Of a DNA stretch of 38,215 bases, positions 1-38,215 are shown in pieces. The DNA is from a virus (lineage: Duplodnaviria > Heunggongvirae > Uroviricota > Caudoviricetes): the IMG/VR virus record IMGVR_UViG_2671180710_000023, positions 1 through 38,215 of that record, one strand, 5' to 3'. How positions within the stretch are numbered: the first letter of the stretch is position 1; each line of letters begins with the position of its first letter. Under the pieces are notes generated by a model. That model was given only the letters and a program-made list of their open reading frames with translations, did not search any database and was not told where the DNA came from. Made by a program: the position numbers and the translations under genes.

Positions 1-522
1 TCTGCACTGCCCGTTGGTGTGCCTGTTCCGTGGCCCTCAGCCACACCGCCAGCAGGGTGGCTGAAATGTAACGGAGCAGCATTTTCTTCTGAAATGTACC
101 CCAATCTGGCAAAGGCTTATCCTACAAATAAACTACCGGATCTACGGGGTGAATTTATCCGTGGCTGGGATGACGGACGTGGCGTGGATGCGGGGCGAGC
201 CTTGCTAAGGCTTCAGGATGACTCTTTTGAAGCGCACAGGCATGAGTCCTTTTTTTATGCGGGTATTTCACGCAATGAAATCCCATTAAAAAATCTTCCA
301 AGTTCAGACGAGATGCTGACTTTAAGTTCCACAACTAATGCCTTGTCACCGGACGGTATTGATGCCACCAATTCGTTAATTGGTAATGACGATTACAACT
401 GTCTTATCGAAGGGAATAAAAATAACAAACGAACAGCAACGGGTCTAAGTACCAGTATTGTCGGCGCAACTGAAACCCGCCCCCGTAACATTGCGTTTAA
501 TTACATCGTAAGGGCGGCATAG
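1..522 (+). CDS. Silent tail-fibre C-terminal (receptor-binding tip) cassette 1, 5-prime end cut by window edge
   Basis: Frame 1 from position 1 encodes SALPVGVPVPWPSATPPAGWLKCNGAAFSSEMYP...LPDLRGEFIRGWDDGRG (tail-collar-like block) and ends ETRPRNIAFNYIVRAA; same conserved ends as the expressed fibre C-terminus; no RBS or ATG of its own. Confidence 0.6.
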   Translation, partial: SALPVGVPVPWPSATPPAGWLKCNGAAFSSEMYPNLAKAYPTNKLPDLRGEFIRGWDDGRGVDAGRALLRLQDDSFEAHRHESFFYAGISRNEIPLKNLPSSDEMLTLSSTTNALSPDGIDATNSLIGNDDYNCLIEGNKNNKRTATGLSTSIVGATETRPRNIAFNYIVRAA

Positions 523-541
523 AAACGTTGGTTTGGGGGAA
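516..541 (+). other. hix/gix-like 26-bp crossover site (GGCATAGAAACG-TT-GGTTTGGGGGAA) at cassette 1/2 junction
   Basis: Reverse complement TTCCCCCAAACC-AA-CGTTTCTATGCC resembles Gin/Hin/Cin-family sites (12-2-12 layout with AAACC...GGTTT core); inverted relative to the site at 3054-3079. Confidence 0.6.
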
Positions 542-964
542 GGCTCAGCGCTGCCCGTTGGTGTGCCCGTTCCGTGGCCCTCAGCCACACCGCCAGCAGG
601 GTGGCTGAAATGTAACGGCGCAGCATTTTCTTCTGAAATGTACCCCAATCTGGCAAAGGCTTATCCTACAAATAAATTACCGGATTTACGGGGTGAGTTT
701 ATTCGCGGCTGGGATGACGGGCGGGGAATTGATTCAGGACGCACTCTACTTTCGTTACAGGGCGATATGTTTAAATCGCACAGTCATTACTTCCGTGAAA
801 TATGGGGTGCAAATGGACCAGATGGAACTGGTGGACCGTACATTGTCGGGGCGGATACAAACGGTTCGAGAATAAATTTAGGCACTATAGAAACCAGTGC
901 ACCTGGTGGTTCAGAAACCCGTCCCCGTAACATTGCATTTAATTACATCGTAAGAGCCGTATGA
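533..964 (+). CDS. Silent tail-fibre C-terminal cassette 2
   Basis: ORF opens in the crossover site with GEGSALPVGVPVPWP..., has a unique middle and ends ETRPRNIAFNYIVRAV; apparent TTG start lies inside the site, consistent with a fusion-only module. Confidence 0.6.
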   Translation: MGEGSALPVGVPVPWPSATPPAGWLKCNGAAFSSEMYPNLAKAYPTNKLPDLRGEFIRGWDDGRGIDSGRTLLSLQGDMFKSHSHYFREIWGANGPDGTGGPYIVGADTNGSRINLGTIETSAPGGSETRPRNIAFNYIVRAV

Positions 965-983
965 AAACGTTGGTTTGGGGGAA
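958..983 (+). other. hix/gix-like crossover site (CGTATGAAAACG-TT-GGTTTGGGGGAA) at cassette 2/3 junction
   Basis: Same half-site GGTTTGGGGGAA and central TT as the other cassette sites. Confidence 0.6.
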
Positions 984-1448
984 GGCTCTGCACTGCCCGT
1001 TGGTGTGCCTGTTCCGTGGCCCTCAGCCACACCGCCAGCAGGGTGGCTGAAATGTAACGGAGCAGCATTTTCTTCTGAAATGTACCCCAAACTGGCAAAG
1101 GCTTACCCCGCGAATAAATTACCGGATTTACGGGGTGAGTTTATTCGTGGCTGGGATGACGGGCGCGGGATTGATCCTGGTCGCCAGTTGCTTGGGTGGC
1201 AGAAAGGTACTTTGGTTGGTGGTAGAGATGACAATGATGCCGCAGTTGATATTTCATATATGAGTAACGGAAATAGTATTGATTACGGTGGCGATAAAAC
1301 ATTTTCAACGAATTACCGGAGTGATTATTTATGGTATGCAATTCTGGGTAACGTCACTGGTCGTGCCAAAGCTGCTTTAAGTGGGTCCTTTTTTAATGTA
1401 ACTCGTCCACGCAACATCGCCTTTAACTACATTGTGAGAGCAGCATAG
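975..1448 (+). CDS. Silent tail-fibre C-terminal cassette 3
   Basis: Conserved N-terminal tail-collar block, unique middle, conserved end VTRPRNIAFNYIVRAA. Confidence 0.6.
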   Translation: MGEGSALPVGVPVPWPSATPPAGWLKCNGAAFSSEMYPKLAKAYPANKLPDLRGEFIRGWDDGRGIDPGRQLLGWQKGTLVGGRDDNDAAVDISYMSNGNSIDYGGDKTFSTNYRSDYLWYAILGNVTGRAKAALSGSFFNVTRPRNIAFNYIVRAA

Positions 1449-1467
1449 AAACGTTGGTTTGGGGGAA
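1442..1467 (+). other. hix/gix-like crossover site (AGCATAGAAACG-TT-GGTTTGGGGGAA) at cassette 3/4 junction
   Basis: Near-identical to the site at 516-541. Confidence 0.6.
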
Positions 1468-1962
1468 GGCTCTGCACTGCCCGTTGGTGTGCCCGTTCCG
1501 TGGCCCTCAGCCACACCGCCAGCAGGGTGGCTGAAATGTAACGGCGCAGCATTTTCTTCTGAAATGTACCCCAAACTGGCAAAAGCCTACCCCGCGAATA
1601 AATTACCGGATTTACGGGGTGAGTTTATTCGTGGCTGGGATGACGGGCGGGGAATTGATTCAGGGCGTTCCTTGCTTAATGCACAATCACATTCGGTTAT
1701 AGATCATATTCACTATATGGAGTTATGGACTGGTGAAGGGCTTGCCGCAAATAGCACCCGTGCAGGAACAAACCCTGGTATACTGGCTACATACGGTGAT
1801 GGCGGGATTGTTAAAACAGATGAGTCAGGTGTAAAAGTTCCATCTTCACTACGTGCTATTGGCACTCGTGGTGTTTATAGATTAGGTGCCAACGGAGGGA
1901 ATACAGGAACGGAAAACCGCCCCCGTAATATTGCGTTTAACTATATTGTAAGGGCTACTTAA
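1459..1962 (+). CDS. Silent tail-fibre C-terminal cassette 4 (the only cassette followed by its own Tfa gene)
   Basis: Conserved N-terminal block, unique middle, end ENRPRNIAFNYIVRAT; its TAA stop overlaps the ATG of the downstream tfa (TAATGA). Confidence 0.6.
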   Translation: MGEGSALPVGVPVPWPSATPPAGWLKCNGAAFSSEMYPKLAKAYPANKLPDLRGEFIRGWDDGRGIDSGRSLLNAQSHSVIDHIHYMELWTGEGLAANSTRAGTNPGILATYGDGGIVKTDESGVKVPSSLRAIGTRGVYRLGANGGNTGTENRPRNIAFNYIVRAT

Positions 1963-2579
1963 TGAATAATGCTGCTGCAGTACTTGATCAGAATGGTATC
2001 GCTATAACTGCAGGCGATATTACCGTTTATAACTACGATGCTGAAAACCGTGAATATCTCTCTGCCACTGTTGAGTATCTCGCTTATGGTGTTGGAATTC
2101 CGGCTCACTCATGCATTGACGCGCCACCAGAAAAACGCCCCGGCTTCGCTGTCTGTCGTGATACCGACCAGAACATCTGGAAATATGTTCCAGACCACAG
2201 AGGAGAAACGGTTTACAGCACAGAGAATGGTAACGCTGTGCAAATCACACGACCGGGAGATTACCCTCCTGATACGACGGTGAAACAGCCAGCTACTATC
2301 TATGATGTCTGGGATGGTGAGACCTGGGTGACAGATGCGGGACGACAGCACGCAGCAGAACTGGAAGCTGCCGGAGCGCATCGTCAGCAACTTGAGGAAC
2401 AGGCAATGGCATCTGTTGAGCTTATAAATCTCAAACTACGAGCCGGACGCCGATTGACGCCCCAGGAGACGGAAAAACTAAACGCCGTGCTTGATTTCAT
2501 AGATGTGCTTAATGCGACTGACATCAGCACTGCACCGGATATCAACTGGCCGGAAATGCCTCTGGCAGCAGCCAGTTGA
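1962..2579 (+). CDS. Tail fibre assembly chaperone (Tfa; Mu U / lambda Tfa family)
   Basis: C-terminal VLDFIDVLNATDISTAPDINWPEMP matches the Tfa-family signature (lambda Tfa ...TSTAPDIEWP...); HRGETVY motif; coupled to cassette 4; convergent with the expressed fibre gene. Confidence 0.75.
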   Translation: MNNAAAVLDQNGIAITAGDITVYNYDAENREYLSATVEYLAYGVGIPAHSCIDAPPEKRPGFAVCRDTDQNIWKYVPDHRGETVYSTENGNAVQITRPGDYPPDTTVKQPATIYDVWDGETWVTDAGRQHAAELEAAGAHRQQLEEQAMASVELINLKLRAGRRLTPQETEKLNAVLDFIDVLNATDISTAPDINWPEMPLAAAS

Positions 2580-2585
2580 ATATAA

Positions 2586-3554
2586 CTAAGCCGCCCTCAC
2601 GATATAGTTAAATGCAATATTGCGGGGGCGGGTTTCACTACCACCTGTGTTACCAATACTTCCTCGTGAATGAAGCGTTGGTGATGGAGTCAAACTCCCT
2701 CCTGTATTTGTGGCATCAAGCCCCCTGCCTTGTGTATATGTTTTTTTGAAAATCGTAGCCAACTCCCATTCATCTTTTGTGTCATATCCATCGTTAGCTA
2801 CAACAATATGGCGGTGTTTTTCCAACATCCCGTTTTGAATGCTCAATAAAGCGCGTGCCGCATCAATTCCTCGCCCATCATCCCAGCCACGGATAAATTC
2901 TCCGCGTAAATCCGGTAATTTATTCGCGGGGTAGGCTTTTGCCAGTTTGGGGTACATTTCAGAAGAAAATGCTGCACCGTTACATTTCAGCCAGCCCGTT
3001 GGTGGTGTTGCTAAGGGCCACGGAACGGGCACACCAACGGGCAGTGCAGAGCCTTCTCCCAAACCAAGGTTTTTGACAAACAGCGCAGGCTCAGGAATAT
3101 CTGCGCCGTTCTGGTCTTTAGCCAGCTTTTCCGCCAGCTTGTTCAGTACCGTAGTCGCAAAGTTTGGATCATTACCGAGAGCGTCAGCCAGCTCTTTAAG
3201 CGTATCCAGTGTCTCAGGGGCGCTGCCTGCAAGTGCCGCAAGTGCTTTGGACACAAACTCCGTCGTCGCCAGCTTTTTGCTGTTATCACCATTTGCAGGT
3301 GTAGGTGCTGTTGGTGTGCCGGTGAATGTCGGACTGGCTTTCGTCGCGTACTGGGTATGCGGGTCAACTGCCGCGATATGTGCAGCCAGGTCTGTTCCGC
3401 TTTTTTCGACCTTCTGTTTGAGGTATGACGTTCGGCTGGCCAGTTGTTTAGCCTGGCGGTTAGAAATTCCGTCAGGTCCGCCCAGAACGGGGTCAGAGAC
3501 CTCAATCTGGTAGATGCCGTCTTCCCACTGCGGGGTTTCGGGTAGATTTGCCAT
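2586..3554 (-). CDS. Tail fibre protein (constant N-terminal part fused to the currently expressed variable C-terminal tip)
   Basis: 322 aa; N-terminal constant region; from residue ~163 (LGLGEGSALPVGVPVPWP...) shares the cassette conserved block and ends ETRPRNIAFNYIVRAA; sits after baseplate genes in Mu S position. Confidence 0.8.
   Translation of the reverse strand: MANLPETPQWEDGIYQIEVSDPVLGGPDGISNRQAKQLASRTSYLKQKVEKSGTDLAAHIAAVDPHTQYATKASPTFTGTPTAPTPANGDNSKKLATTEFVSKALAALAGSAPETLDTLKELADALGNDPNFATTVLNKLAEKLAKDQNGADIPEPALFVKNLGLGEGSALPVGVPVPWPLATPPTGWLKCNGAAFSSEMYPKLAKAYPANKLPDLRGEFIRGWDDGRGIDAARALLSIQNGMLEKHRHIVVANDGYDTKDEWELATIFKKTYTQGRGLDATNTGGSLTPSPTLHSRGSIGNTGGSETRPRNIAFNYIVRAA
3054..3079 (+). 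other. hix/gix-like crossover site inside expressed tail fibre gene (TTCTCCCAAACC-AA-GGTTTTTGACAA)
   Basis: At the constant/variable junction (codons FVKNLGLGEG); inverted repeat of cassette sites; resembles gix TTCCTGTAAACCGAGGTTTTGGATAA as recalled. Confidence 0.6.
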
Positions 3555-3556
3555 AA

Positions 3557-4135
3557 TTAACTGCTCCCGTGGTTGTAACTACCGTCATAACGGGTAGTAC
3601 TGTTGTATCGAATGGCGACAGACTGATATTCCAGACTTGCCAGATGACAGCGAGCCGGAGCAAAGGCAGCAAGCGTCTGACGTAACAGCGCCGCCTGATC
3701 GTTAGTGATGGGTTGTTGAAGGATGACGCGATAGACTGCCCAGGCTTGTGCATCACCATGGACGAAAAGCCCGTTGTACGTGTGTCTGCCGTCATAGCCA
3801 ATCTGCCCCGTACCTTCAATCAGATCCACTTCGCCGAAGCCAAAACGGCGGATAATTTCCCGGATTGACCACGGTGTTCCTTTATAGCGGTGTAGCTCAA
3901 TAGCGGATTTGATAAGCATGCGGCGTACATCGTCCGATTCCGCCAGTTCCCAGCCATCGCCGAACAGCGAGAACTGCTCGCCAAGCCATGGCAGCGCGGA
4001 ACTGTCGACAATATCGACGAGACCGACCATCAGTACGCTCAGGTCGATGTTATCCAGCCGTCGGGCCAGTCTTCCCAGCGTTCTGAGACTGATATCACCC
4101 TCAAGCGGTGGCGGGAGTTGTAGCACCTCAGCCAT
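3557..4135 (-). CDS. Baseplate/tail-fibre attachment protein (P2 gpI / Mu gp48-like)
   Basis: 192-aa ORF immediately upstream of the tail fibre gene in the baseplate cluster; start overlaps stop of the J-like gene. Confidence 0.6.
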   Translation of the reverse strand: MAEVLQLPPPLEGDISLRTLGRLARRLDNIDLSVLMVGLVDIVDSSALPWLGEQFSLFGDGWELAESDDVRRMLIKSAIELHRYKGTPWSIREIIRRFGFGEVDLIEGTGQIGYDGRHTYNGLFVHGDAQAWAVYRVILQQPITNDQAALLRQTLAAFAPARCHLASLEYQSVAIRYNSTTRYDGSYNHGSS

Positions 4136-5231
4136 CGGACACCCCGGTCATGTTAAGAGTGATCGCTGTACAGTTTGCCCATTCGTTTTCTGCCACCACC
4201 CTCAGTGCCGGTGTCACCAGTTCGACCTGGTACACCCCGGAAACGGACAACACGCTGATAATCTGGCTGGGAACAATATCGCGCCCCAGCGTGGCGGTAC
4301 GGGATGCCACCCAGTTCTGTATGGCGCTGTTAGCGTTGTCCTTTACCAACCTTGCATCCTGATCACGATAGATCGTAATCCTGGCTTCAATGGTGTAATC
4401 CACCTGAACAGGTGTTTTAGCCCGCACGGTATCAGTGAGTGGTCTGACTTTTTCGTCAGAACAGAAACTCTCTACCAGAGTGAGGATACTGCTGTCCGGC
4501 AGACCAGTGCTGAGCAGCGGATACAGCTCGACAGTGCCGGGAGCGGGAGAAAGAACAGCAACGTCGACAATGCCGGGATGCGCCCCCATAGCATGAAAAC
4601 GGTATGCACCACGGCTTCCGGCATTGGTGAATGACTCCGGGGCCAGCCTGATACGCTCCCGGAGCCGGTCATCGTCTTCCTGCTCTGAACCGCCAGAGCT
4701 GGCCGTCAGATTGGTCACCAGCAGGTCAATGTTATCAATCTCATCGAGTAACTGACTGACCTGCGCCGGTTGCCAGCCGTTGCCAGCGGTACCCGGCTCG
4801 GTACAGGTGGCCGTGACATTGACCAGCAGCAATCCGGCCTTCAGCACCACATCTGTATCGGTGGCAAAAATAATACTGTCGGAAGCGCTGACGCGGGTGC
4901 CTGCCGGGATCAGCACATCAATGGCCAGTGCCTCATCCACAGAGAACTGAAGTGTGGTGGTGGCAGGCTGCGCAGCAAGGCGGTATACGCCGACCAGTTC
5001 ACCGAGGTAATCAATCATCGGCTCACGGGAAAAAGCGACCAGATTCTGCTTCGCCGCCTCCTGTACTGCCACCCTGACCAGCATTTCGCGATAGGCCCAC
5101 AGGTCAATCAGCAGACGTTCAGCCTGTGCCGGGTACAGCGTTTTTCCGGTATCCTCTTCATACTTCGCAATCATTTCTGCCGTGATTTTATCGGCATCGC
5201 GTTCAATAAAATCGGGTTCTGTCAGCGCCAT
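4128..5231 (-). CDS. Baseplate J-like protein (P2 gpJ / Mu gp47-like)
   Basis: 367-aa ORF in conserved position between W-like and I-like genes; overlapping start/stop coupling. Confidence 0.65.
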   Translation of the reverse strand: MALTEPDFIERDADKITAEMIAKYEEDTGKTLYPAQAERLLIDLWAYREMLVRVAVQEAAKQNLVAFSREPMIDYLGELVGVYRLAAQPATTTLQFSVDEALAIDVLIPAGTRVSASDSIIFATDTDVVLKAGLLLVNVTATCTEPGTAGNGWQPAQVSQLLDEIDNIDLLVTNLTASSGGSEQEDDDRLRERIRLAPESFTNAGSRGAYRFHAMGAHPGIVDVAVLSPAPGTVELYPLLSTGLPDSSILTLVESFCSDEKVRPLTDTVRAKTPVQVDYTIEARITIYRDQDARLVKDNANSAIQNWVASRTATLGRDIVPSQIISVLSVSGVYQVELVTPALRVVAENEWANCTAITLNMTGVSDG

Positions 5232-5569
5232 AGCAGTTCCTGAGTACGGGGTTGTCCGTCTGAGCCTTTCCAGCTCACCCGGAGCGTAAGATGTTCGCCG
5301 TCGACGGCGGGTTTAACCGACATAAGCTGGCAGCGGGGTTCCCAGCGCCTGATGGCATCGACGGATTCGCGAACCACATGCGGAATGGCCCGGTCGACAG
5401 GCCAGTCGATATAAAGGTGCAGATTGCTGCCGAACTCCGGGCGATGCGGGTCGCTGCCGCGGGGAGTCCGCAGGATGATCTGGATGGACTGCCGGATATC
5501 ATCCAGCCCCCGGACAATTTCGCCGGGAGCCTGCAGAGCCGGTTGCCAGAATACTGAGGTCGTTTTCAT
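5222..5569 (-). CDS. Baseplate wedge protein (GPW/gp25-like)
   Basis: 115 aa, conserved position downstream of gpV-like gene; size and order typical of P2 gpW / Mu gp46. Confidence 0.6.
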   Translation of the reverse strand: MKTTSVFWQPALQAPGEIVRGLDDIRQSIQIILRTPRGSDPHRPEFGSNLHLYIDWPVDRAIPHVVRESVDAIRRWEPRCQLMSVKPAVDGEHLTLRVSWKGSDGQPRTQELLWR

Positions 5570-5625
5570 GGAGGCAGTATTGCCCCCGGGAAGTAAGCGC
5601 CGATATTAAAGGCGTTTAAGAAGGT

Positions 5626-6153
5626 TCAATGGGAATGGTGATTAGAGTTCTGACCATCAGCAAATATGTTACCCGTTGCATGGGCGCTTCCGTTGATTTC
5701 CAGATCACCATTGAGTGTCGCGGGGCCGTTGATCGTGGTAACTCCCGTGAGGTCGAGGTTTTTCCCTTTGAGAGAGATATCAGCGGCAACCTCCACCACG
5801 ATACGCTCAATACCTCCTCTGACCGTCAGCGTATGGGTCGCGCGGTTATAACTGAACTCCGCGCCATCAGCGTATTTCGTACCCCGGACGTTTTTATCAC
5901 TGAACGGCGGTTTATCGACGTCTGAGTACACCGCGCCCAGAATAACACCATCCTCGCCGTTGGCATCGAGCAGCACCTCAACCTGCTCCCCCACGTCAGG
6001 GAGCCAGTAATCCTTGTTATCCTGGGTATTGCGCTGTAGCACGTTAAGCCAGTTTGTGCGCAGATTATCGCATTCAGGCAGACGAACGCGGGCCTGAACC
6101 CTGTCGGCATCAACGGCACTGACCGTACCGACCTGACGGGTGACACCAGTCAT
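5626..6153 (-). CDS. Baseplate spike/assembly protein V-like
   Basis: 175 aa with N-terminal OB-like region and C-terminal Gly/Thr/Asn-rich repeats typical of gpV-type spikes; conserved position. Confidence 0.6.
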   Translation of the reverse strand: MTGVTRQVGTVSAVDADRVQARVRLPECDNLRTNWLNVLQRNTQDNKDYWLPDVGEQVEVLLDANGEDGVILGAVYSDVDKPPFSDKNVRGTKYADGAEFSYNRATHTLTVRGGIERIVVEVAADISLKGKNLDLTGVTTINGPATLNGDLEINGSAHATGNIFADGQNSNHHSH

Positions 6154-7304
6154 TTTTTCTTCTCCTTAATCACCGTCGATGTACTGCCATCCGGGTGATA
6201 AACCGTGAGTTTCTGAGTTTTTTGTTTTTTCCCTCTTGTGACTGGCCCCCGTGCCACTTCCAGCTCTGTGGTGTAGCCGCTGTTACGCTCAAACGCATGG
6301 CGGGCAGTGATTATCAGCCATGGACCGGATAACTGTCCAAAGCCCACCAGTTCAATTTTGTTGCCTGCTGTCAGTTGAGGCGTTCCCGTCAGCGTCAGGG
6401 AGCCGTTCTGCTGGTATTCGTTATGTCTGGCCAGTGCTGAATCCGCTTTAATCCGGGCACTGTCCGGGTCGCTGACGCGGCTGTTAACTTTAAGTGAGTC
6501 AGCGCTGGTAACCTTACCACCTTTGAGCTTTTTGTCGCTTTCACGGGTACCACCATCAGCTTCGTAGACGATCAGTTTTTTACTGCTGCTTTTCTGGTGT
6601 TTTACCTTTGCAGATTTATAGACCCGGTTGATGGTGTCACGCAGGGAAAAGCGGGCCACATCCTGCGGTTTTAACTGCCTGACCGGCTCCTGACTGCGCA
6701 GTGTGGCCAGATGAGAAAAAATCAGCTGGTCACTGACCACTTTCACTGCATAACCATACTCGCTGGCCAGCCGGCGCAGAAAACCCACGTCGGTTTCAGC
6801 ATACTGGGTCACCCGGTCGATTCTGATGGACTCAATGCTGCCCACCAGTTTCAGCCGGTGCTTTCTGGCAATCCGCCCCGCAACAGCCGCCAGCGTGGTG
6901 TTCTCAAAACCACGGCTGGATTTAGTCCGCAGAGCACTGTTAACCGAGGTGGCCACCCCACGGATAGCGACAACGGACGCGGGCGAACTCACTTCGATCT
7001 CGTCTATTGAGAATGTACCGCAGGACAGCAGTTTCTCGCCCTGATAACCCATTTTCAGCGTCAGCGTGTCACCCTTGCCCGGATACCACTTATCCAGCCA
7101 GCGGCCATCGGTGTCGTCCAGCTCCACCTCAATGGTATCGGACTCATTTTTGATGTTATCGCTCCAGACCACACGGGTGACATAAGGCGCGATATCAGAG
7201 GTGATGTTTTTCTGCAGATACCACAGCGTGAACACCGGCGTCAGCACATCGCTGACGCCGGTTAACGCTGATGTGGCTTGCGCAGTACTGTTTATCTCAG
7301 CCAT
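6150..7304 (-). CDS. Tail protein D-like (P2 gpD / Mu P family)
   Basis: 384 aa, position between X-like and V-like genes; Lys-rich C-terminus. Confidence 0.6.
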   Translation of the reverse strand: MAEINSTAQATSALTGVSDVLTPVFTLWYLQKNITSDIAPYVTRVVWSDNIKNESDTIEVELDDTDGRWLDKWYPGKGDTLTLKMGYQGEKLLSCGTFSIDEIEVSSPASVVAIRGVATSVNSALRTKSSRGFENTTLAAVAGRIARKHRLKLVGSIESIRIDRVTQYAETDVGFLRRLASEYGYAVKVVSDQLIFSHLATLRSQEPVRQLKPQDVARFSLRDTINRVYKSAKVKHQKSSSKKLIVYEADGGTRESDKKLKGGKVTSADSLKVNSRVSDPDSARIKADSALARHNEYQQNGSLTLTGTPQLTAGNKIELVGFGQLSGPWLIITARHAFERNSGYTTELEVARGPVTRGKKQKTQKLTVYHPDGSTSTVIKEKKK

Positions 7305-7507
7305 GGGGCAATATCCTCTTCTGTACGGGCATCTTCAGCCTCAATAACCGGGATCAGTAACAACAACCCGGAGGGCAGCACCGGCGTAATGGCCACGTGC
7401 GGATTGGCTGCAATAATCCGGGGATAGCCCAGCGGGTCACCGTAGTACTGCCATGCCAGCGAATCCCAGCGCTCTCCGTCACGGGTAATATGTTCAAGAA
7501 ACATCAC
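7292..7507 (-). CDS. Tail protein X-like (small LysM-like)
   Basis: 71 aa, WQYYGDP motif region reminiscent of P2 gpX-type small tail proteins; overlaps neighbours. Confidence 0.5.
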   Translation of the reverse strand: MMFLEHITRDGERWDSLAWQYYGDPLGYPRIIAANPHVAITPVLPSGLLLLIPVIEAEDARTEEDIAPWLR

Positions 7508-8388
7508 ACACTCCTCGTCAGTATTCTGGCGGCCATTGCACTTAATCCCGGAGACATGCGGTTGAATGCTGTGCCGGCGGCGTTAAGCTGCCCGGAAACG
7601 GTATCCAGAGCACCTGCAATATTTCTTTTGTCCACACCACTCAGCGCCGACTGCGCCTGCTGTACATACGTGGCTGACTCACTGGCTGTTCTGGCCAGAC
7701 TGATGGCATCGGGCATGGATTCAGAAAGTGCATTAAACGCCGGAACACTTTTCCCCAGAGCCCCGGATATATTACCCAGTCCGCTCATCAGTCCCGGCAC
7801 ACGGGTCAGCGCGACAACAGGGTTACCCTTCATTTTCTGCGCCACCCGAACGGCACTGATAGTGGTCTGTAGTACAGACTGCGCCTGTTTCGCATAGTTG
7901 ACGCCGTTACGGACGAACTGAGCCACCCCGGAAGGCGATGGAACAGCACCAGATATGGCCCCGGCACCGGGAACCTGCCTGCGTATTGCCGGCGGTTGCA
8001 GAGGATTTTTCGGGTCACCGGTGTATTCCCGGAGAGACACGGTGGCACTGACAGCCAGCACGTTACCGGTGCTGTCTGTCTGCTCGCTGGTTGCGGTCAC
8101 ATCGGTAATCACGAACCAGCCGCGATAGTCACCGTTGCCGAAGACCAGCGCCAGTGCCTGATGGGCCTTCATGGCTGTTCGCACTCTCGCCAGCTCCACG
8201 TCGGGCACACAATAATGCTGATGGAAGACCAGGCTTATCTGGATTTCGTCCAGCCTGTCGCCGACGAACTGCAGGCCGGGTTTACCCTCGATGCGGGCAT
8301 GCTCCGCATAATCGACGCCAAACGTGGCCTCGAAGCCGTCCCAGTAGGTAATCAGTTCAAACTCAATATCACCCAGTACGGCAAACAT
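7504..8388 (-). CDS. Tail protein downstream of tape measure (Mu N / DNA-circularisation-like or gpU-like)
   Basis: 294 aa directly after the tape measure gene (start overlaps TMP stop); Ala/Gly/Ser-rich C-terminal half; assignment by position. Confidence 0.45.
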   Translation of the reverse strand: MFAVLGDIEFELITYWDGFEATFGVDYAEHARIEGKPGLQFVGDRLDEIQISLVFHQHYCVPDVELARVRTAMKAHQALALVFGNGDYRGWFVITDVTATSEQTDSTGNVLAVSATVSLREYTGDPKNPLQPPAIRRQVPGAGAISGAVPSPSGVAQFVRNGVNYAKQAQSVLQTTISAVRVAQKMKGNPVVALTRVPGLMSGLGNISGALGKSVPAFNALSESMPDAISLARTASESATYVQQAQSALSGVDKRNIAGALDTVSGQLNAAGTAFNRMSPGLSAMAARILTRSV

Positions 8389-10853
8389 CAGCTGTACTCC
8401 TTACGTTGTTTCTGAGCCAGCAGACGCTCCAGCATTTTTTCCAGCTCATGCAGGCTCATATTCAGGGCACCAGCCAGCCCGGCAGGCGCTGCGGTTTCCT
8501 TACCATTGAGGAAAAACTGAGGATTAAAGCTGACCTGGATACCGCCAGACGCTCCACCGCCGGTTGCCGTTGCGCCACGGCCTGAATATCCGGCAGCCAT
8601 GATTTCCGGCGACGGGATACGGGGAACATCCGGTGTCATTTCAGCGGCCAGGCGCTGCCCGGCCAGTGCAGCAAGCGGAGTGGTTCGTTGCAGGCCAATG
8701 GCGGCACCCTGCGCGATATTGTCACCAAAGCCTATAAACACGCGACTCGGTGAATGGATGCCCAGCTTTTCGCTGAACCAGTCACTGATGCTGTCACCCA
8801 TTCCGGTTATGCTGGTTTTCAGTGACGCCCATTTGTTTCTGATGCCATTTATCAGCCCGTCAATAAGATGACCACCGAAGTCGGTGAATTTCGCCGGCAA
8901 ATCAACGCCGAGATATTTCAGCGCAGCCGCAAAGGCTTTATAAAGCAGACCTGCCGGAGACCAGTTAACCAGCAGTTTACCAGTTCCCGCGATACCGCCG
9001 TTAAAGGCTTCCTGGATGTCAGCCCAGCGCTGTTTAAACCAGCTACTGACCGCGCCCCAGTTGCGGTAGATAAGGTAAGCTGCTGCCGCGACGGCGGTGA
9101 TAGCGAGACCGATGGGATTCATCATCAGCGCCCGGCCAATCCAGAGAACGGCACGCCCGGCGCTCATAATTCCGCGAACCAGCCCCCCTGAGAGCACACC
9201 ACCCAGTGTTCTGGCTCCTCTGGCGACAGCACCAAAGCCTGTCACCAGCCAGCGGAGTTTACCGCCTTCCCCCAGTGCGAGCGTCAGACGAAGCCAGTTG
9301 GCCCGAAGTAAAACAGCATTTTTCCAGACGCTTACAAAGGGGGAAAGAAGGAGATTCAGCCCAAGCTTGAGACCGATAGTGGCCATCCTGAAAGCGAGTA
9401 ATGCGCCCACAACCTTTATGGTGCTGCTGACGAGCTGCGGATTTGCCGCTATCCATTTGCCAACACTGTCCATTAAAGGAATAAATGTTTCACCCAACTG
9501 GAGCAAAGCCGGACGCAAGGATTGCCCGATGCTGATAGCAGAATCATTAAAGCCGATCTGCATTCTGCGCCAGCGGCCTTCAAGCGTATCATTCTGCTTT
9601 GCAGCATCCTTATCCAGGGTAGAAATTGCAGCCGGAGCATTCATTTCCTGCTTACTGGAAAGGTATTTATCCCAGCCCTGTCGCATTGACAGTAAATGGT
9701 TGACAGTCTGAATATCGGTAAAGACCTCAGCCAGACCAAATGACTCCATGAGTTTCTGCTGACCTTCCTGATCGCCTCTTGCTCCTGCAGCTTTCCATTG
9801 CTGCAAAAACGTTTTGCCTTTACTGTCGATAAAACGGTTGGCAATCATCAGTGAAGCTTCGTACTGCGAAAAACCCTGAGCGACGTAATTCTGCATTGAC
9901 CCCTGGTAATCCACCCCGGCTTTAGCATATTTCTGGATGGTATCTCCGCGGCCCATTGCTGCCAGCCAGTTGGACATATTGGTGACCGCTTCCTCTGCAG
10001 AGCCACTACCTTTACCGACCTCCAGACTGGCAACAATCTGGGTAATCGCATCTTTTCCATAAATACCACGAGCAGCGAAGGCTTTAGCCATACCGGGTAA
10101 TGCTTTTGCCATATCCTTCAGCTCAAATGATCCAAGTTTGGCTCCTGTTGCCGCAATACCAAACGCCTGTTCAAGTTCTTTCGCATCAGTGATTCTGAGT
10201 GCATCGCTGAAGGCATAAGTCATTTTGGCAAGGTCGGTCATATCGGCTTTGGTTGCTGTAGCGGTCTTTCCAAGCATCTCTGCAAACGTTGCTGCCCGTT
10301 CGGGGGCCATACCATCAGCGACTAATTGTCCGACTCCCCCTAACAGAGACTCCTGCAGTTGGTTAACCTTCAGCGAGGCCTGTCTGATAGCCTGGCCAAT
10401 TGCACGTTCCTGTTTTGCATCCAGGTCTCCTGTGACACTGATATCCCGTAACTGTGATTCAAACGAGGCATATTGTTTAACCGAGGCCATGACCGGTGCG
10501 CCCAGCGTTCTGCCAATAGCATAGGTTTCTGCACCCTGACCATAGAGCGCCAGGCGGTTAGCCTTCAACGCATCACCGGTGGCTGATACTGCTGACAGAC
10601 GGCGCTGCTGACGTTCAATTTGCTCCATGGTGCGGCTTACCCGCAGCAACTCGCTGTTGAGACGCTGCATCCGGGAAGAACCCAGTTGACCATAACGTTC
10701 TGTTGCCCGGGTTAAGGCATTCTGGCGTTCCTGCAGACGGCGGGAGGTATCACCAAGGGAATCAAGGGCGCGTCGGGTGCCACTGACGGCTGAGCGGAAG
10801 CTGCTCCCGACAATGCCGCCAATAATGACGCCGACTGAAAATTCACTGGCCAC
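8388..10853 (-). CDS. Tail tape measure protein
   Basis: 821 aa, largest tail ORF, Ala/Gly-rich with helical repeats and hydrophobic segments; follows chaperone gene. Confidence 0.8.
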   Translation of the reverse strand: MASEFSVGVIIGGIVGSSFRSAVSGTRRALDSLGDTSRRLQERQNALTRATERYGQLGSSRMQRLNSELLRVSRTMEQIERQQRRLSAVSATGDALKANRLALYGQGAETYAIGRTLGAPVMASVKQYASFESQLRDISVTGDLDAKQERAIGQAIRQASLKVNQLQESLLGGVGQLVADGMAPERAATFAEMLGKTATATKADMTDLAKMTYAFSDALRITDAKELEQAFGIAATGAKLGSFELKDMAKALPGMAKAFAARGIYGKDAITQIVASLEVGKGSGSAEEAVTNMSNWLAAMGRGDTIQKYAKAGVDYQGSMQNYVAQGFSQYEASLMIANRFIDSKGKTFLQQWKAAGARGDQEGQQKLMESFGLAEVFTDIQTVNHLLSMRQGWDKYLSSKQEMNAPAAISTLDKDAAKQNDTLEGRWRRMQIGFNDSAISIGQSLRPALLQLGETFIPLMDSVGKWIAANPQLVSSTIKVVGALLAFRMATIGLKLGLNLLLSPFVSVWKNAVLLRANWLRLTLALGEGGKLRWLVTGFGAVARGARTLGGVLSGGLVRGIMSAGRAVLWIGRALMMNPIGLAITAVAAAAYLIYRNWGAVSSWFKQRWADIQEAFNGGIAGTGKLLVNWSPAGLLYKAFAAALKYLGVDLPAKFTDFGGHLIDGLINGIRNKWASLKTSITGMGDSISDWFSEKLGIHSPSRVFIGFGDNIAQGAAIGLQRTTPLAALAGQRLAAEMTPDVPRIPSPEIMAAGYSGRGATATGGGASGGIQVSFNPQFFLNGKETAAPAGLAGALNMSLHELEKMLERLLAQKQRKEYS

Positions 10854-11027
10854 GGTGGCTATCCTCTGAAAGCAAAAAAACGGAAGGGAAGTGTCTGAAC
10901 CCCATGCAGAACAGCCGCGACTGGCGGCTGTTAAGTGATACGTTGTTACTGATTGTCGCCGAACTCGCTTTTGATTTGCTCTTCAGCCTGCTCCAGCCAC
11001 ATCTCCAGATCGTCAGTATCGAGGGCA

Positions 11028-11363
11028 TCAATCTCCCCCGGCTGAAACCTGAACCATCTCGCCAGCAGGCCCTGCGCCTGCATCAGTGTTTTTGTCGCTC
11101 TTGCCCAGCCCAGTGATTTTCTGAAATCGTTTCTGCAGCTCCATATAGTCGGCAAGATCCATGTTATCGAGGTCTTCCGGGAGGATACCGGTGCTACGGG
11201 CAATCAGTGGTTCGTCCCAGTCTGCCGGGTCTTTGTTGATTTTGCGCACCTGCTTCAGGTCTTTTACTGTCAGGCGTTTCAGTTCAATCTGTTCAATTCT
11301 GGTACCTGCAGCAGTGGTGAAAGGATAAGACAGCGTAAAAGTATCTGGCTGGGTCTGTGACAT
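11028..11363 (-). CDS. Tail assembly chaperone (frameshift-prone gene upstream of tape measure)
   Basis: 111 aa acidic protein between tube and tape measure genes; overlapped by an out-of-frame ORF (10946-11203) with a plausible acidic C-terminal extension. Confidence 0.55.
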   Translation of the reverse strand: MSQTQPDTFTLSYPFTTAAGTRIEQIELKRLTVKDLKQVRKINKDPADWDEPLIARSTGILPEDLDNMDLADYMELQKRFQKITGLGKSDKNTDAGAGPAGEMVQVSAGGD

Positions 11364-11461
11364 GATCGTGCTCCTGTGTAAGTTCAGGGCAGTATGTCTG
11401 GCGGTGGACGTAACGGATATTAAAGGAGATTAAGAAGAAAGGGGCCGGAGCCCCTGTGATA

Positions 11462-11743
11462 TCAGCAAGTGCGAAACCCCTTGCAGTTACGCAGGAAAGC
11501 GATGAGAAGCGCCTTTCCCTCAGATTTGCCGGTGCCGGAGAACCAGTGGTCGGGCGGCTCCCATGCTTCAATCAAATCGGCCAGTTTGCGGGCCTTTGAA
11601 CGTGTGCAGTCAATCGGGTCATTGGTTTTACGGGTATTAAAAAGGGTTTCCACCCCCGGAATATCGAGAAGGGTAAACCACGTACCGTTCGACATGCCCA
11701 GTGCTGCACATCGACCTCCTTTATCAGTCAGTTCAACACTCAC
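11462..11743 (-). CDS. Hypothetical protein (between tail tube and chaperone genes)
   Basis: 93-aa ORF in operon context; no recognisable motif. Confidence 0.35.
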   Translation of the reverse strand: MSVELTDKGGRCAALGMSNGTWFTLLDIPGVETLFNTRKTNDPIDCTRSKARKLADLIEAWEPPDHWFSGTGKSEGKALLIAFLRNCKGFRTC

Positions 11744-11745
11744 TG

Positions 11746-12267
11746 TCAGCCCCCGATATTGATGCGGTAGTCGGTCAGTTGATCAACGCCACCGACGCGG
11801 AAGATGTTGGCCAGATAGTCCAGCTCCAGCAGCTCTTCACCATCCAGTACCTGTTTTATATACGTGCAGGTGAAGCTACTGGAGAACTCGGCGTTCTCGT
11901 GCTGTTTGAACGTTCCCATCGGGTTCTTCTTGAACATAATTGTCAGGAAGGTGACCAGCGGGATTTCGTCAATCAGCCCCTGCGAGCTGTAGCGCTGGAC
12001 GCTGGAACGACACTGCAGTGCCAGCGACTTATACGGGTTCGCGGCAGACAGCATCGCATCGCGGTAAAAGCTGTTCCATTTGATTTCGCCTTCCAGTTTG
12101 TCGAAGCCAGCCGGGAGCTCCACCTTACCCACCATTCCCAGTGCCTTGTGCTCCTGCATAATCATGGAGACATCGGGGAGTTTAACTTCCTCAGCCCGTC
12201 CCAGCAGGTTAGTACCATCCAGATAGATGTTGGCATTCGTGATTCGGTTTATCTCAATCTTTGACAT
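11746..12267 (-). CDS. Tail tube protein (P2 FII / Mu M-like)
   Basis: 173 aa immediately downstream of sheath gene; stop/start abutting. Confidence 0.75.
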   Translation of the reverse strand: MSKIEINRITNANIYLDGTNLLGRAEEVKLPDVSMIMQEHKALGMVGKVELPAGFDKLEGEIKWNSFYRDAMLSAANPYKSLALQCRSSVQRYSSQGLIDEIPLVTFLTIMFKKNPMGTFKQHENAEFSSSFTCTYIKQVLDGEELLELDYLANIFRVGGVDQLTDYRINIGG

Positions 12268-13694
12268 CAGTTGCCCCCTTTCAGGGTTAACAGGTATTCC
12301 GAGGTGATTTCAGTCTCAAACGTCAGTCGCTCCAGCGGCGGTGGTGGCGTATATTTGTAGCTCAGCAACAGGTGCCCGGCGGCCAGCTCCGTCTCCGGAT
12401 TGCGGGCCGGATCAAACCAGCAACGGAAGCCCAGTACCGCACCATCACCAGTCATTTTGCGACCGTAGGCGTTGACCGACTCCGTCAGTGCATCAATCAG
12501 CGCCTGAGTAATCGGCATGTCGATGTACTGCTGGCTGAAGTAACGAATGGACTCGTTGATCACATCACCGGTGCGGCGAACGTTCTCAAAGTTACGCATA
12601 TGGGTGACCGTTGGCCATGCCGCCGTCCGGTTACCCCACAGACGAAGGCCGCTGCCGTAACTGCTGAATACCGTGGTGATCCCCTGTTCGTTAAGCAGGT
12701 TCACCTCGCTCTGCGGATCGTCAATCATTGCCGACAGCTGGCGCTCCACGCCGGTGATCCCCAGAATTTCCTGATTGGAGGATGACCACCAGTACCCTTT
12801 GTCCAGGTCGACTTTGGCACGCAGGCCCGCCGCACGCTGGCTCAGTGGCTCCAGACGCTCCGTGTTCGTCACCGGGTCATATACCTTCACATGCGGGTAG
12901 CACAGGCGGACACGGTCAGAGCTGGTATTAAAGTTAATGGTGCCTTCCGGGCCACGTCCCGCCAGAGCCTGCGCAAAAGTGGTACCAACCGGCGCATCAA
13001 TATAGGTTACTGCTCCCAGTTTCTCAGCCATGGCGATAAGCTCAACCGAGACGCTGTTCTGGGTGCAGAATACCGGAGCAATCAGGATTTTGGCGAAGTA
13101 GCCAAACAGGTTAAAACTGTCGTTAAGCAGCTTCATGCCGGTACGGTTGCCTGCAGCGTTAACGGTACCGATGATATCAGCCGGGGTGACTCTGGTCGGA
13201 TCAGCATAGTTATAGCTGGCCTTCACCGTTGCATCTGCAGCAATGCTTTTACCCAGGTTAGTAATCACCCCGGTCTGTGCATCAAGCGAGTAGTCCTGAC
13301 CTTCAACATAAGGCTGACCGTCGCTGTCCGGTTTCAGTACCAGCTGCGCGACCACCGGATTAGCCAGCCGGGCTCTGCCTGTCGCCTTGTCGAACGACAC
13401 ATTCTCACTGACCACAGCGGTTTTATGCACAGACGGATCGAGTACGTTAATGACCAGAACGGTGCCTGCACCATGGTCATAAATCGCATCCAGCGCCTGC
13501 GGAATGGTAAAGCCGGTGAACTGGCTGCCAAATGCCGCCGCGTCTTTCTCAGACAGGCACTGTACCAGCGTATTGACGTCCCCCATTGGTGCGGTACCAA
13601 TCAGGCCAATAACGGCAGATTTCACCGTTTTAACCGGGCGGGCACCGTTTTCCACTTCAATGGTTTCGACGCCATGCAGATAGTTAGCTGCCAT
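12267..13694 (-). CDS. Contractile tail sheath protein (Mu L / P2 FI-like)
   Basis: 475 aa, typical size and position; followed by tube gene. Confidence 0.8.
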   Translation of the reverse strand: MAANYLHGVETIEVENGARPVKTVKSAVIGLIGTAPMGDVNTLVQCLSEKDAAAFGSQFTGFTIPQALDAIYDHGAGTVLVINVLDPSVHKTAVVSENVSFDKATGRARLANPVVAQLVLKPDSDGQPYVEGQDYSLDAQTGVITNLGKSIAADATVKASYNYADPTRVTPADIIGTVNAAGNRTGMKLLNDSFNLFGYFAKILIAPVFCTQNSVSVELIAMAEKLGAVTYIDAPVGTTFAQALAGRGPEGTINFNTSSDRVRLCYPHVKVYDPVTNTERLEPLSQRAAGLRAKVDLDKGYWWSSSNQEILGITGVERQLSAMIDDPQSEVNLLNEQGITTVFSSYGSGLRLWGNRTAAWPTVTHMRNFENVRRTGDVINESIRYFSQQYIDMPITQALIDALTESVNAYGRKMTGDGAVLGFRCWFDPARNPETELAAGHLLLSYKYTPPPPLERLTFETEITSEYLLTLKGGN

Positions 13695-13938
13695 GGGAGT
13701 CCTCCGTTTTCACTTCGCTGTCACTGCTGCTTCTGCGCTTTGGTGACTGCACAGCCGGTGTGCCGGCGGGTTTTGTCTCTTCAGATACCGGCGTCAGATG
13801 CTTCAGCGCCACCAGTACCTTCACGTAGTCATGCTCCTCCGGCAGGGAAACAGTTTTCCCCGGCCAGAGCAGGACTTCGGTTCCGTCCGACAGCGTGACG
13901 CCGCTGGCCGGGCCGGAATAGCGGTATGCTTTCATCAC
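13684..13938 (-). CDS. Small virion-associated protein (Mu gp38-like position)
   Basis: 84 aa, overlapping start/stop with neighbours. Confidence 0.4.
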   Translation of the reverse strand: MMKAYRYSGPASGVTLSDGTEVLLWPGKTVSLPEEHDYVKVLVALKHLTPVSEETKPAGTPAVQSPKRRSSSDSEVKTEDSHGS

Positions 13939-14399
13939 TCGCTTTCCTCATAGTTCACTTCGGTTAACAGCGGGCCGGACGGTAAATCGCTGTCTTCGAT
14001 AAAGACGCTTTCAGTCGCGAAGTCGAGGGCGTATTGCCACAGCCCCCTGACTTCACCGATAAACACCTCGCGGGTCAGCCAGATACGGCGGCGGCACCCG
14101 GGCGGGGTGTAGCCACCGAGAATGCGGCGGACAGCATCCAGGACATTAATCGCCCCTTTTTTACCGTTGAGCTGGCGGAAGACCACCGTGACGCAGAGCT
14201 GGATAGTCTGAGGCTGGATCACCGCACCGGTATCATCCAGCCTGTCAAAGCGCGAACCGGCATAGCTCAGCAGCAACGCGCCGACAGAATGATTGAGGCG
14301 ATATTCGGACGGCTTTTCCGGGAAGTACTCAACCTGCAGCTGAGGCAGCTTCTCGCGCAACCGGGCCAGCACCGCATCAAGGACGGGCAGAACGTTCAT
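13935..14399 (-). CDS. Head-tail connector/completion protein (Mu gp37-like)
   Basis: 154 aa, conserved position between gp36-like gene and sheath. Confidence 0.5.
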   Translation of the reverse strand: MNVLPVLDAVLARLREKLPQLQVEYFPEKPSEYRLNHSVGALLLSYAGSRFDRLDDTGAVIQPQTIQLCVTVVFRQLNGKKGAINVLDAVRRILGGYTPPGCRRRIWLTREVFIGEVRGLWQYALDFATESVFIEDSDLPSGPLLTEVNYEESE

Positions 14400-14845
14400 C
14401 AGTATTTCTCCAGTAAGCCGTCACGACCGCCGAAAGTGGCCGGACGGCTGCGTACACGAAACTCGCCAGGCTCAGGCACATCTTTCTGAGTGGACGGCAG
14501 CCCCAGCGTGAGCCTGTTATCACGTAACTCCCTGAGTTGCCGCAGCGCTTCTTTGTGGTCATCCTTCACCGTATCCGGGAGGTCACCTTCCGGGCGGCGG
14601 GCGTAGAGCCGGTAACGGACCAGCGTGATGGCAATGTCCCGCAGAACAGTCGGTATCTCTGCCAGTGGCAGGATATAGCGTCCGCGCAGATGGGCATCAA
14701 TCAGCTCGTCGGCATAGCGGATACAGCTGTCCACCACACGGGTATTCACTGTTGCAGGCGAGTCGAAGTCCATCTCTTCACTGGTAAGCTCGATCAGCGT
14801 TCGTTCCGGCACCTGCGCAAGCAAATCCTCCAGGGTGCAGTACAT
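14399..14845 (-). CDS. Head-tail joining protein (Mu gp36-like, DUF1320-type)
   Basis: Likely start at ATG 14845 (MYCTLEDLLAQVPERTLIELTSEE...), 1 nt after the upstream stop. Confidence 0.5.
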   Translation of the reverse strand: MYCTLEDLLAQVPERTLIELTSEEMDFDSPATVNTRVVDSCIRYADELIDAHLRGRYILPLAEIPTVLRDIAITLVRYRLYARRPEGDLPDTVKDDHKEALRQLRELRDNRLTLGLPSTQKDVPEPGEFRVRSRPATFGGRDGLLEKY

Positions 14846-14846
14846 G

Positions 14847-15185
14847 TCACACCCCGCGCAGGATACGAATGACGTCGCCTTCACCCCCGGCTTCATCAAG
14901 TGCAATACCACAGGATTTACCGTCGCCGGACTGCGGCACGGCTCTGGCCTGAGCATCTGACTGAACAGCCACACCACGGCTGACAGCGGCCCCGGCCTCG
15001 ACAGCAATAATGCCCAGAACGCTCACCGGCGTGCTGTCGCCGGTAACAGCATCCACTTCGGCAACCCCGAGCGCTGCGGCACCGGCTTTACAGGGGGTAT
15101 TATCTGCCCCGACAAAACGCTGCTGTGCCAGTGCGGCCCCTGCCGTTACGGTTGTGATCAGAATGACCTGCTGAGTGGTTCCCAT
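14847..15185 (-). CDS. Small head protein (possible decoration/gp35-like)
   Basis: 112 aa Ala/Val/Gly-rich protein immediately after major head gene. Confidence 0.4.
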   Translation of the reverse strand: MGTTQQVILITTVTAGAALAQQRFVGADNTPCKAGAAALGVAEVDAVTGDSTPVSVLGIIAVEAGAAVSRGVAVQSDAQARAVPQSGDGKSCGIALDEAGGEGDVIRILRGV

Positions 15186-15194
15186 AACGCCTCC

Positions 15195-16148
15195 TTATTT
15201 ACTGATACCGGTAATGAGATACCCGGCATCGCCACCAACCACGGCGACTTTGTAGATATCGGTATAACGGCAGTACTTCACCTTGCCGCCGGCTCCGTCG
15301 TACTTGTCGGCAACAGGCATCCCCTTACGGCGCAGGGTGTAGCCGAAGGACGGCTCGTTCTCGTCCGCGCTGTCCGCCCCCGGCTGCGGCTTGCCGACGT
15401 AGTGCAGCATCAGATTGTCTCCCCAGATATCCGTCGGCACGCTGTCCTTATCCATTGCCGCTTTCATGGACGGCAGGGAGACAGGAGCACCGATGACGAT
15501 CTCTTCGATCTGAAAGAGGTCCTGCAGGATCTCCGTGGTGATGCGCTTGCGTTCGTTGGCTCCGATGGCTGCCTGAATTGCCGGGTGGAACTTCAGCAGC
15601 GCCATCACGCCGGCCCCCATGGTCATCAGGTTAGGACGCAGCCCCGTGGCCGTACGGACCGCTTCCATACCGGCTTCAATCACCCCGATGGGGTCCCCCT
15701 TACCACCGGCCCAGCGGTCGCCGGCTGTCAGTTTTTTAACGTGCCCGGTACGGTAGACCTTTTCATCCTGAGCCAGACGGGCGGCGATAAGTTCACGGCG
15801 CAGATTCACGCCATTCGTGGCGCGACGGATGGCCTTGCTCTCCTCGTTAAACATGGACTCCGCCTGTTCGCGATAGTCCACTGGCGCAGCCAGATCGTGC
15901 TCACCCAGCACCAGATCAAGCGTGCCGGTTTTCTCACGGACCAGAACATTGCTGTCCGCCCCGACGGCACGCTCGGTGTCATATTCCACAAAGGCGGTTT
16001 TCCCGAAGGTCGGCACACGCACGCCTTCCTTGTCCGTCAGCACGACGGGGAAAATACGTTCGCCAATGAATGCGGCATTTTTATAGCCTCGGGCGATACT
16101 GGTCAGTACCGGATCAACGACACGTTTACCTTTTAAGTAATCAGACAT
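15195..16148 (-). CDS. Major head (capsid) protein, Mu T-like
   Basis: 317 aa; position after protease/scaffold gene; size and order typical of Mu gpT. Confidence 0.75.
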   Translation of the reverse strand: MSDYLKGKRVVDPVLTSIARGYKNAAFIGERIFPVVLTDKEGVRVPTFGKTAFVEYDTERAVGADSNVLVREKTGTLDLVLGEHDLAAPVDYREQAESMFNEESKAIRRATNGVNLRRELIAARLAQDEKVYRTGHVKKLTAGDRWAGGKGDPIGVIEAGMEAVRTATGLRPNLMTMGAGVMALLKFHPAIQAAIGANERKRITTEILQDLFQIEEIVIGAPVSLPSMKAAMDKDSVPTDIWGDNLMLHYVGKPQPGADSADENEPSFGYTLRRKGMPVADKYDGAGGKVKYCRYTDIYKVAVVGGDAGYLITGISK

Positions 16149-16162
16149 GCTCTCTCCTTAAA

Positions 16163-17278
16163 TTACAGGCAGCGTGCGACAGCAGCCTCATAGCTGATGC
16201 CTTCTTTTTTGGACAGGGCCACTGCTTTCTGATGCAGGGCCAGACGCTCAGGATCGGCTTCTGCAAACTCCGCCACATCCACCTTCACCGCGTCGCCGAC
16301 ACGATCCTTTGTGGCCTGTTCGGCGAAGTTCATCACCGGCTCCCCGTCGGAGAGCAATGAACGGAAGGCGGTGGCCAGCGGTGTGCGGCTTTCCCCCTCA
16401 GCAAACTCCACCGGCTTGTCGCCACCGGCGACGGCATCCAGCAGGGCAACCACCACGGAGGAGGCGCGGGGAGCCAGACGCCCCTCTGCGACCAGTTTTT
16501 CTGCAAAGGCCACATTGTCCTTATGCAGTTGCTCCTGTCTGACCTGTGCATCACGCGCATCGCGATCAGCAGCCTGCTGCTTCAGGCGGCGGTTCTCCTC
16601 CTGAAGGGCTTCAATCTCTTCTTTTGTCATCGATGATTCCTCGTTACTTGCGGAAGACGGCCCCGGGCCTGTCTCACTGAATTGTGCACCTGCTGCATCC
16701 TGCGACAGTGTGTCGCGGTACGCCTCTTCGCGCAGACTGTTGAGCTGCCATTCCGGCAGGACTTTTTCTGCCTCGTCCAGACTGAAGCGGGCGATCAGAA
16801 AATCGCGCAGCTTTCCCCACAGGGAGGCATTCGTGATGGCCTGCCAGTCGGCGAACTCCACCACACCTTCTTCCTGCTCACTGAAGGACACCTGTTTCAG
16901 CCCTTTGACGGAAGGTGGCTGTGCCCCGAGAAAGCCCACATGGCGAAGGTAGAGCACGCCGGGCTTCGGATTGGACGGTGAATCCGGGAGGTAGAAAGAG
17001 GCGGACACTTTTTTGAATCGTCCGTCGGTGACCATCTCAGCAAACTGCGGGTCCAGCTGGGCAGGCTCTGCCATCAGATCGACGCCGCTGAGCGACAGGG
17101 CTTTCACCCAGCCCCACGCCGGGTCTTCCGTTCTGGGATGACCAATCACGAGTGGTGCTTCATGGACGGACGGGTCATAGGCTTTCACGCAGGCGGCAAG
17201 ATCGTCTGGCGTGAACGGCAGTTTTTTGCCGTGCATATCGGTATGAGTACCGGCTTTAAAAATGTGAATGGCTGACAT
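16163..17278 (-). CDS. Head maturation protease/scaffold, Mu I-like
   Basis: 371 aa; N-terminal domain plus C-terminal coiled-coil (EEIEALQEENRRLKQQAADRDARD). Confidence 0.7.
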   Translation of the reverse strand: MSAIHIFKAGTHTDMHGKKLPFTPDDLAACVKAYDPSVHEAPLVIGHPRTEDPAWGWVKALSLSGVDLMAEPAQLDPQFAEMVTDGRFKKVSASFYLPDSPSNPKPGVLYLRHVGFLGAQPPSVKGLKQVSFSEQEEGVVEFADWQAITNASLWGKLRDFLIARFSLDEAEKVLPEWQLNSLREEAYRDTLSQDAAGAQFSETGPGPSSASNEESSMTKEEIEALQEENRRLKQQAADRDARDAQVRQEQLHKDNVAFAEKLVAEGRLAPRASSVVVALLDAVAGGDKPVEFAEGESRTPLATAFRSLLSDGEPVMNFAEQATKDRVGDAVKVDVAEFAEADPERLALHQKAVALSKKEGISYEAAVARCL

Positions 17279-17492
17279 TTTGCTGTCCCGCGTTATGTTG
17301 TCGGAGACAGTTTGTGAGAAATGCAGGCCCGGCGATTTTAATCTGCTTTAGAAAACATCAGGGGAGAAGGACAGGGAAAGCAATGCGGTGAACCGGAGGC
17401 GGTTATAAAACAGAGGCTGTAAAGCCTTTATAAAGGTAATACAGCCCCTCATTCGCTGGCAATGATAAATCACCCGCCTGAAGAGAGAAAAC

Positions 17493-17951
17493 TCAGCGAC
17501 GGGCCGCTGATTCAAGATGGCGGACAATGGTATCGAGGATGGGGATTACCACTTCAGGCTGTAGTTCTCCATCCCCCGTCACCGGCAGGAACGGGCGGGC
17601 CGGAAGTTCAACAGACTCATTACGCCCCGTTTTACCCCCGAACTGGTGAATGGCACCGTAAACAACGTTGGTCCCCACAACAGCCTGCCGGTCGTCATGG
17701 TCGGTTGATACTGACCCCATCAGACGCCCGGTATCCTGTAGTGTCTGCCCGTCACGTTCTTCCGCTGCCAGCGAGGGCATCCACCCCGGACGCCCCTCAT
17801 CAAGAAAATTAAACTGTGTTTCCGCCAGCAGGGTTCCGGCGATTTTGCGCATCGCGGGCTCCAGGTCTGTGGCAGCAAGATCCAGCGCACGGAGGCTCCG
17901 GCGCAGGGATTTATCGTTAATGGTGATACTGACCAGGTTATCGGAAGCCAT
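17493..17951 (-). CDS. Virion morphogenesis protein (Mu G-like)
   Basis: 152 aa, position between F-like and I-like genes. Confidence 0.55.
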   Translation of the reverse strand: MASDNLVSITINDKSLRRSLRALDLAATDLEPAMRKIAGTLLAETQFNFLDEGRPGWMPSLAAEERDGQTLQDTGRLMGSVSTDHDDRQAVVGTNVVYGAIHQFGGKTGRNESVELPARPFLPVTGDGELQPEVVIPILDTIVRHLESAARR

Positions 17952-17953
17952 TG

Positions 17954-18802
17954 TTATCCTCTCAGTTCCTGTTGTGCCAGTGGCTGAAGCGTACCCTGAT
18001 AGCAGGCCAGGTCGGGACGGTATGCTGCCCCCGGTGCATAAGACCAGCCGACGTCGGTGGTCACCTTCGTGGTGCCGGTATTAAAGGTGGCCACGTTCCG
18101 CATTTCGCCGGTTTTCTCTGAGACCAGTTTCAGTTCCTGGCCCATGGCAGAGCCGGAGCTGATAACCTTCAGGCCACGGGCACGGACATCCGCCGCACTC
18201 AGGGCAATCACACTACAGCGGCAGCGCCAGCCGTTCGGCGGGTAAAATGCCTGCCAGAACGGGTCATCCCAGCGCAGCACCAGACCATGCAGCGCCAGAT
18301 GGCTCCTGCGGGTATGGCTGTCGTTGATGCCGGTATACATCCAGTACGGCCTGTCGTCGACGTTTTCCATCTGTTCCGCCCAACGACCGGCGCTGTAGAG
18401 TACGGACATATTGGTGCGAAAGATGGTATCGAGCCGCCACGGACTGCCCTGCTGAATGGTGACCGGCTCACCCGTTACCGGGTCAGTCGTGTCACGCGGT
18501 CCCCACCATCCCCTGCGCTTCAGCGCCGGCTCCAGCTCCTGTCGGAACCAGCGATCGGTTTTTCCTTCATCGACAGCCTGCTGCAGTGCCCCACGAATAT
18601 CTTCCAGGATATCCAGGCGGGTCACTTTAGCGACGGTAAAGGCGCGGGCATGGGCTTCCTGCCACATTTCTTCCCAGTCCCAGGTAATCTGATACCCTTT
18701 GGACTTCAGGTAGCTGATTGCCCGCTTCGGGGGAAGCGTCATGCAGTACGCCAGTTCAGCCGTTGTCACGCTCATGCAGACGCCCCCAGATATTTGCCAC
18801 AA
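17954..18802 (-). CDS. Head morphogenesis protein, Mu F-like (SPP1 gp7 family)
   Basis: 282 aa with WRCRCSV motif region typical of the F/gp7 family; follows portal gene. Confidence 0.7.
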   Translation of the reverse strand: MWQISGGVCMSVTTAELAYCMTLPPKRAISYLKSKGYQITWDWEEMWQEAHARAFTVAKVTRLDILEDIRGALQQAVDEGKTDRWFRQELEPALKRRGWWGPRDTTDPVTGEPVTIQQGSPWRLDTIFRTNMSVLYSAGRWAEQMENVDDRPYWMYTGINDSHTRRSHLALHGLVLRWDDPFWQAFYPPNGWRCRCSVIALSAADVRARGLKVISSGSAMGQELKLVSEKTGEMRNVATFNTGTTKVTTDVGWSYAPGAAYRPDLACYQGTLQPLAQQELRG

Positions 18803-20249
18803 AGAGAATGCGGGCCAACCGTTCCTGCAGATCGTCCGTGTTCATCTGAGGGTAGAGCTCCGCCAGTTCGCCCAGCAGCTCAGACGGGTTAACCCCATTT
18901 TCGACCCGCTTAAACAGAGGTGCCAGGACGGGTTCCAGCGTGCCATTTAACACACCTCCGTTCATCAGAATGTCCAGCGCGTCGTCAAGCTGCTGTTGTG
19001 CATCATGATCGGCGCTTATCGCCTCGGCAAATTCCGCAGGCACTGCCCCGTCCGCAACCGGTGCATCAGAGAGGTCAATATCCCCCTCCTGCAGCTGGTA
19101 CTCCCGCATGAAGTACTGCGGGGTCAGGCGCAGTCCCGCGCGGGTGAGTTTTTCGTCGCGGGTGGCGCGGGTGTCATCAATGGTCTCCTGTTCCCACATG
19201 GCCCAGACCGGACACGGCACATCGCCGAAGTTCAGGGTGACCACCGTTCTGATAACCTGATTCACTGCTGCCTGAATGATGTCCGCATCCGCATCGCGGA
19301 TATCAGCCGTTACCTCCAGCCCGGCCTGTGCAGAGGCCTTGTTACTGTTCGCTTCCGTGGTCTGATTCTGACCCAGTAATGCAATGGAGATCTCACTGCG
19401 TGACAGTGTGATCAGCTCGCGGAATACCTCGCTGCTGTCCGCCTTACCATCCGCGGCTTTGAGTTCGATGCTGCTGTCATCGGGGATGGCGGCCACCGCG
19501 TCCTCCACCATCTGCTCCATGGAGTCCAGCAGTTTTTCAATCTCTGCATCATTTGCACCCCTCGGGTGCTTACCGATCACCCACGGGGAGCCAAACTTTT
19601 CGGCAAAGCGGAGCCAGAATTTCATCCCGCCTTTCTTGAAGGCGACCGGCCAGAAGCACATGGACAGGTCCGGGAAACCGTAAGGATTGTCATACGAGGC
19701 ATCCTGTGCCGGCACCACGAATTTTGACGGTGACAGCAGCTCACCCTCCACACCCGCATCACGTGCCCGGAAGCGCAGGCAGTTGTCCGTATCAAACTGA
19801 AACCACTCAGGCGGTTTGCCGACAATATCCGTCACTGCCCACGCCCTGACCGAACGGCCCCACATGATTTCACAGGGCTGATACCCGTAGAGCACGGCAT
19901 CACTCATCTCACCGATGATGCGGGACAGATCCAGATCGTCGAGCATGTCGCGGATGAAACGGAAGACCCGGGCAGAAGCGTGACCGCGCTCCAGTCCACG
20001 CTCCAGTGATTTGAGCGCTGCTTTACGTCTGCGGATACTGCCCCCAACCAGCGGGTCGGTGCGCAGTTCGCGGTAGATACGGATATCCCGTCCCTGAGCC
20101 TTGAGAATGGGATCAGGATTGGGCAGGTACATTCCCAGAGCGTAAAAGTCGATGGCGCGACTGCGGGAGGCAATCTGCGCGGTCAGTGATTTTTTGGGTT
20201 CGGCGAACGCCACGAACTCATCGGGTGAAACCCAGATGCCTTTTGCCAT
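18756..20249 (-). CDS. Portal protein (Mu gp29-like, DUF935-type)
   Basis: 497 aa, immediately downstream of terminase large subunit. Confidence 0.75.
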   Translation of the reverse strand: MAKGIWVSPDEFVAFAEPKKSLTAQIASRSRAIDFYALGMYLPNPDPILKAQGRDIRIYRELRTDPLVGGSIRRRKAALKSLERGLERGHASARVFRFIRDMLDDLDLSRIIGEMSDAVLYGYQPCEIMWGRSVRAWAVTDIVGKPPEWFQFDTDNCLRFRARDAGVEGELLSPSKFVVPAQDASYDNPYGFPDLSMCFWPVAFKKGGMKFWLRFAEKFGSPWVIGKHPRGANDAEIEKLLDSMEQMVEDAVAAIPDDSSIELKAADGKADSSEVFRELITLSRSEISIALLGQNQTTEANSNKASAQAGLEVTADIRDADADIIQAAVNQVIRTVVTLNFGDVPCPVWAMWEQETIDDTRATRDEKLTRAGLRLTPQYFMREYQLQEGDIDLSDAPVADGAVPAEFAEAISADHDAQQQLDDALDILMNGGVLNGTLEPVLAPLFKRVENGVNPSELLGELAELYPQMNTDDLQERLARILFVANIWGRLHERDNG

Positions 20250-21565
20250 CAGAATCCCTCCAGCATGTGGGCGGCTTCACGGCGGCGGCGCGAACGCGCC
20301 ACCACCGGCCCTGACGGTCCGTCAGTGGCGTTAATAGCCAGAAAACAGGCCCATGTACGGTCGGCGTGACCTGCTGCATCACTTTCCGCCACAAAGCGAG
20401 GCGCTCCGGTAGGTCCGGTGATCTTACGGAGTTTATGCAGATCACTGCGCAGTACCACATCTCCCGCCGGAATACGCAGGCGGCGGTCCTCAAACATCTC
20501 CCTGCCACGGATCGCGAGGGTGAGCTTGTTCGGGCTGTTAAATATCACCCCCTCCACACGACTCCTGCCGTGGCGCTCCTGAGCATCTTCCACAGGCTTT
20601 TCTCCCATTCCGGTCTGATCCATACAGCAGCGCAGCACGCGGTAACGGAAAAATACGTCATCCAGCAAAGCATCCTGCTCAGCAAAGGTGGCCCGTTTAC
20701 GGGTGATGATTTCCCGGGTCCAGTAGACATCCCCCACCTGTTCAAGCACCCAGATCACAAACAGGTCATTACGGACAGCAATATCCACCCCCACAAAGCA
20801 GGGGCCACCCGTATAGTGCACCGGCAGTCCGGCAGCATCGTGCTCCACGCCGTCAATCAGTTCAAACGTCAGCCAGGCCGATGCCTCATCCAGCCACTTC
20901 AATTCAAACTCCTGTGCCCAGGCGTCATCATCGCTGAGCGCCTGTCGCATCTGTGCAATGTCACGCGGAAGGCCGTCGCGCACGGCACGGTAAATATCCA
21001 CGATGTGACGTGACCAGACATTTTCAAGGGCGTTGCTGGTCATCAGTTCATAAAACTTGTTTCCCTTGCCGTTCGGCGTCGATGTCACACGCAGTCTGTA
21101 GCCGTTGGAAATGACCGGAAACAGGGCGGTCCAGATTTTGCGACTGTCGGCATGGAAGGCGAACTCATCCAGAAAGACGTTAGCCGCAAACCCACGTGCC
21201 GTGTCGGGATTTGCCGGCAGGGCCGTGATACGGGAGCCACCGGGTAACTCCACCTCAAGCATGGTGTAGCGTTCGCCGCTTTCAGCACGGTAATAACTTT
21301 CCACCTCACGGGCCGCCATCCGGTAGGCGCTGCAGTGTTTTTTCACCCCCTCCACCATGGCTTCTTTTGCCTGACGCTCCCCACGCGATAGGATCACCCA
21401 GCGAGTGCGTCCCCCTGATGCCTCTGTTTCAAAACAGTCATCAACCAGTTCCAGCGTGGTGGTGAACGTCTTGCCCGTCTGGCGGGCAAACATGCCAATC
21501 TTGAAACGGGCACGATCCAGAAACCACGCCTGCTGGTAGGGATACAGCTGAATGGCCGCTGTCAT
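20249..21565 (-). CDS. Terminase large subunit
   Basis: 438 aa; N-terminal ATPase Walker A-like FARQTGKT, C-terminal nuclease-like region. Confidence 0.8.
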   Translation of the reverse strand: MTAAIQLYPYQQAWFLDRARFKIGMFARQTGKTFTTTLELVDDCFETEASGGRTRWVILSRGERQAKEAMVEGVKKHCSAYRMAAREVESYYRAESGERYTMLEVELPGGSRITALPANPDTARGFAANVFLDEFAFHADSRKIWTALFPVISNGYRLRVTSTPNGKGNKFYELMTSNALENVWSRHIVDIYRAVRDGLPRDIAQMRQALSDDDAWAQEFELKWLDEASAWLTFELIDGVEHDAAGLPVHYTGGPCFVGVDIAVRNDLFVIWVLEQVGDVYWTREIITRKRATFAEQDALLDDVFFRYRVLRCCMDQTGMGEKPVEDAQERHGRSRVEGVIFNSPNKLTLAIRGREMFEDRRLRIPAGDVVLRSDLHKLRKITGPTGAPRFVAESDAAGHADRTWACFLAINATDGPSGPVVARSRRRREAAHMLEGF

Positions 21566-22116
21566 GAGATCACCCCGTAAATCTGTTCCCGCACCATCTT
21601 CAGGGTTTCCAGACTCAGGCGGGTGTCGCCGGACTTCGCCTGTTTTTCCAGAGCATTCATCCGCGCCTCAATTTTTGCCAGCACCTCGGCCCGGAATCGC
21701 TTGTGGGTCACCGAAGCCCGTACCAGTGTGGCTATACTTTCCGAAGCAGTGGCCAGCAGTTTTGCGCGTTTTGCAGGATCATCACTTTCCCCGATTTCCT
21801 GCAGACGCATCAGAACATCCAGCATCTCGGTCTGAATCAGTGCCATCATCCCGGCAGAACGATCGTCCGCCTCGTCACCGGCTTCCTGCGCCATCAGACG
21901 TGCGGCCTCGGTGGCGGCGCGGATGCGGGCCAGTTGTCGCTCCATTTTGTAGCCAAACCGCTGCAGGGAAGAGCGGGTGATGACGTATCCCTTCTCCTTC
22001 AGCAGGGCTTCCAGCCGGGCGTAGCCGCTGAAGTTATTCTCCGTCAGGGCACGCTCCAGCCAGCGGCGTACTTCTGTCGGGAGAGAATCAATGCTGCTGC
22101 GACGTCCCATAATCAC
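21562..22116 (-). CDS. Terminase small subunit-like protein (Mu gp27-like)
   Basis: 184 aa, overlaps start of terminase large subunit; N-terminal basic/HTH-like region. Confidence 0.55.
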   Translation of the reverse strand: MIMGRRSSIDSLPTEVRRWLERALTENNFSGYARLEALLKEKGYVITRSSLQRFGYKMERQLARIRAATEAARLMAQEAGDEADDRSAGMMALIQTEMLDVLMRLQEIGESDDPAKRAKLLATASESIATLVRASVTHKRFRAEVLAKIEARMNALEKQAKSGDTRLSLETLKMVREQIYGVIS

Positions 22117-22424
22117 TCACTCCAGTATTTTTCCGGTCGGGCAATACCCGGGCCGCATTCCACGGTGTATTCCACAATATCCACACCAAGGCGACTCAGA
22201 TCGGCAAACCAGTCACCGGAAGGTCTCTTCTCCAGTTCCACCATTTTGCGATCTGCCAGGTAATCAAGCTCACGGCGCAGCTCCAGTTGCGTTGTGTCCG
22301 GGTAGATGGCGCGGGACACTTCCAGCAGCAGCGTCTCGCTGGCGGTGTAAGGGCGGGTTTTGTTCAGGGCAACCAGCAGACTCCAGCGCAGGGATTCGCG
22401 GCGTACCCGGGTAATATCGACCAT
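22113..22424 (-). CDS. Hypothetical late protein (Mu gp26-like position)
   Basis: 103 aa, coupled to neighbours. Confidence 0.4.
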   Translation of the reverse strand: MVDITRVRRESLRWSLLVALNKTRPYTASETLLLEVSRAIYPDTTQLELRRELDYLADRKMVELEKRPSGDWFADLSRLGVDIVEYTVECGPGIARPEKYWSE

Positions 22425-22750
22425 TATTGACCTCCGGTATTGCGGTACTGCTGTACCACTTCCAGTTTGTTGTAAAGTGCGTCCAGTTTGGCCTCGATGA
22501 CTGTCTGGCCACGGATATAATCCTCGCGACGGACATAATTCAGCGGTAAATCCGCTTTAAATCGCATAAATTCCTTTTCCAGCTCGCCCCAGTTGGAGGC
22601 GGACTGTTGCAGGGCCTGTTCAAGGGAGGCGAATCGTGCCGCCTGGCGTTCTTCTGTTTTACTGAACAACCATTTGGCGAGCCCTCCAACAAACCCCATG
22701 AAGGTGAGCAGAAAACTCACCACCGTCCAGAATTCAACCTGCAGTGTCAT
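22424..22750 (-). CDS. Membrane-anchored late protein (Mu gp25-like)
   Basis: 108 aa with N-terminal TM helix (FWTVVSFLLTFMGFVGGLAKWLF) then coiled coil. Confidence 0.45.
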   Translation of the reverse strand: MTLQVEFWTVVSFLLTFMGFVGGLAKWLFSKTEERQAARFASLEQALQQSASNWGELEKEFMRFKADLPLNYVRREDYIRGQTVIEAKLDALYNKLEVVQQYRNTGGQ

Positions 22751-23397
22751 TTCTGTAATCCTTCCCGTTCATCCAGTAGCGCGTTTATCTGGTTCCGCCA
22801 GCGACGACATTGCCCTGCGTTGTCGATGATGTTGGCGAGAACGTCACGCTGGGAGACGCCTGAGTCGCGTAGCCAGGCGTCAGCGGTTTCAGGTTGCCCG
22901 GTCGCTGCGCCAGTGCCGGTGCCAGCGGCGGCAACTGAGTCTGAATGACCGCTGTCGACGGATGCGTTGTCATATCCGAGTGCGGCGTTGTACTGGCGCA
23001 CGAAACCGCGAGTAAACACGCACTCAATGGGATGGCTCTTACCTTTTTCATCAATCCAGCGCTGTGTGACATCGTTAATTTGCCCCTGTAGTTGTTTGTT
23101 CTGACTCTCCAGTTGAGCAATCTGCCCAAGATAACCGGCCTCAGCCCGTTGCCCGGCGGCCACCTGCTCCTGATACCGTCTGGCCCAGGCCCGCAGTGCA
23201 GCGTTCTCAAGCGTTGTCTGCTCTGTTTTGTACGTGTCGAATGCTGACTGCAACTGGCTGAGCGCGATATCACCGTCACGCTTTGCAGAGTCATGACCAC
23301 TTCTGTATCCCATGGCATACAGGCCGACCAGAAAGGCATTGATAAGAATGGCCAGCAGAATGCCGCGCCACGGTAGATTTTTAACCAGATGCCACAC
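22747..23397 (-). CDS. i-spanin (Rz-like)
   Basis: Probable GTG start at 23397 with GGAGG 8 nt upstream; N-terminal TM (WRGILLAILINAFLVGLYAMGY), long coiled-coil periplasmic domain; follows endolysin. Confidence 0.65.
   Translation of the reverse strand: MWHLVKNLPWRGILLAILINAFLVGLYAMGYRSGHDSAKRDGDIALSQLQSAFDTYKTEQTTLENAALRAWARRYQEQVAAGQRAEAGYLGQIAQLESQNKQLQGQINDVTQRWIDEKGKSHPIECVFTRGFVRQYNAALGYDNASVDSGHSDSVAAAGTGTGAATGQPETADAWLRDSGVSQRDVLANIIDNAGQCRRWRNQINALLDEREGLQK
22785..23051 (-). CDS. o-spanin (Rz1-like lipoprotein) embedded in alternate frame of Rz
   Basis: MKKVRAIPLSACLLAVSCAS... signal peptide with lipobox-like AVSC then Pro-rich mature region; wholly inside the Rz gene. Confidence 0.55.
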   Translation of the reverse strand: MKKVRAIPLSACLLAVSCASTTPHSDMTTHPSTAVIQTQLPPLAPALAQRPGNLKPLTPGYATQASPSVTFSPTSSTTQGNVVAGGTR

Positions 23398-24121
23398 AGC
23401 TGCTGCCTCCCCATGTGAGATATCGCGGTGCCAGCTCGTGCAGGATGCGCTGCGGATAATGGCGGTTCTCCCGCCAGCTGGCCGCATTGCGTCCGGCATT
23501 CACCGTGGCGACATGTCCGAACCAGCGGGTGCTGTCCAGACCTTTCTGTGATGCAAGCCGCCTGTCCCGTTGTACCCAGCCCAGACCACCGTTATAGCCC
23601 GACAGTGTCATGGCCATACGCTCGCAGTCACTGGCGGCGCTGACACGCTGCCACAGCCAGCGGTCATAGCTGACCAGCGCCCGGATAGCCCATGCCGGAT
23701 TAAACGGCTCACGACTGCTCAGCATCGGTATCAACTGGCTTATCCAGTCGGCAGTGGCAGGCATGAACTGCGCCAGTCCCTGAGCGCCAGCCGGCGAGAT
23801 CGCATCAGGTCGCCAGCCGCTTTCCTGATGCAGTTGCGCGGCGAAATCGGCCACCGGCGCAGACAGTCCCCATTCAAGCCGGGCATTACGGATCACATCA
23901 TCGCGATACTGCAGCGCAGCCTGCGGAGGTTGTGCTGCGCATGCCTGGCTGAAAAAGCCGCCACACCAGAGCAACATTGCGACAAAGAATACCCATGCCA
24001 TATGAACCAGAAAGGTCCCGGCGCGGACTGACAGGCGTTCGGTTCTGATGAAGACCCGAAAGGCTTCGAAAGCCAGTTTCAGGGACATGCATACAATCCA
24101 GGTGATCTGCGGCCAGTTCAT
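23381..24121 (-). CDS. Endolysin, lytic transglycosylase (SLT-domain) type with N-terminal signal-anchor
   Basis: Hydrophobic N-terminal segment (MAWVFFVAMLLWCGGFF) then HQESGW catalytic-Glu motif region and GAQGLAQFMP typical of SLT domains. Confidence 0.7.
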   Translation of the reverse strand: MNWPQITWIVCMSLKLAFEAFRVFIRTERLSVRAGTFLVHMAWVFFVAMLLWCGGFFSQACAAQPPQAALQYRDDVIRNARLEWGLSAPVADFAAQLHQESGWRPDAISPAGAQGLAQFMPATADWISQLIPMLSSREPFNPAWAIRALVSYDRWLWQRVSAASDCERMAMTLSGYNGGLGWVQRDRRLASQKGLDSTRWFGHVATVNAGRNAASWRENRHYPQRILHELAPRYLTWGGSSCVASG

Positions 24122-24123
24122 GA

Positions 24124-24474
24124 TTAAAGCCCCATCGCAACAGCCAGGCAGACCGCTGCAACAATCAGTGCACGGCGGATTAACGCAGCAGAAAACACCA
24201 GGTGAAGGCCGGTCTGTACCGGGAAACGCCCTTCAGCCATCAGCCTGTCGTCATGTTTCAGGTACTGACCGGGACGGGCTTTGGGGAAGAGCGAACGGTC
24301 AAGCCAGTAACCCAGCACTGCTGCCAGCGTGATGAGTGCCAGCTTGTAGATCACAACAGGCAGCTGCTGTGGTGAGACCAGAGCGATGGTGCCCAGCAAC
24401 AGCACTGAGGTCAGCAGCCAGCCGCTGAGGCGAGGTTTTTTAACAGGGGGAATGAATTTTTTCAGGTTTTTCAT
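24124..24474 (-). CDS. Holin-like membrane protein (first gene of late/lysis transcript)
   Basis: ATG at 24474 with GAGGAG RBS; 2-3 predicted TM helices; immediately upstream of endolysin. Confidence 0.55.
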   Translation of the reverse strand: MKNLKKFIPPVKKPRLSGWLLTSVLLLGTIALVSPQQLPVVIYKLALITLAAVLGYWLDRSLFPKARPGQYLKHDDRLMAEGRFPVQTGLHLVFSAALIRRALIVAAVCLAVAMGL

Positions 24475-24604
24475 GTGTGTCTCCTCGTTTGGTGGAGACA
24501 GCATCACAAATACAGGGCGCAAAGGATTTTAAAGCGCGTTAAGAGAGCCGAGGATACGGGATGTGCAGGATAAACGATGAATTATTCACAGAGGAGAATA
24601 CGAT

Positions 24605-25081
24605 ATGACGCACACACTGAATCCGGTCATCACTGTCACTGTGTCAGGTCCTGTGGGCAGCGGTAAAAGTTACGTACTGGCGCGGATAGAAGAGATGGTG
24701 AAACAGGAACTCGGAAACAGCGTCATTGTCGATGCTGCTGACGTGGAGAATGAGCGCCGTATGAATGGCGAAGATCTGACGACCTGGCAGAAGCCACGGG
24801 GTGGCACAGTGATCAGGCTAGAGGAATACACGGGACAGGGCCTGTTGTCATACGGCGAGGAGCGTATCTGTCGGACGAATGAGCTGCTGGATGTTATATG
24901 CCCCACGGGCCGGCAACCCTGGATACTGCCCGATGCACTGCATGCCACCATTGCGGCACTGATGACAGTTTACGATCAGGAGCTGCTCATGAAGGAGTTA
25001 CGTAAACTCACCGGTCAGCCAACAGAATGTTGTTCGTCTCCGAAGTACGGCAAACAGGAAAACGCCCCGGATAATCCTTAA
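24605..25081 (+). CDS. Small P-loop NTPase / nucleotide-kinase-like protein (accessory gene)
   Basis: Strong RBS (GAGGAG); Walker A GPVGSGKS at residues 15-22 and Walker-B-like VIVDAAD ~20 residues later; orientation opposite to flanking operons. Confidence 0.5.
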   Translation: MTHTLNPVITVTVSGPVGSGKSYVLARIEEMVKQELGNSVIVDAADVENERRMNGEDLTTWQKPRGGTVIRLEEYTGQGLLSYGEERICRTNELLDVICPTGRQPWILPDALHATIAALMTVYDQELLMKELRKLTGQPTECCSSPKYGKQENAPDNP

Positions 25082-25100
25082 GATACCTCCTGAGCAGAAA

Positions 25101-25116
25101 CAGCCCTGAAGGGCTG
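25101..25116 (-). terminator. Possible weak terminator hairpin between convergent genes
   Basis: CAGCCC-TGAA-GGGCTG stem-loop; on the minus strand followed by TTTCTGCT, just after the stop of the 196-aa gene; no clean U-run. Confidence 0.3.
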
Positions 25117-25118
25117 CA

Positions 25119-25709
25119 CTAAAAAAAGAAGTGTATTATTGCCCAAACAGCTATAACGATGATTCCCAGCCCAAGAGCCGATTCTAACTTATCTTTGGCA
25201 GTCATTTTTACTGTTGTAGCGGGCGCAGGTAAGTCTTGCTGCTGTGGATTTTCTGTTAGTTGTTTACGAGAAGAAACATCGCCCCTGTTAGTTTGCTTCA
25301 TGTTGATTACAGATGCGTTATGGGCATTATCAGCAGCAATTGACTGAAGTTTTACAAAAGTTTTTGAATCTGTTTTAGCCAGAAGTAACCTATTTCCCGT
25401 AAACATTGCCTTAAAAGTGATAGTTTTTTTCGTCTTGTCCGCCGCACCAAGCAAACCTCCAATGACCAACCCTGCACCACCAAAGATTAATCCACCAAGC
25501 AAACCTGCGCCTGCCGCCTTACCTATACGGCTTTCCTCTTCACTATCCGCAAGTTCAATCGATAAAAGCTCTTCTTTCAGATTTAATACAATATTTTCAG
25601 GAAAGCCTTGTTTTGGTTTTTTGGCAAACACGATGGTACCGAACCCCATGCTTGCCCACCCTTTAGGAAAACTTCCTGCGATAACCTGAATCCCTGCCAT
25701 GTTCATCAC
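25119..25709 (-). CDS. Glycine-zipper membrane protein (repressor operon, distal gene)
   Basis: AAGGTGA RBS; GKAAGAGLLGGLIFGGAGLVIGGLLGAA glycine-zipper hydrophobic segment plus C-terminal TM (LGLGIIVIAVWAIIHFFF). Confidence 0.55.
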   Translation of the reverse strand: MMNMAGIQVIAGSFPKGWASMGFGTIVFAKKPKQGFPENIVLNLKEELLSIELADSEEESRIGKAAGAGLLGGLIFGGAGLVIGGLLGAADKTKKTITFKAMFTGNRLLLAKTDSKTFVKLQSIAADNAHNASVINMKQTNRGDVSSRKQLTENPQQQDLPAPATTVKMTAKDKLESALGLGIIVIAVWAIIHFFF

Positions 25710-25790
25710 CTTTTACATTAAAATTTCAGAACGCAGCATGATGCCGCCTTTGTCTTTTTTCTGATCCCATGGTAATTCAGCTGTTATTTT

Positions 25791-26777
25791 CTATTTAAGA
25801 ATAAAACGGTACTTACTGTCAGGAGTGCTTTGCTGATCAAGTAGCAGTGAACGACATGGAGCAGTCAAAACCCGAGCATAACTACCATCAGGGCTTATGT
25901 TAATGTAACAAACCTTGCCCTTAACACTATAATTTTCGGGGACGGATGCCTTTGCTGATACAGTAAATTTAAGGGTATGCCAGCCCGTTTTTTGCTTGTA
26001 GCTTGAAACCGAATGGAAATCATCTGAGTACTTATTTAACCCTGGAAACATGCTGCGCAGTGCGGGGATGGAATCTTCTATTATTTTATCGTTGGTTTTA
26101 ATGTTAAAAACGCTGGTTTCAGTAGAAGCTACTGCTTTGGCATTTCCCCATTTACCAGCGAACACAATCATTCCCACGAAAAATATTGCTACAAGAACTA
26201 ACACTCCCCCCAACACTACTACATGAGGCTTCCGGCTTCTGGTTGGTACAGTTGCGACTGATTTTGCACCGCTTTCCGATGGAGGTGATAGAGTTTTACT
26301 CTCATCACGAATATTCAGCAGATCATCAAAATAACCAAACACAGCCTGCAACTGCTCTTTGTCTAGGCCTTTAAGATGGGTTGTACCGAAATGCTTCAGA
26401 CAGTATCTGTCACGGTCAAGACGATACCCAGGGTCAGTAAGCGCCATTATTTTGCTGACCAGAAGATTACAGTCCTTCATATTCTGGATCTGTTGTGCAT
26501 ATCTCTGAAGGATCTCAACCGCACCATGATAATCAGCCGCAGTCATTTCATTAACTGTTTTGGTATTAAGTTTCGTGTGGATCGTCATCCATAGCTCGCG
26601 CTTACTTTCCCCCAGATCAACCAATTCATCCATCAATCTGTGTAAATCGCGTTTTTGCAGCAACGAAATTGGTTGCTGGGCCGAAGGAAGTATGTCAGCA
26701 GAATAGTTATGAATGGTAACATCACCGCTGACAACGTTACCCACATCCCCGTTAACTGTTTGCTTCTCTTTACTCAT
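25791..26777 (-). CDS. Single-pass membrane protein (repressor operon, translationally coupled to repressor)
   Basis: ATGA overlap with repressor stop; ~180-aa cytoplasmic N-domain, TM helix (VVVLGGVLVLVAIFFVGMIVFAG), ~120-aa C-domain; AT-rich codon usage unlike structural genes. Confidence 0.55.
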   Translation of the reverse strand: MSKEKQTVNGDVGNVVSGDVTIHNYSADILPSAQQPISLLQKRDLHRLMDELVDLGESKRELWMTIHTKLNTKTVNEMTAADYHGAVEILQRYAQQIQNMKDCNLLVSKIMALTDPGYRLDRDRYCLKHFGTTHLKGLDKEQLQAVFGYFDDLLNIRDESKTLSPPSESGAKSVATVPTRSRKPHVVVLGGVLVLVAIFFVGMIVFAGKWGNAKAVASTETSVFNIKTNDKIIEDSIPALRSMFPGLNKYSDDFHSVSSYKQKTGWHTLKFTVSAKASVPENYSVKGKVCYINISPDGSYARVLTAPCRSLLLDQQSTPDSKYRFILK

Positions 26778-27235
26778 CTTCTCTTGGTATTTTTGTTCAC
26801 TATTCCACCTGTTCCTATGGTTACGTTACCTTTGATAACATTCCCCAGAACATCTCCATGAATAACCTGTTCCGCCCGTTCTCTGGAGGAGCCAGTAGTC
26901 AAGGCCGACAAAACTGAACCTTTGACCTGTAATGGTGCCTGCCGGTAGTGCTGCAGTAACTCCATTTCATCACGTGATAAAGTTATACCTGATGACTCCC
27001 CGGTAAGAATGAACTGTACATTGGCCCCAATTCTTGCAAAGGCTGCAAGTAACTCACCTCCGGGAACAGCAACCCCTCGTTCATATTTCCCCCACATTTC
27101 TCTTGAAACGCCACAAAGGGCTGCTACTTCAGCCTGCTTGAGTGATAACCGCGAACGCTCAGCTTTGAACCGCGACGCGCAAAGAGAATCAAAATTCACA
27201 TAAACCTCATTGACAATGAGAACTATAGTTCTCAT
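26774..27235 (-). CDS. XRE-family HTH repressor (c-repressor analogue)
   Basis: HTH_3-like LSLKQAEVAALCGVSREMWGKYERGVAVPGGELLAAFARIGANVQFIL; divergent from Ner-like gene across operator-bearing promoter; true start may be GTG near 27199. Confidence 0.7.
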   Translation of the reverse strand: MRTIVLIVNEVYVNFDSLCASRFKAERSRLSLKQAEVAALCGVSREMWGKYERGVAVPGGELLAAFARIGANVQFILTGESSGITLSRDEMELLQHYRQAPLQVKGSVLSALTTGSSRERAEQVIHGDVLGNVIKGNVTIGTGGIVNKNTKRR

Positions 27236-27238
27236 AAT
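27210..27238 (+). promoter_or_regulatory. Early promoter (TTGACA-17-CATAAT) with embedded perfect palindromic operator TGAGAACTATAGTTCTCA (27217-27234)
   Basis: Consensus -35, 17-bp spacer, near-consensus -10 about 45 bp upstream of ner-like ATG; 7-4-7 perfect inverted repeat spans spacer and -10. Confidence 0.6.
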
Positions 27239-27285
27239 CTATCACATATAAAACAAACATCATTGCATCAACAAAGGAGACAACA

Positions 27286-27474
27286 ATGACTTCCGAACAA
27301 GTTAAAAATCTCTTCCGTCAGCGTGGTATCACGTTTACCCGCTGGGCCGAAGAACACGGCTACAGCCGCAATGAGGTCTATCGTGTTCTCAATGGACAGA
27401 CCAAAGCTCGTTACGGCAAAGCCCATGAAATTGCTGTAAAACTGGGATTAAAACCCACGTCAAATGCGGCATAA
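27286..27474 (+). CDS. Ner-like small DNA-binding protein (Cro analogue)
   Basis: 62 aa; AAAGGAGA RBS; pattern ITFTRWAEEHGYSRNEVYRVL...GKAHEIAVKLGLKP resembles Mu Ner/Nlp HTH; first gene of early operon. Confidence 0.6.
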   Translation: MTSEQVKNLFRQRGITFTRWAEEHGYSRNEVYRVLNGQTKARYGKAHEIAVKLGLKPTSNAA

Positions 27475-27835
27475 ATTTTCCACATATGCAACAGGTTATC
27501 ACATATTGCAAAAATGGAAATGTGACATGAGTAAAGTAAATATTTCCAGTTCTGGGACCCGCATCCTACGTGTACTCAAAGCTCTACGCGGTCATGCTCT
27601 GAACGGTGTTTCTAACGGTGAACTGGCATCAGCCCTGGGGGAGTCCCCGGCGAATATCAATCGAGCACTTAATACCCTTATTGAAGAGGGACTGGCCATG
27701 AAATTAGAGAACGGACGTTTCGCACCGGGAATCCAGTTACTACAGATCGCCATGGCTCACAGTCACGAGATGGCGCGTGCACAGGATCGTATTAACGAAA
27801 TCAACCAACGAGTTATTTCAGGTAGTCGTTTGTAA
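27464..27835 (+). CDS. Winged-HTH protein (IclR-N-terminal-like DNA-binding domain)
   Basis: GTRILRVLKALRGHALNGVSNGELASALGESPANINRALNTLIEEGLAM fits wHTH; start may be ATG 27464 (overlapping ner stop) or 27527. Confidence 0.5.
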   Translation: MRHKFSTYATGYHILQKWKCDMSKVNISSSGTRILRVLKALRGHALNGVSNGELASALGESPANINRALNTLIEEGLAMKLENGRFAPGIQLLQIAMAHSHEMARAQDRINEINQRVISGSRL

Positions 27836-27845
27836 GGAGTAATCA

Positions 27846-28760
27846 ATGGGACGCACCAAATCACCCGTTAACACTGAACTGAATGTTGAGGTTCCGCTGT
27901 CAGATAACATCAATGTCAATTTGAACGCTATGACACAGCATCGCATGGAAATTATGCAGCAGTTTGGTGATGGACTGCCTTATGAACGTGATCGCATTGT
28001 TCACGAAGCACGTTTTTATATGGCGCAGAGTGCTGAATCTATGCTGGAAGCGGGTAAGCGGCTGATCATCTTAAAAGAAAATGAGCCACACGGTGATTTT
28101 ACAAACATTTTAGAAAATGAACTCGGACTTGCACCACAAGTTGCTCGCCGCATGATGCAAGCCAGTATGAAGTTTTTGGGAGAAGGTGATGAGCCAACAA
28201 AACGCTCAACGTTGAGCGTTTTGGGGAAAGCCAAACTGTACGACCTGATGGTTCTGGATAATGAAGAACTTGATGAATTGGCCGACGGCGGCACAGTTGC
28301 CGGCCTGACGCTTGACGACGTTGATCGCATGTCAGTACGTGAATTGCGTCAGGCCCTGCGCGAAGCGCGCGAAACCAACACAGCACAACAGCGCGTACTC
28401 GCCGACAAAAATGAAAAAATAGACTCACTCTCCACCAGACTGGAGAAGAAATCCCGTATTCAGCCACCTGAGCCTGATGAAGAGGTGAAGAAACTGCGGG
28501 CGGAAGTGACCGCGTTAGCGGTTGAGGCGGAATCTGCCATCGCCGTTCGACTGTCCAGCGCTTTTGAGACACTGTGCGCATATTGTGCTGAAAACATGAT
28601 TGATACCCCCAGAGACTTCATGGCAGGCCTGGTCTGTCAACTGGAAAGCACAGCGCGTAGCCTGCGCTCCACATTTGACCTGCCGGACGAGCCAACAGGC
28701 GATGTCGCGCCTTCATGGCTGACTGAGCCGACGCCACAGATTAACGGGCTGGAGGCATAA
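27846..28760 (+). CDS. Hypothetical early protein (304 aa) between ner and transposase
   Basis: Strong RBS (AAGGAG); acidic, coiled-coil-rich; no catalytic motif recognised. Confidence 0.5.
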   Translation: MGRTKSPVNTELNVEVPLSDNINVNLNAMTQHRMEIMQQFGDGLPYERDRIVHEARFYMAQSAESMLEAGKRLIILKENEPHGDFTNILENELGLAPQVARRMMQASMKFLGEGDEPTKRSTLSVLGKAKLYDLMVLDNEELDELADGGTVAGLTLDDVDRMSVRELRQALREARETNTAQQRVLADKNEKIDSLSTRLEKKSRIQPPEPDEEVKKLRAEVTALAVEAESAIAVRLSSAFETLCAYCAENMIDTPRDFMAGLVCQLESTARSLRSTFDLPDEPTGDVAPSWLTEPTPQINGLEA

Positions 28761-28763
28761 CCA

Positions 28764-30533
28764 ATGAATGCTGCCCTGACTGAACGACTGGTTTATGTCG
28801 CCCGCGCGGCACGTGACGCGGGGCATGGTAAACGCGGTGCAATATACGACGCTGCCTGTGCTGAACTTGGCATGTCCCGCGCCACTCTGCTGCGCAGGCT
28901 GAAGGAGGTATCTGTGACTGATAAACGCAAAAAACGCGCCGATGCCGGGCGCAGCGCCCTGACCCGCGACGAAGCCGCGCTGATATCTGCCACACTACGT
29001 GAGGCCACCCGCAAGAACGGTAAGCGTCTCTATTCCATCGCGGATGCAGTGGAAACCCTGCGGGCTAACGGCTTTATCTCCGCAGGCAGAACAGATGAAA
29101 CCACCGGTGAGTTTTTCCCGTTGTCCGAAGATGCCATCAGTCGTGCCCTGCGTAACTATGGCCTGCACCCGGAACAACTGGATGCCCCTGCGCCGCATAC
29201 CGAAGTGGCCAGTCTGCATCCCAATCATGTCTGGCAGATTGACGCCTCACTCTGCACGCTTTACTACCTGAGCAATGGACATAAAGGGCTGCAGGTGATG
29301 GACAGCGCGAAGTTCTACAAGAACAAGCCCGCTAACCTTGCCCGTATCGCCAGTGACCGCGTGTGGAGTTACGAGATTACCGACCATGCCAGCGGCTGGA
29401 TTTACGTTGAGTATGTGACGGGCGCGGAATCAGGTGAGAACCTGTGTTCTGTGCTTATCAACGCCATGCAGGAGCGTGGCGGCGCAGACGTGCTGCACGG
29501 CGTGCCGAAAATACTCTATCTCGACCCCGGCTCGGCAAACACCGCGGGTATGACGAAAAACATGTGCCGCTCACTGGGCATCGACCTGATAGCGCACAAG
29601 CCGCATAACGCCCGCGCCACCGGACAGGTGGAAAAGGCGCGTGACATTATCGAACGCAAGCTGGAGCCGGGTCTGAAATTCCGGCCGGTTCACAGTCTGG
29701 AAGAACTCAACGCGCTGGCCGCGAAATGGCGCAGCCACTTTAACGCAACAGCTGTTCACAGCCGCCACGGTAAAACCCGCACGGATATCTGGCTGAAGAT
29801 TACTGCTGAGCAGCTGAAAAAAGCGCCTTCCGTTGAGGTATGCCGTGAACTGGCTGTGGCGACACCAGAACTCCGCAAAGTCACGCCAAAACTTCGTGTC
29901 TCGTTCCGGGGCACTGAATTTGACGTATCAACGGTACCGGGCGTACTGGTTGGTGAAAAACTGATGATTACCCGTAACCCGTGGCGCAGCGATGTGGCAC
30001 AGGTGGTTCTGACCGGTGAGGACGGCCACGAGACGTTCTTCCTGGTCGAAGAGGTCAGAAAGAACGAGTTTGGCTTTGCTGAAGGCGCGGCGGTATTTGG
30101 CGAAAGTTACAAAGCCCTGCCGGAAACACCGGCACAGACGGCGGCAAAAGAAACCGAAGCGCTGGTCACCGGTACAGACAACGCCGCAGATGCAGCTGCC
30201 GCACGCAAGGCGAAGGCGCTGCCGTTCGGCGGGCGGCTTGACCCGTATAAACATATTGATGACGCCACACTTCCGGCCTGTATACCGAAGCGCGGTCAGG
30301 TCTCTGATGTACGCAGACCGCGCACTGAACAACGTCCCATGACTCATGTGGAGGCCGCGAAAGCCCTGCGCGATAAGTTCAGCGCCGACGGCCTTACCTG
30401 GACGCCGGAACATTACCGCCAGTTAACGGCACAGTACCCGGACGGCGTACCGGAAGCCGCACTGGATGAAGTAGTGGCCACGCTGACCACGCCGGCCCGC
30501 AGCAGCGTTATCAGCATTGTTAACGGCAACTGA
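28764..30533 (+). CDS. DDE transposase (Mu A-like, rve/integrase-core family)
   Basis: 589 aa; HVWQIDAS and LYLDPGSANT blocks consistent with DDE catalytic core; followed by overlapping AAA+ B gene. Confidence 0.8.
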   Translation: MNAALTERLVYVARAARDAGHGKRGAIYDAACAELGMSRATLLRRLKEVSVTDKRKKRADAGRSALTRDEAALISATLREATRKNGKRLYSIADAVETLRANGFISAGRTDETTGEFFPLSEDAISRALRNYGLHPEQLDAPAPHTEVASLHPNHVWQIDASLCTLYYLSNGHKGLQVMDSAKFYKNKPANLARIASDRVWSYEITDHASGWIYVEYVTGAESGENLCSVLINAMQERGGADVLHGVPKILYLDPGSANTAGMTKNMCRSLGIDLIAHKPHNARATGQVEKARDIIERKLEPGLKFRPVHSLEELNALAAKWRSHFNATAVHSRHGKTRTDIWLKITAEQLKKAPSVEVCRELAVATPELRKVTPKLRVSFRGTEFDVSTVPGVLVGEKLMITRNPWRSDVAQVVLTGEDGHETFFLVEEVRKNEFGFAEGAAVFGESYKALPETPAQTAAKETEALVTGTDNAADAAAARKAKALPFGGRLDPYKHIDDATLPACIPKRGQVSDVRRPRTEQRPMTHVEAAKALRDKFSADGLTWTPEHYRQLTAQYPDGVPEAALDEVVATLTTPARSSVISIVNGN

Positions 30534-30543
30534 GGAGGGAAAC

Positions 30544-31710
30544 ATGCTGGTACTGAAGCAGCAACTGAAAGAGGCCCGTATTCCACAGGCGGTGGTGGCG
30601 AGAGCTGTCGATGTTTCTGAGGCCACGCTGGCCCAGATTGTGAATCATAACGCGTGGCCCCGCACCAGCCCCGGAGAAGTGCGCCGGCGTCTTGCGTCCT
30701 GGCTGGAAAGTCAGGGAATTGATACAGCGAAGAGTTTTGATGCTGTACAGGGCGCGGCCACGCCCCGTACAGCGGGTACCACAGATAAAACGAGCCTCAG
30801 TGAGGAAGAGAATATGTTACTCAAAAAACAGGTGTTATTTCCAGCAACCAAAAAAGCGTTTGGTCTTTTTCGTGACCCGTTCGCCGACGAAGCCATGCAG
30901 GGTTCTGATGATGTGTTCACCACACCAGACATTCGCTACGTGCGTGAGGCGTTGTACCAGACAGCCCGTCATGGTGGGTTTATGGCCGTCATCGGTGAGT
31001 CCGGTGCGGGTAAATCCACGCTGCGCCGCGACCTGACTGAACGTATTAACCGCGAGAATGCGCCAGTAATTGTTATTGAGCCATACATCATCGCTATGGA
31101 AGATAACGATGTGAAAGGGAAAACCCTGAAGGCAGCAGCTATTGCCGAAGCCATTATCAGTACCATCGCACCACTGGAAAGCATCAGACGCAGTCAGGAC
31201 GCCCGCTTTCGCCAGTTGCATCGCGTCCTGAAAGACAGCAGCCAGGCGGGGTTCAGCCACGTTCTGGTGATTGAGGAGGCCCACAGTCTGCCCATTCCGA
31301 CACTGAAACACCTCAAACGCTTTTTTGAGCTGGAGTCCGGTTTCAAAAAACTGCTGTCCATCGTGCTGATTGGCCAGCCGGAACTGGCGACAAAACTGTC
31401 TGAACGCAATATGGAAGTCCGTGAAGTCGTTCAGCGCTGTGAGGTGGTCGAACTTCTGCCTCTGGACAATAACCTTGAAGAATTTCTGACGTTCAAACTG
31501 CAACGGGCCGGTAAACAGCTGACGGACATTATGGACGCCAGCGCAGTGGATGCCATACGTGCCCGCCTGAGCAATCCGGGAAGTCACCGTAAAAATATGG
31601 TCAGCCTGCTGTATCCGCTGGCCGTCAGTAACCTGGTAATAGCCGCCATGAATCTGGCAGCTGAAATCGGGGTTCCACAGGTCAACGCTGACGTTGTCAA
31701 AGGGGTTTAA
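30544..31710 (+). CDS. Transposition ATPase (Mu B / TniB-like AAA+)
   Basis: ATG 30544 preceded by GAGGAGGG; Walker A GESGAGKST, Walker B VLVIEEAH; immediately after transposase. Confidence 0.8.
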   Translation: MLVLKQQLKEARIPQAVVARAVDVSEATLAQIVNHNAWPRTSPGEVRRRLASWLESQGIDTAKSFDAVQGAATPRTAGTTDKTSLSEEENMLLKKQVLFPATKKAFGLFRDPFADEAMQGSDDVFTTPDIRYVREALYQTARHGGFMAVIGESGAGKSTLRRDLTERINRENAPVIVIEPYIIAMEDNDVKGKTLKAAAIAEAIISTIAPLESIRRSQDARFRQLHRVLKDSSQAGFSHVLVIEEAHSLPIPTLKHLKRFFELESGFKKLLSIVLIGQPELATKLSERNMEVREVVQRCEVVELLPLDNNLEEFLTFKLQRAGKQLTDIMDASAVDAIRARLSNPGSHRKNMVSLLYPLAVSNLVIAAMNLAAEIGVPQVNADVVKGV

Positions 31711-31712
31711 TA

Positions 31713-31982
31713 ATGAAATCCACCACAGGTATCAACCAGCAAATCAGCAAAGTGCAGTCAGCCATTATGGCGCTTAAGGCGACGAACACGGATGTACAAA
31801 GCATCACCATCAGGGGTAACAAACCTGTCATCCGCGTTTCCCGGAGTGCGCATTGCATGCGCATGCTTGAGCAGGGAAAGGCCTGTTATCTGTATACCGG
31901 ACATGACCACAGGGGATATTTCCGTCAGGGCGTTTTCGAACTGCACGGCTGTCGCGTCGTGTGGCCGGAATCTTTGTGGTAA
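31713..31982 (+). CDS. Hypothetical early protein (Mu kil position)
   Basis: 89 aa, RBS present; Cys/His-containing. Confidence 0.4.
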   Translation: MKSTTGINQQISKVQSAIMALKATNTDVQSITIRGNKPVIRVSRSAHCMRMLEQGKACYLYTGHDHRGYFRQGVFELHGCRVVWPESLW

Positions 31983-32009
31983 TCAGCACAACCGGAGAAA
32001 TCATAAAAA

Positions 32010-32540
32010 ATGGCAAAAAGTACAAAAGGGGCAAAACGTATCAAGGCCGCAGCGGCACTCTGGGTACCAGGGACACGCGAAGAGGTCATTGAGGGCATCA
32101 GACTGCTCGGTGACGCACAACGTGAACTGGTCAGGGCTGAAACAGAAATGAATGACGCCATTGGCGATATCACCGCACGTTATGCCCCGCTCACCGAGAG
32201 CCTGAAAAAACGCATGGCCGAACTGCAGTCCGGTATCCAGACATGGTGTGAGGCACACCGTGATGAACTGACCGGCAACGGGAAGGTGAAGTTCGCTAAC
32301 CTCACCACCGGCGAGGTGCAGTGGCGAAACCGTCCGCCATCAGTCAGTATCCGTGGGGCGGATAATGTTATTGAATTACTGAGACGTCTGGGGCTTGAGC
32401 GCTTTATCCGTGTAAAGGAGGAAATAAATAAAGACGCTATCCTGAATGAAAAGGACGCCGTGAAAAATATTCCCGGTATTACCATAAAAAGTGATATTGA
32501 GGATTTTTCAATAATTCCTTTTGAGCAGGATGTGCAGTAA
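32010..32540 (+). CDS. gam: Host-nuclease inhibitor Gam (Mu Gam family)
   Basis: 176 aa; ...TEMNDAIGDITARYAP...WCEAHRDELT...GKVKFANLTTGEVQWRNRPPSVSIRG...GITIKSDIEDFSIIPFEQ closely parallels Mu Gam as recalled. Confidence 0.85.
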   Translation: MAKSTKGAKRIKAAAALWVPGTREEVIEGIRLLGDAQRELVRAETEMNDAIGDITARYAPLTESLKKRMAELQSGIQTWCEAHRDELTGNGKVKFANLTTGEVQWRNRPPSVSIRGADNVIELLRRLGLERFIRVKEEINKDAILNEKDAVKNIPGITIKSDIEDFSIIPFEQDVQ

Positions 32541-32637
32541 ACACACCACGTTAATTATTTAATAAAAACATTTTCTTTTTTATTCCGGCGTCAGCGCCGT
32601 GGGCTTCTGCACGCCGGAAACAGAGGAGAATTAAATT

Positions 32638-32832
32638 ATGATATTTAAATGTATTCAGTGCGAGAGGGATATAACAGCCCTGCGTTTTCACAGCGCCATC
32701 GCCGTGATGTCCGGTAAGTACCACGTACCTGCAGTACGTGTCACCCTGGTCTGTCCGTACTGCAGCCAGCATTTTTCGGCAGATTTGCCCGTCATGGAAT
32801 TCTCCCGCCCCGACAGGGAGGAAGCGCAATGA
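32638..32832 (+). CDS. Small zinc-ribbon protein
   Basis: 64 aa with CxxC...CPYC (C5, C8, C39, C42); good RBS (GAGGAG). Confidence 0.45.
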   Translation: MIFKCIQCERDITALRFHSAIAVMSGKYHVPAVRVTLVCPYCSQHFSADLPVMEFSRPDREEAQ

Positions 32833-33101
32833 TTACCCCACAGGACGCAGAAAAACGGACCCGCGAAATTGTCGCGGAGTACATCAGTGAATGTGGTTGT
32901 GAAAACCCCAGGCATATCCGGCTGGTATTAACCAAATTAATCAGCATGGCCGCGCAGGCTATTGTGGCGACCAACGGAAAGGCGGCTGCCCTGCAGGTAC
33001 TGGTGAACACACTCACCCACACGGCAGAGCACGATGTGCCGTACCGGATGGAAACCACTGCAGAAGGCGGCCTGCACATCACCGTTAGCCGGAAGCACTG
33101 A
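32829..33101 (+). CDS. Hypothetical early protein
   Basis: 90 aa, coupled to neighbours. Confidence 0.4.
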   Translation: MITPQDAEKRTREIVAEYISECGCENPRHIRLVLTKLISMAAQAIVATNGKAAALQVLVNTLTHTAEHDVPYRMETTAEGGLHITVSRKH

Positions 33102-33110
33102 GGTCGCAGC

Positions 33111-33407
33111 ATGACACGGAACACCATACTCACCCGCACCGCCCTCTACCATCTGGCCCTGCAGCGTTTCGGGCCGGACGCACAGGCCATGAAACTGACA
33201 GAAGAGGCCGCTGAACTGGCGGCCAGTGCTGCCCGCAACCTGAACGGACAGGGCAGCGAAAGTGATCTCGCGGCAGAGCTGGCAGACGTGGAAATCATGA
33301 CAGAGCAGTTGCGCCTTCAGGGGATGGACCGGCTGATTGACTTCCACAAACAGAAAAAACTGGAACGTCTGGCTGCACGACTGGGCGTGATTTACACGAA
33401 CGAGTAA
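33111..33407 (+). CDS. MazG-like nucleotide pyrophosphohydrolase (small all-alpha NTP-PPase)
   Basis: 98 aa with EEAAELA ... ELADVEIM paired acidic motifs characteristic of MazG/HisE-type NTP-PPases. Confidence 0.5.
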   Translation: MTRNTILTRTALYHLALQRFGPDAQAMKLTEEAAELAASAARNLNGQGSESDLAAELADVEIMTEQLRLQGMDRLIDFHKQKKLERLAARLGVIYTNE

Positions 33408-33421
33408 CCGGGAGGCATTCA

Positions 33422-33637
33422 ATGGCTGACATACTCAGGGAAATCACCGCATGGACACTGATTCTTACTGGCCTGGCGACATGCCTCAGTGCGGGGGCAG
33501 CCCTGGCTGCCCTGCTGATGCACATAACAACACAGTGGTTCTGGGAAAAGCTTAAAGCAGCATACAGCCTGAAAGAGCTGTCCGACGCTGTCCGGGCATG
33601 GAAACGGCAGAAAAATACCGGAGATACTGAACAATGA
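33422..33637 (+). CDS. Small membrane protein
   Basis: 71 aa with one TM helix (WTLILTGLATCLSAGAALAALLM). Confidence 0.4.
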   Translation: MADILREITAWTLILTGLATCLSAGAALAALLMHITTQWFWEKLKAAYSLKELSDAVRAWKRQKNTGDTEQ

Positions 33638-34317
33638 CAGACCAGAATAAACACATTGAGAAACTGAAAAAGTTGCTGGCGCTGGCCGCATCCGGCAACC
33701 CGCACGAGGCCGCTCTGGCACTGCGCCGTGCACGTAAACTGATGGATGTTCACGGCATCACACATTCCGACATCGCCATGAGTGATATTGATGAAACCAT
33801 CAGTCACTACTGGCCGACAGGCAGCCTCCGTCCGCCGCGCTACATGCTGGGCCTGATGAACATCATCCGCGAGGCATTTGGTGTTAACTCCATCATTCAC
33901 CCCGGCACATATCCGGGTGTGGGGTTCTACGGCAACCGGGAACGGGCTGCACTGGCTGCATACACCTGGGAAGTGCTGGCCCGTCAGCTGAAAAAGGCGC
34001 GTCAGCAGTATATCAGTGCACAGAACAAAAGAATAAAAACCGCCACCCGTACCAGCCGTGGTGACCAGTTTGCTGAAGGCTGGGTGCTGGCCGTTATCAG
34101 TGAAATACAGTCCTTCGCCCTGACCGATGACGAACGTGAACTGATGCAGCAGTGGCTGGAACATAAATACCCGCAGACGCAAACCACCAGGGCGCGTAAA
34201 CCGGGAAGAAGCCGCAATGGCGACGCCTCACGCTATGCGGGGTTTCGAGAAGGGCAGAACGTCAGACTGCACCGACCGGTCAGTGGGCGGGAACAGCAGA
34301 AACTGGAGGCCAGATGA
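33634..34317 (+). CDS. Conserved Mu-like early protein (DUF2786-like N-terminus)
   Basis: 227 aa; N-terminal IEKLKKLLALAASGNPHEAALALRRARKLM motif region common in transposable-phage early proteins. Confidence 0.45.
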   Translation: MTDQNKHIEKLKKLLALAASGNPHEAALALRRARKLMDVHGITHSDIAMSDIDETISHYWPTGSLRPPRYMLGLMNIIREAFGVNSIIHPGTYPGVGFYGNRERAALAAYTWEVLARQLKKARQQYISAQNKRIKTATRTSRGDQFAEGWVLAVISEIQSFALTDDERELMQQWLEHKYPQTQTTRARKPGRSRNGDASRYAGFREGQNVRLHRPVSGREQQKLEAR

Positions 34318-34544
34318 TGACGTTATCAGGTAACAGCCGGAAATTAAAAGCCTGCCGAATATCTGCCAGATATCTTTTTGCCCGCGCCTTTTTTAAGAAC
34401 GTCAGGCCGGGGATCACAATTGGTGTTATTGCCGGACGCGAACAGGTTGAAAAATACATGTCAGGTGCATGGTGGAATAATGACCCTGTCATTGCTGCCC
34501 GTAATATTCATATCAGTTGGGGGGATATTCAGAATGACTGCTGA
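34314..34544 (+). CDS. Hypothetical small protein
   Basis: 76 aa; overlaps neighbours. Confidence 0.35.
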   Translation: MMTLSGNSRKLKACRISARYLFARAFFKNVRPGITIGVIAGREQVEKYMSGAWWNNDPVIAARNIHISWGDIQNDC

Positions 34545-34749
34545 ATCTGTTGTATGTGCCCTGTTCTGGTATTGTTTTGTCGGTTGGTGTACTGCTGAAC
34601 TGCACCGCCGTTCAGGGTTTTATTCACGTTACAGTGGTGCCAGCTACTGGATTAGCTGGTCGGTGATGTTCCTGTGCTGGCCTGTGGCGCTTCCTTTATA
34701 TGTCGATTATATCGGTGGCGCAAGTAAAAGGAGCAACGATGATGACTAA
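34534..34749 (+). CDS. Small membrane protein
   Basis: ATG 34534 overlapping upstream stop; two hydrophobic helices (VVCALFWYCFVGWCTA, WISWSVMFLCWPVALPLYV). Confidence 0.4.
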   Translation: MTAESVVCALFWYCFVGWCTAELHRRSGFYSRYSGASYWISWSVMFLCWPVALPLYVDYIGGASKRSNDDD

Positions 34750-35191
34750 ACAACATCTTATCCAGCTCATTCATATTGCCCGTAATGAACTGGGTATGGA
34801 TGAAGACACCTACCGCCAGATGTTACAGGGGCTGACCGGTAAAGCCTCAACCAAAGGAATGGATACCACACAACTAAACTGCGTGCTGGAATCCATGAAA
34901 AGGAAAGGCTTTCGCGTTAAGCCTGCCGGAAAAGCCAGCTCCGGTTTACCGCTGGATAACCATCCGCAGTCCAGGAAAATCCGTGCGCTATGGCTTGAAA
35001 TGGCTGCTGCCGGCATTGTTCGTGACCGTTCAGAAAATGCATTAGCGCGGTGGATCAAGCGGGAAACGGGCATCAGCGCCCTGCGCTGGCTCAGTACTGA
35101 ACAGGCAAGCAGTGTTATTGAGAAACTGAAGAAGTGGCAGCACAGAGCTGCGGGAGTAAAACATGAGCGACCTGAATCAGTTTCGAAGTAA
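34739..35191 (+). CDS. GemA-like regulatory protein (Mu gp16 family, DUF1018-like)
   Basis: ATG 34739 with AAGGAG RBS; ~150 aa basic protein immediately upstream of mor. Confidence 0.5.
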   Translation: MMTKQHLIQLIHIARNELGMDEDTYRQMLQGLTGKASTKGMDTTQLNCVLESMKRKGFRVKPAGKASSGLPLDNHPQSRKIRALWLEMAAAGIVRDRSENALARWIKRETGISALRWLSTEQASSVIEKLKKWQHRAAGVKHERPESVSK

Positions 35192-35561
35192 AGGGCCGGA
35201 ACTCCTGGTGGAGCTGGCACAGCATACCTCTGAGACCGTTCGCGAGATTATTGATATTGAGCCCGCAATTGCCGACCAGATTGGTCAGGCCGTCGCGAAC
35301 CGAATGATGCAGGTCTGGGGCGGGCAAAACGTTTATTTCCCGATGGGCATGGTATGGAAGGTCAGTCAGCGCGACCGGGAAATCTTCAGGGAGTTTAACG
35401 GACGCAACCACCACGAACTGGCCCGCAAGTTTGGTGTTTCGCTTCAGTGGGTCTACAGCGTGGTTAAGCGGGTCAGAAAAGAAGAACTGGATCGGATGCA
35501 GGGCAGGTTGTTTGATGAAGATCTGCCAGAGGAGACGAAAGACGTTAACAAATCCAGATAA
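35163..35561 (+). CDS. mor: Mor-family late transcription activator
   Basis: 132 aa; C-terminal HTH region ELARKFGVSLQWVYSVVKRVRKEE; last gene of early/middle operon, followed by terminator. Confidence 0.7.
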   Translation: MSDLNQFRSKGPELLVELAQHTSETVREIIDIEPAIADQIGQAVANRMMQVWGGQNVYFPMGMVWKVSQRDREIFREFNGRNHHELARKFGVSLQWVYSVVKRVRKEELDRMQGRLFDEDLPEETKDVNKSR

Positions 35562-35606
35562 TTCCTGCTTGTTAAAGTCCTTTCAAAAATCTCCTTATTG
35601 TATAAG

Positions 35607-35637
35607 AGCACGGTAGACCCTTTACCGTGCTTTTTTT
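35607..35637 (+). terminator. Rho-independent terminator after mor
   Basis: Perfect 9-bp stem AGCACGGTA / TACCGTGCT with 7-nt loop followed by TTTTTT; 45 bp downstream of mor stop. Confidence 0.75.
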
Positions 35638-35675
35638 ATGCTCTCTATGTAATATTCAGGATGCAGGGAGAAAAT

Positions 35676-36308
35676 ATGTTTGACGTTTCGTTATTAAATC
35701 TGCCATGGGCAACACTGGTGACCCTGACCAGTGGCTATATTGGGTATTTTATTGCGAATGTGGGGCTGAAGGATCACCACAAACCCATTGAGGTGACTTT
35801 TTCTTCGCTGATTTTTGGCCTGACAGCAATGATGGCTTACCAGGCTGTTATGTGGGCAGGTCTGAATGCCTGGCTGGCAACACCCCCAGCACTTCTGTGT
35901 GCCGTTACATGCGGTGCGTGGTGGCGCAGGTACGGTCGCAAATGGATGTACAGATTACTGTGGAATAATGATATTTCATGGTCTGACGATACCAGCTCAG
36001 CATGGCAGGCAATGTTTGATCAAACAGGCTTCAGCGTCACCGAGGTCAGAGTGATTCTTCGCGATGGTTCCGGTATGATGTCACGGCTGCCAGGGAACTT
36101 TGAAGAGTGGCCTAACGGTCCGTTTACCCTGGGAAATAAAGGCGATATGGTTCTTTACGTCACGCACAGCAGCCCTTCAGGAAGTAACGAATGGGAAGAG
36201 TATAAAGGCGTGGTTGATAAGTACTGGGGAGCTCTGGCAACCTATATTCCAGCAGATCAGATTGCCAGAGTGGAGATCAGGCGCGTTCGTGCAACGAACG
36301 ATGAATGA
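35676..36308 (+). CDS. 3-TM membrane protein with C-terminal soluble domain (accessory gene at prophage right end)
   Basis: ATG 35676 with AGGGAGA RBS (the upstream TTG-initiated extension in the ORF track runs through the terminator); three hydrophobic helices then ~110-aa hydrophilic domain. Confidence 0.55.
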   Translation: MFDVSLLNLPWATLVTLTSGYIGYFIANVGLKDHHKPIEVTFSSLIFGLTAMMAYQAVMWAGLNAWLATPPALLCAVTCGAWWRRYGRKWMYRLLWNNDISWSDDTSSAWQAMFDQTGFSVTEVRVILRDGSGMMSRLPGNFEEWPNGPFTLGNKGDMVLYVTHSSPSGSNEWEEYKGVVDKYWGALATYIPADQIARVEIRRVRATNDE

Positions 36309-36479
36309 TGTTTATTTTTTCCCTGGAGCAGGAGCTGCCGGCATAGTGGTTTTATTGGCAGAGGAAGACGATTCTCCTTTTCTACCGGAATCGCGCTCGA
36401 ACGTCACAATGTGCTTGCTTTTGGGCTTTTCTGAGTAATCCAGGCTGTCATGCTTATTGTTTTGAGTAGTCATTGGAAT

Positions 36480-36669
36480 CATCCTTTTTGTTACGGGTCA
36501 TGTTTCAGCAAACTCGATTCTAAGTTGCCAGGAAGGATGATTTCAATGCCCGACTTATCTATCGTATAGCGGAAAAGAATTTCAGTTCTGTTCACCAGAA
36601 CCCATGTTAACCCACTCCAATTCGTTATTTATCTCACGGATCCCCCTTCATTTATCTCATGTCTGATCA
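36480..36669. repeat. Right-end terminal region with repeated TTTCA-containing motifs (putative transposase-binding sites) ending ...TGATCA
   Basis: Recurrent CATGTTTCAG / GATTTCAATG / AATTTCAGTT / TTATTTATCTCA / TCATTTATCTCA motifs in the last ~190 bp before the host junction; Mu R-end sites contain TTTCA cores. Confidence 0.45.
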
Positions 36670-38215
36670 GATGACGCCGCAGAATGCGCGTATCTGGTAT
36701 ATCAGCCCGAAAGAGCCGCACAATAAAACGGCTTATTTTGTCGATGCGCCGTATCAGGTCGATAAAATCAGCGCACAAACTTTCGCCGACTGGCAGAAAA
36801 AAGCCGCCGACATTGCGCTCTCTTTGCCAGAGCTTAACCCCTATATTCCTGACGATTTCTCGCTGATTAAGTCAGAGAAGAAATATGACCATCCAGAGCT
36901 GATTGTTGATGAGTCGAATCTGCGTGTGGTGTATGCGCCAAGCCGTTATTTTTCCAGCGAACCCAAAGCTGATGTCAGCCTGATTTTGCGTAATCCGAAA
37001 GCCATGGACAGCGCCCGCAATCAGGTGATGTTTGCGCTCAATGATTATCTCGCAGGGCTGGCGCTTGATCAGTTAAGCAACCAGGCGTCGGTTGGTGGCA
37101 TAAGTTTTTCCACCAACGCTAACAACGGCCTTATGGTTAATGCTAATGGTTACACCCAGCGTCTGCCGCAGCTGTTCCAGGCATTGCTGGAGGGCTACTT
37201 TAGCTATACCGCCACGGAAGATCAGCTTGAGCAGGCAAAGTCCTGGTATAACCAGATGATGGATTCCGCAGAAAAGGGCAAAGCGTTCGAGCAGGCGATT
37301 ATGCCCGCGCAGATGCTCTCGCAAGTGCCGTACTTCTCGCGAGATGAACGGCGCAAAATTTTGCCCTCCATTACGTTGAAAGAGGTGCTGGCCTATCGCG
37401 ACGCCTTAAAATCAGGGGCTCGACCAGAGTTTATGGTTATTGGCAACATGACCGAAGCCCAGGCAACAACGCTGGCACGCGATGTGCAAAAACAGTTGGG
37501 CGCTGATGGTTCAGAGTGGTGTCGTAACAAAGATGTCGTGGTCGATAAAAAACAATCCGTCATCTTTGAAAAAGCCGGTAACAGCACCGACTCCGCACTG
37601 GCAGCGGTATTTGTACCGACTGGCTACGATGAATACACCAGCTCAGCCTATAGCTCACTGTTGGGGCAGATCGTACAGCCGTGGTTCTACAATCAGTTGC
37701 GTACCGAAGAACAGTTGGGCTATGCCGTGTTTGCATTCCCAATGAGCGTGGGGCGTCAGTGGGGCATGGGCTTCCTTTTGCAAAGCAATGATAAACAGCC
37801 TTCATTCTTGTGGGAGCGTTACAAGGCGTTTTTCCCAACCGCAGAGGCAAAATTGCGGGCGATGAAGCCAGAAGAGTTTGCGCAAATCCAGCAGGCGGTA
37901 ATTACCCAGATGCTGCAGGCACCGCAAACGCTCGGCGAAGAAGCATCGAAGTTAAGTAAAGATTTCGATCGCGGCAATATGCGCTTCGATTCGCGTGATA
38001 AAATCGTGGCCCAGATTAAACTGCTGACGCCGCAAAAACTGGCCGATTTCTTCCATCAGGCGGTAGTCGAGCCGCAAGGCATGGCTATCCTGTCGCAGAT
38101 TTCCGGCAGCCAGAATGGGAAAGCCGAATATGTACACCCTGAAGGCTGGAAAGTGTGGGAGAACGTCAGCGCGTTGCAGCAAACAATGCCCCTGATGAGT
38201 GAAAAGAATGAGTGA
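36659..38215 (+). CDS. ptrA: Host protease III (pitrilysin) gene, 3-prime portion truncated by prophage insertion; first ~3 codons of the ORF are phage-end sequence
   Basis: Translation from TPQNARIWYISPKEPHNKTAYFVDAPYQ... to ...QTMPLMSEKNE matches my recollection of the C-terminal half of E. coli PtrA (M16 family); homology begins abruptly at about 36670. Confidence 0.7.
   Translation: MSDQMTPQNARIWYISPKEPHNKTAYFVDAPYQVDKISAQTFADWQKKAADIALSLPELNPYIPDDFSLIKSEKKYDHPELIVDESNLRVVYAPSRYFSSEPKADVSLILRNPKAMDSARNQVMFALNDYLAGLALDQLSNQASVGGISFSTNANNGLMVNANGYTQRLPQLFQALLEGYFSYTATEDQLEQAKSWYNQMMDSAEKGKAFEQAIMPAQMLSQVPYFSRDERRKILPSITLKEVLAYRDALKSGARPEFMVIGNMTEAQATTLARDVQKQLGADGSEWCRNKDVVVDKKQSVIFEKAGNSTDSALAAVFVPTGYDEYTSSAYSSLLGQIVQPWFYNQLRTEEQLGYAVFAFPMSVGRQWGMGFLLQSNDKQPSFLWERYKAFFPTAEAKLRAMKPEEFAQIQQAVITQMLQAPQTLGEEASKLSKDFDRGNMRFDSRDKIVAQIKLLTPQKLADFFHQAVVEPQGMAILSQISGSQNGKAEYVHPEGWKVWENVSALQQTMPLMSEKNE

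Follow-up and report, generated by a model that had tools for sequence, protein, structure and literature searches.

A convergent two-gene module downstream of mor at the right end of a BcepMu-like E. coli prophage, with a candidate Mor-dependent promoter embedded in the early terminator

The right end of the prophage and the terminator after mor

Which genes does a Mu-like prophage of E. coli carry between its late activator gene mor and its right end, and at which stage of the phage cycle would they be expressed? The question is raised by a gene for a membrane protein that lies behind a terminator in the stretch of DNA analysed here (38,215 nucleotides, henceforth referred to as the window), of which ~36.7 kb is a transposable prophage with a BcepMu-like layout. 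The parts of the prophage that frame the question are as follows.

~24.5 kb down to 2.6 kb, minus strand: late genes (putative holin, SLT endolysin, terminase, head, tail, baseplate and fibres)
from 27.4 kb, plus strand: early genes (HTH proteins, DDE transposase, ExeA-family ATPase, Gam, DUF2786, GemA and Mor)
35163..35561, plus strand: mor, the final gene of the early operon, encoding a late activator of the Mor/C family (Pfam PF08765 Mor, E=1e-43)
36660..36669, no strand: right end of the prophage (ending in TGTCTGATCA), with host ptrA beyond

The Mor protein encoded in the window is 31% identical to Mor and 35% identical to C of phage Mu. The right end was placed at 36669 because megablast matches in more than 100 genomes all break off at this position and continue into differing host flanks, because strain C51 carries a CGGCG(C) duplication at both prophage ends, and because the flank in the window belongs to the insertion site ptrA (it encodes pitrilysin residues 447-959). 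The locus under study thus occupies the extreme right end of the prophage, which is Mu-like and of which megablast found near-identical copies at many different sites in E. coli chromosomes.

A strong intrinsic terminator closes the early operon after mor.

35607..35637, plus strand: intrinsic terminator ending the early transcript, with a 9-bp stem, a 7-nt loop and T7

Its arms, AGCACGGTA (35607-35615) and TACCGTGCT (35623-35631), enclose the loop GACCCTT and are followed directly by a U-tract that extends to 35637, as is characteristic of an intrinsic terminator; the stem has 9 perfect base pairs and up to 14 pairs in all. The hairpin folds at -17.8 kcal/mol (z = -6.5; none of 200 shuffled sequences was equally stable), and the exact dyad occurs once in the window where none would be expected. 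A hairpin with a T-run is found at the equivalent place in seven of 11 related locus types, built from four unrelated stem sequences whose arms vary in a compensatory manner and each folding at -13 to -19 kcal/mol, which argues that the hairpin is more than a chance feature. Conservation of the structure rather than of the sequence is what is expected of a terminator, and the hairpin has decayed only in endosymbiont loci. A sequence-only reading of this DNA, made before the present analysis, had also placed a terminator after mor, and our results bear this out, with a run of T7 in place of the T6 given there.

The membrane-protein gene, its convergent partner and their distribution

Immediately relevant to the question are the gene downstream of the terminator and its ribosome-binding site.

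35665..35670, plus strand: Shine-Dalgarno sequence AGGGAG, 5 nt 5' of the ATG, as read from the sequence
35676..36308, plus strand: coding sequence for a protein of 210 amino acids with three transmembrane (TM) helices and an Sm/SH3-like C-terminal domain (WP_000460689.1; PHROG 12870)

RefSeq calls the same coding sequence (35676-36308, WP_000460689.1), and all homologues begin at the equivalent methionine. Hydropathy places hydrophobic segments at residues ~9-31, 40-62 and 63-83, and the AF2 model (pLDDT 86) contains helices at 11-27, 37-60 and 65-97 and a beta domain at 119-205. The Shine-Dalgarno sequence, the open reading frame, hydropathy and the AF2 model together confirm what the sequence-only reading had proposed, namely a gene with its own ribosome-binding site for a protein of ~210 aa with three N-terminal TM helices and a C-terminal domain; the features are present within the interval given for the gene in that reading, but the start of the interval, 35607, is that of the terminator and not of the coding sequence. 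The charge pattern of the protein follows the positive-inside rule and, because of the placement of the KDHHK loop and the RRYGRKWMYR cluster, the N-terminus is predicted to lie outside and the C-terminal domain in the cytoplasm, with the protein residing in the inner membrane. We conclude that the gene is real and that its product is an uncharacterised inner-membrane protein.

The profile and structure searches proposed in the sequence-only reading were run and retrieved no curated family. Neither the 210-aa protein nor the 53-aa product of the neighbouring gene described below has a match in Pfam, NCBIfam or PADLOC, and the sole library match of the 210-aa protein is PHROG 12870, to which no function is assigned; the earlier statement that no family could be recognised therefore holds. 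A profile search of PDB sequences revealed no similarity to any solved structure, a search of Rfam returned sub-threshold noise only, and a literature search with DUF6338, the RefSeq accessions and the PHROG ids retrieved nothing relevant. Papers on BcepMu-like phages of E. coli were likewise uninformative. Foldseek searches against PDB and BFVD produced weak matches only, to Sm-like folds and to generic three-TM, holin-like proteins. [quoted passage not shown]

The 210-aa protein belongs to a large, mostly phage-borne and uncharacterised family with a conserved full-length architecture of three helices and a beta domain. A word-indexed search found 72 homologues at 34-99% identity (55-99% for Enterobacterales relatives and 34-47% for alphaproteobacterial relatives), and an exhaustive profile search yielded 522 clusters at 50% identity, nearly all of 200-215 aa and matched end to end; the longer members carry no informative fused domains. 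Conservation peaks in the stretch that begins with TM1 and includes the first cytoplasmic loop (LPWxTLxTLASGYxGYxxAxxGxRxHHKxxDxxF), TM1 itself being almost invariant, with many small residues; the C-terminal domain contains the conserved motifs SxSD..SAW, GPxxLGxxGDxxxYVTH and WGxxxTYIPAxxI...R. Weak matches to Pfam DUF6338 (PF19865), whose members are of similar length (~200 aa), were obtained with 20 of 35 family members (best E = 1.4e-6), and the protein from the window gave no match to the DUF6338 HMM at E <=1; it would be, at most, a distant relative of DUF6338. Only one of the papers found mentions DUF6338, in passing, and no function is assigned to it.

The sequence-only reading had described the membrane-protein gene as the last gene before the prophage end. 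This is not the case, as a 53-aa minus-strand gene at 36312-36473 intervenes before 36669; the convergent gene had been overlooked in that reading.

36312..36473, minus strand: gene for a 53-aa hydrophilic protein with a C-terminal PxxPxKK tail (WP_001571575.1; PHROG 15726; called by RefSeq and PHROGs)
36517..36546, minus strand: sigma-70-like promoter TTGAAA-18-TAGAAT for the small gene, directed from the phage end into the prophage
36584..36602, minus strand: terminator-like hairpin inside the phage end and upstream of the small-gene promoter (consensus match only), possibly an insulator against host read-in

The two genes converge stop to stop, with their stop codons 3 nt apart, and the small gene in the window is preceded by an AAGGA Shine-Dalgarno sequence. 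Serratia, Citrobacter and Symbiopectobacterium loci have identical promoter hexamers at the equivalent place. A small hydrophilic ORF converges on the membrane gene in nearly every locus examined (including loci from Afipia, Bradyrhizobium, Devosia, Rhizobiaceae and metagenomic contigs, with 12 loci contributed by a metagenome scan); the two genes are separated by -19 to +8 nt in most of the loci from gamma- and alphaproteobacteria. Common to the small proteins are an N-terminal MT or MS, the motif aromatic-S/T-x-P-K/T and a C-terminus rich in proline, in most cases terminating in PxxPxKK(K). Pairwise dN/dS values for the small gene are 0.09-0.25, and the Lys and Pro codons of the PxxPxKK motif vary synonymously; judged by these substitution patterns, the 53-aa ORF is a real gene under purifying selection. 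We also considered whether the KKK tail merely represents the antisense of a terminator T-tract, and rejected this since the alphaproteobacterial copies use AAG and synonymous Pro codons.

The membrane gene and the 53-aa gene hence form a conserved two-gene module. Four loci (L014, L015, L048 and L053) have an intact membrane gene but no small gene, indicating that, in certain settings at least, the partner is not required. No terminator was found between the two genes, so their transcripts must overlap. Likewise, no terminator-like site was found on the plus strand 3' of the membrane gene, between 36308 and 37000, where a moron would be expected to carry one. Scans of alphaproteobacterial loci for promoters and terminators gave no informative result.

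The module is present in 114-122 of 5426 complete E. coli genomes, whereas mor lies directly at the phage end, with the module absent, in 532 of the 5426; roughly one in five of the related E. coli prophages carries it. Strains C51 and 83972 are among the carriers, their copies being at least 98.5% identical. In BcepMu the module is absent and mor is the last gene, and in PhiKM, an E. coli Bcepmuvirus, mor is ~94% identical up to codon ~120 and then runs straight to the phage end. Presence in some and absence from other closely related phages is the pattern expected of a moron. The membrane gene has a GC content of 49.8%, and the region downstream 43%, against 54% for the phage. Within the Enterobacterales the module always follows GemA-Mor; in alphaproteobacteria no Mu genes lie near it, and the copies are found between the structural genes of other prophages, where the membrane gene is co-oriented with the flanking structural genes, beside serine recombinases, and occasionally in islands without phage genes. 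The patchy presence in E. coli, the low GC content and the varied alphaproteobacterial settings support the view that the module is accessory and horizontally mobile. The earlier description of the gene as accessory cargo at the extreme right end is supported by its absence from BcepMu, PhiKM and 532 E. coli genomes and by its lower GC content.

A candidate Mor-binding box upstream of the terminator

When the module would be expressed depends on the promoters available to its two genes. A strict promoter scan detected no plus-strand sigma-70 promoter upstream of the membrane gene. An extended -10-like element, TGtAATATT (35648-35656), lies between the T-run and the Shine-Dalgarno sequence and could give constitutive expression in this particular phage; it is not conserved in the relatives. 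The spacer between mor and the terminator contains an element of another kind, which recurs upstream of the late operons.

35572..35585, plus strand: candidate Mor-binding box TTAA-AGTCCT-TTCA, with half-sites 6 bp apart, 11 nt 3' of the mor stop
5604-5619, minus strand: box upstream of the baseplate operon
11418-11433, minus strand: box upstream of the tail operon
17336-17351, minus strand: box upstream of the head operon
24527-24542, minus strand: box upstream of the lysis operon

The gaps of the late arm share the element TTAA-N6-TTAA-(A/T)ATC, which is accompanied by a weak -10 hexamer (CAATAC, CATACT, CAAACT or GATGCT) at positions 38-43 from the start of the box. Six sites in the window fit the pattern YTAA-N6-TTMA-WA where 0.27 would be expected, an estimate that is partly circular as the pattern was defined after four of the six were known; by our own calculation, the a-priori chance of one such box in the 115-nt spacer is ~0.01-0.03. 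The match after mor (35572-35587) is the only one on the plus strand, and the sixth match lies in a variable accessory region. Strain C51 has the same five boxes, four late and one after mor. A Mor-type box at this place, between mor and the terminator, had escaped notice in the sequence-only reading.

The post-mor box has the same architecture as the four late boxes and as GTAA-AGCCGG-TTAA in Mu, being a dyad of two half-sites without a -35 hexamer, although one of its half-sites is degenerate (TTCA). The Mor site of Mu consists of two 5-bp inverted repeats separated by a G/C-rich 6-bp spacer and is centred at -43.5 (PMC4390567; PMC4287176). By our own reading of the Mu sequence, GTAA-AGCCGG-TTAA is accompanied by TATCCT at positions 39-44, and in the Mu record Pm is annotated directly after mor, where it overlaps a predicted terminator and is followed by small membrane-protein genes. 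In the window, a -10-like hexamer, CACGGT (35609-35614), occurs at the right distance from the post-mor box, ~31-36 bp downstream of its centre; it has the A at the second and the T at the sixth position but is otherwise poor, and has only C, A and T in common with the late CAxACT. The register of this hexamer, and of the start that it would specify, relative to the box matches that of the four late promoters and of Mu Pm, and the relatives have CAATAT, CAACAT, TATCAT, TATTAT or AACAAT in the same register. If the geometry of Mu (box centre at -43.5) applies here, transcription would begin in the hairpin loop, and we accordingly predict a Mor-dependent start near 35622.

The related loci vary in layout. 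Those of Citrobacter and Salmonella have a perfect TTAA-N6-TTAA with CAAYAT, which would place the start in the 5' arm of the hairpin; those of Symbiopectobacterium and Arsenophonus have ATAA-N6-TTAA, a T-run and then TATCAT or TATTAT, like Mu; and in those Serratia-type loci that contain an additional ORF, the box is followed first by AACAAT and then by the hairpin. In all of these variants a Mor-driven RNA would be expected to miss the complete terminator hairpin, and early read-through would be expected to meet it. No recognisable similar box was found downstream of mor in BcepMu. As a separate candidate, the hairpin dyad itself was considered as the Mor site and rejected, since it is found only once and varies in sequence among the relatives; what is conserved is the TTAA-N6-TTMA box upstream of it.

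The best overall explanation, which we hold with a probability of about 45%, is that a two-gene cargo inserted between mor and the right end is driven by Mor, locked in the lysogen, and encodes an oligomeric membrane effector with a partner that acts as its brake. Its regulatory part, in which the membrane gene forms a Mor-dependent unit like the middle operon of Mu and is silenced in the lysogen by convergent transcription, is probable from the arrangement of boxes, terminator and promoters. Mor bound at the box after mor would activate transcription of the membrane gene. Early transcripts would end at the terminator, and Mor-driven transcripts, which would lack the 5' arm of the hairpin because their predicted start lies inside its loop, would escape termination and proceed into the membrane gene. 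The gene would then correspond to the Mu middle operon in both position and regulation, and its product would be made lytically alongside those of the late genes. In the lysogen, the small gene alone would be transcribed and, as the two genes are not separated by a terminator, its RNA would enter the membrane gene in the antisense direction; such convergent transcription could hold the membrane gene off until Mor overrides it. The islands without phage genes count against Mor control, as a phage activator cannot drive the copies located there. The sequence-only reading had itself regarded late lytic expression as evidence against its interpretation, and the predicted Mor dependence may put that interpretation at risk.

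With respect to the protein itself, the membrane protein might form oligomers, held together by its Sm/SH3-like domain in the cytoplasm, that resemble a channel or gate and would act on the membrane late in infection, with lysis timing, depolarisation or exclusion as the outcome, and the small cytoplasmic partner could act as a brake by binding the Sm/SH3-like domain with its proline-rich basic tail. This mechanism is the weakest step of the model, and a channel or effector role is something that we only infer. The guess of a channel-like effector draws on the modelled architecture, the small-residue face of TM1, the habit of Sm proteins to form rings, and the ligand-like tail of the partner. 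Less probable than the best overall explanation is the wider proposition that the module represents a widespread two-component phage membrane system, in which a ring-forming three-TM protein and a disordered partner docking by its PxxPxK tail, under the control of a convergent-transcription switch, would provide a viroporin-like channel for exclusion, abortive infection or lysis timing, and with it a new means for phages to control the inner membrane of the host.

Were the regulatory reading true, phage cargo would have been recruited into the Mor regulon via a promoter embedded in the early terminator, and the same cargo would be locked by convergent transcription, providing a clean natural example of such an arrangement. 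A late-expressed inner-membrane protein with an Sm/SH3-like domain could also add a new class of phage-host membrane interaction. The Mor-box consensus, moreover, allows the late promoters to be annotated in the Bcepmuvirus prophages of E. coli, which occur in >10% of the complete genomes of this species.

Alternative explanations and known systems

Three other explanations have to be weighed against a Mor-driven cargo. The module could be a terminator-insulated moron, in which the membrane gene is expressed in the lysogen from a promoter of its own and its product blocks the entry of superinfecting DNA or converts the host. Membrane exclusion proteins of prophages are well-known precedents, superinfection exclusion by the membrane protein is possible, and the patchy accessory distribution, the GC content below that of the phage, the predicted inner-membrane location, the relatives in unrelated prophages and small islands, and the possible extended -10 element TGtAATATT between the T-run and the Shine-Dalgarno sequence are all consistent with it. 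However, the strict scan found no plus-strand promoter upstream of the membrane gene, the TGn element is not conserved whereas the layout of Mor box and terminator is, it is the small gene, on the antisense strand, that has the conserved sigma-70 promoter, and PADLOC detected no match to a known exclusion or defence family; we therefore consider this explanation unlikely. It is also essentially that of the sequence-only reading, which had suggested an exclusion or conversion function expressed in the lysogen. The accessory and terminator parts of that suggestion stand, and expression in the lysogen is not favoured because a Mor box is present and a conserved constitutive promoter is not.

Somewhat less likely again is a toxin-antitoxin-like or abortive-infection pair, in which the membrane protein would be a pore-forming toxin and the disordered, constitutively made and labile small protein, its antisense RNA, or both, the antidote, the loss of which upon foreign infection would kill the cell. 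The tight, mobile two-gene unit found across distant bacteria and the hydrophilic low-complexity partner with a strong promoter of its own would suit such a pair, as would the convergent overlapping 3' ends, which are also found in prophage type I systems, and the module occurs in islands beside other TA-like genes such as DUF4411 and M78. Yet the membrane gene is intact without the small gene in the four loci named above, PADLOC and known toxins gave no match besides sporadic weak ones, a protein of 210 aa is far above the size of type I toxins, and with Mor wiring the phage would poison its own host in every lytic cycle. A type II system is likewise not indicated, as the genes are convergent and not operonic and the partner is absent from L014, L015, L048 and L053. 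We assign the lowest likelihood to a lysis accessory (a holin, antiholin or lysis-timing factor) of which the small protein would be a cytoplasmic antiholin-like inhibitor. Small cytoplasmic antiholins such as T4 RIII do exist, co-regulation with the late and lysis operons is predicted, and the three-TM N-terminus bears the weak BFVD resemblance to class I/III holins described above; but those holin similarities are non-significant (E above 0.02), the lysis cassette already contains a putative holin, an SLT endolysin and a lipoprotein, and 532 related prophages lyse without the membrane gene. The cassette, next to which a holin gene would be expected, lies ~11 kb away in the other arm.

How, then, does a Mor-driven two-gene cargo compare with known systems? 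At the level of the protein, the order of parts (three helices, the last extending into the cytoplasm, and then a small bent beta-sheet domain) is that of the MscS core and of short NfeD/YuaF-type proteins, which consist of three TM helices and a beta-barrel; this is a lead only, as no MscS or NfeD structures were among the top structural matches. The gene arrangement resembles that of the convergent type I toxin-antitoxin systems txpA/RatA and bsrG/SR4 of B. subtilis, which are also prophage-borne and pair a membrane gene with a convergent transcript overlapping its 3' end. The module differs from them in that its small gene encodes a protein under purifying selection, and in that its membrane protein has 210 aa and a folded cytoplasmic domain and lacks the partner in some loci.

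The module shares with morons such as lambda lom and bor and HK97 gp15 a patchy presence, a deviant base composition, a bounding terminator and a membrane product, and members of the same family are inserted between structural genes of other prophages. In contrast to morons, its best candidate promoter is activator-dependent and not constitutive, the membrane gene has no canonical downstream terminator, and the unit consists of two convergent genes. With mom/com of Mu the likeness is one of logic only: both are accessory functions at the right end that are (here, by prediction) under a Mor/C-family activator and an extra layer of control. Mom, however, is an enzyme that modifies DNA and is under the control of Dam/OxyR and of Com, a translational activator, whereas the product in the window is a membrane protein and the extra layer would be the convergent small gene.

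The middle unit of Mu (Pm, gp18, gp19, gp20 and C) is the counterpart that the Mor-driven reading invokes. Both units follow mor directly; in each, the Mor-dependent promoter, here a predicted one, coincides in part with a terminator-like hairpin; and the Mor site, here a candidate, has in both two short A/T-rich half-sites with a G/C-rich 6-mer between them. The first genes of the Mu middle unit encode small non-essential membrane proteins with no assigned function (PMC9239132), and these show no sequence similarity to the proteins of the module. Further differences are that the predicted start lies inside the hairpin here and not after it, that the module has a convergent small gene where Mu has none, and that there is no second activator C in the window, so that Mor appears to drive the late operons directly. 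Finally, whereas the middle unit of Mu points into the late region, the unit in the window points out of the genome end.

Late-operon boxes and their leaders

Four TTAA-N6-TTAA boxes lie on the minus strand of the window, each in the gap upstream of a late operon:

5604-5619, minus: box upstream of the baseplate operon
11418-11433, minus: box upstream of the tail operon
17336-17351, minus: box upstream of the head operon
24527-24542, minus: box upstream of the lysis operon

A weak -10 element was found 35 bp downstream of every one of these boxes, and 4/4 sites are kept in strain C51, an E. coli strain carrying a closely similar prophage. In this prophage group, the four boxes probably serve as the late promoters that depend on Mor. 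Inverted repeats are present on the minus strand in the leaders downstream of the lysis box (GTCTCC...GGAGAC, window ~24474-24510) and of the head box (CTGTCTCCG...CGGGACAG, window ~17280-17320). These leader repeats would mask the first late gene's Shine-Dalgarno sequence, which suggests that the late genes are under translational control.

Accessory region and tail-fibre segment

The lysis cassette and the repressor bound a variable accessory region (window 24605-26777) with the following features:

within 24605-26777, plus: 158-aa P-loop-like protein
within 24605-26777, minus: 196-aa protein
within 24605-26777, minus: 328-aa protein with weak Flk-like similarity
25363-25378, minus: Mor-box-like site, the sixth in the window

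Comparison of the three proteins with PADLOC gave no convincing match. Strain C51 carries other genes in this region, a Dam methylase among them.

Several tandem ORFs at window 19-2579 (plus strand) encode domains of the phage tail-collar or receptor-binding type. A tail-fibre assembly protein is also encoded there, and the series adjoins a gene in the opposite orientation:

2586-3554, minus: tail fibre gene

Together, these genes look like a multi-cassette invertible host-range segment, for which the invertase, if one exists, is located outside the window.

The phage right end and its junction with ptrA

The prophage interrupts ptrA (pitrilysin; window 36659-38215), and an ATG within the phage end reads in frame into the 3' half of ptrA, giving a 518-aa ORF. 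With no terminator to stop it, the predicted Mor-driven transcript of the membrane gene could run on into this piece of host sequence. The last ~145 bp of the phage (36516-36660), which include the small-gene promoter, have a match of 88-90% identity in ~190 other E. coli genomes, without the module (the membrane gene and its small partner) and with many copies on ~190-kb plasmids; one such match (L080) is a relic adjoining a degraded transposase.

Additional genes at related loci

Loci of the Serratia/Arsenophonus-type subgroup (L008, L048, L049 and L051) contain an additional ORF of ~95 aa, 3' of the Mor box and terminator and 5' of the membrane gene; its coordinates in L008 are:

L008 7690-7977: ~95-aa ORF

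The post-mor unit of this subgroup has two plus-strand genes. At the Afipia-type loci (L017, L020 and L072-L074), the antisense side may be a two-gene operon, because a ~180-aa gene lies 10 nt upstream of the small partner gene on the same strand.

Follow-up and report, generated by a model that had tools for sequence, protein, structure and literature searches.

A BcepMu-like transposable prophage inserted in the ptrA gene of Escherichia coli

Introduction

The genomes of the transposable phages BcepMu and phiE255 have TG...CA termini, encode a Tn552-related rve transposase and carry 23-bp imperfect direct repeats (PMC2628397, PMC2920897), which have been described at the ends of both phages (PMC2920897). 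The TnpA protein of BcepMu carries the annotation of Tn552/IS1604 rve transposase, and the closest isolate to the phage considered here, Escherichia phage PhiKM (PQ738613), is filed by NCBI under Bcepmuvirus. In the accessible papers we found no published target-duplication length for either BcepMu or the Pseudomonas phage B3, and our search of the literature found no transposition, binding or transcription experiment on the Escherichia coli lineage to which PhiKM belongs.

Here, we analyze a stretch of 38,215 nucleotides (hereafter, the window) from the IMG/VR virus record IMGVR_UViG_2671180710_000023, and compare its gene content, its one visible phage end and its host flank with those of described phages and of complete E. 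coli genomes. The evidence indicates that positions 1-36669 very probably make up the greater part of a transposable myovirus prophage of the BcepMu family (Bcepmuvirus-like), which entered the E. coli ptrA gene at codon 448 by DDE transposition. The element is a member of an already known family, and its insertion is an ordinary one for a phage of this known type.

Results

The junction in ptrA

The original prediction, made from the letters of this DNA, had put a phage end in ...CA against ptrA at about position 36669, and alignment with the intact ptrA of E. coli strain S21 (L001) shows this position to be exact to the base. The last phage base is 36669 (...CATGTCTGATCA) and ptrA sequence starts at 36670; at the break, ...TGTCTGATCA/GATGACGCCG in the window corresponds to ...CGTCTGGCGAT/GATGACGCCG in the intact gene, and since base 36669 is A in the window and T in the S21 gene, the break at 36669/36670 is unambiguous. 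The insertion point in ptrA lies between nucleotides 1343 and 1344, within codon 448. Two reading frames extend from the junction:

36670..38215, + strand: 3' remnant of ptrA (pitrilysin/protease III, M16A), from the last base of codon 448 through codons 449-962 to the stop
36659..38215, + strand: fusion ORF of 518 aa, MSDQ followed by PtrA 449-962, its ATG lying within the terminal repeat R1 (see below)

The remnant is identical to the S21 gene over 1546/1546 nt, and its translation corresponds to residues 449-962 (of 962) of PtrA with 100% identity (514/514 aa), so that the downstream frame is indeed the PtrA C-terminus and ptrA is disrupted, as had been proposed. Its identity to the E. coli protein and its position ahead of recB, in keeping with the recC-ptrA-recB context, place it in the pitrilysin family (M16A); the final 8 nt of ptrA are shared with the start of recB, in the same arrangement as in S21. 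Neither the 5' half of ptrA, which encodes the N-terminal catalytic half of the protein, nor any intact in-frame N-terminal coding sequence upstream of the remnant was found anywhere in the window. PtrA would be cut short after about residue 447 and should be inactive.

The fusion ORF is probably fortuitous, because there is no Shine-Dalgarno sequence upstream of its ATG (36659). An exact-product look-up found no gene on record for the 518-aa fusion, and found the 514-aa product on four contigs, one of them with an N-gap in its ptrA gene. Three Logan contigs with the 514-aa product were rejected as instances of the same insertion: they start 1-2 nt before the ATG and have 14-42 nt differences from the window, and their retrieval is a selection effect of the look-up.

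With positions 36200-37200 as the query, megablast matched ptrA, beginning at 36670, in all but one of 5,426 complete E. coli genomes (5,425); a match spanning the junction was found in 0/5,426, none of them having this phage in ptrA. In exact-pattern scans, the right junction was absent from the genome, viral and metagenome contig collections, and the predicted left junction (ptrA ...GGCGAT, 0-10 nt, then TGATGCGCCGCGCGATAAA) was absent from the genome and metagenome contig collections.

The same phage end beside many host genes

The phage sequence that leads up to the junction (35600-36669) is present in 261 of the 5,426 complete genomes, at full length in 118. Among the matches listed, all stop at query base 1070, which is window position 36669, and they do so beside different host genes (yfiB, gudD, mdfA, zraS, irp1, ptsP, fadM and others). 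Across 36 IMG/VR loci from several lineages the terminus is likewise conserved and its flanks are many and different. Because the same terminus is joined, at the exact base, to many different flanking genes in the 118 genomes, ...TGATCA at 36669 is a real transposition end. The earlier claim of a transposable phage that uses many sites, rather than a tRNA attachment site, is thereby borne out. Some E. coli genomes carry two or three copies of the terminus.

These data bear on the suspicion that the contig is a chimera in which a phage end has been wrongly assembled onto ptrA. Such an artefact would fit a window that starts within a repeat and resembles a draft contig, and a junction that occurs in no other record. 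Against this, the join falls at the canonical terminal nucleotide of 118 other genomes, where a random mis-join would land about once in tens of thousands, and a unique site is just what random transposition predicts. An assembly error is therefore very improbable.

Target duplications in complete relatives

Seven independent complete prophages of this lineage (37.15-38.49 kb) start with TGATGCGCC..., end with ...TGATCA and, in 7/7 cases, are flanked by exact target duplications of 6 bp; the 5-bp duplication originally expected does not hold for this family. Tn552 makes duplications of 6-7 bp, with which the 6 bp of these relatives are in keeping. SCU-387 was considered as an independent lineage for the duplication length and set aside, as it is a relic island of 5.5 kb, located between ppdD and nadC and without a second end. 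The prophage has 5'-TG...CA-3' termini, the right one (...TGATCA) seen in the window and the left one (TGATGCGCC...) as deduced from the seven relatives. The other end of the window copy lies outside the window, so that a single junction is visible, and the relatives suggest the following target:

36670..36675, strand not assigned: predicted 6-bp target GATGAC

We predict that GATGAC is duplicated at the other phage end, with a left junction of the form ...GAACGTCTGGCGATGATGAC/TGATGCGCCGCGCGATAAA... and GATGAC on both sides of the prophage.

A junction may be real without being the product of a simple insertion: a transposition-associated adjacent deletion or inversion, or a recombination between two prophage copies, might have moved the 5' half of ptrA elsewhere or removed it. 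The position of the second end and of the ptrA 5' half outside the window is compatible with such a history, for which the multiple copies of the terminus in some genomes would be suitable recombination substrates. The perfect identity of the ptrA remnant to an intact allele, however, suggests a recent and otherwise undisturbed locus, and each of the seven complete prophages is a simple insertion flanked by its duplication. We consider a secondary event of this kind unlikely and retain a simple insertion as the preferred reading.

Gene content and orientation

The ORF map, Pfam searches and syntenic RefSeq annotation gave the late-arm assignments in the following list, which runs along the window:

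1..2579, + strand: invertible tail-fibre region, four alternative C-terminal cassettes and a tail-fibre assembly gene
2586..24522, - strand: late arm with lysis genes, Mu-type head, P2-type contractile tail and tail fibre
2586-3554, - strand: tail fibre (late arm)
6150-7304, - strand: gpD (P2-type tail)
11746-12267, - strand: tail tube (P2-type tail)
12267-13694, - strand: tail sheath (P2-type tail)
18756-20249, - strand: Mu portal (late arm)
20249-21565, - strand: terminase (late arm)
26774..27235, - strand: candidate repressor with an HTH of Cro/C1 type, located where the two arms diverge, position matching BcepMu gp17
28764..30533, + strand: DDE transposase, rve integrase core (PF00665 the sole Pfam match; phrog_310 transposase, 4e-146)
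30517..31710, + strand: ExeA/AAA_22 transposition ATPase (AAA_22, 4e-20; phrog_296, 'DNA transposition protein')
32010..32540, + strand: Mu Gam-like host-nuclease inhibitor (PF07352, 4e-41)
34700..35191, + strand: GemA homologue (PF06252, 2e-40)
35163..35561, + strand: Mor-family transcription activator, last early-arm gene (PF08765, 1e-43)
35604..35634, + strand: intrinsic terminator directly 3' of mor (14-bp stem and U-run, -20.1 kcal/mol, z -6.45)
35676..36308, + strand: 210-aa hypothetical protein (phrog_12870), in an accessory module missing from most relatives
36312..36473, - strand: 53-aa ORF facing inward (phrog_15726; WP_001571575.1 in the RefSeq annotation of relatives)
36517..36546, - strand: sigma-70-like promoter TTGAAA-18-TAGAAT (10/12), inward, upstream of the 53-aa ORF, by consensus match

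Since the window breaks inside a repeat, the invertible tail-fibre cassettes, it is probably a draft contig. The transposase is 68.7-69.4% identical (amino acids, over 98% of its length) to the TnpA proteins of BcepMu and phiE255 and 56% to that of B3; the neighboring ATPase is a homologue of BcepMu gp08 and would be a functional analogue of MuB. PADLOC and Pfam searches of the end-proximal accessory genes returned no match.

The early arm lies on the + strand, oriented like ptrA, recB and recD as had been noted. The further suggestion of phage transcription directed outward into the host genes is doubtful: the strong terminator (35604-35634) follows mor, the ORF closest to the end is directed inward, and there is no sigma-70-like promoter on the + strand between that terminator and the phage end. 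We expect early transcripts to end at this terminator, about 1 kb short of the phage terminus.

The gene map also bears on the possibility of a strict Mu-type phage, with a MuA/MuB-type system, a 5-bp duplication and transcription outward into ptrA'-recBD. The Gam, GemA, Mor and Mu-type portal genes, the many insertion sites and the TG...CA ends would all suit such a phage. The transposase of the window, however, has an rve core as its only domain, with no Mu-specific Pfam domain at E<=0.01; it is 69% identical to BcepMu TnpA, and the tblastn matches listed for it, from 50,697 phage records, comprise BcepMu, phiE255, B3-type and related phages, with Mu not among them. Nor is the collinear map of Mu (c, ner, A, B and the late genes all rightward, transposase beside the left end) found here: the gene order is divergent, the late genes occupy the opposite strand and about 6-8 kb separate the transposase from the nearest terminus. 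With the 6-bp duplications of 7/7 relatives and the terminator and promoter findings given above, a strict Mu-type phage is already largely refuted, and we allow it hardly any probability. The original description as Mu-type thus stands insofar as the phage is transposable, and fails for the Mu family: its transposase is of the Tn552/BcepMu rve type without Mu-specific domains, its arms diverge, and the sequence comparisons indicate that it is not Mu-type in the family sense.

Architecture of the phage end

The BcepMu-family assignment is matched by the organization of the terminus itself, whose features, from inside to outside, are:

36571..36585, + strand: conserved subterminal block GGAAAAGAATTTCAG, including the third TTTCA
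36584..36602, - strand: perfect hairpin of 7 bp with a T-rich tail after it, terminator-like for transcripts that come into the phage from the host side
36624..36646, + strand: R2 (GTTATTTATCTCACGGATCCCCC), second 23-bp imperfect direct repeat, core ATTTATCTCACG at 36627-36638, putative transposase-binding site
36647..36669, + strand: R1 (TTCATTTATCTCATGTCTGATCA), terminal 23-bp repeat, core ATTTATCTCATG at 36650-36661, 3'-CA at 36668-36669

The terminus thus carries two 23-bp-spaced repeats, ATTTATCTCAYG, in the BcepMu/phiE255 pattern. R2 is identical to R1 at 14/23 positions, the R1 terminus is identical across the seven complete prophages, and the likeness to the described ends makes R1 and R2 candidate transposase sites. 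The TTTCA-containing repeats of the original prediction are not the terminal repeats; the significant repeat is ATTTATCTCA, which occurs at 36627 and 36650, with a spacing of 23 bp, and in only these two copies in the window. TTTCA has three copies in 36480-36669 (36503, 36541 and 36580; 0.31 expected), an enrichment of nominal P = 0.004 in a post hoc test on an AT-rich stretch. We rejected these motifs as transposase sites in view of this weak enrichment, their not being inverted as a set at the other end and the absence of one in a relative. A third site at 36553-36564 (ACTTATCTATCG), with 9/12 matches to R2, was judged too weak.

A near-identical 11-mer, the counterpart of the subterminal block (the AAAGAATTTCA block), lies in direct orientation 73 nt inside the other terminus. 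This 30-bp conserved subterminal block, direct at both ends, could serve BcepMu-type transposition or packaging as a cis element not described before. The hairpin is restricted to this lineage, and the -35 element of the inward promoter overlaps an arm of an inverted repeat (36471-36486 / 36533-36548).

Discussion

How the insertion may have arisen

The likeness to BcepMu allows a mechanism to be outlined. By homology, the rve-type transposase (28764-30533) would bind the two 23-bp repeats at each phage end and nick at the terminal 3'-CA; the ExeA-type AAA+ ATPase (30517-31710) would deliver the target DNA; and both ends would then be joined to the target 6 bp apart, repair leaving a 6-bp duplication, here predicted to be GATGAC. 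The outermost phage DNA (36480-36669) would accordingly be read, from inside to outside, as the promoter region of the small inward ORF, the subterminal block, the lineage-specific hairpin and the two repeats that end in ...TGATCA.

Consequences for the host

ptrA-recB-recD has been described as one operon (PMC12342828). The recB and recD genes, normally co-transcribed from a promoter upstream of ptrA, would now lie more than 36.6 kb of prophage away from it, and because the prophage separates both genes from that promoter, the insertion is probably polar on them. With recB-recD severed from the only described promoter of the operon, the lysogen might be naturally RecBCD-deficient or RecBCD-low, or might owe its level of RecBCD to read-through out of the end-proximal accessory gene, a possibility that we put forward tentatively and consider rather less likely than its converse. 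If true, recombination, the handling of linear DNA and the sensitivity to other phages would be altered.

The insertion, which is expected to inactivate protease III, is notable solely for this separation of recB and recD from their promoter, and it does not challenge current understanding. Its value is mainly as a clean worked example that the phiE255/BcepMu-like prophages, present in about 5% of complete E. coli genomes, are true transposable phages. Their TGATG...GATCA ends, two 23-bp-spaced end repeats and 6-bp duplication (rather than the 5 bp of Mu) should help annotators to set exact prophage boundaries.

Comparison with known systems

With Mu, the phage has in common the Gam, GemA and Mor proteins, the Mu-type portal and head genes, the TG...CA ends, an invertible tail-fibre segment and, presumably, a lifestyle in which DDE transposition to near-random sites serves both integration and replication. 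It differs in lacking MuA-specific domains, in having an ExeA-type ATPase instead of MuB, an early arm inverted relative to the late genes and a P2-type tail, in showing two recognisable end sites where Mu has three, and in the 6-bp duplication of its relatives (7/7) instead of 5 bp. Pseudomonas phage B3, the virion of which is siphovirus-type, is related by its transposition module only; B3 and Tn552 share with our phage the transposase family with an rve core, Tn552 itself being a small transposon and not a phage.

The likeness to BcepMu and phiE255 comprises the rve/Tn552-type transposase (69% amino acid identity) with an ExeA-type ATPase directly 3' of it, in the position of gp08; an early arm (transposase...gam...gemA, mor) that runs to one terminus, divergent from the lysis/Mu-head/P2-tail arm, in a gene order that mirrors the map of BcepMu; and TG...CA termini with two 23-bp-spaced repeats per end, of core G(A/C)GATA(A/T)AT. 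The end seen in the window shares its layout, TGA... with 12-mers at positions 9-20 and 32-43, with both ends of BcepMu, and the left ends of our phage's relatives have these positions occupied as well. The differences are a nucleotide identity of about 65-70%, in patches only, the E. coli host, an additional accessory module of about 0.95 kb (terminator, 210-aa gene and 53-aa ORF) between mor and the terminus, and, where BcepMu has its acyltransferase end, an invertible tail-fibre region of Gin/Min type with multiple cassettes.

PhiKM (94% nucleotide identity in the early region, 97.5% amino acid identity in the transposase) and the RefSeq-annotated prophages in at least 118 complete genomes of E. 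coli, such as C51, 2014C-3075 and A24, belong to the same phage lineage as the prophage of the window. Their terminal 290 bp are 98-100% identical to those of the window; they occupy other insertion sites, and their accessory and immunity regions are mosaic with respect to the prophage in ptrA.

The breakpoint in ptrA

A transposable-phage end abutting the protease III gene had been predicted at about 36669, and alignment with the uninterrupted locus of strain S21 (recC, ptrA at 1658-4546, recB) confirmed this description to the base. Intact S21 ptrA reads ...GAACGTCTGGCGAT and then GATGACGCCGCAG across the breakpoint, the window ...ATCTCATGTCTGATCA and then GATGACGCCGCAG; because base 36669 differs from intact ptrA, the break is unambiguous. 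From 36670 to the window end, 1546/1546 nt are identical to S21 ptrA and specify PtrA residues 449-962 at 100% identity, so that the downstream ORF is indeed ptrA. The insertion lies in codon 448, between nt 1343 and 1344, and the window contains nothing of the 5' half of ptrA. When 36200-37200 was compared with 5,426 complete E. coli genomes, the ptrA match began exactly at 36670 in 5,425 of them, and a junction-spanning match was found in none (0/5,426). Since the ptrA identity, the breakpoint base and the absent 5' half agree, the predicted coordinates are correct and the phage/host junction within ptrA is a real feature, rightly placed and read.

Neither predicted junction, left or right, turned up when three public collections were scanned for the patterns or in two look-ups of exact proteins. 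Two unrelated Logan contigs (L012 and L014), whose first base is the ptrA base after the junction (GATGACGCC...), carry 14-42 differences from the window over 1546 nt; rather than the same insertion, their start position most likely reflects how the exact-product look-up selects its hits.

Phage ends and target duplications

The terminal 1070 bp of phage sequence are present in 261 of the 5,426 complete genomes (full length in 118) and, among the matches listed, end at the base equivalent to 36669. The adjoining host genes vary (yfiB, gudD, a DUF4153 gene, fimbrial genes, zraS, mdfA, gspL, irp1, yfaV, ptsP, fadM), and 36 further IMG/VR loci, from several diverged lineages, combine the same end architecture with many different flanks. 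The differing flanks of these 118 copies and 36 loci bear out the proposed insertion of transposable type: integration is by transposition into many sites, not at an att site.

Both ends of seven complete related prophages at different sites (L002-L008; 37.15-38.49 kb) were located by script. All seven start TGATGCGCCGCG..., finish ...CATGTCTGATCA and sit between two exact direct copies of a 6-bp host sequence (CGGCGC, AATCAA, CCATGT, GCAAGC, CATCCC, CGAAGA, ATTTGC). The original prediction expected 5 bp, which is the stagger of Mu but not of these relatives, because it had assigned the phage to the wrong family. The duplicated hexamer of the window copy is predicted to be GATGAC (36670-36675).

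The sole significant internal repeat in 36480-36669 is ATTTATCTCA, at 36627 and 36650 with a spacing of 23 bp; the 12-mer ATTTATCTCAYG has no copy elsewhere in the window. Read inward, the window terminus is TGATCAGACATGAGATAAATGAAGGGGGATCCGTGAGATAAAT and the other end of the relatives TGATGCGCCGCGCGATAAACGTACCTATTTCCGTGAGATAAAT. Across diverged IMG/VR lineages, the best-conserved parts of the terminus are the two repeat cores and the terminal GTCT(A/G)ATCA. The ATTTATCTCA copies are the end repeats, and the TTTCA motifs (36503, 36541 and 36580), a weakly enriched set, were rejected in that role. The second TTTCA is part of one arm of an inverted repeat (16 nt; 36471-36486 / 36533-36548), and this repeat overlaps the inward promoter-like -35 and the RBS/start of a 53-aa ORF; the third falls within a conserved subterminal block.

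Subterminal features
36571-36585, + strand: AAAAGAATTnCA, surrounded by the conserved subterminal block (IMG/VR lineage conservation)
36584-36602, - strand: perfect hairpin, lineage-specific

The core of this block, which extends over ~30 bp and is kept across diverged lineages, is the 11-mer AAAGAATT[AT]CA. Each of the seven complete prophages (~38 kb) has exactly two copies, at depths of 73 nt from one terminus and 85 nt from the opposite one; the window copy is at 36574-36584, and the 73-nt-deep copy of L002-L008 lies near the other terminus. The copies share a strand and are thus direct, not inverted.

In most IMG/VR relatives the terminus lies ~165 bp beyond mor; the window and the common E. 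coli lineage carry ~0.95 kb extra between the two.

Module between mor and the terminus
35604-35634, + strand: strong intrinsic terminator (-20.1 kcal/mol, z = -6.45)
within the ~0.95-kb module, 35604-36473: 210-aa gene, phrog_12870
same module, inward-facing: phrog_15726, a hydrophilic ORF of 53 aa that has a promoter-like site of its own

Neither module gene gave a Pfam, PADLOC or defence-system match. The module is missing from most IMG/VR relatives and from BcepMu.

A ~145-bp stretch of the terminus, including both end repeats (36516-36660), recurs as a solitary, unannotated relic (~89% identity) in ~196 E. coli records, among them 109 plasmids, which are large (about 85-210 kb) and come mostly from isolates of poultry origin. 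In the one plasmid examined, pEND_Eco 12053-1 (L015, 4001-4144), the relic is bordered by an IS3 remnant on one side and a LysR-family gene on the other. Strain SCU-387 (L016/L017) has a 5.5-kb relic island between ppdD and nadC, with a Mor-family gene and a diverged terminus copy (...ATTTATCTCACGTCCCTTCA) directly next to ppdD; the island is apparently a decayed remnant of one end of a related transposable prophage.

The other end and variable regions

The window starts inside the prophage and holds no left-end sequence; it therefore stops ~0.5-1.8 kb of prophage short of the second junction and does not reach the ptrA 5' half. At its start are four alternative tail-fibre C-terminal cassettes, each beginning with a shared ~150-nt block and finishing ...PRNIAFNYIVRA*, and an assembly gene.

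Tail-fibre region
19-522, 533-964, 975-1448 and 1459-1962, inverted relative to the expressed fibre gene: four tandem tail-fibre cassettes
1962-2579, likewise inverted, following the cassettes: tail-fibre assembly gene
2586-3554, - strand: expressed tail-fibre gene

In relatives the other terminus and a gene for a Gin/Min-type recombinase lie beside the cassette block, whose orientation is flipped between the window and strain 2014C-3075; because of this recombinase and inversion, the block looks like a Gin/Min-type multiple-inversion system. The window start, inside a crossover repeat, looks like a contig break.

The segment from the lysis genes to the repressor (24100-26780) is also variable. 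Neither Pfam nor PADLOC gave a match for its ORFs of 328, 196, 158 and 132 aa. A DNA adenine methylase takes their place in other E. coli copies, and the window version recurs only in strain A24 among the prophages retrieved.

Expected consequences for ptrA, recB and recD

PtrA would lose everything beyond about residue 447 of 962. The C-terminal remnant would lack a signal peptide and could be translated solely from a fortuitous ATG in the terminal repeat, without a Shine-Dalgarno sequence. Its perfect identity to the intact allele speaks for a recent insertion. The early genes are oriented as ptrA, recB and recD, as originally noted; the outward transcription into ptrA suggested with this orientation is doubtful, being unsupported by the sequence, which has the terminator and, in a simple scan, no + strand sigma-70-like promoter between terminator and phage end or in the ptrA remnant. 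These three host genes are described as a single operon whose promoter precedes ptrA and in which the recB RBS is located within ptrA (PMC12342828). Since more than 36.6 kb of prophage now part recB-recD from that promoter, reduced RecBCD in the lysogen is a reasonable, testable expectation.

Affiliation of the phage

Principal gene arms
27286-36308, + strand: early arm
28764-30533, + strand: transposase, 589 aa, rve integrase core the sole Pfam match
directly after the transposase, + strand: AAA_22/ExeA-type ATPase (Pfam; PHROG 'DNA transposition protein')
early arm after the ATPase, + strand: Gam, GemA and Mor (Pfam)
~24.5 kb down to 2586, - strand: late arm, with T4-type terminase, Mu-type portal, P2-type sheath/tube/gpD and tail fibre

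The transposase is 97.5% identical to that of Escherichia phage PhiKM, which NCBI classifies under Bcepmuvirus. Identity drops to 69% against the BcepMu and phiE255 transposases and to 56% against that of Pseudomonas phage B3. In published accounts the family has termini of the form TG...CA and an rve transposase related to Tn552 (PMC2628397). Each end is further described as carrying 23-bp imperfect direct repeats, presumed to be transposase sites, and the end beside mor as containing a pac site (PMC2920897). Because of its transposase, its ATPase, its divergent map and these traits, the phage is a member of the BcepMu group, Mu-like in lifestyle but not Mu proper; the assignment to the Mu-type family must be abandoned. 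The two-arm map of BcepMu mirrors that of the window, with mor adjoining one terminus and the transposase lying 5-6 kb further inward, and both its ends share the layout of the window phage, with cores at positions 9-20 and 32-43. 'phiE255-like' prophages were already reported in E. coli by PHASTER-type analyses (PMC5794082; bioRxiv 10.1101/2022.05.07.487787). The phage type, its ends and its occurrence in E. coli are thus already known or in databases, and the ptrA site is new solely in the trivial sense expected of random transposition; the points of note are the expected recBD polarity and the subterminal block.
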